From the IMG/VR virus record IMGVR_UViG_3300031972_002446, positions 32,001-96,000 of that record: a stretch of DNA of 64,000 nucleotides, one strand, 5' to 3'. This DNA comes from a virus. The notes beneath the pieces are model-generated. The model did no database searches, was not told the origin of the DNA, and saw nothing but the letters and a program-made list of their open reading frames with translations. Shown here piece after piece: positions 1 to 64,000 of this stretch (positions are counted from its first letter, which is position 1; each line of letters starts with the position of its first letter). The position numbers and the translations under genes are program-made.

Positions 1-618
1 ATATTTTACAGGATGATACAAACCGGGAGTGTTTATATTAAATTCTAAAGATTTATTATTTTCTATGAATTTAATATTTCTTAGTGATGGGTGACTTTCG
101 ATTTTAATTTTATTACGATTAAGTATACTAGGAAGTCTTACCTCGCAACACATTCTCTCTTTGTATATTTGATCATATTTTTTATTTATTAAAATATCTA
201 AACAGTTTTTAGACATGAAATATAAAGAAAAAGGCATACATCCAACCGCATATTTTTTCCATTCTTCTAATCTTAATATATGGGGCCAATTTCTCCATAT
301 TGCAGATGTTTCGGGTATCATTTTTTTATGACATAATAGTTCGTTGTTTAGTTTAATATCAGGTAATCGTTGAGTTATTAATACATCATATTCTACTAAA
401 GCAACATTATTATATTTTATATTATTTATCCTAGAAGGCTTTGATAAGAACCAATCTCTAACTATCATATCGCATTGAAAACCCGCAAGAGGATTTGGAT
501 TTGTAAAATCTAATTTAATAATCTGAGCATCTGGATTGGATTCTTTTAAATATTTTAAATGTAAATATTCATTTTTGTGATTTGAGCAGGCTATTACCGT
601 CCAATTATTTTTACTCAT
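1..618 (-). CDS. Partial CDS (runs off window), glycosyltransferase-like protein
   Basis: ATG at 618 overlaps the end of the upstream gene; frame is open to position 1 (MSKNNWTVIAC...LVEYDV...CEVRLPSIL...GLYHPVKY). EYD and HPVK motifs resemble GT-A-like glycan enzymes. Confidence 0.55.
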   Translation of the reverse strand, partial: MSKNNWTVIACSNHKNEYLHLKYLKESNPDAQIIKLDFTNPNPLAGFQCDMIVRDWFLSKPSRINNIKYNNVALVEYDVLITQRLPDIKLNNELLCHKKMIPETSAIWRNWPHILRLEEWKKYAVGCMPFSLYFMSKNCLDILINKKYDQIYKERMCCEVRLPSILNRNKIKIESHPSLRNIKFIENNKSLEFNINTPGLYHPVKY

Positions 619-1456
619 ATGAAATGTATTTTTGTATGGACAAACTATCTTTTAAGAAATCTTCTTTGTTGATAAAATTATCTTCAATTTGCATATTGTC
701 TTTAGATTGTTTTAATGTTGTTCTTAATTTTCTATGATTTGTTTCTAACTTTATACCGATTGTTTCATACAATAGTTTATATAGTTCGTCGGTACTCTGG
801 TTAACTATATCTTCATAAGATAGCCAAATTTTAGGTTTTGTGCATTGTTTATATATCTCCAAGTATTCTTTCAATATATTCTTATGTGTTTCAGCATAAG
901 ATATGAAATATTCTTTATTCCATAAAATTTTAACTTCTTGATTATTATTTAATATTGTTGGATTCTTTTTTAACGTATTTCTATTGACATTCCACAAGCC
1001 TGTTTTATGTGCTTTATTTAAACTAATAAACTGTGCTAAAACATCTTTTCTATTTAAAAATATAACAAAGTCTACCATTTCTATTATTTTATTAATTTCT
1101 TTGCTCTGACCATATAATAACTTCATGCACACATATTCGTATTTATCTGCTAACTCATCCAGTTTTACAGATAAGTGCCTATGATTTATCACACCTATAT
1201 CTAAATAGGCGGGATTGTATTGCATACTAGATACATTTTCTAGAAAATCCTTATATAGATATAATTTTTCTATTTTATTTTGTTTTATATATTTTTTTAT
1301 ATCTTCTAAGTGTTTATCTATATGGAATTTAGATCTATTAAAAAACTCAGCCAGATTATAAACATTTGATAATCCATTGCATAATTGTGTGAGTAAAAAT
1401 GAACTACCGCTTCGCATACTTGCTAATATTAGTATTTTTTTTGGTTTAGAAATCAT
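611..1456 (-). CDS. Sulfotransferase (Stf0/P-loop type)
   Basis: N-terminal ASMRSGSSFL PAPS-binding loop; LNRKDVLAQFIS 3'-phosphate motif; LSYEDI. Confidence 0.75.
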   Translation of the reverse strand: MISKPKKILILASMRSGSSFLLTQLCNGLSNVYNLAEFFNRSKFHIDKHLEDIKKYIKQNKIEKLYLYKDFLENVSSMQYNPAYLDIGVINHRHLSVKLDELADKYEYVCMKLLYGQSKEINKIIEMVDFVIFLNRKDVLAQFISLNKAHKTGLWNVNRNTLKKNPTILNNNQEVKILWNKEYFISYAETHKNILKEYLEIYKQCTKPKIWLSYEDIVNQSTDELYKLLYETIGIKLETNHRKLRTTLKQSKDNMQIEDNFINKEDFLKDSLSIQKYISYE

Positions 1457-2033
1457 ATTTAAAAAAATTTATCTCCTCTTTGTATCTATTTAGAACAATA
1501 TTCTTTGTTTCTTCAGTATAGTACTCTCGGTAATTTTTATGATCTGATTGATGAACATGCGGGAGGTTAGTAATATCTTCTTTAATATTAAGTTTATCAC
1601 AAACATATTGGATATCTTCTTTAAGATTTTCAAAACTTATAAAAGCATTCATTATATTTTGCTTACATTGATAATGTTTATACAAATTTTCTATTGGAAA
1701 CTTACTATTTACAAAATCATAAAAAGTAGAATCACTATCTATTGTATTTCTTTTTTTCATCCAAAAAAATTTAGAAACCATTCTGTCCCAAGTATTTCTA
1801 ATATTAGCAAATTTGAAATATGATTCCCATTGCTCTTCAGTCACATAAGGTTTAACGTGACAGGGTTTCATATGGTTCCAAAATGTTGTGCCTTCAGGGA
1901 TTGGGGGGTTTCCTCTCCATCCTACTATATCTATATTTTTATCACAAAATTGTTCAAAAAACATTTCTGTGGATGTTCCAGCAGTTTTACCAATTTTAAA
2001 ATATATGAATTTTTTGGTATGCGATATGATCAT
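1446..2033 (-). CDS. Sulfotransferase family 2 protein
   Basis: KTAGTS, RNTWDRMVS, FENLKED and YREYY motifs. Confidence 0.85.
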   Translation of the reverse strand: MIISHTKKFIYFKIGKTAGTSTEMFFEQFCDKNIDIVGWRGNPPIPEGTTFWNHMKPCHVKPYVTEEQWESYFKFANIRNTWDRMVSKFFWMKKRNTIDSDSTFYDFVNSKFPIENLYKHYQCKQNIMNAFISFENLKEDIQYVCDKLNIKEDITNLPHVHQSDHKNYREYYTEETKNIVLNRYKEEINFFKYDF

Positions 2034-3349
2034 ACTGTTCTCATATCCCCATGTAGTATTTTAAATGTTGGAAATCTAAGACTAATACCTCCTTCTTGAT
2101 TTTTAGTTTCTTCAAAGTATTGTACTGTTATAATCTTGCCCACAATAGCATCAGGATTTTTATAAAAGTCTTGTCTCTGATCTATAGAGAATCCACTACC
2201 CACTCTAACTGTATTATCTTTATGTTTGATATATACACAAGAAAGCATCTCTTCTTCAGTTTCTTTACCATTTATTGTTAGAGGAAACATACCTATTTCA
2301 GTATCTAACACTTCATACTCAGCATCATGGAAAGTTTTTACTTTAAGTAAGTCTTTACTACGCTTACCTTTATACTGAACATTTTTGCGTAGCATGACAC
2401 CTTCCCATTCGTTAACATCTGCTTTAGATACCCACTGCTGGAAATGGTCGTCATCATTTACTATCTCCATTTCTAACACAGATAGACAGGGACACTCGTT
2501 GTCTTCCATAGTAAATAATAATTCTTTATATCTCTGGTAAAGATTGTGTTCACTTTTCTTTGCTTTAAACTCATCTTGTGTCATCATGTCAAAGATTTTA
2601 TAAGAAGGATTCTCGATAGTGTGATCTTTCTTGCGAAGTTGTTTCATAATACCCTGAAAGTCTTCATTACCATCTTTATCAACTAAACATAGTTCGCCAT
2701 CAAACACTATGTCAGTAAGTCCCAAAGCACTAATACTATCAGCGACCACGCCAAGAGTAAGGAACTCTTTTCCTGTGCGGGAATAGAAGGTAGTGTTGCC
2801 AAAATGATCAACAATAGCGAGACATCTAACACCATCCAGTTTCCTTGAAACAAACCACTCATCTTCCCACTCCACTAATTTAGGTTCATACTTTTCTGCA
2901 AGAGCGACACTGAACTCTGGAATAAAATCGGGTATAACTTTATTGATAAGTTTTACGCCAACTTTAGTTTTAAGGTCTTTGTCTAAAATACAATAAACAA
3001 GTTCTTCTTGTTCTGGATGCTTATTAATATAAGCATTTACAATTCTAATAGCATCATGTCCTGTAAATCTTCTAATATTCAAATCACTGAACAGTTGACA
3101 CAAGCCATATCCCGGTTCACAATCTCCGAAAAACAGGTCTGATCTTTTCTTAACTTGACTACTTGTTAAGCCATACATAAGATAATCATTGTGTGCTAGA
3201 TTCAATACGTTTCTAGCATGAAGTTGATCTCCGTTATCCTCCTCTTTACCTGCTTTACAATACTTGGCAATGATTTCCTGCTTGGCTATAGTACCACTGT
3301 TGTTACGCAGTTCGTTGATCATAGACATAACGTATTCTGTACTGTTCAT
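2030..3349 (-). CDS. ATP-dependent DNA ligase
   Basis: Motif I KLDGVR, FDGEL, EGVMLR, LLKVK, VGSGF and SLRFP. Confidence 0.95.
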   Translation of the reverse strand: MNSTEYVMSMINELRNNSGTIAKQEIIAKYCKAGKEEDNGDQLHARNVLNLAHNDYLMYGLTSSQVKKRSDLFFGDCEPGYGLCQLFSDLNIRRFTGHDAIRIVNAYINKHPEQEELVYCILDKDLKTKVGVKLINKVIPDFIPEFSVALAEKYEPKLVEWEDEWFVSRKLDGVRCLAIVDHFGNTTFYSRTGKEFLTLGVVADSISALGLTDIVFDGELCLVDKDGNEDFQGIMKQLRKKDHTIENPSYKIFDMMTQDEFKAKKSEHNLYQRYKELLFTMEDNECPCLSVLEMEIVNDDDHFQQWVSKADVNEWEGVMLRKNVQYKGKRSKDLLKVKTFHDAEYEVLDTEIGMFPLTINGKETEEEMLSCVYIKHKDNTVRVGSGFSIDQRQDFYKNPDAIVGKIITVQYFEETKNQEGGISLRFPTFKILHGDMRTV

Positions 3350-3385
3350 TATAATATCCTGTGTCCTGTGATTCCTGTTACTTGC

Positions 3386-3427
3386 AGTATATACTATTCA
3401 TCGGTAATTGTCAATCACAATCTTTAG
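3386..3427 (-). promoter_or_regulatory. Early sigma70-type promoter of the phage family TAAAG..TTGACA..CGAT(A)..TATA(C/A)T
   Basis: Minus strand CTAAAG-N-TTGACA-attacCGATgaatag-TATATACT upstream of the ligase; same layout recurs at about 20 sites. Confidence 0.75.
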
Positions 3428-3665
3428 TGGAATCACCAGTAAATAACTCTTGTATAGATTCTATTTTTGATGACAAAATTTCTTTTTGAAGTTGGGCAGT
3501 TTCTTGCTCTGTTTTTAGGTCGTCTATATCCTGTTGTGCTATAGTATTTCTTACTAATTTATTAGCATGTTCATATCTTTGTATTTTTTTTGCTAAATTT
3601 TTCTCCAAAATTTCTTGTTGTTTTAATTCTAGTTTTAGAATTTTTAATTCTGTGTCTTTACTCAT
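3411..3665 (-). CDS. Hypothetical coiled-coil protein
   Basis: 84-aa K/E/Q-rich heptad ORF with AGGA RBS. Confidence 0.6.
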   Translation of the reverse strand: MSKDTELKILKLELKQQEILEKNLAKKIQRYEHANKLVRNTIAQQDIDDLKTEQETAQLQKEILSSKIESIQELFTGDSTKDCD

Positions 3666-3706
3666 TATGATATCCTATCAATTAATAACTAATATTTGTT
3701 AAATCT

Positions 3707-4462
3707 TTACATAAAATTTTCATATTGATCAATATTCATGTAATCTTGAAGATCAAATCCCTTTTTCTTCCAAAAACCATGCATATTTCTAGGCATTCTT
3801 ATATCACTATCTCTAATCTCACTAATACAAAGAGGTGGATTTAATATAGTGGATTTAAGTTTAGATGCTTCCTTCCAAACAATATGATCTATTGGTACTA
3901 TTTCACTATAATCTAAATTGTTTAATTTGTCTGACAGTTTGTGTATTGCTTTCAATGAATACCAAATAGCATATGTTCCACAAGTAATAAATTTTCTGTT
4001 TTCGGATACTGGTATATTCTTTTGATTGGTTTGGATCGCTGTTTGTTGAACTGTAGATAGAGAGTAATTATTGTAACCAAAATAAATTAAATCATACTGA
4101 TCAAATATATTCTCTAAATATAGATTGTTTAAATTTTCTTTAAACTTTTTATGAAAATACACATCATCTTCTATTACTAAACAAGAATTTATTTCTTCTG
4201 TTAGTAAGTGATTAAATAACATCTGGTAACTTAATAGACATCCAAAAGCGCCTTTATCTCCAGTTAAAATTTTCTGATGGTTTTTTCTACAGTAATTTTC
4301 ATAATCGTTATACGATTTACATTTCTTACCATCTATTGCATTGAAGTATAAGTAATTATTTAATCCTATATTTTTCATCTTAAAATTCATAAATTTTCTT
4401 CTATGAATACTTTTGCTCATTGATAATATGATTATGCTACCTAGCATTTTTGATAAAATCAT
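3707..4462 (-). CDS. Glycosyltransferase family 25
   Basis: AIDG, GCLLS, VIEDD, LIYFG, GTYA and PID motifs; true start may be a few codons downstream. Confidence 0.85.
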   Translation of the reverse strand: MILSKMLGSIIILSMSKSIHRRKFMNFKMKNIGLNNYLYFNAIDGKKCKSYNDYENYCRKNHQKILTGDKGAFGCLLSYQMLFNHLLTEEINSCLVIEDDVYFHKKFKENLNNLYLENIFDQYDLIYFGYNNYSLSTVQQTAIQTNQKNIPVSENRKFITCGTYAIWYSLKAIHKLSDKLNNLDYSEIVPIDHIVWKEASKLKSTILNPPLCISEIRDSDIRMPRNMHGFWKKKGFDLQDYMNIDQYENFM

Positions 4463-5216
4463 TCACTTTTTCCCTATAGACTCTCATTTCTGAGTTACAT
4501 ATAGCATCATTTACACCATTAATATTATCAACATAATGATAGTATGAAGTATTATACCGTATAGAATTATTTGTATTGTAAACATAAATTGGTTTATCAA
4601 TATATTTAGGTCTGCTGTTTTCTTGTTCTAAAACATAAAACATTTCAGCCATATCTGTTCCTACTTGTATCCATTGATTATCTATTTGTAAATAATGGGA
4701 TGGATTTATACTATTGATTAATTGACTCTTCATAGTTCTTAAATGAGATGCCGAGTTTGACATAGTATTTCTATAAGATTTTTGACGATGAACAATATTA
4801 CGAAAATCTTTTCTAGGTCTAGACATATTAGTACCCGTGCTGAGATACGAACCATAAGTGCAATTATATCCAGCATCATATTCAGTGTTTAAAATATTTA
4901 AAACACTATCTCCGTACAACCAATCATCTCCATCTAGCATACAGCATATTTCATCATCATTAGTATTCATATACCCTTGATATCTTGATCCTGCTGGCCC
5001 TATTTTTTTTGGGTTTTGTAGATAAGTAAATTTTTTAGTTAAGCCTAAATTTTTCACATAGTCTTTTACTAATTTCAATGTATTATCAGTAGAGTGATCA
5101 TCTATATATATTACTCTCCAATTATCGTATTTTTGTTTTGCTATTGACTTAATATTGTACTCATACCAATCTTTATTGTTATAAGAAGGTATAATAAACA
5201 CAAAATTAAAACCCAT
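4437..5216 (-). CDS. Glycosyltransferase family 2
   Basis: IIPSYN, IDDHSTD and LDGDD (DxD) motifs. Confidence 0.9.
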   Translation of the reverse strand: MGFNFVFIIPSYNNKDWYEYNIKSIAKQKYDNWRVIYIDDHSTDNTLKLVKDYVKNLGLTKKFTYLQNPKKIGPAGSRYQGYMNTNDDEICCMLDGDDWLYGDSVLNILNTEYDAGYNCTYGSYLSTGTNMSRPRKDFRNIVHRQKSYRNTMSNSASHLRTMKSQLINSINPSHYLQIDNQWIQVGTDMAEMFYVLEQENSRPKYIDKPIYVYNTNNSIRYNTSYYHYVDNINGVNDAICNSEMRVYREKVNDFIKNAR

Positions 5217-5823
5217 AATTAAAAGCCTTTATGTCTTTTTTGAACAGATTAAAAACGTGTTCTTTAGTTTCTTTATCATAATATGTTGAGTAGTGTTGAT
5301 GCTTAGTACTATTACAATTATCTAGTTGTATTGAGGTTATATTCATATGCTTACAAACTTTATTGAAATCATTTTGTAAATTTTCAAACTTTCCTACAAA
5401 ATCTACTGCTAAATCACCATTCACAGTTAAACAGTCATATTGTGTAGATGCTTGCCACATAATAGGTTCTCGTTTTTTATCATTCATCAACCATTCTCTA
5501 AAAGGAGTGTCGATTGTTTCTTCATGTCCCTCCCTCTGTCTGTAAAAATAATGAGAAACACATAAATCCCAAGGATTTCTAACAAAAGAGAATTTAAATA
5601 ACTTATCCCAAATAGAATTTATTTCTGGACAATCAGCAAGTATTTCTGCTGAATTATGTTTATACCTAAAGTTTGGTCTTTTTTTGATTTTAACTGTACT
5701 AGATACAACATGCGGATATAAATACTCTCGTAATGCTTTTTCTATACTGGTTGTTCCTGTTTTTTGTATTGCTATAAACAATATAGCATATGTTTTACTT
5801 AGGATCATATCCGAACCTTTCAA
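5206..5823 (-). CDS. Sulfotransferase family 2 protein
   Basis: KTGTTS, FVRNPWD, VGKFENL and YSTYY motifs. Confidence 0.85.
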   Translation of the reverse strand: MKGSDMILSKTYAILFIAIQKTGTTSIEKALREYLYPHVVSSTVKIKKRPNFRYKHNSAEILADCPEINSIWDKLFKFSFVRNPWDLCVSHYFYRQREGHEETIDTPFREWLMNDKKREPIMWQASTQYDCLTVNGDLAVDFVGKFENLQNDFNKVCKHMNITSIQLDNCNSTKHQHYSTYYDKETKEHVFNLFKKDIKAFNYGF

Positions 5824-5945
5824 AATCTTGTTTATATTTTTCGTATACTTTATCTCTCAATGCTTTATTATAATACTCTGAATTGTGTTTATGTCCCAAG
5901 CAAGGTTTATATAATCTAGAATCTGGCATTATTCACGTTTTTGAC

Positions 5946-6248
5946 TTATGATTTATATATATTATTAAATTTTTCAATCTTATCTTTTACTTTTAACCAC
6001 TCGTTTTGATCTGTAAAAACTGTATTTAATTTGTTTGTTAGATTAGCACCGGCTTTAGAAAAACATGCGGGGATAATTGAATGGAAAATTAATAAACACC
6101 CAGCAATTATACATTTAAAACCATAGACTGAAGCAAATCTGAGATGCTGTAAATATGTCATATCATTATCTCTCAAATGCTGTTTAGATTTTTTAAACAT
6201 CAGATGTTTCTCCAAGTTATAGTGTGTTGTAACACTATTACTATACAC
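5946..6248 (-). CDS. Small membrane protein (DUF6356-like)
   Basis: HL..N.MTYLQH..FA...HSIIP..F pattern. Confidence 0.6.
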   Translation of the reverse strand: MYSNSVTTHYNLEKHLMFKKSKQHLRDNDMTYLQHLRFASVYGFKCIIAGCLLIFHSIIPACFSKAGANLTNKLNTVFTDQNEWLKVKDKIEKFNNIYKS

Positions 6249-6249
6249 C

Positions 6250-6531
6250 TTATGTTTTTACAAACTTAATATATCTCCAATGAATTGTATTGTGTAAATG
6301 GAAATTTTCAAAAAATATATATATATTCATACATTGAAAAGCGGCACAATCTTTTCTTATCTCTGGTTCAGTAACTTCGATTTCAATATGGGTAAACATG
6401 AACGTACTATGAAAGTATGTTATCTGCTTCGGTCTGCCGTCTATTAAAAATCTGAATACCTGATTATGCCGAACTATTTCAACGGCATTTAAAAGCAAGA
6501 AGAACGATAGTAAGACTGCTTTAGTTTTCAT
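6250..6531 (-). CDS. Hypothetical protein with signal peptide
   Basis: 93-aa ORF directly after the tmRNA; hydrophobic N-terminus. Confidence 0.5.
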   Translation of the reverse strand: MKTKAVLLSFFLLLNAVEIVRHNQVFRFLIDGRPKQITYFHSTFMFTHIEIEVTEPEIRKDCAAFQCMNIYIFFENFHLHNTIHWRYIKFVKT

Positions 6532-6534
6532 AAG

Positions 6535-6873
6535 TGGAGGCGAGGGGAGTCGAACCCCTGTCCAGTATAAATTCCATATAAACTTCTACATCGTTAGTCT
6601 GTTGTTATTAATACTACAGACAAAACTGTTTGTCTTTCCAACGGCAAAGTGATTACACTTATCTTTATATTTAATTCAGGTATAATTCCCTATCCGATTA
6701 TCGGAGTCAACATAATTGGGTAAAAAGGTTTATGTAACCCCTCCCACCTAAGCGGCGAGTGCTAATACAGAAGTATCGGCAATTAAAATGTGATCTATTT
6801 TTAAACTGGCCTTTAGATCAACCAGTCGATGCAATCTATACTTCTATTTATCTGTCGATACCAGTACGCCCCC
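6535..6873 (-). ncRNA. ssrA: tmRNA, tag peptide (A)ADTSVLALAA
   Basis: 5' GGGGGCG pairs with 3' CGCCTCC-A giving a G3:U alanine identity pair; T-arm AGGGG-TTCGACT-CCCCT; tag ORF 6780-6748 ends in LAA-stop; CCA not encoded. Confidence 0.95.
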
Positions 6874-7161
6874 TTATATAAATCTAATGCCTTCTGGTGG
6901 TTTAGTGAAAACCTCAATGTTCTGTCTAATTATAACAGGTTGCAACTCTTTTTCAAGTTTTTTTATCTGAGAATGTTGCAGCCAATTTGTCGCTATACTA
7001 ATCATTAATAATCCCCATAAAATCCATGTAGCGGGATGTATTCTATTCATAGTAGACCTTTATATAAAAATAAATAGCGTGATAGCAAGCCTAACCATCT
7101 GTATCAGTATAGATTTTTGATGATACACCCTTGGCTTTAATAGGGACGCTAATTATTCGGC

Positions 7162-7392
7162 TTAACGCCTAGTGCTTTTTTGTTTACGCTTTTTGGTAGT
7201 AGTTACACCATATCTTGTTTCACCATTCCTACCTGTAGACTTAGTGACCAGATAACCCTCTGATTTTAGCATAGGTTTAATATCGCTAATAGTTGCCCTT
7301 AGATTGCCAACATCAAACATACTTGCTGCGCTATGTTGGCTCAAAGTTCTACCCTTAACTAGATAGTTAATAACACGATCCTGTTTAGTCAT
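7162..7392 (-). CDS. Small basic winged-helix-like DNA-binding protein
   Basis: TKQDRVINYLVKGRTLS..A...F.V.NLRATISDI pattern typical of phage wHTH proteins; GAGG RBS. Confidence 0.6.
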   Translation of the reverse strand: MTKQDRVINYLVKGRTLSQHSAASMFDVGNLRATISDIKPMLKSEGYLVTKSTGRNGETRYGVTTTKKRKQKSTRR

Positions 7393-7503
7393 TTTTACCT
7401 CTAAACTTTAATGGCGTATTTAAAATAAATAATATTGCATTGTCGCCACAACCAAAACAATATTCCTGTTTTATGATATTGATAACTTGTGTTTTTGTCA
7501 ACC

Positions 7504-7818
7504 TTATTTTAAAATTGCTATAGCATCTGCAAACACTGAACTCTTGTTTACAATTTGCATATCAGTAAATACTATATTAAGATCACTAAATCTACACAAT
7601 GGACAAGCATAGCGGCAGGGGTCGGCTAATCCACTATCTAGTCTGTTTTTATAAGTTATGTAATATCCTCTTTCATCTTTACAAATAACTTTATCTGATG
7701 GAACATTGTGTCCTCTTGCTTCAGCGTCTAAATTAACAACCATACTAGAGTGACTTCCATACGGAGATGGAGTTTCGATAGTTCTTATGCTATCTTTGTC
7801 TTTGTGTATTTTTGCCAT
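7504..7818 (-). CDS. Hypothetical protein
   Basis: 104-aa ORF with GGAG RBS and upstream GGTGTA motif. Confidence 0.7.
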   Translation of the reverse strand: MAKIHKDKDSIRTIETPSPYGSHSSMVVNLDAEARGHNVPSDKVICKDERGYYITYKNRLDSGLADPCRYACPLCRFSDLNIVFTDMQIVNKSSVFADAIAILK

Positions 7819-7853
7819 TTATAATCTCCAATGTATAATATAACTATCTATAA

Positions 7854-8261
7854 TTACACCTGTTGGAGATTCTTTTTCTTTAATTTTACTAACCTGTGCT
7901 TAGTTCTCCAAATTTTAGTTAAAGCACATTGAGAGTCTTCTCCCATCCAAATGTGACAAAAGCCGCCCTCTTTTGATCCATAGGCTATAACCCCGTTCTT
8001 ATCAACGCTTATGACAGTAAACCTACCTCTACATCCCATAGGAATAAATTCACCGTCTACCACAGAATATGGGCCTCCTGTGGCTTTAATAGTATCTCCC
8101 TTTTCTAACTCTCTCCAATCAAATTTCCTAATCATTTTTGTAGTTTTTTTCTCTTTGCTTTGAACCGCAAAAACAAAAGGATGTTGACATTCTGGACACA
8201 TATATGCTCTTGGGCCACACTGATGTCCACATTTTTCGCAAGTCTTTTTACCTTTAGGCAT
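7854..8261 (-). CDS. Zinc-ribbon protein
   Basis: CEKC...CPEC N-terminal ribbon; AGGAG RBS; early promoter at 8296-8336. Confidence 0.7.
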   Translation of the reverse strand: MPKGKKTCEKCGHQCGPRAYMCPECQHPFVFAVQSKEKKTTKMIRKFDWRELEKGDTIKATGGPYSVVDGEFIPMGCRGRFTVISVDKNGVIAYGSKEGGFCHIWMGEDSQCALTKIWRTKHRLVKLKKKNLQQV

Positions 8262-8399
8262 TGATCGTTCTCCTGTGAAATAAACTGATAATAACAGTAT
8301 AACATACTTATCGTCAATGTCAAGACATATCTTGAGTTTTTTTACTTAATTGGTGTATTCTTAATAGAACTATAATATATAAAACAATAAAGGTGTGGC

Positions 8400-9176
8400 A
8401 TGAAAATACTATTCTTAATAATGCTACTATTTTCTTCTACTATTACTTTAGCAGGAACGATAGACCCAGATAACTCAGATGAGCAGTATCTTGACTATGG
8501 TAAAAAACATGAATGTGTTTTAAAATTAATAGGACATATGAATGATGAATTAAATAGTTCTTATAGCGGTTCTTGTGTTGTGATTGATCCTTATTACGTT
8601 ATTACAGCGGCTCATGTTGTTGCCAATGGTATAACTTTTACTGTGATACACGATGGTAAACCTCATGTCGCTAGTATAGTTGCGACACATATAAATTTTA
8701 AGCCCAAAGAATTTGGTTCAAATGATATATCTTTAATTAAATTAGCAACTCCTATCAAATTAGATTTTTATCCAGACTTATATAAGAAAAAAGACGAGTT
8801 AAATCAGGTGTGTAGTATAGCAGGGTATGGTTACGCAGGAACTTTTATTACTGGTTATGATAGTAAAAAATTTGATAACAAGAAAAGGGCTGGCTCAAAT
8901 GTTATTAACTCAATAAGAGATAACGTATTATTATGCTCTACTACAGATCAAAAAACTACTTTAGAATTTTTAATAACTCCCGGTGATAGCGGTGGTGGTT
9001 TATTTATAGACAATAAATTAGCGGGCATTAATTCATGTGTATTTGCTAAAGACGGAAATGGTAATTCTGATTATGGTGATGAATCTGGTCACACAAGAAT
9101 TAGTGATTATCTTGAATGGATACAAAAAACAAAAGCAACTATAGAAAAAATATCTCAACAAGATTTAGTAGAGTAA
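8400..9176 (+). CDS. Secreted trypsin-like (S1) serine protease
   Basis: Signal peptide; TAAH, NDISL and GDSGG catalytic triad motifs. Confidence 0.92.
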   Translation: MKILFLIMLLFSSTITLAGTIDPDNSDEQYLDYGKKHECVLKLIGHMNDELNSSYSGSCVVIDPYYVITAAHVVANGITFTVIHDGKPHVASIVATHINFKPKEFGSNDISLIKLATPIKLDFYPDLYKKKDELNQVCSIAGYGYAGTFITGYDSKKFDNKKRAGSNVINSIRDNVLLCSTTDQKTTLEFLITPGDSGGGLFIDNKLAGINSCVFAKDGNGNSDYGDESGHTRISDYLEWIQKTKATIEKISQQDLVE

Positions 9177-9489
9177 GTATTATTCTTGTTTTTTAGGTGT
9201 TTGTTTTAAATATTCTTTTGAGTTTTCTATAATATCATGTAATTCTTTTTCAATGCTTGGCATAGGTATCCTTTTTACATCTGGTATTTTAGGTGTTGTT
9301 GGATCAAGAGGTATTCTTTTTGGTTCTTTCATATTGGAACTCCTTTTTATTTTGAAGCCAGTAAATATAGACCTATATTAGAAAAAGCATAACCTAAGTA
9401 CGCTATAAACATCCCCGGATTTCCTTTATATAATTGTTCTAAACTAACATATAAATATATACAGCCAGTTAACGCTATTAACCAACTAC

Positions 9490-10407
9490 TCATAATACTA
9501 ATACACCTTCTATATACTTTGATATTGCTTTATCTTTCATTTTTATTTCCATATCTATATCAAAATCCAATCCATATGTATTAAAGGTATGTTCTGCATA
9601 ATCTGCGTGTTTGCGAGGGTTTGGGTGATCTGGTATATTTTCGCTGTAATGAAATAGTGGTCTATATTCATGCCATGTAAGATAACACTCTTCTAATGCT
9701 TGTTGCTCTGTCCAGCCATCTGGATGGCAGTGATGGTGTAAATAATCGAATGTAATTGGTATATTAGTTTTAGGATAAAAGTCTTCTATTAATTGTTTTA
9801 CAGACCAGCAATTAAGTTTATCGTCGTTTTCAATAACCAGACGGCTACGACAATTATCGTCAAGTCTATTAAAATTTTGTATAAATCTTCCCACAACTTC
9901 ATCGTTACTTCCTTGTCGATTATTGATGTGTAAATTCATTGGACAATTATAATCGGTAGAACAACCTATTCTGTCAAGAAAACTACTGTAAAAATTTAAT
10001 TCAGTAATTGTCTTATCTACTGCCTCGGTATTTGTCGATGCTAAGACATTAAACTCGCTTGGATGACAAGAAACCCTAACATTAGTTTGCTGAATAGTGT
10101 AAGCAATTTTATCAAAGGATTCTTCTATTTGCTGGTAGTTTGGAAGTTGATCCAGATTAATATCGGCATTAGCATAAGTAATGAGAGGAAAAAGATTACT
10201 ACTGATCCTATAGCAATAATTATTGTTGGCGCAATGTTGTATTGTTGCATCAGTAACTTTCATGTTGTTAAGTATTCGATCACCCAATATAGACAATGCT
10301 TCACTACGATCTAATTGGCTAAATCTTTTATAAGTCATCGTTTGAAACTTGAGAGTTTTATCAAGTTCTTGTAAATCTAAAGAAATACAACATAAACCAA
10401 ATCTCAT
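9490..10407 (-). CDS. uvsE: UV DNA damage endonuclease (UvsE/UVDE)
   Basis: GLCC, RISS, HP, ENDD, FDYLHH, HYSE, HADY and EIKMKD motifs. Confidence 0.93.
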   Translation of the reverse strand: MRFGLCCISLDLQELDKTLKFQTMTYKRFSQLDRSEALSILGDRILNNMKVTDATIQHCANNNYCYRISSNLFPLITYANADINLDQLPNYQQIEESFDKIAYTIQQTNVRVSCHPSEFNVLASTNTEAVDKTITELNFYSSFLDRIGCSTDYNCPMNLHINNRQGSNDEVVGRFIQNFNRLDDNCRSRLVIENDDKLNCWSVKQLIEDFYPKTNIPITFDYLHHHCHPDGWTEQQALEECYLTWHEYRPLFHYSENIPDHPNPRKHADYAEHTFNTYGLDFDIDMEIKMKDKAISKYIEGVLVL

Positions 10408-10461
10408 ATCTTACCTCCATGCAGTTATTATACATAATATCGGCAATTTGTCAACTGTACT

Positions 10462-11103
10462 TTATACGAATCGACCATCTTCGTATTGTCCATGTAGATA
10501 GAAATGGGATTTAGCATACAATATTTGTTTCTCTAAATCGTTTGGGAACATTGCTTTGCTAACTCTTTCTATATCTGGATTTAATTTTAGATATCTTTCG
10601 CTATTAAAATTATTAATCGAAGTTACTTTTTTAAATTGAGCAAGAGAATATGGTTTCAAATATTTGGAAAAACTTGAATCATTGTCTTTATTCTCCAGAC
10701 ACCCTTTGTAATATAATTCTCTATCTTCTTCATTTTTCCATGAGAGCATTGAGGTATCGCATAAAGTTAAATCTATATTCTCATTTAATAAAATAATACT
10801 TTGATTAAACTGTTCTTTTGTAGGCTGATAGTGTCCAGATTTATTATCAATATAATATACCTTACCACTTTTATTAATTTTTAAAGAACCTGCGCCTAAA
10901 ACCGTAGGTGCGTTTTTAATTAAATAATAATGACTAAGACCAATGTGTAATCTTTGATTTATATCTAGTATGTAATCTAAACTTTTATTAAAACACCCTT
11001 CGTATGAAGGGTATATATTTCTGTTGTCAATTATGAAATTAATTTTATTTATAACTTGTCTGGGTTTTTTAAATAAACCTCTTTTATCTTTTAATTCAAT
11101 CAT
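10462..11103 (-). CDS. Two-domain protein: NxSGHYxP domain plus YLxxNPD..H..G..E.R repeat
   Basis: GAGSL..G.V..IDNKSGHYQP; C-terminal FNSERYLKLNPDI...HFYLHGQYEDGR. Confidence 0.55.
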   Translation of the reverse strand: MIELKDKRGLFKKPRQVINKINFIIDNRNIYPSYEGCFNKSLDYILDINQRLHIGLSHYYLIKNAPTVLGAGSLKINKSGKVYYIDNKSGHYQPTKEQFNQSIILLNENIDLTLCDTSMLSWKNEEDRELYYKGCLENKDNDSSFSKYLKPYSLAQFKKVTSINNFNSERYLKLNPDIERVSKAMFPNDLEKQILYAKSHFYLHGQYEDGRFV

Positions 11104-11244
11104 ATTTTTATGATAGCAATATTCATTATTAAAAAAAATTCTTCTATCGCCGGAAATAATTTTTCTTTGTATTCTTGTTTACATTATCATAACTATATAA
11201 AGGATGTTTGTGTTTATTTTTCCAAAAATTTATACTACTTTTCA

Positions 11245-11901
11245 TTAATTGGTTGATTGAGGGTCTATCCATGATAATGCTTCAGATATAATTGGAAATT
11301 GTTTACAGAATATTTTTTTACACTCCAAGGCAATATCCATGTGTTCTTTTTGTGTTCCGTTTTTTTCTCTAAGTTCTATATAATGAATCCAATTACGAAT
11401 ACTGCCACTCATATATAACCTTGTAGGAGTCGCTAAAGGCAGTACGAATCTAGCACATTCTTTTGCTATCCCATCTTTAATCATTTCATCATACAGTCCT
11501 TTTGCTCTAGCAAAATGCTCTCTTATTTGTCTATTCCATTTAAATACTATGTCTTGATCTACATCATCAATACTATTTTGTCTATTTTTATTATCCTGAC
11601 TTCTTAAATTAAATACAGGTATTTCTTCTGCAAGATGCGTTGTATCAGCATATCTTTGACTAAATTCTTGAAATGTAAAACTTCTGTGCCTTAATATTTG
11701 TGCTGCTATACCCCTATTAGTATTAATTTCAATAGTCATAAATGCCATTTCAAATATAGACCAGTGCTTATGTTTAATGCAGTAATTAAGCAAACCGGAT
11801 ATATTGTCATTATCTTGATTGTTTGGGTTAGACACTCTAGCACAATAGGCTATATTTTTTTCTGCTTCTGGAGTTACGCTGATTAATTTGATATCACTCA
11901 T
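11245..11901 (-). CDS. thyX: FAD-dependent thymidylate synthase
   Basis: ARVS, HWSIFE, RHRSFTFQEFSQRY ThyX motif and ARFVLP. Confidence 0.97.
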   Translation of the reverse strand: MSDIKLISVTPEAEKNIAYCARVSNPNNQDNDNISGLLNYCIKHKHWSIFEMAFMTIEINTNRGIAAQILRHRSFTFQEFSQRYADTTHLAEEIPVFNLRSQDNKNRQNSIDDVDQDIVFKWNRQIREHFARAKGLYDEMIKDGIAKECARFVLPLATPTRLYMSGSIRNWIHYIELREKNGTQKEHMDIALECKKIFCKQFPIISEALSWIDPQSTN

Positions 11902-12080
11902 TTATCTTCTTTATCCTTTTTATTTTCCCACCATTTGACCAGTTTCTTCCACACTGGCTCAAAGAACCATAAAACAATATATGCAACCACCGCTTCTATT
12001 GCTTTTCCTATAATAGTACTAACAGTAATAGATTGTTTTTTAATTTTATTATCTTCACCATGCTTTGTAGACATAATCAA
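11898..12080 (-). CDS. Small membrane protein
   Basis: One hydrophobic segment; coupled to thyX by an ATGA overlap. Confidence 0.55.
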   Translation of the reverse strand: MIMSTKHGEDNKIKKQSITVSTIIGKAIEAVVAYIVLWFFEPVWKKLVKWWENKKDKEDK

Positions 12081-12318
12081 TTTCCTGTTGTAATTGCTGT
12101 TGCCTATATCTTTCTTGATGCTTTATATGCTTGTTATTAGTTATATCATTATAAATATTCATAGCCAGTTTACTTAAACTATTAATAGCGCCTTTTCTTT
12201 CAGGATTATCTATAAGATACCATTCGTAATTATAAGGATTGCCTTCATCTCCAGATTTTTCTCTATTAACCTTATACCCTTTATCTTTAGCCCATTTTTT
12301 AATATTAGTCCAATTCAT
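12055..12318 (-). CDS. Hypothetical protein
   Basis: ORF in a tightly coupled operon. Confidence 0.6.
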   Translation of the reverse strand: MNWTNIKKWAKDKGYKVNREKSGDEGNPYNYEWYLIDNPERKGAINSLSKLAMNIYNDITNNKHIKHQERYRQQQLQQEIDYVYKAW

Positions 12319-12502
12319 CTAATTCAACCTCATCCATTTTCAAATCTTTATTTTGTAAATACTCTATTAATATATACAGTTCATTTATGTGTTGTTGTAC
12401 AGAATGGGGTTTTTCTGTATGAAATATTTTATTTTTAGTTTTTTGTTTTATACAATTATATTTTAAATCAGAATTAAGATAATTCCTCAGTACATCGTTC
12501 AT
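12305..12502 (-). CDS. Hypothetical protein
   Basis: Coupled ORF; HINELYILIEY resembles HIDDLYKLVEH of the adjacent ORF. Confidence 0.55.
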   Translation of the reverse strand: MNDVLRNYLNSDLKYNCIKQKTKNKIFHTEKPHSVQQHINELYILIEYLQNKDLKMDEVELDELD

Positions 12503-12786
12503 TTCTTATAACTTCTAGTTTCAGGGTTATACTCCTTTATATCCTTATCATATCTTTTCCATGCTTCAATGTGTTTAATTGCAATCATTTGCTTTTCTTG
12601 TCTCATTTGTTGCATCATTTGATGTTCTACTAATTTATAAAGATCATCAATGTGTCCTCTAATTTCATTAGAGTTGCCCATACCATCAAGAACTTGAGAT
12701 ATGTGTTGTCTTACTTCTGGCTGAAAACAAGCATACTTTAAGGGTAACTTGTCTTTCTTACTCATTTGCTTGTATTCTTCAGGCAT
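12499..12786 (-). CDS. Hypothetical protein
   Basis: Coupled ORF. Confidence 0.6.
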   Translation of the reverse strand: MPEEYKQMSKKDKLPLKYACFQPEVRQHISQVLDGMGNSNEIRGHIDDLYKLVEHQMMQQMRQEKQMIAIKHIEAWKRYDKDIKEYNPETRSYKK

Positions 12787-13015
12787 CCGAGACCCTTGGA
12801 TAAATTTCTAATGCGTTTTGTAAAGCAGATATTAATTGAAATAGATACATACTTTGGGTATTGCTGATATCTTCAATATGATCTAAATCTTCTATCATAT
12901 ACCTAAACATATTTTCATAACCAACATCTTCTAGAGTCTTCCTTATACAATGCTTCTGTTCTAAATACTTTGCCTCTTTTTTAATTGCTTGTCTTTTTTC
13001 TTTACTTATTGACAT
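12779..13015 (-). CDS. Hypothetical protein
   Basis: ORF downstream of the GGTGTA motif at 13090. Confidence 0.6.
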   Translation of the reverse strand: MSISKEKRQAIKKEAKYLEQKHCIRKTLEDVGYENMFRYMIEDLDHIEDISNTQSMYLFQLISALQNALEIYPRVSDA

Positions 13016-13120
13016 CCTAAAAACCCTTTAAACTCCATATGTATATAATATATTCCTTTAAATAATTTAATTGTTATCCTATTGCTTTATACACCGTCTA
13101 GTATTCTGAGATAAGTCTTC

Positions 13121-13363
13121 TTAATTATCACTATTTTGATTATGGTCTTTAAATACTTTTTGAATAATGTCTAATTTGGAGGTATTAGATTCTAATATAT
13201 TTATATACTCATCTAAAACTGATAAAATATCTGGATGTTCTCCAACACCTACAGATTTAGTAATATATAAATCTATAGTTGCTATTGCCTCATCAATTTT
13301 AGCCTGATATTTTGACTCTAACGCTTTAACAAATCTATTCATCTGTATCCTCCGAATGCACAT
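13121..13363 (-). CDS. Conserved phage protein (GVGEHP motif)
   Basis: Y.AKI.EA.A.I..Y....VGVGEHP pattern common in marine phages; likely start MNRF after GGAGG. Confidence 0.65.
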   Translation of the reverse strand: MCIRRIQMNRFVKALESKYQAKIDEAIATIDLYITKSVGVGEHPDILSVLDEYINILESNTSKLDIIQKVFKDHNQNSDN

Positions 13364-13462
13364 AAGTAAAAGTAAATTGTTGTTGTTCTACGGGTATGTC
13401 TACCGTATCAGAAGATTCATCTCCCTCTGTCATAATTTCCTCCATAATATTTATTATATCCA

Positions 13463-13753
13463 TTATCTAATATACAAAGGTTGATAATACCATTGTACTT
13501 GTGGTTGGTAAGTAATTTGTTTTTCTCTTCTTAAAAACCAACAACGTCTTTCTGTCACAACTGGAACATTATAGTAATAAGGAACCCATCCATACAATAC
13601 TGTAGGTTGCGGTACTGTATAAGTTACCGCAGGAACGGGGGTTGTTATAACCATAGGTGGTGGTGCGGGTGCAACTGGTACACTCGCCACCCACTCACCA
13701 GTATATCCGATAGATGCCCATAATGCAACTACTAAAAATAAAAATGTCCTCAT
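13463..13753 (-). CDS. Secreted Pro/Val-rich protein, planctomycete-like
   Basis: Signal peptide followed by a P/V/T/Y-rich segment; GAGGAG RBS. Confidence 0.65.
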   Translation of the reverse strand: MRTFLFLVVALWASIGYTGEWVASVPVAPAPPPMVITTPVPAVTYTVPQPTVLYGWVPYYYNVPVVTERRCWFLRREKQITYQPQVQWYYQPLYIR

Positions 13754-13770
13754 AACACTCCTCTTTCTTT

Positions 13771-14322
13771 TTAAAATTTAATATGATTACTTTCTATGCC
13801 CTTCATCTCATCCCTGAGTCTCCAAGCCCTATCTGTTTCTCGGCTATTTAATGAACCTTCTTCAATATACTTTTTCATTTCTTCCACATCCCAAGGATCA
13901 AAAGCCTCATCTTCATAATAATATTCCCAAGGTTTCCATCTAATTCTAGTGTGGTCTATATTTATTTTTGTATTTCCATTCTTATCCGTATAACTATATT
14001 TACACCAGTACCATTCTTCTGCTGCTATAGCCTCTTCAATTACTTTGAAGTCTTTAGGATAAGCATTAAAAGCGAATATCTTAAATTGCCCTCGACTGTA
14101 AAGCCACTGTAAAACACCCTCGTCTTCAAAGTCGATAGGAAAGAATGTATTATAAAATGAATTGTGAACAATAGGGTATTTCCACCCCAGATATTCTGCG
14201 TTTAACAAAAAGCCTACAGATAATCCAACAAATAATAAAAAGAACTGATAAAATAAAGTTCGACAAACAGTTATAAGTATCATAAAAAAACCTATATTTT
14301 TAAGGTAGGATATTAATAGCAT
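13771..14322 (-). CDS. Membrane-anchored hypothetical protein
   Basis: N-terminal TM segment; GGTGTA motif at 14335. Confidence 0.6.
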   Translation of the reverse strand: MLLISYLKNIGFFMILITVCRTLFYQFFLLFVGLSVGFLLNAEYLGWKYPIVHNSFYNTFFPIDFEDEGVLQWLYSRGQFKIFAFNAYPKDFKVIEEAIAAEEWYWCKYSYTDKNGNTKINIDHTRIRWKPWEYYYEDEAFDPWDVEEMKKYIEEGSLNSRETDRAWRLRDEMKGIESNHIKF

Positions 14323-14598
14323 AATACTTATTTTTACACCTATTTGTTGTTATTATTAAAATAGTTATGTAATATTGTCTCTATTACCATAATTAATGCC
14401 ATGAAAATTAATAATACTGTCATTTATTAATTTAATTTTATGATATGTAAAATTCTACGGGCTAATGCTGCTTGACCTACGATTCTACCATCATCATAAT
14501 CATTATAGTACCCAGCGTTAGATTCGTGAGTGTGTTGATCTTTTATTTTTTGGTTACACAACTTTATTATTTGTGTTATTTTTTCTTCAAGTACTGGA

Positions 14599-14859
14599 TC
14601 AATCATTTTTCTTTTTTTTAGTATATTTACTTTTTAACAAATCTGCTATTTGACCAGCAGTAAACTGAACAGTATTACCTCCCCAAAAATACTCATTAAC
14701 AAGATCAACTATACTTCCAGCCATAGGACTCTCGGAAAATAACCTATATATTCTAGGACTATATTCTTCCGTTATGTAAATACATACATCCTCATAGAAC
14801 ATTTGTTGCATCGCTCTTATTTTTGCTTCTCTTAATTCTCTTCTGGATTTCTTTTTCAC
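14599..14859 (-). CDS. Hypothetical protein, paralog family 'V..YI..EY'
   Basis: Shares its pattern with ORFs at 14856, 29005 and 29944. Confidence 0.6.
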   Translation of the reverse strand: MKKKSRRELREAKIRAMQQMFYEDVCIYITEEYSPRIYRLFSESPMAGSIVDLVNEYFWGGNTVQFTAGQIADLLKSKYTKKKKND

Positions 14860-15092
14860 GATGGTATAATCCTTAACATAGCCATAATTTTATGTGCTGT
14901 TTTATCTACAGTATATTCTTTTGATATAGAATCATCTGTGATATTCTTAATGATCTCAATGTTATCTTTATTTTTTACTTGCTTGATAACTTTTTTCCCA
15001 TAGGTCACTTCGATAAAAGCAAACACCTCGCTGGTGAAATCGGTAACAGTAGCAGTCATAAATCCCTCTTTAAAAAGTATATAAAATTTCAA
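14856..15092 (-). CDS. Hypothetical protein, paralog family 'V..YI..EY'
   Basis: Likely start MTAT after GAGGG; early promoter at 15106-15146. Confidence 0.6.
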   Translation of the reverse strand: MKFYILFKEGFMTATVTDFTSEVFAFIEVTYGKKVIKQVKNKDNIEIIKNITDDSISKEYTVDKTAHKIMAMLRIIPS

Positions 15093-15384
15093 TCTCTCTA
15101 ATCTTAGTATAACATAAATATCGTCATTGTCAAGAACAATCTTTAGATCATTACGAATTTATTGATACCAACTTTTTAGAATGTTAACAACTATAAATAG
15201 ATTGGTAAGGATAGCCTGTAATACAAGCGCAGACCTAATAAAAGCAATACCATCGCTTTGTCTATCGGTCGTACCAGATTTTTCACCCAATGCTTTGCAC
15301 CAAATCTTCCACATTACTTAGTCTTTCTAAATAATAATAAAAATAAACATCTAGGTACAGATAATAAAAAATAAATTATGCTTT

Positions 15385-15666
15385 TCATTTGTTATTACAA
15401 TAATCATATATGAAGTCTGCAAGTTTAAGAAGTCTATATTTATCTACATACGAATTAACATTAGCAAATCCTTTATATGCAGTTTGTTCGTGGGTACATT
15501 TTGTATCTTTTATGATCATAAATGTTTTACCATCGAGTTCTTCTAACTCAAAACTCATCTTGCATGTATCGTCCAATTTACAATGTTTTCTTTTCATTTT
15601 AATAAACTCTGAACATATAAAACTAAAACGACCATCATCACTGTTAAAATAATTGGTGCAATCCAA
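15385..15666 (-). CDS. Hypothetical protein
   Basis: ORF in the minus-strand run; likely start MKRK. Confidence 0.5.
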   Translation of the reverse strand: MDCTNYFNSDDGRFSFICSEFIKMKRKHCKLDDTCKMSFELEELDGKTFMIIKDTKCTHEQTAYKGFANVNSYVDKYRLLKLADFIYDYCNNK

Positions 15667-15857
15667 TAATGGAGAAGAATATTAGACTGTATATGAATAG
15701 ACCAATAATCACTGATCGCATTGTCAATTTCAGTCTTTGAGTATCCTTCATTCTTTAACACCCAATATAATTGCTTTTCTGTTAATTGATCCTCTTCATC
15801 CCAATATCTTCTCGCCATTATCAATAGACGTTCATCTTCATCAATATTCCTGTACAT
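15594..15857 (-). CDS. Hypothetical membrane protein
   Basis: C-terminal TM helix. Confidence 0.6.
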   Translation of the reverse strand: MYRNIDEDERLLIMARRYWDEEDQLTEKQLYWVLKNEGYSKTEIDNAISDYWSIHIQSNILLHYWIAPIILTVMMVVLVLYVQSLLK

Positions 15858-15944
15858 TGTTCTATTATCATTTCTACCGCCTTTAAATTAGGTAAAAATT
15901 TACTGAAAATATGTAGAGGTTTGATATTATCTCCCCTCTCATAT

Positions 15945-16130
15945 TTAAACTTTAGCATTTTGCAAAACTTCTTTTTCTTTTTCTAATTGTAGTCTTGCTT
16001 TTTGTAACTGCCTTAATTTTTCTTTTTCAAAATATTTATAATATCCTAGAAAAACTTCTGAAGTAATCACACCCATACCAGAGATGAGCGTAATTACAAT
16101 ACCACATACAAATAAGGTAAAGTTATCCAT
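15945..16130 (-). CDS. Small membrane protein
   Basis: N-terminal TM FTLFVCGIVITLISGMGV. Confidence 0.6.
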   Translation of the reverse strand: MDNFTLFVCGIVITLISGMGVITSEVFLGYYKYFEKEKLRQLQKARLQLEKEKEVLQNAKV

Positions 16131-16139
16131 AATTATTCC

Positions 16140-16310
16140 TTACTTATTACATTTACCAAAATATGTTCCTAAAGTCAAAATGCTAGGAACCCATAGTCCT
16201 ACAAAAATTCCTTGCTCTTTTGCAACTGCTTGGTCTCCAAGAAACCAAAGAGAAACGCTAAGAACAAAACTAGCAAATGCTGCTACAAGAAAATAATTTT
16301 TATTACTCAT
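16140..16310 (-). CDS. Small two-TM membrane protein (56 aa, below ORF-track cut-off)
   Basis: MSNKNYFLVAAFASFVLSVSLWF...GIFVGLWVPSIL; GAGG RBS; GIFVGLWVP is a recurrent small-membrane-protein motif. Confidence 0.65.
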   Translation of the reverse strand: MSNKNYFLVAAFASFVLSVSLWFLGDQAVAKEQGIFVGLWVPSILTLGTYFGKCNK

Positions 16311-16379
16311 AATCCTCATTCTTTCCGTTTGTTAAAACAATAAACCACAACTATAGTATAGCCTAAACAATATTGTTTG

Positions 16380-16739
16380 TCAATGCCTTGAGTATCTTTT
16401 GCAACAATACCACATACCAGATTTACCTTGGGCGTAACCGACATCAATAACAAACATTCCGCTATTACTGTAGCAACAGTTGTTATATGCTTCGTTTTGA
16501 CTCCAACCGCTACCACAACCCTCGTAATTATTACTATGTCCACCAAAATGAGCAACACAATTTCTCGATGCCATTGTGTTAGCAACTCCTTGTGCGGAGG
16601 TATTATCTACTGTCGTAGAGTATGTATACTTATAAGTTGTGTTAGTTTTCTTTCTATTTCTTCTAGCCTCACAAACATTTGTTAATAAAGTTACAGCAAT
16701 TAAACATAATACTATTTTTTGCATAATTATTTCCTCCAT
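16380..16739 (-). CDS. Secreted Cys-containing protein, minimal CAP/SCP-like
   Basis: Signal peptide; AQ..A..MA.R..VAH, EG.G, VGYAQG..G.WY motifs; GGAGG RBS before MQKI. Confidence 0.55.
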   Translation of the reverse strand: MEEIIMQKIVLCLIAVTLLTNVCEARRNRKKTNTTYKYTYSTTVDNTSAQGVANTMASRNCVAHFGGHSNNYEGCGSGWSQNEAYNNCCYSNSGMFVIDVGYAQGKSGMWYCCKRYSRH

Positions 16740-16780
16740 GAAATGAAAGGGGGTTTGATGTTATCTCACCCCCCATAAAA

Positions 16781-17134
16781 TTACTTGCAATTACAAGTGT
16801 TGCCGTTGCAAATAGTTCTACTAAAAGTTCTTGAACGAAGAACATTACAGCACCCATCTGTAACTGTTCTGGTTCTTGAGTATGTGCTGCCAGTTTTATT
16901 GCAAGCACAATCTGTAGAACGAATAAAAAGTCTCCTGCCAAACAAGCCTCTACGCACCCTACAGTTGCATGTGCTACATTCACAAGGACTGCAATCACAA
17001 TCTGCCGATACTGTAGTTTGAGGTTCAGATACTACTGGTGCTTCCCCGGCAAAAGCAGGCAAAGTTAAACCAGCCAATAATACTGCAATAAAAATCTTCA
17101 TATTTCCTCCTGAAATTAAAAGTAAAATAATCAC
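16781..17134 (-). CDS. Secreted Cys/Arg-rich protein, planctomycete-like
   Basis: Start MKIF after GGAGG; AFA signal cleavage; CDC..CEC..CNC RRGLFGRR. Confidence 0.65.
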   Translation of the reverse strand: MIILLLISGGNMKIFIAVLLAGLTLPAFAGEAPVVSEPQTTVSADCDCSPCECSTCNCRVRRGLFGRRLFIRSTDCACNKTGSTYSRTRTVTDGCCNVLRSRTFSRTICNGNTCNCK

Positions 17135-17166
17135 AAAACGTATTGTGATTCACAAAATTAATTGTT

Positions 17167-17547
17167 TTAAAATTTGGATCTAAATGTATAGAAAATTATA
17201 CCTATCAACATTGTTATTACTAACCATAAAATCCATTTATAAATTGGCGTTAAAATCATCATTGTACTTCTATTTATTGTGTGTTTTATATCTTGTGGAT
17301 TATTGTTACTTTTTTTTATTAATTCTTTTAATTCACATTTTGCATTTATGATATCAAACAAATCAATTTCTTTACCTTGTTTTAAACGAGACAAAACATA
17401 TTCTATAGGTTCTCCATACCTTTGTCTAGTTTCTTCTTTGTATTCTTTATGATTCAATCTAATCTCCCACTCATGTCTGTCCATATCATAAGGTCTGCTT
17501 GAGCCAATGTCAAGCCTGTATAATGTTGCTCCATTAGATATTTGCAC
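17167..17547 (-). CDS. Hypothetical membrane protein
   Basis: C-terminal TM; likely start MDRH. Confidence 0.5.
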   Translation of the reverse strand: MQISNGATLYRLDIGSSRPYDMDRHEWEIRLNHKEYKEETRQRYGEPIEYVLSRLKQGKEIDLFDIINAKCELKELIKKSNNNPQDIKHTINRSTMMILTPIYKWILWLVITMLIGIIFYTFRSKF

Positions 17548-18035
17548 AATCCTGCGTACTGAGCGTATTTTTCTGGATTTTGTGGAGTATTCTTTGGTGC
17601 TTCTTTAACATCACACCTTTCTCTCATCCACCTAAGTATATGAGTATCTAATACAACTTCATCACAAAATTCTCTAGTATGAAGCAAAAAGAATCTGGCA
17701 GTCTTTGGCCCAACACCATAAACATCCATCAAGTCTTCTCTTGTGCAAGTTCTCAAGTTTAATTTAGATGAGAAATATAAAGCCTTGCGTATCCTATCAT
17801 ACTGTCCTGTCTTATGTGCCTTCAAATAATTATGAAGTTCTGATAACTTGAGGCTTTTAATAAACTCAAATGGAGTCATATCTCCTCTGTCTTTGAGTAG
17901 TTTAGTAACTAATCTAGCAGTTGTGTCGCTATTCTTACCGGCAACGAGGATGCAGAATATCCAGAAAGATTGCAATTCTGAATCGGTACGATTGTAGTTA
18001 GTAATATCTTTAGGATCAATCAAAGTTTCCATCAT
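17454..18035 (-). CDS. HhH-GPD DNA glycosylase (8-oxoguanine glycosylase-like)
   Basis: HhH LMDVYGVGPKTARFFL, catalytic LDTHILRWM and ADLMIW. Confidence 0.85.
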   Translation of the reverse strand: MMETLIDPKDITNYNRTDSELQSFWIFCILVAGKNSDTTARLVTKLLKDRGDMTPFEFIKSLKLSELHNYLKAHKTGQYDRIRKALYFSSKLNLRTCTREDLMDVYGVGPKTARFFLLHTREFCDEVVLDTHILRWMRERCDVKEAPKNTPQNPEKYAQYAGLCKYLMEQHYTGLTLAQADLMIWTDMSGRLD

Positions 18036-18111
18036 TAAAATCCGTTATCCAAAGTAGTAGATAGACCAAAGTAAACAACAACAAAATAGTGATATTGTCC
18101 ATTATATAACT

Positions 18112-18906
18112 CTATTCGTCTTTTGTCAACTGGCAACTTGAATTTTTTTTATAATTTAAAGTTGACTCAAAATTTTCACATTGACCAATTAAGTCGGTTA
18201 TAGGCGTATATATATTTAGTCTCGGATGAATGTAATATTTATATACTTGGTCTATATGGCTTAGTCTTTTAAGACCTTGATCTTTTTTGATCGCACCACT
18301 CTCCATATTATTTATATGGTCTATTAGCGTTTGAACCACATCTTTAATAATTTTTGGATTCATAATATATGCATGTGTTTGTAATTGCCACTCCGGTTTA
18401 TAAATATAATTATCAACTAATTTAGTTTCGGAGATTAATTTTGCATTTTGGCTTTCTTTATTAAAATAAACAGGCTTATCAAAATATATCATATCCCAAT
18501 TCAGAGACAAATTGTTTTTCAGTATATAATCTATATACTTATTTACTTCGTCAATATCATAAATTTCGGCATCGTCTTCTAAAATTAAGCACAGTTCATC
18601 TATATCTGTAATACTTTTAAGAATCTCTAAATGAGTTAAAAATAAAGATTTGATATTCGTATTATAAAAGTTTGTAAAATGATTACATTTTATAGAATTA
18701 ATAATTTGATATTTTAATTTAAATTTCTCAAATTGTTTTTTTTGAAAATATAACCTATCAATAAGTTTAGGATGGTTTATTAAAAATATTTTATCCACAG
18801 AAGTTTTATTTGGTGCTTCGTGGATGTCCTTTTGGTAGTAAGTCATTGTCTTGCTTATAGCCAGAATTTGATGGCCTTCCCGTTCTGAGTATTGTAAGAA
18901 AAGCAT
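18112..18906 (-). CDS. Glycosyltransferase family 25-like
   Basis: IFLIN...DR, LILEDDA, WDMIY, THAYI and HID motifs; real start probably downstream, given the overlap with 18806-19252. Confidence 0.8.
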   Translation of the reverse strand: MLFLQYSEREGHQILAISKTMTYYQKDIHEAPNKTSVDKIFLINHPKLIDRLYFQKKQFEKFKLKYQIINSIKCNHFTNFYNTNIKSLFLTHLEILKSITDIDELCLILEDDAEIYDIDEVNKYIDYILKNNLSLNWDMIYFDKPVYFNKESQNAKLISETKLVDNYIYKPEWQLQTHAYIMNPKIIKDVVQTLIDHINNMESGAIKKDQGLKRLSHIDQVYKYYIHPRLNIYTPITDLIGQCENFESTLNYKKNSSCQLTKDE

Positions 18907-19252
18907 TTACTCTTGCCATAGCCCAACCATCTCTACTCATTTTAGGGGCGTGAGAAGTTGAATACGCTCCAGCGCCTCTTCTGTATACTGCTTTTAACAT
19001 ACCTAATGTAGCCTTACTCCCTTTACCCTTCTTTTTAATTTTTTCATTATGTTCACTAACTTTATTCTTTAATTTATCTATAGTCTTTTTACTAAACGTA
19101 ATCTTGCTTTTGTCGTCTTTGGCACTATCAGGTTTATTTTTCTTACTACCTTTTTTCTGATCTTTTTTAGGAGCAGGAGTTCTTCGTGGGTCTTTTGGCC
19201 CAGGTTTATCTGCTACTGTTTTTAACGCCTCTAGAAATTTGTTAGTTCTCAT
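18806..19252 (-). CDS. Basic conserved viral protein (YRRGAGA..WAMARV motif)
   Basis: K-rich N-terminus plus LKAVYRRGAGAYSTSH...WAMARVNAF...DNDL, a motif family seen in phages and large viruses. Confidence 0.7.
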   Translation of the reverse strand: MRTNKFLEALKTVADKPGPKDPRRTPAPKKDQKKGSKKNKPDSAKDDKSKITFSKKTIDKLKNKVSEHNEKIKKKGKGSKATLGMLKAVYRRGAGAYSTSHAPKMSRDGWAMARVNAFLTILRTGRPSNSGYKQDNDLLPKGHPRSTK

Positions 19253-19275
19253 AATATCTCCTTTATTAGAAATGG

Positions 19276-19662
19276 TTATACACCATTTTTTTTACCTTTT
19301 AAATCTGCTATATTTTGTGCAATATCTACTAGCCTATCCCAATTTGCATCAATATATTCTTTTGGCCCACCCATATCAGCCTGTGCCTGTGCTATTTCTT
19401 CGGTAGGAACCATCTCGATAGCATCCCAAGGACAGACTTTAAGATCATATTTCTTACCTTTACCGCCGGGAACATGAATACATTGTTCGCAACCTATACA
19501 AGTAGACAAATCAATCTCACACCATTGAGTTACTCCCTGTTTTATCTGGAATATACAATCAACAGGACATACTTCTAAACAAGCCTCACAACCAGTACAA
19601 TTATCTGCTTGAATTATTGCTAATTCTTTAGGAATCTTTTTTCTTGGTTTTTTGTTTGCCAT
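19276..19662 (-). CDS. 2x[4Fe-4S] ferredoxin
   Basis: CTGCEACLEVCP and CIGCEQC...CP; TAATG overlap with DUF1501. Confidence 0.92.
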   Translation of the reverse strand: MANKKPRKKIPKELAIIQADNCTGCEACLEVCPVDCIFQIKQGVTQWCEIDLSTCIGCEQCIHVPGGKGKKYDLKVCPWDAIEMVPTEEIAQAQADMGGPKEYIDANWDRLVDIAQNIADLKGKKNGV

Positions 19663-20957
19663 TATGCTATAATATCGTGTTGAATGTTACCAAATACATC
19701 AGTTAGTCTAAAGTCTCTACCACTATATCTATATGTTAATTTACTATGGTCAATACCCATTAGATGTAATATAGTAGCATGTAAATCATGCATGTCCATA
19801 CCATCCACTGCTTTATGCCCAAAATCATCAGTAGAACCATATCTCATACCACCTTTAACACCACCACCTGCCATCCACATAGAAAATCCACTATTATTAT
19901 GATCTCTACCTGTTGCTCCTTCTTTTATACCGGGAGTTCTGCCAAACTCACTTCCAAATAATATAATTGTATCTTCAAATAATCCAGAATCTTTTAAGTC
20001 TTGGATCAAAGCAGCGATAGGTTTATCAATAGCAGAAGTATTCTTTTTTAAATTATCATTAATGTTCTGGTGCATATCCCATCCACCATGACCAATCTCT
20101 ACGAATCTAACTCCTGCTTCACTAAATTTCTTTGCTAATAAACACTGTTTGCCAAATTTAGCAGTGGCTTTATCATTGATACCATACTTCTGTAAGGTTT
20201 GTTGCGATTCTTTTGATATATCAATAGTATTAGGAACACTTGTCTGCATCCTAAAAGCCAACTCATAACTCTCAATCAATCCTTCTAGTCTACCATTTTC
20301 TGCACCATCTTTTAGGTGCATCTGGTTAAAGTCTCTTAATAAATCTAAATCTTTTCTTTGTCTGTCTTTAGTTGTAGATGTATTTACAAGATTAGGTATA
20401 GCACTTTTACTACCAGCATTAATAGCAGTGCCTTGATATACTGCTGGTAAGAATGAACTACCATAATTATCAGGCCCAATGTTAGCATCTATAGTTATAA
20501 ACCCCGGCAACTCTTTATTCTCTGTGCCTAATCCATACAATAACCAACTACCCATACTAGGTCTACTGAATTGAAAATTCCCGGTATGTAATAAACTTCT
20601 TGCTTGATTATGATTACCTGTTTTACTCTTCATACCATTCAACAGACATAAATCATCTGCATGTTTACGCAAGTGTGGGAAGTTCTCGCTAATTTCTATG
20701 CCGCTATCTCCTGCTGGAGTTAAAGGCACTCCCGGTTTCATAATCTTTCTACCTTTACTTACAGGATCATCTATACCTGCTTTTTCTACCATTAAAGGCT
20801 TATGATCAAAAGTATCAGTATGAGTCATACCACCATTCATATACATGAATATAACTCTCTTATTACTTTTCATAGCCTCTTCTGCCATTAATCCTTTTAA
20901 TGCTAACATACCGAAACCAAAACTACTGGCTTGTAATAAACTTCTTCTATTTAACAT
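19662..20957 (-). CDS. DUF1501 protein (Tat-exported, alkaline phosphatase/sulfatase-like)
   Basis: NRRSLL twin-arginine leader; VIFMYMNGGMTHTDTFDHKP, RPSMGSW, YELAFRMQ, GWDMH, SEFGRTP, GRDH and DLHATILHL motifs. Confidence 0.93.
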   Translation of the reverse strand: MLNRRSLLQASSFGFGMLALKGLMAEEAMKSNKRVIFMYMNGGMTHTDTFDHKPLMVEKAGIDDPVSKGRKIMKPGVPLTPAGDSGIEISENFPHLRKHADDLCLLNGMKSKTGNHNQARSLLHTGNFQFSRPSMGSWLLYGLGTENKELPGFITIDANIGPDNYGSSFLPAVYQGTAINAGSKSAIPNLVNTSTTKDRQRKDLDLLRDFNQMHLKDGAENGRLEGLIESYELAFRMQTSVPNTIDISKESQQTLQKYGINDKATAKFGKQCLLAKKFSEAGVRFVEIGHGGWDMHQNINDNLKKNTSAIDKPIAALIQDLKDSGLFEDTIILFGSEFGRTPGIKEGATGRDHNNSGFSMWMAGGGVKGGMRYGSTDDFGHKAVDGMDMHDLHATILHLMGIDHSKLTYRYSGRDFRLTDVFGNIQHDIIA

Positions 20958-20959
20958 AT

Positions 20960-21583
20960 TTACTCTCCGAATTTATAGTTTAATAATTCTATATCTTGTT
21001 CATATTTGTCTTTAACTATTTGTTGAGTTTCCTCATTATAATATTCTTGATATGGTCTGTGTTTGGATTTGTGCATTGTTTTAAATTTCTTACGTTTGGG
21101 CATACCTATTGCATCACACACAAAACCAAGATCATTTGCAAAATTTTCAAAACGACCTACAAAATCTATTTGATCAATAGGATACAATTCTGTTTGTAAC
21201 CTATAATGTCTATCGCATGTCTTAGTCTTTACATTTCTTATATAATGTATAAACTTATCAAATGTTTTAAAGTTATTCTTATTGAAGTTCTCATAACCAT
21301 CCTCCATTTTATTAAAATAACAACTAACTAATCTATCCCAAGGGTTTCTAACAAAAGCAAATTTAAAATAATTATCAGAATACATTCGGTTTTTCCATAG
21401 CAGATATTCCTGCCAAACATTTTCATCGTTCTGATATATATTAATTCTATTACAAAAACTTATTTTAGTATGTTGGCATAAGTGGGAAAGAATCGTTGTT
21501 GTTGCTGCTTTCGCAACCCTGAACCACAAATATTTATTTTTTTGTGATGAAGTTATCATAAATTTTGTTTTAATATACTTCAT
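20960..21583 (-). CDS. Sulfotransferase family 2 protein
   Basis: KAATTT, FVRNPWDRLVS, HYRLQ, VGRFENF and YQEYY motifs. Confidence 0.88.
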   Translation of the reverse strand: MKYIKTKFMITSSQKNKYLWFRVAKAATTTILSHLCQHTKISFCNRINIYQNDENVWQEYLLWKNRMYSDNYFKFAFVRNPWDRLVSCYFNKMEDGYENFNKNNFKTFDKFIHYIRNVKTKTCDRHYRLQTELYPIDQIDFVGRFENFANDLGFVCDAIGMPKRKKFKTMHKSKHRPYQEYYNEETQQIVKDKYEQDIELLNYKFGE

Positions 21584-23952
21584 TTAATATTTCTAAATTC
21601 TCCTGTACAGATTATTATTTGAATAAGTTTGGCAAGATCGCTATCTTGTTTAATAAACTCTATAGATTTTTTATTCTCTTGCTCTGTCGGTGGACGACCT
21701 AAAAACTTTAGAAATATTTTATTTATGTTGTTGCGATATAATATACTGGGCATGGTTTTACCCATCTTTTTATTATGTTCAATCAATACTTTGGCTTCTT
21801 CTTGTGCCAATGCTATAATCTTAGGATTATTCATTAGAAATAACGCTTGTGTAGAAACTGTCGTAACGCTTCTCTCTGCATTAAGCAAACTATTATCTGG
21901 TCTATCAAATATATCCAGCACCTCAATCTTATTATCTCTTAACGATGGAATATAAATTGATCTTGCTCTTGTTTCTCCAATATACTTTCTTAATTCTTTA
22001 CTAGGATTTTTTATACCTGTTTGAAAATCACTTACATTTTTATGCGACCCGTCTAGTTTACCTGATACAAATAATAATGAATCCCTAATTTGTTCAGCCT
22101 CTAATCTTTTCTCATTCATTCTCCAGAAATAAATATTGTCAGGATCAATCTCATAATTATTTTTATCAAACTTACTACTACGCCTATAAGCATTGCTCAT
22201 TACAATAGTTTTTATAAGTCTTTTATTTGATAGTCTACCAGTAATAAATTTAGTGGATAAATAGTTCATAAGTTTAAGATTAGTAGGCTCTCCACCAAGT
22301 ATACCAAAATTATCAAAACTATCCAGTATACCTTTACCAAACAAATGTCTCCATACCCTATTAACATGAACCCTATAAGTTAATGGATTAGTTTTATGCG
22401 TTATCCATTCCGCAAACTCATATCGTCCACTGGTATTATCAAAATTAAGATTAGGTCTATCGCTAAATATTTCTGGTAATCTTCTAGGTACTTCATCACC
22501 CAGATTATTTACCTCTCCTCTGATCGCTAACTTAACCTCGCTCATTTTTTCTTTATCTTTAACAGACATAACCGGCTCAAGATATTCTAGCGTAGGAAAT
22601 TCTTCCTTGCCAGTAATCTCTTTTAGTTTATTCATCTTTTCTGTTAGTTGTTTTTCTCTTTTTCCTAATTCTTTATCTAATTGTTGTTCTGTTGCTCTTT
22701 TATTCCATGTTTTAATAGAATCTATTTGTGTCTGTAAATTTTTAATATCACATAATAAAAACCATTCCTCTATTTTTTTCTTCTTATATAAATCTTCTGT
22801 TTCTTTTGTCACAAGATAATCATAGTTTCCAAGATATCCAGTATTATTATTTCCCCGATACAAACCATCCATATTTTCTGTATTATTAAACACCCCAGCA
22901 ACACCATAATAGTCTTGCTGAGAAAATGGATCAAACTTATGATCATGGCATCTAGCACAACTTAAAGTCATACCTAGAAAACCCCTAGTGATTACATCTA
23001 TCTGATCGTCATTACGATCTGCCTCAAACTGTTTGGTTTGTGCCTGTATATTTTTAGTACCTATAGTTAAAAATCCTGTAGCGATCCTGTTATTGTTATA
23101 TTCTTCATAACTTTTATGTGGTAGTAGATCACCAGCGATTTGTTCTTTGATAAATTGATCGTATGGTTTGTCTTGATTAAAACTATCTATAACATAATCT
23201 CTATATCTCCAAGCATAAGGACTAATTAAATTCCTATCTTGCCCAGATGATTCTGCGTACCTTGCCACATCAAGCCAGTGTCGTCCCCATTTCTCTCCAA
23301 ACCCCTCATCTTGCAATAAACTATCAACTAACTTTTCATACTTATCTTCTGAAGTATCATCAGTATAGCCTTTTATTTGTTCAATACTTGGTGGCAAACC
23401 AATCAGGTCAAAATAAAGTCTGCGAACAATAGTATAATCGTCTGCTGCCTCTACTGGTTTTAGTTTGTTCTTTTCTATTTCTAAATTTAATATAGCATCT
23501 ATCTCTGTACCATCATCGTATTTGGCTACAGGAGGTCTCGCAACCTTTTTAAATGCCCAGAAATTTCTAGCCTGCTTTAATTCTACTGCCCTATTCTCAT
23601 GCTTATATCTTGGGTCAGGCATACCCATTTTAATCCATTGTCTAAAATTATTGACAACTTCTTCGCTGAGAGGATTATCTGGAGGCATATCACCAGACTC
23701 AATATAATCTAATAACAAACTCTCATCTGTCTTACCGGGAACAACTGATGGGCCAGAATCACCACCGTTTAATATGCCTTGCCTAGTATCTACAGACAAT
23801 CCACCCTTTACATCTTTAGAATTGGAAGAGTGACAAGAATAACATTGAGTGGTCAAAACTGGCTTAATATTTTGTTCAAAAAACTTTATACCGTTGTCTT
23901 GGGCAAATAATGATCCAGATAATAACACAAAGATAATACAGGACGACCTCAT
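21580..23952 (-). CDS. Planctomycete cytochrome c (PSCyt1)-DUF1549-DUF1553 protein
   Basis: Signal peptide; CYSCH heme motif with MPP; RRLYFDLIGLPP, WLDVARYAES, CARCHDHKFDP, NPLT.RV.VNRVW, RLEAEQIRD and QALFLMN motifs. Confidence 0.95.
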   Translation of the reverse strand: MRSSCIIFVLLSGSLFAQDNGIKFFEQNIKPVLTTQCYSCHSSNSKDVKGGLSVDTRQGILNGGDSGPSVVPGKTDESLLLDYIESGDMPPDNPLSEEVVNNFRQWIKMGMPDPRYKHENRAVELKQARNFWAFKKVARPPVAKYDDGTEIDAILNLEIEKNKLKPVEAADDYTIVRRLYFDLIGLPPSIEQIKGYTDDTSEDKYEKLVDSLLQDEGFGEKWGRHWLDVARYAESSGQDRNLISPYAWRYRDYVIDSFNQDKPYDQFIKEQIAGDLLPHKSYEEYNNNRIATGFLTIGTKNIQAQTKQFEADRNDDQIDVITRGFLGMTLSCARCHDHKFDPFSQQDYYGVAGVFNNTENMDGLYRGNNNTGYLGNYDYLVTKETEDLYKKKKIEEWFLLCDIKNLQTQIDSIKTWNKRATEQQLDKELGKREKQLTEKMNKLKEITGKEEFPTLEYLEPVMSVKDKEKMSEVKLAIRGEVNNLGDEVPRRLPEIFSDRPNLNFDNTSGRYEFAEWITHKTNPLTYRVHVNRVWRHLFGKGILDSFDNFGILGGEPTNLKLMNYLSTKFITGRLSNKRLIKTIVMSNAYRRSSKFDKNNYEIDPDNIYFWRMNEKRLEAEQIRDSLLFVSGKLDGSHKNVSDFQTGIKNPSKELRKYIGETRARSIYIPSLRDNKIEVLDIFDRPDNSLLNAERSVTTVSTQALFLMNNPKIIALAQEEAKVLIEHNKKMGKTMPSILYRNNINKIFLKFLGRPPTEQENKKSIEFIKQDSDLAKLIQIIICTGEFRNIK

Positions 23953-23977
23953 GTGTGATACCTCCTAAATTGGTATA

Positions 23978-23989
23978 TTGAAATACACC
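23978..23989 (-). promoter_or_regulatory. GGTGTA-type putative late/middle promoter upstream of the DUF1549/DUF1553 operon
   Basis: GGTGTAtttcAATA 32 bp before the ATG; the same core precedes about 14 genes including virion genes. Confidence 0.6.
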
Positions 23990-24086
23990 GTACTATGTTT
24001 TTATACTACCTTTCTTATGTTTAGGTATATATGGACAATTCCTGCATCCACTACCACAACACTCTTTTCTCGATAATAATAATTCT

Positions 24087-24275
24087 CTAGTTAATGCATT
24101 TGTCATTTAATTTAATAATTGTCCAGTACTTACTGCCACAATGATTATCCACCCATTCTTCTGCCATGTATTTTTCTTCAAAAGGCCCGAATATTCTATC
24201 ATCTCTATCACCAATACGAAAATTTTTTAATTCAATAGCGTATTTACTCATGTTGCTAGTAACAACAATATACAT
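24087..24275 (-). CDS. Hypothetical protein
   Basis: FGPF..K..AEEW motif typical of small phage proteins. Confidence 0.55.
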   Translation of the reverse strand: MYIVVTSNMSKYAIELKNFRIGDRDDRIFGPFEEKYMAEEWVDNHCGSKYWTIIKLNDKCIN

Positions 24276-24295
24276 ATTACATCCTTATATTTTTA

Positions 24296-24670
24296 TTACA
24301 GACAATTCTTTGTAAAAATTATTCCTTTGTTTTGTGGTGCTGGTTGAGGCTTAGGGAATTTAACCACATCACTAACAACCCACCCATATTTGTTTTTATC
24401 GTCCCATTTATACGACATATCATTATCTGGTACAAGATGACGGTTATAATCATCACGCCACTCATTTTCATCTTTATATTGAAAACTATGAGAGAAAGTA
24501 ACTATACCAATGATCCTAGCCTTGAAATTCCCTGTCTTGCCGGGAGTTTCTATTAAGGCTAGTTCTTCGCCCTCATATTTCTCTGGCAGGGGGTAACTTC
24601 TCGTTTCCACACATTTATTTCCAATAATTAAATTTTCTGCCCAAGGACACTGAATATTAATACCAGTCAT
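24296..24670 (-). CDS. ASCH/PUA-like domain protein
   Basis: IQCPWA.LI.G.K.VETRS, IIG.V and YGWV motifs. Confidence 0.8.
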   Translation of the reverse strand: MTGINIQCPWAENLIIGNKCVETRSYPLPEKYEGEELALIETPGKTGNFKARIIGIVTFSHSFQYKDENEWRDDYNRHLVPDNDMSYKWDDKNKYGWVVSDVVKFPKPQPAPQNKGIIFTKNCL

Positions 24671-24860
24671 TTTTATGCAAATACTCCTGAAGGAAATTTT
24701 TTAAGGCATGAAGTTCTATTTTACTCATCGGACTGAAACTGTCAATATATCCAGTTTTTTCTTCGCCTTCTTCTGTTTTATAAACTCTGTAAAATTGAAT
24801 AGAGTGTATATCCTTATGTATATTTTCTTGTATTTTGAAATCTACTGTTTTAGGTAACAT
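24657..24860 (-). CDS. Hypothetical protein
   Basis: ORF after the GGTGTA motif at 24905. Confidence 0.55.
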   Translation of the reverse strand: MLPKTVDFKIQENIHKDIHSIQFYRVYKTEEGEEKTGYIDSFSPMSKIELHALKNFLQEYLHKNDWY

Positions 24861-24917
24861 AATTAATAATCCGGTTCTACAATGTAAAAATAATACAGTT
24901 TGTATACACCTTTATAT

Positions 24918-25745
24918 TTAATTATTCGTATAGTATTTTAATATGTCGTCAATACCTTTTTTTATAGTGATTTGAGGATGCCAGAAGTTCATTATGTATT
25001 CATCTGGAGGATTTAGTTTATTAAATTGTACTTCATCTGTTTGCGTGTCCTTTACTATATCACAATTTGTTTTATTGCTAATCAGTTTAGCAATATCTAT
25101 TATTTTCACCCATTCAAAACTAGTTATATGATAGGGCTTAGTCTTGTCTAGACTATGAAACTGTTCAGCCAGTATACTTAAACAATTACTACAATCATCT
25201 GCGTGTAAAAACTGCCTAGATTCCTCACCATCTGTTAACATATCAATAACGCCATTATTAATTGCTTTTAATATAAAGTCTGTTATTACATGGAATTTGT
25301 TTGCATCTTTTTCTATTCCGTAAACATTCCAAAACTTAACAACTAAACCACCCAATAATTTTGTATAAATTTCCCCTATGTTTTTTAATGCGCCATAGGT
25401 CGATTGTTCCATGTTGGACATTTGAGAGGAAGCAAATATAAAAGGTTTCGCATGTCTTCCTATAAGACTCATAGTATTTTCTATGATTCTCATATTATTG
25501 GAAACAAATTTTGGATCATTTTGATATTCTTTTAAATATCTTGAACCACCAACATCAAACGCTAAAAAATATATAAAATCACTTTTACATATGTAGTCTT
25601 CTAAGATTGTATTATTTGGTATTCGTAAATCATGGTTGTGAGTAATACTAATATCAAATTCTAAAACTTTTTCTTGTTTGTTTTTTAAGAAAGAAGTTAG
25701 ATGGTTGCCTATTTGACCAGATGATCCTATAATTAAACTTGTCAT
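24918..25745 (-). CDS. NAD-dependent nucleotide-sugar epimerase/dehydratase
   Basis: GSSGQIG, ASS, YGALK, NVYG and RQFLHADD motifs. Confidence 0.9.
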   Translation of the reverse strand: MTSLIIGSSGQIGNHLTSFLKNKQEKVLEFDISITHNHDLRIPNNTILEDYICKSDFIYFLAFDVGGSRYLKEYQNDPKFVSNNMRIIENTMSLIGRHAKPFIFASSQMSNMEQSTYGALKNIGEIYTKLLGGLVVKFWNVYGIEKDANKFHVITDFILKAINNGVIDMLTDGEESRQFLHADDCSNCLSILAEQFHSLDKTKPYHITSFEWVKIIDIAKLISNKTNCDIVKDTQTDEVQFNKLNPPDEYIMNFWHPQITIKKGIDDILKYYTNN

Positions 25746-26587
25746 TATGCTACATACCTTATATGTTTATCTATCATGGTATAAGGACTATTAGAGTATA
25801 AAGCACTAAAGAATCCTAAATTACTATTAACCAATAATTTATGATGACATTTACTCATCAGCAAAGCCTCTAAAACAGCCGCTTCACCTTTATCATAATT
25901 ATTGTTATTAAAAAGCCAAGTAGTATCAATATTATTTTTATCCGATATATATGGATGATCATAGAATATAATACTATTACCGAAATATTTTCTAATATAA
26001 TCTCTGGGTTCTTTATCATTAGACATTACATAAACTTTATCGTAATCGTCTATGTAAGATTTAATAGTTTTAACATAGTATTCGTTGTCCATCAAATATT
26101 GTTGATGTCTACCATGTCCTCTGTTATTATTGGCGTAATGTTCCCCATTTCTAATATGTATACCAATTACTTTGTATTGACTGAATAATGTTTGATGTAA
26201 AATATCTAATTTGTGTTGTATATGAGGCTGGATTTTAATATATTTGTCAATTATTGTCTTGGCAAAATGTATAACATCTTGATCTTTATCTAAAACATAT
26301 CTACCATTTTTTACAGTGAACATTAGGTTATTGACGAAATTTTGATTAACTATAATATCGGAGGTTGTCTCGGAAGATATATCTACATCTAAAAAAGGTT
26401 GTTGAAAATAATATTCCCAAACATTGTTGGTTTTATTATAATTAGTGTCGTAATAAGGCGTGGTATTAATTAAAGAAATATATAAAGCATCTTCTGAATT
26501 TTTTAAATATTTAAAAGCATCTACGACAGTCCAAAAATATGCAAACAAACCTCTGGAAGCAAAATTATCTTTATAAATATAAATCAT
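25745..26587 (-). CDS. NodZ/O-fucosyltransferase-like GT-B protein
   Basis: RGLFA, NVWEYYFQQP, IGIHIR and EALLMSKC..L..SN motifs. Confidence 0.75.
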   Translation of the reverse strand: MIYIYKDNFASRGLFAYFWTVVDAFKYLKNSEDALYISLINTTPYYDTNYNKTNNVWEYYFQQPFLDVDISSETTSDIIVNQNFVNNLMFTVKNGRYVLDKDQDVIHFAKTIIDKYIKIQPHIQHKLDILHQTLFSQYKVIGIHIRNGEHYANNNRGHGRHQQYLMDNEYYVKTIKSYIDDYDKVYVMSNDKEPRDYIRKYFGNSIIFYDHPYISDKNNIDTTWLFNNNNYDKGEAAVLEALLMSKCHHKLLVNSNLGFFSALYSNSPYTMIDKHIRYVA

Positions 26588-27310
26588 TTATCTATCAGAT
26601 TGTACTGTTCCATCGTTGTTTAGTCTATCGTGCAAATAACACAATCTATTAATTTTACTTCTATCAATATTGTTTTGTTTTAAATGCTCTAAAAGCCTTA
26701 ACTCTGAGTTACCATTACCAATGTTGTCTTTTAAAATACTTAAATACTTTTCACAATATATTTTAATTGTTTCTATTGGGCCAATAGCAAACCTGTCATA
26801 CACACCTCCTAAATAATCTTTAATATTAGTTTTATTATGACATAGAGGAATATTTAACGTGTCTTTATTTATTTTATCAATCGGAAAATTTTCCCACGGT
26901 ATATGATCACATCTTAATCTACATACTAAATCATATTTAATATTATTAATTTTAACATACTCTTGAAATAATTGAAAACAGCGATAAACACCATACCATT
27001 GTAGTATATAATGTTCCATTCTGTTTTTTAAAATATATTCGTTTTTTTCTATCTTGGGTTTGCTAAAAGTTATGCCATTTTTGTGACTTATATCTTTAGT
27101 TTCTGAATTTTTCATAGAGTCTTTTTCAAAACATAAGACGTTTGGTTTTAATTTTTGAAGAGAGGATACGTTTATTTCGGTTAAATCCTCATCAGGTATG
27201 TAGAAATATGTATCAAATCCATCAAACTGTGAAAAAAGTTTGTTGTGTATTTCTGGTAGTGCATATGCAAAGCCTCTCATTTGACCACTAAACAAAAAAG
27301 CACAGTTCAT
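26588..27310 (-). CDS. Glycan-modifying protein (SGQ.R / R.R.D / DRFA family)
   Basis: AFLFSGQMRG, YDLVCRLRCD, DRFAIG and SE..L..HL motifs found in polysaccharide loci. Confidence 0.65.
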   Translation of the reverse strand: MNCAFLFSGQMRGFAYALPEIHNKLFSQFDGFDTYFYIPDEDLTEINVSSLQKLKPNVLCFEKDSMKNSETKDISHKNGITFSKPKIEKNEYILKNRMEHYILQWYGVYRCFQLFQEYVKINNIKYDLVCRLRCDHIPWENFPIDKINKDTLNIPLCHNKTNIKDYLGGVYDRFAIGPIETIKIYCEKYLSILKDNIGNGNSELRLLEHLKQNNIDRSKINRLCYLHDRLNNDGTVQSDR

Positions 27311-27939
27311 TATATCTTCCTTAATATAGTTAAACCATGACTAATTGGTAATGTACTATATTCGTAAGAATCTCCATATATCTCCATAAATTTCAATAAA
27401 CCACCGTAAACACCATTACCTCCAAATTCATGGTTGGGAGGATAATTGTTTCGGTTGTATTCCGGTTGATTATTAGTATGCATAGTATCGTGTAGCAAAA
27501 CTAAAGATTTATTATTAATAATTTGATCTATTAAACATAATTCTTTAAATACATGATCTGAACTGTGCCAGTCATCTACAAGTACGATATCGTAAATATC
27601 TTTATTTTCAACTGATTCTTCTAAAAATTTTAAACTATCTTTTTGATGAAAAATCCAATAAAGTAATAAGTTATTAGGTAAACGCCCTCCAATATGACGA
27701 AATTGAGGGATATTTTTATCTACAGAGCATACCTCGCCATCAGTAATTTCTGCACCAAGCACTAGGGGTAATGTACTACCACCATCTCTACAGCCTAGTT
27801 CAAGAATATTTTTGGCTTTTAAACCAGTAACTAAGGATATAAATATTGGGCCTAATGCTGGAGTTTCATTGTTTCTGGGGTTAATTTCTTGGGTAATTTT
27901 AAACGTGTTGTGGATATGCCACATCGCATCAAAATCCAT
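27310..27939 (-). CDS. Class I SAM methyltransferase (Methyltransf_24-like)
   Basis: ILELGCRDGGST, SVD, DS, LVDDWH and LLHDT motifs. Confidence 0.85.
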   Translation of the reverse strand: MDFDAMWHIHNTFKITQEINPRNNETPALGPIFISLVTGLKAKNILELGCRDGGSTLPLVLGAEITDGEVCSVDKNIPQFRHIGGRLPNNLLLYWIFHQKDSLKFLEESVENKDIYDIVLVDDWHSSDHVFKELCLIDQIINNKSLVLLHDTMHTNNQPEYNRNNYPPNHEFGGNGVYGGLLKFMEIYGDSYEYSTLPISHGLTILRKI

Positions 27940-28137
27940 TTACTTTTCCTTTTTCGATTTTATGAAAAGATTAATTAAAAAATTTCTTAATTCTTTTAAT
28001 TCTGATACTGATATATCTTCCAACTTTTCATACAATACCCAATCGTCTTTGTTTTCTCCAAACTTTCTCCAAACTTCTAATATTGTTTTTTTAGTTTCAG
28101 AATCCTGAGTAACTCTAAACTTGGTATTATCACTCAT
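27940..28137 (-). CDS. Hypothetical protein
   Basis: GGAGG RBS; GGTGTA motif at 28174. Confidence 0.6.
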   Translation of the reverse strand: MSDNTKFRVTQDSETKKTILEVWRKFGENKDDWVLYEKLEDISVSELKELRNFLINLFIKSKKEK

Positions 28138-28337
28138 AATGACCTCCTAACTTTTATCGGCCATATATAACAATACACCTATTTACTCACTATGAACAAT
28201 TTTTTTCATTTTCTTTTCTATATTAGTAAGAGTCTTTTTTACTTGGGTTGATAATTCATAATCTTTTTTATATGCTAAAACAGCATCTAAAATCTTCCAT
28301 GCTTCTGCTGGACTTATTTCTATAGACATAATTTTCC

Positions 28338-28835
28338 CTAGTAAGAATGAACAGTCCAAGTGGTCTCAGTAATAAATTCCATCTGTAATGTTTTAGCAAG
28401 TTCCTTGCCCAGTTTTGTCATTTTAGTTTCAAAAAGACCATAAGGCTCAAACATGATGTACAAAACACCTGTCATTATATCGTAACCTGATTCTCTATTA
28501 CTATCAAATATTCTCAAATTCCAATCAGGTAAATCATCAGCATCAATTCCTGTATGCTGGCAAAATGTTCTGAGCATAAACTGATTATGCTCTCTATCAT
28601 TTTCATAACCAGATGAATATTCACCCTGTTCCATACTGAGCGCATTAATAAATGTGTCGATAAATCCATCTCTGTTTTTAATCATAGTAGCAAATACTTC
28701 TTCATCAATATATTTTTCTTGATATAGAACATTTGCAATAATTTGCCTAACTGCTTTCTTTTTAATTTCATTTCTACGAAGAAAATCTACAAACTCAACA
28801 GCAACAGCACTTTCTGTATAAATATCACTTCCCAT
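28338..28835 (-). CDS. Hypothetical protein
   Basis: 165-aa ORF with GGAGG RBS. Confidence 0.7.
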   Translation of the reverse strand: MGSDIYTESAVAVEFVDFLRRNEIKKKAVRQIIANVLYQEKYIDEEVFATMIKNRDGFIDTFINALSMEQGEYSSGYENDREHNQFMLRTFCQHTGIDADDLPDWNLRIFDSNRESGYDIMTGVLYIMFEPYGLFETKMTKLGKELAKTLQMEFITETTWTVHSY

Positions 28836-29004
28836 TATTCATCAACCTCCTTAGTAAATCTATAATATAATCTTTCTACCTCTTTTAAATTGTAAGAATA
28901 AGGAGCAACATTATCCTCATTCTGATTGTTCCATCGCATATCTTCATGTAGAGAATCTAGTGCGTCAAGAACAATATCCATGTCATTTTCCTCAATAAGA
29001 TACT

Positions 29005-29547
29005 TCATGCTTCTGACCCGTATCTTTGACCTGCCTCATAACTCAACTGTATAATATCATCTAATTCACAGAATAAACTATCAGACATACCTAATTGCCA
29101 ATCTTCACCATTGTACCCTTTATCGAATACCTCTTGACAAATCTCCCAAAGCATATTGCTAGTTTCACCTTCATGTATCATTCGATGAACACAACCACTG
29201 TCTGTATAATCCTCAACGTCATCTTCTGTATAATCAGGATTCTCGTCTAAATAACCATCAATATAATGGTTCATTCTTGGTTCTGCTACCTCAACCCACC
29301 AACTATCAAATGTTTTAAATTCTACTTCATTCATTACATTTCCTCTCACACTTTTTAAGTATTTAGCAATAGTTGCAGCAGTATCCTGTACTGGTATTCC
29401 TGCCTGTTCATGTATAATTAATGCCATTATAGCAGTATCAGCAACATCTTCTCTTAACAAAATAGTAAATAAATCCTCTCCATATTCTTGTTTTATGTAA
29501 TCAGCGACTTTATTAGTATAAGTGTCATTATGCTTCATAATTGTCAA
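29005..29547 (-). CDS. Hypothetical protein, apparent two-gene fusion
   Basis: N-terminal ~70 aa matches the paralog family; internal GAGAGG RBS before the in-frame MNEVEF. Confidence 0.6.
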   Translation of the reverse strand: MTIMKHNDTYTNKVADYIKQEYGEDLFTILLREDVADTAIMALIIHEQAGIPVQDTAATIAKYLKSVRGNVMNEVEFKTFDSWWVEVAEPRMNHYIDGYLDENPDYTEDDVEDYTDSGCVHRMIHEGETSNMLWEICQEVFDKGYNGEDWQLGMSDSLFCELDDIIQLSYEAGQRYGSEA

Positions 29548-29771
29548 TCATCTAATTCTTCACCATACATTTTTTTCCAACAATTATCACAAGTTCCGCT
29601 AATTAGCAATTCTCTTTCTGCTACTGTTAAATAATCTAAACAATTTTGTATGTAGCAATCTCCTTTTTGCCAAGCGTCAAAATCTCGCTCATCTAAAGTT
29701 ATAGCATATTCTACATTACAATGCCTGCAAACTACATGCATAACATCATTTCTTTCATTAAATGCTATCAT
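29544..29771 (-). CDS. Zn-finger protein
   Basis: CRHC...ERELLISGTCDNCW motif. Confidence 0.7.
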   Translation of the reverse strand: MIAFNERNDVMHVVCRHCNVEYAITLDERDFDAWQKGDCYIQNCLDYLTVAERELLISGTCDNCWKKMYGEELDD

Positions 29772-29943
29772 TTTAAATATTCATTAATTTTATTAGACAA
29801 ATCCTGCAATTCATTTGTTGTTACCCTCATTCTAATATAATCCGAACTGATAACATTAGTAATATCTAACACATGATGTCCACACTCTTCACTTACCCTG
29901 AATTTATAAACATCAAATTCATAAACCAAGTCTTGTTTAAGCA

Positions 29944-30150
29944 TTATTTCCTCTTTTTTCTTAAAAAACCTATAAGATGATGTGCAGCGTTATTAATGCT
30001 TTCTCCTGATTCATAGCAGTAATTTATAATAGCACCTGCATTATTTGCGTCTTCATCAGAAATTTGTAATTCCTGTGTCATATCTCCGTATTCATCCACC
30101 AAATAATCAGCAACAGCACTACTGTATTCGTTAACATTTTGAAATTGCAT
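29944..30150 (-). CDS. Hypothetical protein, paralog family 'V..YI..EY'
   Basis: YSSAVADYLVDEYG; early promoter at 30184-30223. Confidence 0.6.
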   Translation of the reverse strand: MQFQNVNEYSSAVADYLVDEYGDMTQELQISDEDANNAGAIINYCYESGESINNAAHHLIGFLRKKRK

Positions 30151-30711
30151 TGTTGTTTCTTTCTGAAAAGGTCGGTTTTTATTAGTATATCATACTTATC
30201 GTCTGTTGTCAATCAATATCTTTACAAGAATTTTCATCTATGGTATCACCTAGTAAAACTACAGCATTTTCTAGTAAAACACCCATAATTTTGGGTTCGA
30301 TATTATCTATATGGGTTAATTGATTCTCATAGTCGATAATGAATTTTTCAATCCTTAGCCTTAATTGATTAGTCACATATTATCCTATTTTAAATCTCTA
30401 ATATTATAAAACCCATCAAGAAAATTAACCATATTATTTATCTGATCAACAGTATAAGGTTGATACCCTGTACTCTTTTCCAGTTTTTTCATAACTTCGC
30501 CCATATGCTCCAATGAGTCCACAATCATGGTAATATCATGTTTATCTAATTCTACAAGCATCTTAATTGTCCTTTTTTACAACTTCTGTTAGTAGATCAA
30601 TAGCACCCTCTAAAAATATATCTGTAGTTGCCACATCCATATTATCTATATCATTAATTTGATTCTCATAGGCCAGAATAAACTTTTCTATATTTTGTCG
30701 TAATTCATCTG

Positions 30712-30981
30712 TCATACTGACACCCTCTCTTTGCTAAATCTATCCTCTAAATTAAAGACTTCCCACATTTCCCTAGACAATCTATTAATATCTTCCATAT
30801 TATAATCTTTACCCATATCAGGGAAACCTTTTTCTTGGTCTTTTCTCATCCTTGCACGTTTTTCCAATAGAGCGTCGTACAACATAAGATAATCTTGGTC
30901 TGTAATATCAAATAATTCATTAAAGTATTTCATACCGCCACCTTCCTTCCACTGTATAAATAACCCCCATGAGGATCGCAA
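30712..30981 (-). CDS. Hypothetical protein
   Basis: Likely start MKYF overlapping the upstream stop. Confidence 0.55.
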   Translation of the reverse strand: MRSSWGLFIQWKEGGGMKYFNELFDITDQDYLMLYDALLEKRARMRKDQEKGFPDMGKDYNMEDINRLSREMWEVFNLEDRFSKERVSV

Positions 30982-31256
30982 ACCTCTAAAATTCTATCAA
31001 AATTCTCTGCCAGATTATATCTAGCACCTTTTGCTGGAGAGTTCCATGTAGCCGCTTTTAGTATATCCAAATTATTATTATCCACAAAAGCATGAACACT
31101 ACTACCACCGCCAGCATCTACTCTGATAATTTTAGTATACTTTTTATTTACTTTAAAGTCATACTTGACAGGAGGGTTTGTAGGATATTTAGCCTTAAAT
31201 TTAGACTCCAATATTTCACACCATTCTTCTACAAAATTAATATACTTATTAATCAT
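30930..31256 (-). CDS. Conserved early phage protein (SVHAFVD..KAA.W..PAK..RY)
   Basis: Motif family widespread in large phages; AGGAG RBS. Confidence 0.75.
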   Translation of the reverse strand: MINKYINFVEEWCEILESKFKAKYPTNPPVKYDFKVNKKYTKIIRVDAGGGSSVHAFVDNNNLDILKAATWNSPAKGARYNLAENFDRILEVCDPHGGYLYSGRKVAV

Positions 31257-31963
31257 ACTTTCTTTCTCCTTTTATCTACTTTCCATTCTCTGTAAGATGC
31301 TATAAAAAACCACGCTGTAGCCACAATAGCCACGATATGTAATACTCTTCCGACTATTTCCATTTGATTTCTATTTCATTTCTTTTTGATTTGTGGGTGA
31401 TTAACCCATTTAGGTCATTTGATTCTTATTTTTGGTGGGAATCGTACCCAATAAGGTTCTATCAATTATATGCAGATTCTTTATTTCTTGATGCTTTATA
31501 TCTATTGGATTTGTATGTAAATGAGTGTGTAAAACCTTGCGTAATAGTTTGATTTCGCTATCTGTGAGAAGTATGCTTTTATACATTTTTTCCTATACCT
31601 ATTACATAAACTACTACTAGTACTAATAGACATTATACCATAAGTAACCATAGAGTCAATATCGGAATTTAGAGCGTCTGGACTTTAGTTTTTTTATGCT
31701 CTTTTTTCCCTTAGAAAACCCTTATTTTACAAGTCAGTTATATTTAATAAGTAAATTAAGGTTATATTTATGACAAAATTGGTCTAAAAAACGATAAAAA
31801 CCAGTTCATTATTATTAATACAGGAAAGATAAACCCTAAAAACGGACATAAAAGATGTCTAAAATATGAAAAAATTCAAGAAACATGATGATAATTCCTA
31901 ATAGTTATATATTCTTTAGTAGTAGGGAAAATGTTATTAAAACTCTATTATAATCAATATTTT

Positions 31964-32167
31964 TTATTTTGATACTTGACCCTTCATTTCTATAGATACT
32001 TGATCCTTTGGTACTGATACTGTATGTGAAATTTTTATTATATCAATAGATAGTAAACAATCATCTAAATTATTACCATTCTCTTTTTTCCATGCATTAA
32101 CTTCTTTCTCTATACTTTTACAAACTTTCTCACAAGACACATTATCTCTCAGACTAATATTAACCAT
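31964..32167 (-). CDS. Hypothetical protein
   Basis: 67-aa ORF following a 49-bp repeat copy. Confidence 0.55.
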   Translation of the reverse strand: MVNISLRDNVSCEKVCKSIEKEVNAWKKENGNNLDDCLLSIDIIKISHTVSVPKDQVSIEMKGQVSK

Positions 32168-32212
32168 ATAACATTCAACCTTTTTAGTTTAGATTTGACA
32201 AACCTCTAAAAC

Positions 32213-32261
32213 TCACTGACTATCAATCATTGGCGCAATCCTAATAGTTAAGATAAGACAA
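32213..32261. repeat. 49-bp dispersed repeat, copy A
   Basis: TCACTGACTAT-N12-CAA-..CTA-N3-GTTAAGATAAGACAA; aligns without gaps to 32640, 33579 and 39095. Confidence 0.85.
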
Positions 32262-32290
32262 AAATACTATCATTTAGTTTTTATTAAAAA

Positions 32291-32533
32291 TTATAAATTA
32301 TACTCTTCCATAGTTACAGTAAATGAATCACTTAAATTATTATCTTGATTTCCTTGATCCTTATTATCTTCTGATATATATGCTTCTAATTCCTTATCGA
32401 CACCTCTTTCCTTTACCTTGGGTTTATATGTTATTGCAGGATGATCATTCTCAAAAATTAAAGAACAAAAAATAGAAATTGTTCCCATTCCAAATAGAAT
32501 AGTTAATACGCTTAATAATATTTGACCTAACAC
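32291..32533 (-). CDS. Membrane-anchored hypothetical protein
   Basis: GTG start, N-terminal TM, GGAG RBS. Confidence 0.55.
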   Translation of the reverse strand: MLGQILLSVLTILFGMGTISIFCSLIFENDHPAITYKPKVKERGVDKELEAYISEDNKDQGNQDNNLSDSFTVTMEEYNL

Positions 32534-32639
32534 TCAACTTACTCCACGACCTTTATTTCCAACTACCTAATAGTAGGGTTCGTTTTTTATCGCAGCAAGT
32601 TACGGTAGGTTAATATGATTTTTCATAAGTTGTTAAAAT

Positions 32640-32688
32640 TCACTGACTATGATTATCTGGTGCAAAGTTAGTAGTTAAGGTAAGACAA
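32640..32688. repeat. 49-bp dispersed repeat, copy B
   Basis: TCACTGACTAT...CAA..TTA...GTTAAGGTAAGACAA. Confidence 0.85.
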
Positions 32689-32691
32689 TAA

Positions 32692-32946
32692 TTATATATT
32701 TATTTTTCCTGACTCATGAACTATTTCTAATTGTTTATCGTCAGATAATTTGGCAAAGCAACTATATGATATTACTTGACCTTCTAAATCATTCTTCATA
32801 TATTTCGTATAAACATTAATTCGCCATCTATTGTCCCAAAGGTTCGATGCTCTACACATAACCAAATTTCTTGGTTTCCCTTTTTTCTGGAGTAATAGAT
32901 CACAAACTATTCCATCTGTTTCTATTGATACGGGATTTACTTGCAT
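32692..32946 (-). CDS. Conserved hypothetical protein (WDNRWRINVY motif)
   Basis: AGGAG RBS; 84 aa. Confidence 0.65.
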   Translation of the reverse strand: MQVNPVSIETDGIVCDLLLQKKGKPRNLVMCRASNLWDNRWRINVYTKYMKNDLEGQVISYSCFAKLSDDKQLEIVHESGKINI

Positions 32947-33175
32947 AATTCACTCCTTTAATTATATTTATTTATTCGGTTTTTTTATCTTGACTAATCT
33001 AATTATTATGTTATATTTATACAGGCCGGGAGGATATTACTATCTAATACTAAATTCATTAACTTGTTTACTTTCACAATATAGGTCGGCTAGTGCAAAT
33101 AGGATGAGTATTGTTATCATATAAAATTTCGTTATAAAGGGAAAAGGGTTGAGTTTAGTAGGAAAAAGGTTATTA

Positions 33176-33433
33176 TTAAGTATTATCTTTATTTTCTGTA
33201 ATACCTATAATCTGTAAGTACTCATTTAATTTCTTAACCCTATCTTCATCAGATATATTAGGAAATTCTTTATCAACCATTTTTGCTAAATCTTCAAATA
33301 TACCATTTTCCAAATAATCTTGACCTTCTTTCATATATTTAATATAATCTTCCTTAGACAAAGAGTTTCTATAGTCCATGTCTTCTTGCATCAATTTACT
33401 CAGTGATTCTTGAACTTCTTTCTCATTAATCAT
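33176..33433 (-). CDS. Acidic hypothetical protein
   Basis: AGGAG RBS; 85 aa. Confidence 0.6.
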   Translation of the reverse strand: MINEKEVQESLSKLMQEDMDYRNSLSKEDYIKYMKEGQDYLENGIFEDLAKMVDKEFPNISDEDRVKKLNEYLQIIGITENKDNT

Positions 33434-33578
33434 TTAAACAACTCCTATTCTAATTAATAATCAAACTCATATATAAATACCCCGTAACATCTCAATGATA
33501 TATAGTAGTCCTTTCTAGTTATTATTCAATAATTATATTATCAACTATCCTTCTGTATAAATCAAAGACCATAGAAAT

Positions 33579-33627
33579 TCACTGACTATAACCATTCAAA
33601 CCAAACCTATCGGTTTAGATGATACAA
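33579..33627. repeat. 49-bp dispersed repeat, copy C
   Basis: TCACTGACTAT...CAAACCTA...GTTTAGATGATACAA. Confidence 0.8.
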
Positions 33628-33674
33628 TAGAACTCCAGATTGGAATATTTTTATATTTATATTATAAATCTCTC

Positions 33675-33778
33675 GTAAGTCCTTACCAGCAAACAACTTA
33701 CACTCTACCATTATATCGGATCATCACGCCTTTGTCCATTAGGAAATCTCCGTAAGTCCTTGTCAGATATAGACTTAC
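33675..33778. repeat. Two 27-bp imperfect palindromes GTAAGTCCTT-N7..ACTTAC (IHF-like half-sites)
   Basis: Copies at 33675-33701 and 33752-33778; third copy at 40710-40736; arms resemble CAA-N4-TTA. Confidence 0.7.
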
Positions 33779-33850
33779 AACTAATTAGAATCTATTATTA
33801 TTTTACTATACACAATAAAATTGTCGTATTTTGCGCGGCCGGGTTTTGAC

Positions 33851-33878
33851 AAAAAAGAGCCGACCCGATTTCTCAGGC
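33851..33878 (-). terminator. Rho-independent terminator after DUF932 gene
   Basis: GAGTCGGCCTG-agaaat-CGGGTCGGCTC-TTTTTT. Confidence 0.85.
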
Positions 33879-33914
33879 CGACTCTTTTCGACACGCACCA
33901 CGAAAGGAGAGCGA

Positions 33915-34862
33915 TTATAGAGCGTTGGCATACTCGGTTGCGAGATTCAACGCCCTGATATTATCAGAGCCGTTTTGACCGAACCACAGACTTTCCATGC
34001 GGTTGTTGGTATTACGACCCTTTGTGTAATTAAGATACTCATTGAAGCCGTTATAGGCAGCCCACCAAGTACCAGATACTCCCGGCATTGATTGTTTCGG
34101 GCCTTCGATGGTAGCAAGAATGTCGTCCATAATATTTTTGGTACGAGTCTTGATATCCTCTTCAGCCTTTTTATCAATATTCAGCAGAACCTTCACATAC
34201 TTACGAACATCAGCCTGATTGAAATTACGACTAGCAAGAAATCGGAACTGTTCAGCACTAGCCTCAAATTGTCCGTTGATATTGTCCATGATATCTCGGA
34301 CGTTATCTAGGTTTGCTGCTGCACTTTTTGTATGTCTGATACGCAGTAGTTTGCTTACGCCACTTTGGTGAGCAAATGCCAAGGTATTCACACAAACAAC
34401 ACGAATAGGAGTGTATCCTACGCGAATAGCAGTTGTACCATCGTGACTGTTGGATAGAAGGATAAACTTCTGAACCTCATCACCCTTAACAATTTCGCTA
34501 GGATCACGATTGAGTTGAGCCAAAGCCCATACTTTTTGCCCGTCACTTAGACTTCCTCCAGTATGCAGGCTACATTCACCAGCGTCGATGAATGGCTGAA
34601 ACCAGTTGAAGGCATCACGATTCTGGAGCGGTACGTATCTTGGGCCTACCACACCTAGAATACTATTATCGCTTTTACGATAAGTTGCTCTAGCAGGTAC
34701 ATCATAACCATCTTTGGTTACAAGATCTTTTGTACCCACTTCCCAATCAAGACCACTAGCCTCGATTGCTTCTGAGATTGTTGGAGCATCTTCCAACTTT
34801 TCACCAAGGCCATGCCAAGGTTCTGCTCCGGTGTAAAACATAGATTCAACATTAGCAGGCAT
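33915..34862 (-). CDS. DUF932 / TIGR03299 phage-plasmid protein
   Basis: PWHGLG, GLDW.V, Y.PLQN.DAF, NSHDG, TPIRVVC.NT, RHT and GTWWAAYN motifs. Confidence 0.92.
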   Translation of the reverse strand: MPANVESMFYTGAEPWHGLGEKLEDAPTISEAIEASGLDWEVGTKDLVTKDGYDVPARATYRKSDNSILGVVGPRYVPLQNRDAFNWFQPFIDAGECSLHTGGSLSDGQKVWALAQLNRDPSEIVKGDEVQKFILLSNSHDGTTAIRVGYTPIRVVCVNTLAFAHQSGVSKLLRIRHTKSAAANLDNVRDIMDNINGQFEASAEQFRFLASRNFNQADVRKYVKVLLNIDKKAEEDIKTRTKNIMDDILATIEGPKQSMPGVSGTWWAAYNGFNEYLNYTKGRNTNNRMESLWFGQNGSDNIRALNLATEYANAL

Positions 34863-34901
34863 TTTAGTTCCTTTCGTAAGAGTAATGTCCTGTATGCTCT
34901 A

Positions 34902-34943
34902 AGTATATCATATATATCGTCACTGTCAACAGTTAATCTTTAG
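34902..34943 (-). promoter_or_regulatory. Early sigma70-type promoter
   Basis: CTAAAG..TTGACAgtgaCGATAtatatgaTATACT. Confidence 0.8.
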
Positions 34944-34988
34944 CATAATTGAGAAAAAAATAACATAATCAGCCCGGCCTGATTTTAT

Positions 34989-35468
34989 TTAAATATAAGG
35001 AATGCCTAAATCTTTTTCACATAATTCAGGCATTTTCCTATAAGCACATTGATCTTTCATATAAGAGTACACGCCAATACATTTAGAGATTGGAGTTTCA
35101 TTCTTAATACTTCGAATGATATGTTTAACAGTATCCCCAGAGCATATTAAATCATCAATAATAATATATCGTTTACTACTTGGGCCTTCTACTATAAAGT
35201 CACTATATCCATCTTTTTTCTTACGAATAACAATTATATTTTTTTTGAGCAATTCAGCAATCTGTGGCACAACCATTAAACCACTCGTACCACAACATGC
35301 TATAGCATCGTATCCAATATTTAATTTATTCAAATAAGAATAGGTAGTCATAATTATTTTATTACGATATTTATGATTTAAGATACGGCTAGTATGAGAT
35401 GCTCCTTGTATAATACTGCCATCATCATTACGTCTGAACTCGTCAAGTTCTTGCATTAAAATATTCAT
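34989..35468 (-). CDS. Type I phosphoribosyltransferase-like protein
   Basis: PRPP-binding loop YIIIDDLICSGDT; G.SG; VIRK. Confidence 0.85.
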   Translation of the reverse strand: MNILMQELDEFRRNDDGSIIQGASHTSRILNHKYRNKIIMTTYSYLNKLNIGYDAIACCGTSGLMVVPQIAELLKKNIIVIRKKKDGYSDFIVEGPSSKRYIIIDDLICSGDTVKHIIRSIKNETPISKCIGVYSYMKDQCAYRKMPELCEKDLGIPYI

Positions 35469-35478
35469 AATTAAAAAA

Positions 35479-35552
35479 GACTAATGGCCTGATTCGAACA
35501 GACTAAATTGATAACTAGATTTATATGTGTGTCCCACCACACCGCATTAGTC
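35479..35552 (-). ncRNA. tRNA-like element with non-canonical anticodon arm
   Basis: 8-bp GACTAATG/CATTAGTC stem, D-like GTGTG/CACAC arm, T-arm GTCTG-TTCGAAT-CAGGC, then T6; AT-rich middle arm with no 7-nt loop. Confidence 0.6.
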
Positions 35553-35567
35553 GAAAGGAGATCAATA

Positions 35568-35795
35568 CTATATCTCATCAATAAGTTCAATAGGTTCTTG
35601 GTAGAGGTAGTTGCACGTTACATCTGTTTCAGCATTTTCATATTCATCATCTAAGTATGTTCCTTCTGTCATGAATTCACTATAATCAACGCTATTATCA
35701 GTAAGATCATCAATATATTCCCATTTATGATTATCCATATATAATTCTCCTATCGTGAAACATTTAGTAATAGCATATTTTAACATATGCCACAT
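35568..35795 (-). CDS. Very acidic small protein
   Basis: Likely start MDNH after GGAG; D/E/Y-rich. Confidence 0.5.
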   Translation of the reverse strand: MWHMLKYAITKCFTIGELYMDNHKWEYIDDLTDNSVDYSEFMTEGTYLDDEYENAETDVTCNYLYQEPIELIDEI

Positions 35796-35806
35796 CGCTT
35801 GTCAAG

Positions 35807-35879
35807 TACCCCCAGTAGGACTCGAACCTACAACATACGGTTTAAAAGACCGCTACTCTACCGATTGAGTTATAGGGGC
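35807..35879 (-). tRNA. tRNA-Lys (UUU)
   Basis: Cloverleaf; anticodon arm GCGGT-CTTTTAA-ACCGT; T-loop TTCGAGT; no encoded CCA. Confidence 0.95.
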
Positions 35880-35883
35880 TGAG

Positions 35884-35959
35884 TAGGACGGGCAGGAGTC
35901 GAACCTACCTATGAACACCTTATAAGAGTGTCGGATGCAACCGGCTTACCTTCCGTCCC
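35884..35959 (-). tRNA. tRNA-Ile (UAU)
   Basis: GGGACGG/CCGTCCT acceptor; ACACT-CTTATAA-GGTGT anticodon arm; T-loop TTCGACT; A73. Confidence 0.88.
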
Positions 35960-36117
35960 TTATGAGTATTCTGTTATTGCTCTTCTCCGAATATCCATCC
36001 GGGTGCGAACTCTACGAGGCCGGTTATCATGATTACCAGAGCCAGAACGATGAATGTTGTGTCCACGAGACATCTCCCAAGATTTTTTAGTTGAAACTTT
36101 TACTGATCCATACTTAC

Positions 36118-36444
36118 TCATAGTTTATCCCTTAATAAGTCTTGAAGAAATTCTTTAGCAACATTATCAGGATCTTCTTCTACATTCACATCACACTCAT
36201 CTAATGCACCATCGAAAGAGTCTCTGTATGCTACTCCTAAATCCTCTAAGATATAATCGTCTCGTTCGTTTTCTTCTAATTCTAAATATTCTGTTCCATT
36301 GATAATATGTTTATGTGATTCATTTTCAATATAATCACCAATCCATTGGAATCTAATACTTTCAGGATCAGCCTCAACCCAACCATTAAATGTTATAATA
36401 ATTTTTTTATTACTCATTAGTAAGTTTCTCCACAAGTAAATCAC
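36118..36444 (-). CDS. Acidic hypothetical protein
   Basis: Likely start MSNKK after GGAG. Confidence 0.6.
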   Translation of the reverse strand: MIYLWRNLLMSNKKIIITFNGWVEADPESIRFQWIGDYIENESHKHIINGTEYLELEENERDDYILEDLGVAYRDSFDGALDECDVNVEEDPDNVAKEFLQDLLRDKL

Positions 36445-36854
36445 AAATCATATCAATAGTAGAAGCATCACTACGACCATCAAGAATAGCCCTAATGTCT
36501 TCCTGCATTTGTTCACACAACTCGTTCATCATCTTGTCCAATCTCTAAAGAACTCTACCCTAACTCCAACATTCATTCTACCATTATCGGGCTGACCCGT
36601 CAAGTCTATAGTTTTATTACAGGTAAGTGAACATTTGCTAGTAGTTACACATCCTGTACAACAAATTAAGAGTGAGACCAAACATAGTCGATATACCATT
36701 CCACCACCTCCTTAAGAGTAATATCGTCATCCTCAAGGATTTTCTTTACCTTATTTGTTTCGGCCTCATTCATCACACTTAGCCTCTGGTTCAGGTAGTC
36801 TAAAATTGTTGTTATTTGTTCTTTTTTATCCAAAATTTTCTCCAAATAAGTTAA

Positions 36855-36926
36855 TAGCCCCGGCGAGAATCGAACTCACATTTGAGGTTTAGAAGACCAC
36901 TGTTCTATCCGTTGAACTACGGGGCC
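36855..36926 (-). tRNA. tRNA-Arg (UCU)
   Basis: GGCCCCG/CGGGGCT acceptor; anticodon loop CTTCTAA; T-loop TTCGATT. Confidence 0.93.
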
Positions 36927-36990
36927 AATAATAAAAGCCAGAGCCGCAGTCTTGGTTATCCCCATTGACGCTGCGGCCCTGACCCTCTTA

Positions 36991-37278
36991 TTATACTCCC
37001 GGAAGGATAGCATCGCTAGTGTCTTTTGACACTACCAATTCTGACTTGGAAGAGGTAGCCTTGTGAGCATCGCCTGCTTCCTTCACGCCGATACCGAACT
37101 TACGGTTTCGAGCAACCTTCCAACCCTGCTCAGAATATTCCTTAACACCGTCAGCCTTGCACAAAGCAAGAGTGTCTTCAGGTAGTCCGTCAGTAAGTGC
37201 TTGACGAATGGTATCTTCAATAACTTCTGTATCGAGAGTCTCAGAAGCAATCGTCACATTAAAAGAAAAAGCCTTCAT
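36991..37278 (-). CDS. Hypothetical protein
   Basis: GGAG RBS; early promoter at about 37342-37384; higher GC than the genome average. Confidence 0.7.
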   Translation of the reverse strand: MKAFSFNVTIASETLDTEVIEDTIRQALTDGLPEDTLALCKADGVKEYSEQGWKVARNRKFGIGVKEAGDAHKATSSKSELVVSKDTSDAILPGV

Positions 37279-37470
37279 AATAAATTCTCCAAGATAAAAC
37301 CAATTTTAGTAACTTGCACGGTGCTTGTCACTTATGCTATCATTCTATCATATAGTATCGTCTTGTCAATAGCATAAACTTGAGAAAATAATGGCTTGAA
37401 TGTGATTATATTAAGCAATAACTCTGATATTGAAATTATACGCAAAATCCGGCCGGGCTGATTTTACATA

Positions 37471-37757
37471 AAAAAACCGCCACAGGCTGTTTCCTCAACG
37501 CTCTCAAATAGTCTTGCAACTACCAAGTCTCTAGAGTTGTACCAGCCCGTTAAGCGGCTTATATTATTGGACGGGGAGGACTTCTTTTTCTACCTCCAAC
37601 TTTTCAGGGCATGATATGTCATAGTTCCCTACTTCGCACCGCTAGCCCAAACCTCAAGCACTTGCCCGTTGGTAAGGATTCGCGTACTGTTGTACCCTCA
37701 TGCGGGCCAGCACACTTTCAGTCACCGTCCTATAGCAAGGGTGCTACCCTTACTATA
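37471..37757 (-). ncRNA. Candidate structured ncRNA ending in a terminator
   Basis: GC-rich intergenic stretch; closing stem GGACGG/CCGTCC (37730/37569) around several hairpins; 5' hairpin 37731-37757; CCGC..GCGG-T6 terminator at 37471. Confidence 0.55.
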
Positions 37758-37766
37758 TGTTTTGTA

Positions 37767-38282
37767 TTACGTTTCCTCCATAGTATCATAGTATTCGTGC
37801 ATACTGAACTCATCTCTCAAAGACTCTGGAAAATCGTTCCAGTGACCCTCATAAAAATTATCCTCACCATTATGCCATATTCCGGCAAAACTCATCCCTG
37901 GCTCAAAATATGACGCTTGTACATCAAATCCCAAGGCTACCAGCCTCTCATAAAATCCCAGCGGAGGATTCCATGCACTATCGAACGTCATACTAAGTTC
38001 ATTGTCTACCCTAGTTGGCTCCAGACCATATCCATCTTGACACCCAACGTCCCATTTTGTACCCCAATTTGCTAGTCTCCATAGATACCAGTTGTTATTT
38101 GGGTTATCGTCTTTACTCATCGCTTTACCTTCACCCATCATCATGGTTGGATCACCGGGATCTCTTGGAGTAGGGTAGAAAGTCTCGATAGTCCAATCAT
38201 TCCGATAGGCTTTTTCTAACTTGTCTATCATAGACTTGTCTTCGTGTATTACAGTCAATTTATTCATGCACCAGTTAGGCAT
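37767..38282 (-). CDS. DUF1281/YubB-like ferredoxin-fold protein
   Basis: MPNWC.N, WY.W...NWGTKW, F.SAW.PP and Y.EPG..F.G motifs. Confidence 0.85.
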   Translation of the reverse strand: MPNWCMNKLTVIHEDKSMIDKLEKAYRNDWTIETFYPTPRDPGDPTMMMGEGKAMSKDDNPNNNWYLWRLANWGTKWDVGCQDGYGLEPTRVDNELSMTFDSAWNPPLGFYERLVALGFDVQASYFEPGMSFAGIWHNGEDNFYEGHWNDFPESLRDEFSMHEYYDTMEET

Positions 38283-38682
38283 AACATCTCTCCTCTACAA
38301 TATGCACTCTGTTACCATCTGTTACCAACATATCAAAGTGATAGTTGTCCCAGTCAAAATCACCATCGTCCTCTTGTCGTCTCCAACTTGGCTCGACTAT
38401 TGGATTATACAACAATCTTTCTAAGTTGTCAATAGGTAAACTGTCTTTTTCTAGTATATCAAAATTCTCACACTCTACCCAACCACAAACATCCTTCTTG
38501 CCTGCCGCATGAACTTTCTTGGCAGCATTTTTCTTATTGATTAGTGTGCAGCCTCTCATCTCAATCTGATACTTTTGTGGATCAATATACGAGAGTGTGC
38601 CATCATATGCCTTGATCTGCCAGTGCATATAGTGCTGACCACGTTGCAAGTGAAACCGTACTTTGTATTCAAAACCAACCAT
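38275..38682 (-). CDS. Hypothetical protein
   Basis: 135 aa; AGGAG RBS; promoter at 38701-38738. Confidence 0.7.
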   Translation of the reverse strand: MVGFEYKVRFHLQRGQHYMHWQIKAYDGTLSYIDPQKYQIEMRGCTLINKKNAAKKVHAAGKKDVCGWVECENFDILEKDSLPIDNLERLLYNPIVEPSWRRQEDDGDFDWDNYHFDMLVTDGNRVHIVEERCYA

Positions 38683-38720
38683 AATTGTCTCCTTTCCTCT
38701 AGTATATCATATCGACATTA

Positions 38721-47020: not shown

Positions 47021-47036
47021 TGCAAGTATCATGCCA
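47021..47036 (-). promoter_or_regulatory. Consensus sigma54 box
   Basis: TGGCAT-GATAC-TTGCA. Confidence 0.7.
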
Positions 47037-47229
47037 TTCGGATAAAATTTTTTTGCCTATACTTGTATACTTTTTAGATTGTCATTATGGCATAATTCAC
47101 ATTCTTGTAACATGATTTGTCATGTTATTGTGAATAGTACGTAAAACCCGTTAAATACGTGTCACATTATTGTGAACATGATTCATACGTACGTTACAGT
47201 CAGCATGGGGGGTTTTTTTGTTTTGTTAT

Positions 47230-47248
47230 GATAATGAGAATCAGTATC
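47230..47248. promoter_or_regulatory. Fur-box-like site
   Basis: GATAATGAGAATCAGTATC; 17/19 match to GATAATGATAATCATTATC. Confidence 0.65.
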
Positions 47249-47334
47249 AATAAGCCGGGGGTCATCCAAACATAATAAGGGCTATAAAATATAAAATGTA
47301 ATAGCTAAACCTTTCGCTTAGACCCTAAGTCCCT

Positions 47335-48840
47335 TTATACCTTTAGCATCTTTCTAAATTCCATTACTGACTTTGCCGTAAACACTTCAGATATCCCGTA
47401 CTCTTTTATACATACTTCTGCCAGTTCTTCATCTGAATATTCCTTATATAAATACTCGATCATTTTTTCTGCTTCTATTCCCAATAATGTTCGACCATCT
47501 TTTCTGCGTAAATTATTTTCTAAATGACTCTGTAATGCTTTTGGTTTATATAAACCCATATCATATCTCATAGATCGCACAACCCCCATTTTATATACTT
47601 TCCCACATTCTTTATTTATATATTCCGCTAGTTGTTCGTCTGACATCTTTTCATAATTACTCGCAATCACTTGATAAACACCACTATTCCTACCTTTATT
47701 TCTAATAGGTTTATTTATTCTTTTATCTCTTCTATCTTTCTGACCCTTCCAGACATACTTCTGTAATTTCGATTTAATATTACTAATATCTTTAGAACTA
47801 ATATCTAAATTATATTTTTCACTAAAAGCCTCTGCTATTTTTTTATTCTTTTTATTACCATACTTATCCTGACATTCCTGCAAAAATTCAGCCACACCTT
47901 CTTGATTCCACAAAGATAGTCTTTTCTTAATTGTTGTATTATTTTTTATTATATCAGGATACTTTTCTCTTAGGTTTAATTCTTTTTCCCATCTATATAC
48001 TCCAGTAGCCACACTTATTTCTCCATTAACTTCACAATTGCTTTTCCATCCATAAAACTTAGTAATTTCTGCCCCATCTCCTTTAAACTTCAACCAAATC
48101 TTTTCAAACTGTTCTGGAAAATCCCCTCTTTTATCAATACCATTCTGTCTATGACTACCAGGTTTTAAATGCTTAGGATTATAACAACGTTTATTATCGC
48201 ACATATGTCTAATTAATTCTGGATATTCTCCATACTCATCCCAATAAGCTAGTCTATGTAACAGAATACTTTTATTTTCCTTGCCTATATGTATTACCAA
48301 TTTACAATAACCATCACCACTAGCATTTGATTTAATCATAGGTTCTTTACAAGAAGTTCCATTATAAATTTTATCACTTTTTATCACATAGTTATTATAT
48401 GTTTTACTTTTTCTTGCTTTATCTAAAAACTTAGTTATATCTTCTGCATTGACAGCTCTCCAATTATTTAACAAACATTCTTCTTTCCACCTATACTGAT
48501 ATTCCGTTTCCTTCTGTAAAATTAAACTTTCGTCGCATCTTTCTAAGATTACATACTTCATCTCATACTCTGGGCTATCAAAACACTCTTGAACTTTCTT
48601 AGAATAATGCTTCTTATTTTCTAGATGAAACTTATGTGTTTTGCATCTTGAGACTATATTTGCACTACTACCAACATATATTTTGACGTCATCCTCAGAT
48701 TGTTTCTGAAATACCAAGCCGTAGGTTCCAGAAATTTTTTCCAAACTAATTAAATATAATTCTTCAAATTCCTCAATTTCTTTTTTGGTAATTGCGTATT
48801 TTAGTGTTAATTGTGTCATTATACCCCTTTTATTCTGCAA
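47335..48840 (-). CDS. GIY-YIG + HNH dual-domain homing endonuclease-like protein
   Basis: GTY...IYVGSS.NI..R..H..L (GIY-YIG); HRLAY...IRHMCDNKRCYNPKHL..G...N (HNH); C-terminal helical DEQLAE/DEELAE repeats. Confidence 0.8.
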   Translation of the reverse strand: MQNKRGIMTQLTLKYAITKKEIEEFEELYLISLEKISGTYGLVFQKQSEDDVKIYVGSSANIVSRCKTHKFHLENKKHYSKKVQECFDSPEYEMKYVILERCDESLILQKETEYQYRWKEECLLNNWRAVNAEDITKFLDKARKSKTYNNYVIKSDKIYNGTSCKEPMIKSNASGDGYCKLVIHIGKENKSILLHRLAYWDEYGEYPELIRHMCDNKRCYNPKHLKPGSHRQNGIDKRGDFPEQFEKIWLKFKGDGAEITKFYGWKSNCEVNGEISVATGVYRWEKELNLREKYPDIIKNNTTIKKRLSLWNQEGVAEFLQECQDKYGNKKNKKIAEAFSEKYNLDISSKDISNIKSKLQKYVWKGQKDRRDKRINKPIRNKGRNSGVYQVIASNYEKMSDEQLAEYINKECGKVYKMGVVRSMRYDMGLYKPKALQSHLENNLRRKDGRTLLGIEAEKMIEYLYKEYSDEELAEVCIKEYGISEVFTAKSVMEFRKMLKV

Positions 48841-49008
48841 AAATAAAAATATATCTTTATAGTATCTTTTGTAGTTTAATCACAAAGAATCGTAATGTAC
48901 TATAATATATAATATGGTGCGATTTAAAAGCTTGACATATAAGGCGTTATAGCTTATAATATTATTAACGAATCGTTTTTTATTACCTATAGGAAAAAAG
49001 GAAATAAT

Positions 49009-49611
49009 ATGAAATTAGAGAAAAAAATCGTTATCCAACCCCCTCCTTTTTCTACCAATGCTGGACAAGTCGTTAATCCTGATCCACTAGAATTCGAAGA
49101 ATTGGACTTAACTTTTCAAGATACTCCTAAAGCAAAAACTATACAAGTATTTATTAAAGATATTCCTAATCCGATTAATCTTTATTCGGCAAAAGCTTAT
49201 GATGACTTAGGAGATTGGACTAAAGCACAATTAGAAACTCGTCTTAAAGAAGCTTTAGGTCCTTATCCAGATGTCTTTTTAAGAAGTACTTTTCCTAGAA
49301 CTATGGAAGAAGATCCACATGGCCCAGGAACTCAATTATCTAAAATGATTAAAACTTTAGGTATTCACATGAGCGATAGTTGCTCTTGTCGTAGACATGC
49401 GTTAAAAATGAATGAGATGGGCGGAGATTGGTGTTTAGAAAATATTGATACTGTGGTTGGGTGGTTAGAAGAAGAAGCGAAGCGTAGAGGTCTACCTTTT
49501 GTGAAGATGGTAGGAAAGGTAATGGTAAACAGGGCTGTTAAGAAATCTAAGAAATTAATAGCCAATGAACCAGTACCAGAGAATGATGAGGATTTGGATA
49601 AGGAAGATTAG
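49009..49611 (+). CDS. Conserved hypothetical protein (GPGT.L...CSC...MN..G.DWC)
   Basis: 200 aa; AAGGA RBS; followed by a terminator. Confidence 0.75.
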   Translation: MKLEKKIVIQPPPFSTNAGQVVNPDPLEFEELDLTFQDTPKAKTIQVFIKDIPNPINLYSAKAYDDLGDWTKAQLETRLKEALGPYPDVFLRSTFPRTMEEDPHGPGTQLSKMIKTLGIHMSDSCSCRRHALKMNEMGGDWCLENIDTVVGWLEEEAKRRGLPFVKMVGKVMVNRAVKKSKKLIANEPVPENDEDLDKED

Positions 49612-49642
49612 TTTTTTAAATTATTGTTTCTTTCTCTAAGAG

Positions 49643-49672
49643 AAGAGGTTGCAGAAATGCAGCCTCTTTTTA
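49643..49672 (+). terminator. Rho-independent terminator
   Basis: AAGAGGTTGCA-gaaa-TGCAGCCTCTT-TTT. Confidence 0.85.
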
Positions 49673-49711
49673 TTTATATATTGGTGTATATAAAAAACAT
49701 ACGCATCTTAT

Positions 49712-50671
49712 ATGACATTGAACATCAAGGGTAAAAATATGGCTGAAGTAGTTTTAGGAACATTTAAGAATAATGACTTTGCTTGTGATGTATCTGATTG
49801 TGCTGTATCTGAGGGCAGTGCTGTCACAACCGTAACTAAGGTTACTTTTGATGATGATGTTCTTAAAGGCATATCTATAAAATCACCTCCAACATCAATA
49901 AAAAATTACGTTCGCAAATCATGGAGCCCTCTTGCATACGGTAGGACCGGGTCCGGTTGTACCCCCTACACAGCCGAACAATTCGCGCAAGTAGTTCAAA
50001 GCGAAGCAGCTGGTCTGACAGCTTGCTCAGGAAATTCAAATGCTACTTTTACAACCGGTACTTGTAGTTTAACAGTTTCAGGAAGTGTTACTGTTGTTTA
50101 TAGAGAACCTGGTAGCATCTTTGGAGGCAAAACCAATTGTGGTAATAGCGGTAGTATAACAAAGACTTTCAGTTATCATGCTCCATACTTGACTGGTCCT
50201 CAGTCAGTAACATTACAGAAAACATCTATGAATATGGAATTAGTAGACGGAGATGGTAATAGAACATCAACAGCTCAACCTATAGGACGAGACCTACCAA
50301 TGCCTCCTAATTGCTACGATGGAAGTACGCAATATGCATACAAGATGGAAGCTTGTCACGTTTGTGGAATTCCTTTCGGTAATGGGTCAGGACCAGGTTC
50401 TGCAACATTATGCAAAGGCACAGGTAACGAGCAAAATGTTTTTTCTGACACTGCTCATTCCACAGGTACTGCTATAGATAATGGTTATCCTACAGCAGGT
50501 CTTGCTGGAGCGGCTATGGCTGCTGTGGCAGGTCAAGCAGTAGCTGCTTTTGGTGCAGCCCGAGCAAATGCGATCAAAGCATATAAGGCTGCTTTAGCAG
50601 AAATGCCCGATCCTAATTGTGGTAGAATTTCTGTTGCGGTAAATTGCACTGCCTCAGTAGGTTGTTTTTAA
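49712..50671 (+). CDS. S/T/G/C-rich putative virion-associated protein (start probably 49739)
   Basis: Composition typical of structural proteins; GGTGTA motif at 49683. Confidence 0.6.
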   Translation: MTLNIKGKNMAEVVLGTFKNNDFACDVSDCAVSEGSAVTTVTKVTFDDDVLKGISIKSPPTSIKNYVRKSWSPLAYGRTGSGCTPYTAEQFAQVVQSEAAGLTACSGNSNATFTTGTCSLTVSGSVTVVYREPGSIFGGKTNCGNSGSITKTFSYHAPYLTGPQSVTLQKTSMNMELVDGDGNRTSTAQPIGRDLPMPPNCYDGSTQYAYKMEACHVCGIPFGNGSGPGSATLCKGTGNEQNVFSDTAHSTGTAIDNGYPTAGLAGAAMAAVAGQAVAAFGAARANAIKAYKAALAEMPDPNCGRISVAVNCTASVGCF

Positions 50672-51888
50672 TACTAATATTACTTTACAAAACAGAGAAA
50701 ATAAAAATTATGGCAATTTATCAACCTATCAATTTAAATGAAACTGCTACTAGATTATCTTTTAAAGGAGCAGATGATAGTACTTTTACTGTTTCCTCAG
50801 GCAAGGTTGTAGATAAAGGTATAAATTTATTAATTAAAAATCCAGGAAATGAAACTAAAACAGATATGTATTTTCAAGTACATGAAGATTCTATTTCTAT
50901 AGAAACAAGTGATGTGACGTATTCTGGTTCTAAAATATATGGATTAATAGAATCTAGTATAGATTATGAAGATGATCAACCCGCTATTATAGAATTTAAT
51001 ATTACTTCTCCTACTTATAGGCCAGAATTTTCTAGCGTTGTAGCATCAGGTTTATTTCAAGGAAATAATTCTTATTCATTAACGGAAGACTATCTTTATA
51101 GCGATACCAGAGATCTTCATTATATTGATAGTGATTCTATGAATTCTATTTTTCTTGATATTTCTTTAATGTCTACAATCAATAGTATCGATATTTATAG
51201 TGGTGGATCTGGTTACAAATTAGGTACTGTATTTACTTTATCAAATAATGATGCTAGAACTACCATAGGCGGTTTATCTGATGCTAGTATTACTGGTAAT
51301 TTAAGTTTGAATAGTGGTACTGTTAGTATTAGCGGAGGCGAGTCTTATCAAGTAGGCGAAACCTTTACCGTAACAGATAGTGTTTCTGGTAGCAGTGGTA
51401 TTATACAAATTACAGAAGTAGCTTATAATAGTAGAGCAATTACAAAAATAATATTAGTATCTTCAGATAATGGTTTTACTAACACACCATCTGTAACTTA
51501 TAATGGTTCTAATGGTTCGGGAGCGACAATCACAATTAATGATAATTATACATTAGGTAGCGTAACAGTTAATGATGGTGGAGAAGCATATCCTGGTGGT
51601 ATTAATAGGGTAAAATCAAGTTTAGCTAGTGTTGAATATGATCCAACTGTTCAAGCGATATTAGTATTAATTACTGAATCATATAGAGAATCTGGTGTTT
51701 CTATAAAAAATAATTTCATATTGGCAGATTGTAAGATTAAAGAAGCAGGTAATAATTTAAACAGTGAATCTGATTATAAGTTATTTGATAATAATAAACA
51801 ATATAATTTTAACGATTATATTACTATTAATGCGTATATAGATATTGATGATACTATACCTAATAATGATCCAGTTTTTTTCGTGTAA
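50644..51888 (+). CDS. Beta-rich virion/fibre-like protein with GGSGY repeats (start probably 50710)
   Basis: GGSGYKLG.VF, GGESYQVGETFTV and GFTNTPSVT..G.GATITI repeats; paralog of 53097-54494. Confidence 0.7.
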   Translation: MHCLSRLFLILILLYKTEKIKIMAIYQPINLNETATRLSFKGADDSTFTVSSGKVVDKGINLLIKNPGNETKTDMYFQVHEDSISIETSDVTYSGSKIYGLIESSIDYEDDQPAIIEFNITSPTYRPEFSSVVASGLFQGNNSYSLTEDYLYSDTRDLHYIDSDSMNSIFLDISLMSTINSIDIYSGGSGYKLGTVFTLSNNDARTTIGGLSDASITGNLSLNSGTVSISGGESYQVGETFTVTDSVSGSSGIIQITEVAYNSRAITKIILVSSDNGFTNTPSVTYNGSNGSGATITINDNYTLGSVTVNDGGEAYPGGINRVKSSLASVEYDPTVQAILVLITESYRESGVSIKNNFILADCKIKEAGNNLNSESDYKLFDNNKQYNFNDYITINAYIDIDDTIPNNDPVFFV

Positions 51889-51908
51889 ATTTATAGGAGA
51901 CTTACCAA

Positions 51909-52853
51909 ATGAGCCGTTGCTGTACTGATGATTGCACTTGCCCTGAAGCACCCAAAACAGGAGCCTGGAGCACTGCGCACGGTCCTGGTTGTTGTGGTTG
52001 TCTCTACGATCAGGAGGGTGCTAGTTGCACAGATGTTCATGGTAAAAAACTTCCTGAGAGACATCCAGATCCTGATAATTGCAGTTGCATATGTAAAGGC
52101 GCTTCAGATGAGATTTGTGCGGCAAATCCGGGAATTCATACAGAGTTTGATAGTTTGAATTGTAGATGTTGGTGTTCTTATCTTGATGAAGAAGATGATG
52201 GAACTATAACAGATACTTGCGCTGGAGATAGTGGTGGTAAAATGTTTATTGACAAGGGATGTGATTGTGTTTGCGAATCAAGTTTTCCTTGTCCAGATCC
52301 TAAAAAACCTAAATGGGTCGTAAATGGTAAATATGACTGTGAATGTAAGTGTGATATAGAGCCAGAAGAATGTGAAGGATTCACGCCTGATTTTAATGAA
52401 GAAGAGTGTAAATGTCAATGTGATTTAATAGAAGCAAATCCAGATGAGCCTTGCCAAGATCCTGCAGCACCTCATTTCAACCACGCGGGATGTGGATGTG
52501 AATGTTATACATATAAGGTGGAATGTGATGAACCAGCCAAACCAGATGTAAAAAAAGAAGATTGTTCGTGTTTTTGTAGCAAAGCTGAGACAGGCTATTG
52601 TGAAAGCATAGAAACTGGTACCGGAGCTCAAGCAGGAAATTATCATGTTTTAGATCCTGCTAATTGTAAATGTGTATGTAACGCTGAGTGCTCAGCTCCT
52701 CTTGTGAAAGGAGATGGATGTTATTGTCGCTGTCCCTCAGAAACTATTTCTCCTACGTGTGATAAAGCTACTGAGAAATTTGATCCAGATAGTTGTTCGT
52801 GTGTTCCAAAAGATTATGTTTTAAGTCTTTTGAGTGAAGAGTTAATTCCGTAG
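51909..52853 (+). CDS. CXCXC-repeat cysteine-rich protein
   Basis: About 11 units of C-x(9-12)-CxCxC; AGGAG RBS; no signal peptide. Confidence 0.85.
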   Translation: MSRCCTDDCTCPEAPKTGAWSTAHGPGCCGCLYDQEGASCTDVHGKKLPERHPDPDNCSCICKGASDEICAANPGIHTEFDSLNCRCWCSYLDEEDDGTITDTCAGDSGGKMFIDKGCDCVCESSFPCPDPKKPKWVVNGKYDCECKCDIEPEECEGFTPDFNEEECKCQCDLIEANPDEPCQDPAAPHFNHAGCGCECYTYKVECDEPAKPDVKKEDCSCFCSKAETGYCESIETGTGAQAGNYHVLDPANCKCVCNAECSAPLVKGDGCYCRCPSETISPTCDKATEKFDPDSCSCVPKDYVLSLLSEELIP

Positions 52854-52908
52854 CAATTGGTGTAATATAATAAAAGATACTACTTAATACGATAAAAAGA
52901 GGTTTTAT

Positions 52909-53100
52909 ATGAATATTAGTTATGGAAGTAAAATTAAATCTAGAATAGATAGAGATTTTAACGAAAGATCTATTACTAGGGGTACAGAACCTCAATTAAA
53001 AGACAAAACCAAAGTTGTATATCCTATACAACATCCTAGACCAAGATTCTTTTTGGGTCCATACAATCTTAAAGTTCAAACAGGGGGATCTGATATATGA
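52909..53100 (+). CDS. Small basic hypothetical protein
   Basis: GAGG RBS; GGTGTA at 52859; ATGA-coupled to the next gene. Confidence 0.6.
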   Translation: MNISYGSKIKSRIDRDFNERSITRGTEPQLKDKTKVVYPIQHPRPRFFLGPYNLKVQTGGSDI

Positions 53101-54494
53101 ATGACTCAAAAACTATGTATCAAATTTACAATGACGAATATTCATTAATATCTTATCCTTACGGAGTAGATAGTTCTTCTTTTGCTGTAGATGATACAAG
53201 AAAAGATATTACTTATGGTTTATATCTTAGAATTCCAATCGGAACTAGCGTAGCTACTCCGACTTTTAGAGAAGCGGAGTTGTTTACTGTATCTAAATTT
53301 AATGACGAAAGTATAGAATTTGTTACAGCTTCAGATAAATCTGGAAGTTTTTCTGCTTCTAGTGTTTATGTTGTTATTCCTTGTTATTCAAGAGTAGGTG
53401 GTAAAGGAAATACAATTATTGAATACGATATTGTTGCTGACACTCCCACTAATGCTTCAGGTGTAAATTTATTAAGCACAGAAAGTATTGATACAAGCAC
53501 CGATGGTATGAATACAGCTAATGTTTCTTCTGGGACCAAAGCAGAGCTAAGCGAAAGATTAGGATATAGTTATGATATAGTAAATGGTACTAATTTCAAC
53601 TCACGACCAAGAATTGCATCAGTATTAACAGCAGTTTCTGCTGAACCATCAGATGAAAACTATGTTAATCCTAGCTCGGGTTATAAAATAGGAACAACAT
53701 ACACAATATATCCGCTCGAAGGTTACTGGGATGATATAGACGCATCAAATATTGTTAAACCTACTATTACTGTTAATTATAATATATCATTAGACGCAGA
53801 AATGAAAACTACCAGTTTTACTATTACTGGTGGTTCTGGTTATCAAGCTGGTGATACATTTTCAGTGAGTAACGGAGGTTCTATAAAAGTGACATCTGTT
53901 GATAATCAAGGAGCTATTAGAGATATCGTTATGGTAACTCAAGGTTCTAGTTTTACCTCAGCGCCTACTGTTACTTACGATTCGCCTTCTAGAAGTGTTG
54001 TTGGTAGCGGAGCCACTGTTACTGTTAATAATAGTTATGCTGTAGATAGTGTTTCTTTAGATAGTTCTGATGGATTTCCTTTTACAGAAGGTGGTGTGGG
54101 TACTATCAGACCATTATCAGGTTATGATGCAGACTCAGATCTTATAGACTATACATTATATTATGAAACGGATAATCCAGGTGTTTATGCTGTTGAGAAT
54201 TTAGATAAGTTTTCTTTAGATTCTATCTACGTTATGAATAAGGGTGTTGGCTATGGTGCCGTTACTGATTATGATTTACATATTTATAAACCTAATTATG
54301 TTACTAGACTATATGAATATGTTGCAAACACTTTTGATATAACTTACGACTTAAAACTTAAGGCTGATTTACAGATGCTACCATCTTATGGAAGTAGTAC
54401 TCCAGATGCTAGTAGATTTTATAATCCTTCTGCGATAGTTGGTCCAACACCTAACAATCGTATATTCACACACACTATTAAGGAAGAGGAGTAA
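53097..54494 (+). CDS. Beta-rich virion/fibre-like protein with GGSGY repeats
   Basis: SGYKIG, GGSGYQAGDTFSV and GSSFTSAPTVT..GSGATVTVN; paralog of 50644-51888. Confidence 0.7.
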   Translation: MNDSKTMYQIYNDEYSLISYPYGVDSSSFAVDDTRKDITYGLYLRIPIGTSVATPTFREAELFTVSKFNDESIEFVTASDKSGSFSASSVYVVIPCYSRVGGKGNTIIEYDIVADTPTNASGVNLLSTESIDTSTDGMNTANVSSGTKAELSERLGYSYDIVNGTNFNSRPRIASVLTAVSAEPSDENYVNPSSGYKIGTTYTIYPLEGYWDDIDASNIVKPTITVNYNISLDAEMKTTSFTITGGSGYQAGDTFSVSNGGSIKVTSVDNQGAIRDIVMVTQGSSFTSAPTVTYDSPSRSVVGSGATVTVNNSYAVDSVSLDSSDGFPFTEGGVGTIRPLSGYDADSDLIDYTLYYETDNPGVYAVENLDKFSLDSIYVMNKGVGYGAVTDYDLHIYKPNYVTRLYEYVANTFDITYDLKLKADLQMLPSYGSSTPDASRFYNPSAIVGPTPNNRIFTHTIKEEE

Positions 54495-54499
54495 CTCTT

Positions 54500-55345
54500 A
54501 TGACAGTTCTTATATGTTGCGGAGGATGCAATTGTCCTTCAGATAAGCCTAATGTAATACCAGATGCTGTACAAGGACCATGTTGTAGATGTGATATTGA
54601 CGAAGGTATTGAAGAATGTCCTGCTAATGATCCTCATCCTGTTCATGGTAGATTACCAGGACCTGTAGGTGCTTGTGCGTGTGAGTGTGATCCCGGTAGA
54701 GCTGGTCAAATTGGTGAATACACACCTGAATTTGATGAAGATGGCGTTATGACAGCCAATACTTGGGAAGGAGAATGTCCTCCAAATGTTCCTGAATTTG
54801 ATACTGCTATTTGCGCATGTAAATGCACCAAGGATGCTGACACTTGTGCTCCTAAGACATTTATATCAGAAATCTGCGATTGTAAATGTACAAAAACCGA
54901 GGATGATTGCTCAGCCCCTAACCCAGAATTAGATCCAGACTCTTGCTCGTGCGGTCCATGTACGAACACTTGCGAAGATGCAGCCCTGCCAGATCGAGAT
55001 GATGATACATGTGAGTGTAAATGTGATAAAGACGATCCTGATGGTGGTAATTCTTGCCCAGAAGATACTCCGGATTTAAAAGCTGAAGATTGCAGTTGCT
55101 TCTGTGCTTTAGCTGAGCTTGAAACTCCTTGTGCTAAAGGTGAGAAGTTCTCCCCAGGTACTTGTTCTTGTGATCCTTGTCCTACACCATGCCCTGAAAA
55201 TCATGTCAGAGATGACGTAGGTTGTGGTTGTGCTTGTCCTCAGCCTAAAGCAATCTGTGCTTCAGATGAAACTTTTGATGATGAGACATGTAGTTGTGTT
55301 CCTAGCTATGCATCAGCTTTACTCGATGTAGACCTTCTACCTTAA
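54500..55345 (+). CDS. CXCXC-repeat cysteine-rich protein
   Basis: 42 Cys in 281 aa, in C-x(9-11)-CxCxC units; C-terminus CSCVP..LL..LLP shared with 51909-52853. Confidence 0.85.
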   Translation: MTVLICCGGCNCPSDKPNVIPDAVQGPCCRCDIDEGIEECPANDPHPVHGRLPGPVGACACECDPGRAGQIGEYTPEFDEDGVMTANTWEGECPPNVPEFDTAICACKCTKDADTCAPKTFISEICDCKCTKTEDDCSAPNPELDPDSCSCGPCTNTCEDAALPDRDDDTCECKCDKDDPDGGNSCPEDTPDLKAEDCSCFCALAELETPCAKGEKFSPGTCSCDPCPTPCPENHVRDDVGCGCACPQPKAICASDETFDDETCSCVPSYASALLDVDLLP

Positions 55346-55533
55346 TTAGAGGGTCTGCCTTTGGGTCTAGACAAACGATATTTACGCCTTTGCCTTCTAA
55401 TCATATCTGTAGATATATTATCTCCTGTGATTCTAGATAGTGTAACAGCAATAGAATTGTCGGTCATTTTAATATAATTATTTTTAATAAATTCCACATC
55501 TTCATCTCTCCATCTTCTATATAATCTATTCAT
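55342..55533 (-). CDS. Small HTH-like protein
   Basis: W..EDVEFIKNNY..MTD..IA..L...IRRQR; GRP AT-hook-like end. Confidence 0.65.
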   Translation of the reverse strand: MNRLYRRWRDEDVEFIKNNYIKMTDNSIAVTLSRITGDNISTDMIRRQRRKYRLSRPKGRPSN

Positions 55534-55748
55534 AAAGATATCTCGCTTTACTTTGGTGTAAGTATTAACTACAATACTATTATAGAGAGTTTTCTACGTT
55601 TAGCAAAGAAAGAATATTATGAAAAATCAGACTTATACAAATATTGCTGGATCTTCGGTTAAAGTTGTAGCATCTGAGGAATTGGAACTTAGCTTAGATA
55701 AGGATTTAAATGAGGAACAGGAAACAAAAAGTATTGAAGAATTACTGA

Positions 55749-56387
55749 ATGAGCAAAAAAAAGCAGCAGAAACAACCTAAGGTTTCAGATGAACAATTTC
55801 TAGAAACCCTAGATATTATAACCAAAAAACTGGTATATAAATTCAGATTCGGCTACCATGATATAGAAGATATGAAACAGCAGGCAGCTGTTTTTGCTCT
55901 AGAAGGACTTAAAAAGTACGACCATTCTAGACCTTTAGAAAACTTTTTATGGACACATGTTAGAAATCGCCTTTTCAACTATAAACGAGATAATTACCAA
56001 AGACCAGATAAGCCTTGTTTAACGTGTCCTTTATACCAACCTAATGACGAGGTTTCTGATTGCGCTCAATTTAAAGATAAATTAAATTGTAATGCTTATA
56101 AAGTTTGGTTTAAAAGAAACGATAGCAAAAAGAATATTATGCAGCCATCTTATATTGATGGTAAAGATCCTCAAAATAAAAAAGACTTCTTAAGAGATAT
56201 TATGAATTCTGAGGTTATTGATCAGATCGAAGACACACTACCTATCAAATATAGAAATACATACTTAAAATTAAAACATGGTATGAAGGTTGCTAAAAAT
56301 GATAAAGTTAAATTACAAAATTATATTAAACGACGCTTTATAGACAAAAATAAGAATAAAGATAATAAGGATAATGAAAATGAGTAA
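55749..56387 (+). CDS. Phage RNA polymerase sigma factor-like protein with Cys insertion
   Basis: Region 2 pattern DIEDMKQQA..FALEGLKKYDHSRPLENFLWTHVRNRL; CLTC..C..C insert; LP.KYR region-4 start. Confidence 0.75.
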   Translation: MSKKKQQKQPKVSDEQFLETLDIITKKLVYKFRFGYHDIEDMKQQAAVFALEGLKKYDHSRPLENFLWTHVRNRLFNYKRDNYQRPDKPCLTCPLYQPNDEVSDCAQFKDKLNCNAYKVWFKRNDSKKNIMQPSYIDGKDPQNKKDFLRDIMNSEVIDQIEDTLPIKYRNTYLKLKHGMKVAKNDKVKLQNYIKRRFIDKNKNKDNKDNENE

Positions 56388-57201
56388 AAAAAGAGGTCAG
56401 TTATCATTATCAGAAGAAAAATATATAAAAGATAATGTGCATGATGTATCTATAGAACAAATAGCTGAACATTTAAATAGAAATACTGCTCCAGTTAAAA
56501 AATATATAGAAAAAAACAATCTTTTACAACCTAAAGAAGAGTTTGATGAAGTAGAAATATTAAAGATAAAATTAAGATCCAAATCTTTTTGGTCTGAGGT
56601 GTGTAAGCAATTTGATATAGATACTGGTGAGTTGAGTTATTTTGAAAATACTTGGGTTAATTTAATAAAGCAATTTAGAGAAGATGTTTTGCCAGCAGAA
56701 GAGTTGCAGATCAAACAGTTTATTACTATCGATATACTTATCAATCGAAGTATGAAGGAAAGAAAAAGACATATAGCAGAAACGACAAAACTACAGAAAA
56801 AAGTTGATTTTGAGTATGAAATACCAGAGGCGGATAGAGACACTGCTAAGCTAGCAAATCTTGAAACACAGTTGAGTTTTGCTAGAAATAGTATTGCTAG
56901 TTACACTAATGAATATACTAAGCTCCTTTCGGAACAACAAAAAATTAGTAAAGATCTTAAAGCAACAAGAGAACAGCGAATCAAACGTATTGAAGATGGT
57001 AAAAGCAGCTGGACGGGCCTTATTAGAATGCTAGAAGATGAAAGCATTAGAGAAAGCGAAGGTCGTCAGTTAGAAATTATGAAATTAGCTACTAAGCAAT
57101 TTAAAAATCAATTACAAGACGCTCATCAATATCAAGACGAAGAATACGATAGACCAATCCTTAACCACGAATCAGCTAAAAGAGAACAGGAAGATGCGTA
57201 G
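56374..57201 (+). CDS. HTH + coiled-coil protein, candidate terminase small subunit
   Basis: N-terminal SIEQIAEHLNR HTH; long helices; position upstream of TerL. Confidence 0.5.
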   Translation: MKMSKKRGQLSLSEEKYIKDNVHDVSIEQIAEHLNRNTAPVKKYIEKNNLLQPKEEFDEVEILKIKLRSKSFWSEVCKQFDIDTGELSYFENTWVNLIKQFREDVLPAEELQIKQFITIDILINRSMKERKRHIAETTKLQKKVDFEYEIPEADRDTAKLANLETQLSFARNSIASYTNEYTKLLSEQQKISKDLKATREQRIKRIEDGKSSWTGLIRMLEDESIRESEGRQLEIMKLATKQFKNQLQDAHQYQDEEYDRPILNHESAKREQEDA

Positions 57202-57457
57202 ATTTTATGATAATCAATATAAACAATGGATAAAGAAAATTTTTGCTAGAGACAGGCATAGCTGTCAGTGGCCTGGTTGTTCTAGCAGGAGAAAGCTTAA
57301 TGCCCACCATATCAAAAAATGGTCAGATTATCCAGGATTAAGATTCCATTTAGATAATGGTATTACTTTATGTAAACAGCATCATGATCTTATTAAAGAT
57401 AATGAAGAAAATTATGAAATGTTTTTCTTTAAGATAATAGGAGAGCATAAAAAATGA
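57194..57457 (+). CDS. HNH endonuclease (packaging-associated type)
   Basis: RDRHSCQWPGC, AHHI and NGITLCKQHH. Confidence 0.9.
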   Translation: MRRFYDNQYKQWIKKIFARDRHSCQWPGCSSRRKLNAHHIKKWSDYPGLRFHLDNGITLCKQHHDLIKDNEENYEMFFFKIIGEHKK

Positions 57458-58056
57458 TTATTTTACATGAACACAGGTTATGTTTCTTAGAAAAACCAAA
57501 GTGCGGTAGCAGATCTTTAGTTAGGGCTATCACTAGACCCTTACATAAACGCTGGAAGAAAGAAGATATTTTTGTTAGTAATAAAAATTTACATAACTTA
57601 AATTTCGACTATCACCATCCTAACTATTTACATGTTAATCTTCATGGAGCTATTACATATATTCAAGAAGTTAAAAAGCAAAATATTCAAGAATATACAT
57701 TTATATGTTTATTAAGAAATCCTATAGATTTATTTATTAGTTTATATTGTTATGATATGAATAGGCAGAATAATAGATATCATAAGTTTTCTTGTGTTGA
57801 AGATATGAGGAATACTATACATTATAAGATGTTTACAGACAATATATTTTTACATATGAGGGATTTTGTTAATATAAAATTCTTTTCTTTACATAATACT
57901 GACTCTCTTATAGATTATTTATTTATGAAGCATAGAATTCCTATAAGGTTTCCTACTATTAATGTTAATCAAAATAAAAAGGAGTTAGATATTTCAGACT
58001 TGAAAGATCAAATTTTACAGGATTTCCCCATATATAATACTTTGTATGGTCAATAA
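57454..58056 (+). CDS. Sulfotransferase family 2-like protein
   Basis: PKCGSRS and LRNPIDLFISLY. Confidence 0.75.
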   Translation: MIILHEHRLCFLEKPKCGSRSLVRAITRPLHKRWKKEDIFVSNKNLHNLNFDYHHPNYLHVNLHGAITYIQEVKKQNIQEYTFICLLRNPIDLFISLYCYDMNRQNNRYHKFSCVEDMRNTIHYKMFTDNIFLHMRDFVNIKFFSLHNTDSLIDYLFMKHRIPIRFPTINVNQNKKELDISDLKDQILQDFPIYNTLYGQ

Positions 58057-58729
58057 AACCTATATATATAATTTATTACTTTCTTCATATTTTATCAATT
58101 ACAATAAAGACGAATATGTTTGCTCCTTAGACATGGAACAAGGCTTGGCTTTGTATTTGTTTACATATTCTAAAGAGTTATTTCTTTTACAAAAACAACG
58201 TCTAACAGACCCTTCTATTATTATTGATGACTATAGCTTTTTAAATATATCATCTTATCTTGTTAGTAAATTAAGTAATGTTGAATCTATACAAAGACAT
58301 GAAAATCTCATCACATTTAATTATTTAAATCTTTATAATTATAAGATTATGCATAGAACTTACGCTATTAAACAAAACACAATATATAATAATATACCTG
58401 TAGATTTCACATATAATGGGATAAGTTTTAAAACCCCTCGTGTAGATGATGTAATTAGTTATTATTTTTATCAGTATATTAAATATAAATTTAATTTAGA
58501 GTTTTTATTGTATTCCTGTTTATTAATTACTTTATACCATAATTCAATTAAAAACAATAATATTTTGACCAATTTATTGCAGTACGGGGTAAGTATCAAG
58601 AGAGGCTTTAAGAATATTAAGAAAGATATGAGTGTCATAAACTTTCAAATTATTAAAGGTTTTAATATAGATGATCAGGTGGTACAAGAACGAGTGGGAT
58701 CCTTAGTGGATTTTTGTTATGACTTCTAA
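58046..58729 (+). CDS. AT-rich hypothetical protein
   Basis: 227-aa ORF overlapping both neighbours; no motif recognised. Confidence 0.5.
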   Translation: MVNKTYIYNLLLSSYFINYNKDEYVCSLDMEQGLALYLFTYSKELFLLQKQRLTDPSIIIDDYSFLNISSYLVSKLSNVESIQRHENLITFNYLNLYNYKIMHRTYAIKQNTIYNNIPVDFTYNGISFKTPRVDDVISYYFYQYIKYKFNLEFLLYSCLLITLYHNSIKNNNILTNLLQYGVSIKRGFKNIKKDMSVINFQIIKGFNIDDQVVQERVGSLVDFCYDF

Positions 58730-59189
58730 TGAGAAAAAATATAGTTTTAATGTTATTATAGACACCAGAGAACAGAAGCCTTGGGCTTTTGCTGGTTGTG
58801 AAACTATTAATAAAAAATTAGATACTGGAGATTATTCCATTGAAGGCTTAGAGAATCTATTATGTATAGAAAGAAAAAATAGCGTTAGCGAAATAGCTAA
58901 TAATATATCAGAAGCTAGATTTAAAGCTGAAATACTTAGAATGCAAGATTACTTATATAAGTTTATATTGCTAGAGTTTAGTTTACAAGATATTTTAAAT
59001 TATCCCAAAGGATCATCAGTACCTAGACATATGTGGAATAAAATTAAAATAAGACCTGCTTTTATCTTAAAGTATATCACAGAACTTCAAACTAAACATA
59101 ATATCAATGTAGTATTTTGTGACAACCCTCAGGCCGCTAACCAAATGGCCTTTTCAATTATTAAGAGAGTGAATGAATCTCATGGATAA
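58719..59189 (+). CDS. ERCC4-domain nuclease
   Basis: IDTREQKP, GDYS and IERK motifs. Confidence 0.9.
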   Translation: MTSNEKKYSFNVIIDTREQKPWAFAGCETINKKLDTGDYSIEGLENLLCIERKNSVSEIANNISEARFKAEILRMQDYLYKFILLEFSLQDILNYPKGSSVPRHMWNKIKIRPAFILKYITELQTKHNINVVFCDNPQAANQMAFSIIKRVNESHG

Positions 59190-61209
59190 TATTAATAATA
59201 ACTACCTAGACAATGCATGGCTTAACTTAGGAAACATTAACGATATTAAGATTGATAAAAATCTAATGATACGTCGTTCTAAAAAAGAAATAGAAAATCC
59301 TGACAGACATCTTATCAATATTATTAAAGATCCAGCCAATTTCAGCATGACGGCCAAATTGTTAATGAATATTGAATTACATCCGATTCAAGCAGCTATT
59401 TTGCAAGAATTTTGGGATCGGCCATTTCCTATGTTTATAGCTAGTCGTGGTTTTGGTAAATCTTTTTTATTAGCTCTTTATTGTACTTTAAAATGTATAT
59501 TTGTTCCAGGTAGTAAAATAGTTGTCGTCGGGGCTGCTTTTAGACAGAGTAAAGTTATTTTTGAATATATGGAAACCATATGGAGAAAATCTGCTATTAT
59601 ACGTAGTATTTTCAATGGTAATGATGATGGTCCAAGAAGAGATGTTGATAGATGTACTATGAGATACGGAGATAGCTGGACAATAGCTATTCCTTTGGGT
59701 GATGGTAGTAAGATTAGAGGTTTAAGAGCTCATATCATTATTGCTGATGAATTTGCATCTATTTCACCAGATGTATATGAAACGGTAGTATCTGGTTTTG
59801 CTGCTGTTTCTGCAGATCCTATGGGTAACGTCAAAGCAGAAGCTAAAAAAGAACTTATGAAAGAGCTCGGTATGTGGAATGAAGAAATGGAAACTTTACA
59901 ACATCGTAAAAGTAATCAGGCTATAATAGCAGGTACTGCTGATTACAGCTTTAAACACTTTGCTCAGTATTGGGAGCGATATAGATCTATTATTCATAGT
60001 TTAGGAGAAGAATCAAAACTTCAAGAAATTTTTAAAGGCGAGGTGCCACAAAACTTTAACTGGCAAGATTATAGTATTGTTAGAATGCCATACGAACTTA
60101 TACCTAAAGGTTTTATGGATGATAGGCAAGTAGCTAGAGCTAAAGCGACTATACATAGCGGTATTTATAATATGGAATATGCTGCATGTTTTACTAAAGA
60201 TAGTAGTGGTTTTTTCAAAAGAAGTTTGATTGAGAGTTGTGTTGTTGGTAATAAAAATCCTGTTGTGATTAATGAAGAACCTATTATTTTCGACGCTAAA
60301 ATAAAAGGCGATCCAGATAAAAAATATGTATATGGTATTGACCCAGCTAGTGAGCAAGATAATTTTAGTATAGTAGTATTAGAATTACAACCAAATCATT
60401 CTAGAGTTGTGTATGTGTGGACTACAAATAGAAAAAATTTCAAGAAAAGACAAAATACAGGATTAGTTAATGAGAACGATTTTTATGGTTTTTGCTCTAG
60501 AAAAATTCGAGACTTAATGAAAGTATTTCCGTGTGAAAGAATAGCCTTAGATGCTCAGGGTGGTGGTGTTGCTATTGAAGAAGCTCTACATGATACTAAT
60601 AAATTACAAAGCAATGAACTACCTATATGGCCAATTATTGAAGCAAAATCGAAGGATACGGATTTTAAATCAGGATTGCATATTTTGCAGTTAATACAAT
60701 TTGCTAGATCAGATTGGACTAGCCAAGCTAATCATGGTTTGAGAAAAGACTTAGAAGATAAAGTTTTATTATTTCCTCAGTTCGATAATCTTACTTTAGG
60801 TTTAGCTATGGAAAAAGAATCTCAAGATATTACAAGAGATGATATTGATCCTATATATGATACTCTTAGTGAATGTATTTTAGAAATAGAAGAATTAAAA
60901 AATGAGTTAACTACCATAGTAATGTCTCAAACTAGTAATAGTCCTGGTGCCAGAGAAAGATGGGATACTCCAGATATTAAAGGTGTTCATGCCAAACGAG
61001 GTAAACTACGAAAAGACCGTTATAGCTCCTTAATTATGGCTAATTCAGTAGCCAGAGCAATTAATAGAGCAGACACACCAGTTGAGTTCGAGGTTATCGG
61101 GGGTGTTGATGGAGTCTATAGATCTGACGAGAAAACTTTATATAAAGGGCCCGGATGGTTTACCGAAGGCGGTAATGACGATATTTATCTTGGAATTTAT
61201 AAAAAATAG
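59173..61209 (+). CDS. terL: Terminase large subunit
   Basis: Walker A ASRGFGKS, Walker B IIIADEF, MEY.A.F, RNase H-like YGIDPA...DNF and KDRYS. Confidence 0.93.
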   Translation: MNLMDNINNNYLDNAWLNLGNINDIKIDKNLMIRRSKKEIENPDRHLINIIKDPANFSMTAKLLMNIELHPIQAAILQEFWDRPFPMFIASRGFGKSFLLALYCTLKCIFVPGSKIVVVGAAFRQSKVIFEYMETIWRKSAIIRSIFNGNDDGPRRDVDRCTMRYGDSWTIAIPLGDGSKIRGLRAHIIIADEFASISPDVYETVVSGFAAVSADPMGNVKAEAKKELMKELGMWNEEMETLQHRKSNQAIIAGTADYSFKHFAQYWERYRSIIHSLGEESKLQEIFKGEVPQNFNWQDYSIVRMPYELIPKGFMDDRQVARAKATIHSGIYNMEYAACFTKDSSGFFKRSLIESCVVGNKNPVVINEEPIIFDAKIKGDPDKKYVYGIDPASEQDNFSIVVLELQPNHSRVVYVWTTNRKNFKKRQNTGLVNENDFYGFCSRKIRDLMKVFPCERIALDAQGGGVAIEEALHDTNKLQSNELPIWPIIEAKSKDTDFKSGLHILQLIQFARSDWTSQANHGLRKDLEDKVLLFPQFDNLTLGLAMEKESQDITRDDIDPIYDTLSECILEIEELKNELTTIVMSQTSNSPGARERWDTPDIKGVHAKRGKLRKDRYSSLIMANSVARAINRADTPVEFEVIGGVDGVYRSDEKTLYKGPGWFTEGGNDDIYLGIYKK

Positions 61210-61266
61210 TGTATTATAAAAATATAAACGCATACAATCCTATTGCAATGGAAATACAATTAAATT

Positions 61267-63465
61267 ATGAGTAAAAAATATCCTAAAAGTGATGCTATCG
61301 AAGACGCCATAACAGAACAGGAAGAGCTATATGTAACTTGGGGAGAAGATTTAGAATCTAAACAGCAAGCTCTAGGGGAATCATCGAAATCTATTACTGA
61401 GTTTGAAGGAATACACAAAACTACTGGTTATGCTAGATATAGTAGAGACTTTTCTAATTTAGGAGAAAACCTTTCCGGTAGACCAGGACTAAGTCGATCG
61501 GATTATGATTATTTTAGACCTAACGAAGCTGTTCCTGTTAGACTAAAAAATATTATTAAAACAGCGGATACTATTTATCAACGGGTTGGTTTAGTTAAAA
61601 ATGTCATTGATTTGATGGGTGATTTTAGCTCACAAGGTATCAGGCTTGTTCACAGAAACAAAAGAATAGAAAGATTTTACACAAATTGGTTTGATAAAAT
61701 TGGAGGTACTGAAAGAAGCGAAAGATTTTTAAATAATTTGTATAGAGTTGGGAATGTTGTTATCAATAGACAAACAGCTAAAATAGGTAAAAAGACAGAG
61801 GATCAACTTTATAAAGCTGCTGGGGAAGCAGATATTCGTATAGAACAGGAAACTATTAACCGTAAAGAGATACCTTGGAGATATACTTTTATAGATCCTT
61901 TCTATGTTGATATTATGGGAGAAAGTCTGTCTTCTTTTGTTGGTAAAAAAAGTTATGCAATATCATTACCAGCTCAATTAAGAAAAACTATTAACAGTCC
62001 AAAAAATGCTGTAGAGAAACAAATAGTTTCAGAATTACCAGAAGATATAATTTTAGCAGCTAAAAATAAAACATTATACCCTCTTAGTCCAGACAAGACT
62101 TTGGTGTTTCATTATAAAAAAGATGATTGGCAAAATTGGGCATATCCTATGATTTATGCTATCATGGATGATATTAATATTATCGAAAAACTTAAGCTTG
62201 CAGATTTAGCAGCTCTAGATGGCGCTATTTCTAATATAAGAATTTTCAAACTAGGTAATCTCGAACATAAAATTGCTCCTACTAAAGCAGCTGCGGCTAA
62301 GTTATCTAATATCTTACAGAATAATGTTGGTGGAGGCACAATGGATTTAATTTGGGGTCCAGATATAGAGCTAATAGAATCAAAAACTAATGTACATCAA
62401 TTTTTAGGAGAAGCAAAATACACTCCTCATTTAAATAGTGTTTATGCTGGTCTTGGTATACCCCCGACTCTTACAGGTACTTATGGTGCTGCTGGGACAA
62501 CTAATAATTTCATCAGTCTTAAAACACTTACCCAAAGACTAGAATATGGTCGTCAGATTCTAAAGCAATTTTGGATAAAAGAGATTGAAAATGTGCAAAA
62601 GGCTATGGGTTTTAGATATCCAGCCAAAATTGAATTCGATAGAATGGATTTAAGTAATGAAGATGCTGAAAAGGCTTTATTGATACAGCTATCTGATCGT
62701 AATCTGGTTAGCGAGGAGTTGGTGCAAACTAGGTTTGGATTTGATGCTGATATGGAAAGTCTCCGAATTGCTAGAGAACAAAAAGAAAGAGACAATGCTA
62801 AGAGACCTAGTAAAGCTGGCCCATTTCATGAAGCTGATTTTGAAAACAGTCTCAAAAAGATTGTCTTGCAAAGTGGCATGGCAACACCTAGTGAGGTTGG
62901 TTTAGATCTAAAGTCGAAAAAAAGAGGTCAAAAGAATCTATATGAATTAAAGAACGAAAAGCCTTCTTCACCAGAAACCACAACGAAGTTGGTAAAAGAT
63001 TCGCCAGAATCTTTACCAGGTGTTCCGGGTGAGGGAAGACCTAAGTTGTCAAAAGACACAAAGAAACGAAAAAGCAAAACCTTTAAACCCCGAACAGGAG
63101 CTACTTTAGATATATGGGCTCAAGACGCTCAAGATAAAATTAGCGCTATTGTAAACCCCTTAATTTTAGATTATTACAAGAAGAAAAATCTGAGGTCTTT
63201 ATCTAGTGAGGAGTTCAAAAACTTAGAGTATGTTAAAACTCAAACTCTCTTTGCATTAAATCCATTTTCTAATATTGACGAGGAAAAAATTTCAGCTAAT
63301 ATAAAAAATGTACACAATAATAATACCAAAAAACATATAATGGGGTATGAATATTGGTTGAAGGCTATTGGTAATGATCTTGATCGTTCTTTGACTATTG
63401 AAGAGCAAAAGATTGTTAAATCTGTCTATTATTCAACCATTCACCATAAAGAGAGTGTTTTATGA
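61267..63465 (+). CDS. Portal protein
   Basis: Directly follows TerL; LVKNVIDLM.DF, helical clip/stem pattern and LGIPP.L motif. Confidence 0.8.
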   Translation: MSKKYPKSDAIEDAITEQEELYVTWGEDLESKQQALGESSKSITEFEGIHKTTGYARYSRDFSNLGENLSGRPGLSRSDYDYFRPNEAVPVRLKNIIKTADTIYQRVGLVKNVIDLMGDFSSQGIRLVHRNKRIERFYTNWFDKIGGTERSERFLNNLYRVGNVVINRQTAKIGKKTEDQLYKAAGEADIRIEQETINRKEIPWRYTFIDPFYVDIMGESLSSFVGKKSYAISLPAQLRKTINSPKNAVEKQIVSELPEDIILAAKNKTLYPLSPDKTLVFHYKKDDWQNWAYPMIYAIMDDINIIEKLKLADLAALDGAISNIRIFKLGNLEHKIAPTKAAAAKLSNILQNNVGGGTMDLIWGPDIELIESKTNVHQFLGEAKYTPHLNSVYAGLGIPPTLTGTYGAAGTTNNFISLKTLTQRLEYGRQILKQFWIKEIENVQKAMGFRYPAKIEFDRMDLSNEDAEKALLIQLSDRNLVSEELVQTRFGFDADMESLRIAREQKERDNAKRPSKAGPFHEADFENSLKKIVLQSGMATPSEVGLDLKSKKRGQKNLYELKNEKPSSPETTTKLVKDSPESLPGVPGEGRPKLSKDTKKRKSKTFKPRTGATLDIWAQDAQDKISAIVNPLILDYYKKKNLRSLSSEEFKNLEYVKTQTLFALNPFSNIDEEKISANIKNVHNNNTKKHIMGYEYWLKAIGNDLDRSLTIEEQKIVKSVYYSTIHHKESVL

Positions 63466-64000
63466 TAATATATCAGCAAGAATACGATGACGGTGTCGAT
63501 GAAATTATATCGGCCAATGCATCTTTAGCATACATAACAGAAGCTCAACCATGCCTAAGAAAAGATATCGAGCTAGCAAAAGCAAACATCAATAATAATC
63601 AAACTATTGCTGCATTAAATGATGAAGATCTTTATTATGTACAATCTATTTTAGTGTCATCTTCTTGGAATAAAAATGATGATATTTTTGATAAATCTGA
63701 GGTCTGGGCAGCTAAGGCCACACCAGAAGACAAACCAACTAACTTAGAGCATGACGAAGATCAAATTGTGGGACATATTGTTTCCAATTGGCCTATAGAT
63801 ATAGATGGCAATACTTTACCAGAGAGTACAGGTTTGGAAGCATTACCTGAAAAATTTCATATCGTCACAGGCTCCGTAATTTATCGTAATTTTTCTAATC
63901 CTGATCTTAAAGAAAGAGCTGAAAATCTTATTCAGGAAATTAAAAGTGGAAAAAAATATGTAAGCATGGAGTGTTATTTTAACAACTTTGATTATGGTCT
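63462..64000 (+). CDS. Partial CDS, prohead protease-like
   Basis: ATGA overlap with portal; MIIYQQEY...NKNDDIF...KPTNLEH..IVGHI...VSMECYF (His/Ser of an HK97/herpes-type protease); truncated by window end. Confidence 0.75.
   Translation, partial: MIIYQQEYDDGVDEIISANASLAYITEAQPCLRKDIELAKANINNNQTIAALNDEDLYYVQSILVSSSWNKNDDIFDKSEVWAAKATPEDKPTNLEHDEDQIVGHIVSNWPIDIDGNTLPESTGLEALPEKFHIVTGSVIYRNFSNPDLKERAENLIQEIKSGKKYVSMECYFNNFDYG

What the first reader, a model, noticed from the sequence alone, without database searches (positions are those of the whole stretch)
19276..23989. Phage-borne PSCyt1-DUF1549-DUF1553 / sulfotransferase / DUF1501 / ferredoxin operon
Seen: four translationally coupled genes (ATGA overlap, 2-nt gap, TAATG overlap) behind a GGTGTA promoter. 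They are intact, with two CxxCH motifs and a Sec signal on the first and a twin-Arg signal on DUF1501, and they match the phage's low GC. Known: DUF1549/DUF1553 plus DUF1501 is a gene pair massively expanded in Planctomycetota and Verrucomicrobiota, of unknown function; DUF1501 has an alkaline phosphatase/sulfatase-like fold. I know of no description of it in a phage. Inference: a long-retained auxiliary system, probably a heme/metal periplasmic complex linked to sulfate or glycan chemistry, used late in infection. A compact single-copy viral version would be a tractable model for this unexplained family.
Basis: partly seen in the sequence, partly recalled or inferred. Interest (0 to 1): 0.88.

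Follow-up and report, generated by a model that had tools for sequence, protein, structure and literature searches.

The report
Phage-borne PSCyt–DUF1501 exported enzyme pair
A large uncultured marine phage, probably of planctomycete bacteria, carries a strongly conserved copy of its hosts' abundant but unexplained two-gene module (a haem-motif protein plus a phosphatase/sulfatase-fold enzyme), which models predict to form a complex. The sulfotransferase and ferredoxin beside it are later, separable additions.

Summary
Four intact, tightly packed minus-strand genes encode PSCyt1-PSCyt2-PSD1, Sulfotransfer_2, DUF1501 and a 2x[4Fe-4S] ferredoxin. They sit inside a 165,940-bp virus record.

It is not one four-gene system. 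The conserved unit is the PSCyt/DUF1501 pair.
- The two genes overlap directly in all related IMG/VR contigs that span the junction.
- Pairwise dN/dS is about 0.09-0.10.
- All 15 viral DUF1501 sequences form one clade, at most about 53% identical to any cellular homologue.

The sulfotransferase is a cassette found only in this sub-lineage. It is inserted exactly at the junction, and five independent assemblies contain the same arrangement, so it is not a chimaera. The ferredoxin is missing from 6 of 18 related contigs and has diverged less at synonymous sites.

New here:
- A complex prediction scores 0.84 against 0.00 for the best control. It docks the PSD1 C-terminal domain onto the helical cap of DUF1501.
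- DUF1501 has an alkaline-phosphatase-superfamily fold (NPP Z about 20) and lacks the formylglycine motif of sulfatases.
- A DUF1559 pilin-like gene elsewhere in the genome points to a planctomycete host.

The chemistry is still inferred. This scan had already followed up the same pair in sister phages. I found no published description, and no match in GenBank phages.

The parts
23984..23989 (-). GGTGTA(T) upstream motif, a candidate phage promoter element, 37 nt before the PSCyt start
   Evidence: GGTGTAT is intergenic in 13 of 29 genome occurrences against 1.9 expected, and 11 lie 15-80 nt upstream of a same-strand start. It is conserved upstream of PSCyt in L002 and L004. Function not shown.
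23961..23966 (-). AGGAGG ribosome-binding site, 8 nt before the PSCyt ATG
   Evidence: Read from the sequence.
21580..23952 (-). 790-aa exported haem-motif protein. Sec-type leader; PSCyt1 cytochrome c domain (about 20-115; CYSCH 37-41; invariant M89-P90); PSCyt2/DUF1549 (150-359; CARCH 332-336); coiled hairpin; PSD1/DUF1553 (510-766 and C-terminus).
   Evidence: Pfam; alignment invariants. In the AF2 model, residues 20-114 align to c-type cytochromes (FoxE Z 6.3, rmsd 2.7, 86 aligned). dN/dS median 0.098.
20960..21583 (-). 207-aa (or 199-aa) Sulfotransfer_2 gene. A lineage-specific cassette inserted at the PSCyt/DUF1501 junction.
   Evidence: Pfam 1.7e-21; phrog_3347. Not between PSCyt and DUF1501 in any related IMG/VR contig spanning the junction. 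Flanked by an imperfect direct repeat AAATAT(G)TTAAAT. GC 0.276. The same arrangement occurs in 5 independent Logan assemblies.
19662..20957 (-). 431-aa Tat-signal DUF1501 enzyme with an alkaline-phosphatase-superfamily fold
   Evidence: Pfam 1.1e-133. AF2 pLDDT 91. NPP Z 19-20 and sulfatases Z about 18. Invariant D294, H296, E337, R351 and H353; no fGly motif. dN/dS median 0.09.
19276..19662 (-). 128-aa 2x[4Fe-4S] ferredoxin without a signal peptide. An optional neighbour of the pair.
   Evidence: Fer4 families. CxxCxxCxxxCP plus CxxCxxC...CP. Present in 12 of 18 related contigs. 93.6% identical to L013 where DUF1501 is 79% and PSCyt 72% identical.

Best explanation
The core is a two-gene auxiliary module that a family of large tailed phages, probably of Planctomycetota, captured once from bacteria of the PVC (Planctomycetes-Verrucomicrobia-Chlamydiae) group and has kept under strong selection. 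The long tape-measure gene suggests these are siphovirus-like phages.

Proposed mechanism in the infected cell:
- The 790-aa protein is exported by Sec. It receives c-type haem at its N-terminal cytochrome c domain, and possibly at the second CxxCH motif.
- The 431-aa DUF1501 protein is exported folded by Tat.
- In the periplasm the two form a heterodimer. The C-terminal PSD1/DUF1553 domain, including the conserved TGEFR tail and the Q702/L704/N708 helix, clamps the helical cap (residues about 187-238) of DUF1501.
- DUF1501 is the catalytic subunit. It is a metal-dependent alkaline-phosphatase-superfamily esterase with conserved D294-x-H296, E337, R351-D-H353 and a Ser/Thr candidate nucleophile. 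It most likely cleaves a phospho- or sulfo-ester on an organic or envelope substrate.
- The haem protein supplies the scaffold and an electron-transfer or sensing function.
- The likely benefit to the phage is nutrient (P or S) release or envelope remodelling during infection.

The sulfotransferase is an unrelated glycan-modification cassette, one of at least four or five in this genome. It landed in the junction, a known insertion slot, and kept translational coupling. The ferredoxin is a separate cytoplasmic auxiliary gene.

Shown: gene content, conservation, selection, viral monophyly, fold class, and the insertion.
Supported by a model only: the complex.
Inferred: haem loading, chemistry, benefit to the phage, and host.
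For: Phage context:
- The record is a virus record of 165,940 bp with TerL, a 4205-aa tape measure, DnaE, RNR and ligase.

The pair in relatives:
- It is conserved at 72-99% aa identity in about 18 IMG/VR contigs and more than 110 metagenomic protein clusters.
- PSCyt overlaps DUF1501 directly in every contig spanning the junction.

Selection and phylogeny:
- Median pairwise NG86 dN/dS is 0.09 for DUF1501 and 0.098 for PSCyt, against 0.066 for the neighbouring Ogg-like gene.
- The 15 viral DUF1501 sequences form one clade (SH-aLRT 100, stem 0.51). It sits inside a supported subfamily that holds Singulisphaera and Gemmata sequences.
- The nearest of 1.84 billion cluster representatives is 53% identical.

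Complex prediction:
- ipSAE 0.84 against a best control of 0.00. In calibration this mark was reached by 58 of 80 solved complexes and 2 of 110 mismatched pairs.
- The runs agree in at least 79% of contacts, and partner pLDDT is at least 86.
- No solved structure of either family exists by sequence, so the pass is unlikely to be recalled from a known complex.
- Interface residues include columns invariant or nearly invariant in both families.

Fold and motifs:
- NPP Z 19-20, PafA 18.9, sulfatases about 18.
- Conserved candidate metal ligands.
- A weak profile alignment places D294/H296 and E337 on the NPP metal-ligand motifs.
- The cytochrome c domain has a Pfam PSCyt1 hit and matches FoxE, PccH and YhjA.

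Context in the sister clade:
- The pair is followed by a membrane-anchored WCxxC thioredoxin-fold protein. That architecture fits periplasmic thiol reduction.

Host:
- The genome also encodes a DUF1559 protein with an N-terminal methylation motif (4.9e-39).
- That family gave at least 150 hits in the planctomycete genome and none in two Verrucomicrobiota genomes or 14 control genomes.
Against: - No biochemical function is known for any member of either family (PMC3542564, PMC5615132).
- The nucleophile could not be assigned; both S/T45 and S90 are conserved. The first metal-ligand position after strand 1 is not conserved.
- The haem regions of the PSCyt model have low confidence.
- The complex job split PSCyt into two chains and used my own alignments, so its calibration applies only roughly.
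- No cellular homologue is closer than about 50-53%, and none better than E 1e-140 was found in 401 Verrucomicrobiota genomes. The donor is therefore unresolved.
- Phage GC of 0.33 is far below that of typical planctomycetes.
- Only 2 of 7 near-complete relatives carry any DUF1501, so the module is dispensable.
- Synonymous divergence of the pair against one complete relative (0.7-0.8) is well below that of TerL (1.8) and DUF5824 (saturated). This suggests exchange among phages rather than strict vertical retention.
Confidence: 0.6

Rival explanations
1. All four genes form one functional operon for periplasmic sulfate or glycan chemistry. DUF1501 would release sulfate, the sulfotransferase would use it through PAPS, and the ferredoxin would feed electrons.
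For: - The genes are tightly packed with retained ribosome-binding sites.
- The PSCyt-sulfotransferase-DUF1501 order is kept in a second variant at 88.5% nt identity.
- The genome carries several more sulfotransferases and glycan genes.
- In cellular genomes PSCyt genes often neighbour sulfatases (PMC5615132).
Against: - The sulfotransferase is not between PSCyt and DUF1501 in any related IMG/VR contig spanning the junction, including one whose DUF1501 is 99% identical.
- It has lower GC and flanking repeats typical of an insertion.
- In the sister clade the same slot holds an endonuclease VII/HNH-type gene.
- The ferredoxin is absent from 6 of 18 contigs, has no signal peptide and has a discordant divergence.
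- DUF1501 lacks the fGly sulfatase motif.
Confidence: 0.1
2. The ferredoxin is a Tat 'hitch-hiker' subunit. It would be exported bound to DUF1501, as DmsB-type FeS subunits are, and would wire DUF1501 to the haem protein.
For: - The Tat signal on DUF1501 lacks an obvious cofactor reason.
- The ferredoxin gene start overlaps the DUF1501 stop and has no signal of its own.
- The sister clade carries another redox protein (thioredoxin-fold) at the same position.
Against: - One third of related phages lack the ferredoxin.
- The cellular pairs seen here show no ferredoxin neighbour.
- Ferredoxin dS against L013 is 0.71, while PSCyt is 1.5 and DUF1501 is saturated. This indicates a separate history.
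- Binding was not tested here.
Confidence: 0.08
3. The stretch is host DNA joined to phage DNA by misassembly, or a passenger gene decaying neutrally.
For: The family is a hallmark of PVC bacteria, and no GenBank phage has it.
Against: - The same genes sit between the same phage genes in many independent assemblies, including complete records.
- Five Logan assemblies reproduce this window's exact junctions.
- GC matches the phage.
- dN/dS is about 0.09.
Confidence: 0.02
4. The pair acts without catalysis, for example as a periplasmic binding or blocking complex for superinfection exclusion or receptor masking.
For: - The phage carries other envelope-directed genes: a DUF1559 pilin-like protein, glycosyltransferases and sulfotransferases.
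- No activity is known for the family.
Against: The candidate active-site residues D294, H296, E337, R351 and H353 are invariant across viral and cellular homologues, which fits retained catalysis.
Confidence: 0.12

Closest known systems
The DUF1501 + PSCyt1/PSCyt2/PSD1 'conserved genetic module' of Planctomycetes, Verrucomicrobia and Lentisphaerae (Kamneva et al. 2012, PMC3542564; He et al. 2017, PMC5615132)
   Same: - It matches the simplest two-gene locus type described there: a PSCyt1-PSCyt2-PSD1 protein with a signal peptide beside a twin-arginine DUF1501.
- Both CxxCH motifs and all family-invariant residues are kept.
   Different: - It is carried by a phage, as a single copy against 25-54 copies per PVC genome.
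- It is only about 50% (DUF1501) and about 40% (PSCyt) identical to the best cellular copies.
- The DUF1501 is shorter, 431 aa against about 475 aa.
- GC is 0.33.
- In this sub-lineage the pair is split by a sulfotransferase cassette.
Nucleotide pyrophosphatase/phosphodiesterases and PafA-type alkaline phosphatases (alkaline phosphatase superfamily)
   Same: - This is the best structural match to the DUF1501 model: Z 19-20, rmsd about 3.2-3.3 over about 245 residues.
- Conserved D-x-H, an acidic residue and His sit where NPP has metal ligands.
   Different: - Sequence identity is 11-16%.
- The nucleophile motif did not align.
- The first Asp ligand position is not conserved.
- DUF1501 has a helical cap that the model uses to bind PSD1.
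Formylglycine-dependent (S1) sulfatases
   Same: They share the superfamily fold: top Foldseek hits at E about 1e-7, and VIA Z about 18.
   Different: No C/S-x-P-x-R motif is present in the phage protein, and only 3 of 70 homologues have one.
Phage auxiliary genes for exported nutrient-scavenging proteins (cyanophage pstS and phoA; from my own knowledge)
   Same: A host-derived gene for a periplasmic protein, kept under selection in a marine phage.
   Different: - The family here has no known function.
- It has two subunits with a haem protein.
- The host group is different.
- The nutrient link is only inferred.

Membership tests
PSCyt/PSD1 + DUF1501 module (Kamneva 2012) | One protein with PSCyt1, PSCyt2 (DUF1549) and PSD1 (DUF1553) domains in that order | tested here: met
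   Pfam 1.2e-13, 2.4e-81 and 1.4e-71 at residues 37-92, 150-359 and 510-766.
PSCyt/PSD1 + DUF1501 module (Kamneva 2012) | CxxCH motifs in PSCyt1 and PSCyt2 | tested here: met
   CYSCH 37-41 is nearly invariant. CARCH 332-336 is invariant across 15 viral and cellular sequences.
PSCyt/PSD1 + DUF1501 module (Kamneva 2012) | An adjacent co-directional DUF1501 gene with a twin-arginine leader | tested here: met
   DUF1501 scores 1.1e-133 and has an NRRSLL leader. It is adjacent and overlapping in all relatives. Here it is separated by a 624-nt inserted gene.
PSCyt/PSD1 + DUF1501 module (Kamneva 2012) | The two proteins act together | tested here: inconclusive
   The complex model scores 0.84 against a best control of 0.00. 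This is a prediction, not a measurement.
Formylglycine (S1) sulfatases | C/S-x-P-x-R formylglycine motif | tested here: not met
   None in the window protein; 3 of 70 homologues have one by chance-level match.
Formylglycine (S1) sulfatases | Alkaline-phosphatase-superfamily core fold | tested here: met
   Foldseek E about 1e-7 and VIA Z about 18.
NPP / alkaline phosphatase two-metal esterases | Core fold | tested here: met
   Z 19-20 to ENPP3, Xac NPP and ENPP6; 18.9 to PafA.
NPP / alkaline phosphatase two-metal esterases | Thr/Ser nucleophile and the full set of Asp/His metal ligands | tested here: inconclusive
   D294, H296, E337 and H353 are invariant, and S/T45 (68 of 70) and S90 are conserved. 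The profile alignment covers only the central motifs, at E 0.037. The position after strand 1 is variable.
c-type cytochrome (PSCyt1 domain) | CxxCH plus a distal Met ligand in a cytochrome c fold | tested here: met
   CYSCH; invariant M89-P90; the model aligns to FoxE (Z 6.3), PccH and YhjA. Haem attachment itself was not tested.
Phage auxiliary (host-derived) gene | Sits inside a phage genome between phage genes, in independent assemblies | tested here: met
Phage auxiliary (host-derived) gene | Purifying selection | tested here: met
   Median dN/dS 0.09-0.10.
Phage auxiliary (host-derived) gene | Expressed during infection | not testable with these tools
Sulfotransfer_2 (PF03567) | Family profile match | tested here: met
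   1.7e-21 over profile positions 5-252; phrog_3347 at 2.8e-18. The KAATTT and RNPWDRLVS stretches resemble PAPS-binding motifs, judged from memory and not tested.
2x[4Fe-4S] ferredoxin | Two Cys clusters of the CxxCxxCxxxCP type | tested here: met
   C22-C32P, and C55xxC58xxC61 with C77P after a 15-residue insert. Fer4 and Fer4_7 Pfam hits. Below every NCBIfam cut-off.

The most novel reading that the evidence does not exclude
The phage copy is a minimal, self-sufficient haem-coupled periplasmic esterase. The phage would deploy it in planctomycete cells to free phosphorus or sulfur from organic esters, or to strip an envelope glycan. The predicted PSD1-tail/DUF1501-cap docking would be the general assembly rule for the thousands of paralogous PSCyt-DUF1501 pairs in PVC bacteria. 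In this sub-lineage the inserted sulfotransferase would be functionally coupled to it.
Probability: 0.2. Interest if true: 0.8.

Novelty: new member of a known kind. Interest (0 to 1): 0.55.

Why it matters
DUF1501 and PSCyt/PSD1 proteins are among the most expanded gene families in Planctomycetota and Verrucomicrobiota. I counted 25-54 DUF1501 copies per genome here and more than 20,000 cluster representatives overall. Their function has been an open question since 2004-2012.

A phage keeping exactly one pair, under strong selection and stripped of extra domains, argues that the pair is a self-contained functional unit with a direct fitness effect. It also offers a compact construct for expression, haem and metal analysis, and structure work.

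The high-scoring, control-separated complex model gives a concrete hypothesis that can be tested by mutation: the PSD1 C-terminus docks on the DUF1501 cap.

The pair, together with the DUF1559 gene, also marks a widespread family of large aquatic phages as probable planctomycete viruses. To my knowledge, few phages of that host group are known.

Tried and rejected
- GenBank phages (INPHARED): tblastn with DUF1501, PSCyt and the ferredoxin gave no match. PHROGs has no family for these three.
- Literature: no paper holds both DUF1501 and DUF1553. The 12 papers with DUF1501 and the 6 with the Pfam accessions describe no phage copy. The one phage paper reports only a weak CDD hit on a 61-aa ORF.
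- PDB by sequence: no solved relative of either protein.
- PSCyt fold: Foldseek gave nothing below E 0.1 for the whole model. The wide VIA search gave only weak matches: the cytochrome c domain at Z 6.3, and phycobilisome-linker-like at Z 6.7 for residues 617-790, which is below the level I would trust.
- Donor search: pattern scanning of GTDB genomes found only relatives at 48% identity or less. 401 Verrucomicrobiota genomes held nothing better than E 1e-140. I did not sample Planctomycetota or other phyla at that depth.
- The exact 207-aa sulfotransferase is not on record. The 199-aa call is.
- The 182-aa gene in the sister clade's slot is unrelated to the sulfotransferase.
- Profile-profile alignment to NPPs was too weak to place the nucleophile.
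- The sigma-70 consensus scan of the region found no more sites than in shuffles.
- I call the second viral clade 'freshwater' only from my recollection of the JGI sample numbers. I did not verify the habitat.

Full report
**What is there.**
On the minus strand lie four ORFs at 21580-23952 (790 aa), 20960-21583 (207 aa), 19662-20957 (431 aa) and 19276-19662 (128 aa). Pfam assigns them as follows:
- 790 aa: PSCyt1 (1.2e-13), PSCyt2/DUF1549 (2.4e-81) and PSD1/DUF1553 (1.4e-71).
- 207 aa: Sulfotransfer_2 (1.7e-21).
- 431 aa: DUF1501 (1.1e-133).
- 128 aa: 4Fe-4S ferredoxin families.

The 790-aa protein has a Sec-type leader and two CxxCH motifs, CYSCH 37-41 and CARCH 332-336. DUF1501 begins MLNRRSLL. 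The ferredoxin has two cluster motifs and no leader. The ATGA overlap depends on the first of two possible sulfotransferase starts; public gene calls use the second.

GGTGTA sits 37 nt before the first ATG. The hexamer alone is not enriched. GGTGTAT is seven-fold enriched in intergenic spacers and usually lies 15-80 nt before a gene. It recurs before PSCyt in two close relatives.

**It is a phage.**
The window is part of a single 165,940-bp virus record with GC 0.329. The record holds a large terminase, a 4205-aa tape-measure-sized ORF, split DnaE, class II RNR, DNA ligase, HNH endonucleases, a tmRNA and three tRNAs. More than 595 IMG/VR stretches encode TerL relatives at 68-85% identity, so this is a large environmental phage family.

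**The conserved unit is the pair.**
IMG/VR holds 18 contigs with DUF1501 at 79-99% identity and matching PSCyt genes, several of them 135-195 kb long. The big protein collection holds more than 110 clusters at 77-99% identity, some from Tara Oceans.

In every related contig that spans the junction, the PSCyt stop and the DUF1501 start overlap (...CGTAATGTTAAATAG...) with no gene between them. Downstream, the ferredoxin is present in 12 of 18 contigs. In the other six, other genes follow DUF1501 directly (DUF5824 in L005, L007 and L010).

A second, more distant viral clade has DUF1501 at 60-64% and PSCyt at 47-52% identity. It carries PSCyt, then sometimes an endonuclease VII/HNH-type gene, then DUF1501, then a membrane-anchored WCxxC thioredoxin-fold protein in place of the ferredoxin.

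**Selection and history.**
- Pairwise Nei-Gojobori dN/dS medians are 0.09 (DUF1501), 0.098 (PSCyt), 0.057 (ferredoxin) and 0.066 (the neighbouring Ogg-like gene). Neutral decay is excluded.
- In a maximum-likelihood tree of 80 sequences, the 15 viral DUF1501 proteins form one clade (SH-aLRT 100, stem 0.51). It lies inside a supported subfamily that contains Singulisphaera and Gemmata proteins. This indicates one capture, before the two viral clades split.
- The closest of 1.84 billion cluster representatives is 53% identical. Three PVC genomes give 50-52% at best, with 25-54 copies each. PSCyt reaches 40-42%.
- Only 2 of 7 near-complete TerL relatives have any DUF1501. One of those carries a different type, 29% identical, beside a VWA protein and a trypsin-like protease.
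- Against one complete relative, the pair's dS (0.7-0.8) is far below that of TerL (1.8) and DUF5824 (saturated).

So the module is accessory. It is old in the phage gene pool and probably exchanged among these phages.

**The sulfotransferase is an insertion.**
- It occurs at this position only in this sub-lineage. A contig whose DUF1501 is 99% identical lacks it there.
- Its GC is 0.276 against 0.33-0.35 for the pair.
- It is bracketed by an imperfect direct repeat, AAATAT(G)TTAAAT. The insertion preserves both the PSCyt C-terminus and the DUF1501 start, and brings a GGAG before the latter.
- The genome has at least three more Sulfotransfer_2 genes at 24-32% identity. The family is a known phage moron type, phrog_3347.
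- Five contigs assembled independently from five sequencing runs reproduce PSCyt-3'/sulfotransferase/DUF1501-5'. Four are 100% identical and one is 88.5% identical. The arrangement is therefore real and somewhat older than this genome.

**The ferredoxin.**
It is 93.6% identical to the L013 copy, where DUF1501 is 79% and PSCyt 72% identical. Its dS is 0.71, against 1.5 for PSCyt and saturation for DUF1501. Together with its patchy presence, this points to a separate, more recent spread.

**Structure and mechanism.**
- DUF1501 folds with pLDDT 91.
- Foldseek's best hits are S1 sulfatases (E about 1e-7). Re-alignment ranks NPP-type phosphodiesterases first (Z 19-20, about 245 residues, rmsd 3.2-3.3), then PafA phosphatase (18.9) and sulfatases (about 18).
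- There is no formylglycine motif.
- Invariant D294, H296, E337, R351 and H353 and a conserved S/T45 suggest a metal-dependent esterase. A weak profile alignment puts D294/H296 and E337 on NPP metal-ligand motifs.
- The PSCyt model is mainly helical (pLDDT 72). Its residues 20-114 align with c-type cytochromes.
- The complex prediction used PSCyt2, PSD1 and mature DUF1501 as three chains. It gave ipSAE 0.84, 0.85 and 0.83, against 0.00 for all three controls. Contacts agreed in at least 79% of cases and partner pLDDT was at least 86. In calibration the mark was reached by 58 of 80 solved complexes and 2 of 110 mismatched pairs, and those counts apply only roughly to this set-up.
- The interface joins PSD1 residues 595-785 to DUF1501 residues 162-238. 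On the PSD1 side it includes the invariant Q702, L704 and N708 and residues 782-785 of the conserved C-terminal tail. On the DUF1501 side it includes the nearly invariant A234, M237 and Q238.
- Neither family has a solved structure.

**Host.**
The same genome encodes a DUF1559 protein with a pilin-type N-terminal methylation motif (4.9e-39). That family gave at least 150 hits in the planctomycete genome and none in two Verrucomicrobiota genomes or 14 control genomes. With the tree placement, a planctomycete host is the best guess at about 0.6. The low GC and the lack of a close donor argue for caution.

**Comparison with what is known.**
The pair matches the simplest locus type of the PVC module described by Kamneva et al. 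(PMC3542564) and He et al. (PMC5615132). Both papers state that its function is unknown. I found no report of it in a phage and no copy in GenBank phages or PHROGs.

Earlier follow-ups of this scan reached the same core reading on sister phage genomes. Added here are:
- proof that the sulfotransferase is an insertion;
- the docking model;
- the NPP-versus-sulfatase discrimination;
- the accessory and exchanged status of the module;
- the DUF1559 host test.

Noticed in passing
window 6532-6873 (-): The phage encodes a one-piece tmRNA (Rfam RF00023, 113 bits; tag ADTSVLALAA). It also carries tRNA-Lys(ttt), tRNA-Ile(tat) and tRNA-Arg(tct) at 35806-36927.
   Followed up: partly
genome 25084-26091 (-), = L048:7084-8091: A phage-encoded DUF1559/SBP_bac_10 protein with a type IV pilin-like N-terminal methylation motif (4.9e-39). 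The family gave at least 150 hits in a Singulisphaera genome and none in two Verrucomicrobiota genomes or 14 controls. This is a host marker and possibly a pilus-directed phage protein.
   Followed up: partly
window 1446-2033, 5206-5823, 57454-58056; genome 150001-150492: Three to four further Sulfotransfer_2-like genes lie in the same phage. With the epimerase, NodZ-like, CmcI-methyltransferase and GT genes at 24918-27939 and 18112-18906, they make an unusually large glycan-modification repertoire.
   Followed up: partly
L045:3516-4064 (+): In the sister viral clade the PSCyt/DUF1501 junction holds an endonuclease VII/HNH-type gene (phrog_1035). The junction is therefore a recurrent insertion slot in phages, as earlier scan notes report for cellular genomes.
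   Followed up: partly
L045:5364-5807, L032:4182-4637: In the sister clade, membrane-anchored thioredoxin-fold proteins (WCGFC / WCKYC) directly follow DUF1501. The architecture resembles that of CcmG/ResA, which could serve cytochrome c maturation or disulfide handling.
   Followed up: partly
L145:5476-9410 (G410, 186,823-bp record with terminal repeats); also L019: Other members of the same phage family carry a different DUF1501 type (27-29% identical). In L145 it lies behind a 629-aa VWA-domain protein and before a secreted trypsin-like protease. This looks like an independent acquisition of the family.
   Followed up: partly
genome 105718-118335 (+): A 4205-aa ORF in the tail-gene block, presumably a tape measure, which implies an exceptionally long tail.
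   Followed up: no
window 59173-61209 versus L079; 19662-23952 versus L010: Against the complete 159,659-bp relative, TerL is 72% identical (dS 1.8) while DUF1501 and PSCyt are 91% and 87% identical (dS 0.7-0.8). The auxiliary module seems to recombine among phages faster than the core genome diverges.
   Followed up: partly
window 24087-24275 (-): The small Cys-rich ORF just upstream of PSCyt (...CCGSGCRNCPY...) is conserved in most relatives. In some (L005-L007) its coding sequence contains the GGTGTATTAATTGTCC string.
   Followed up: no
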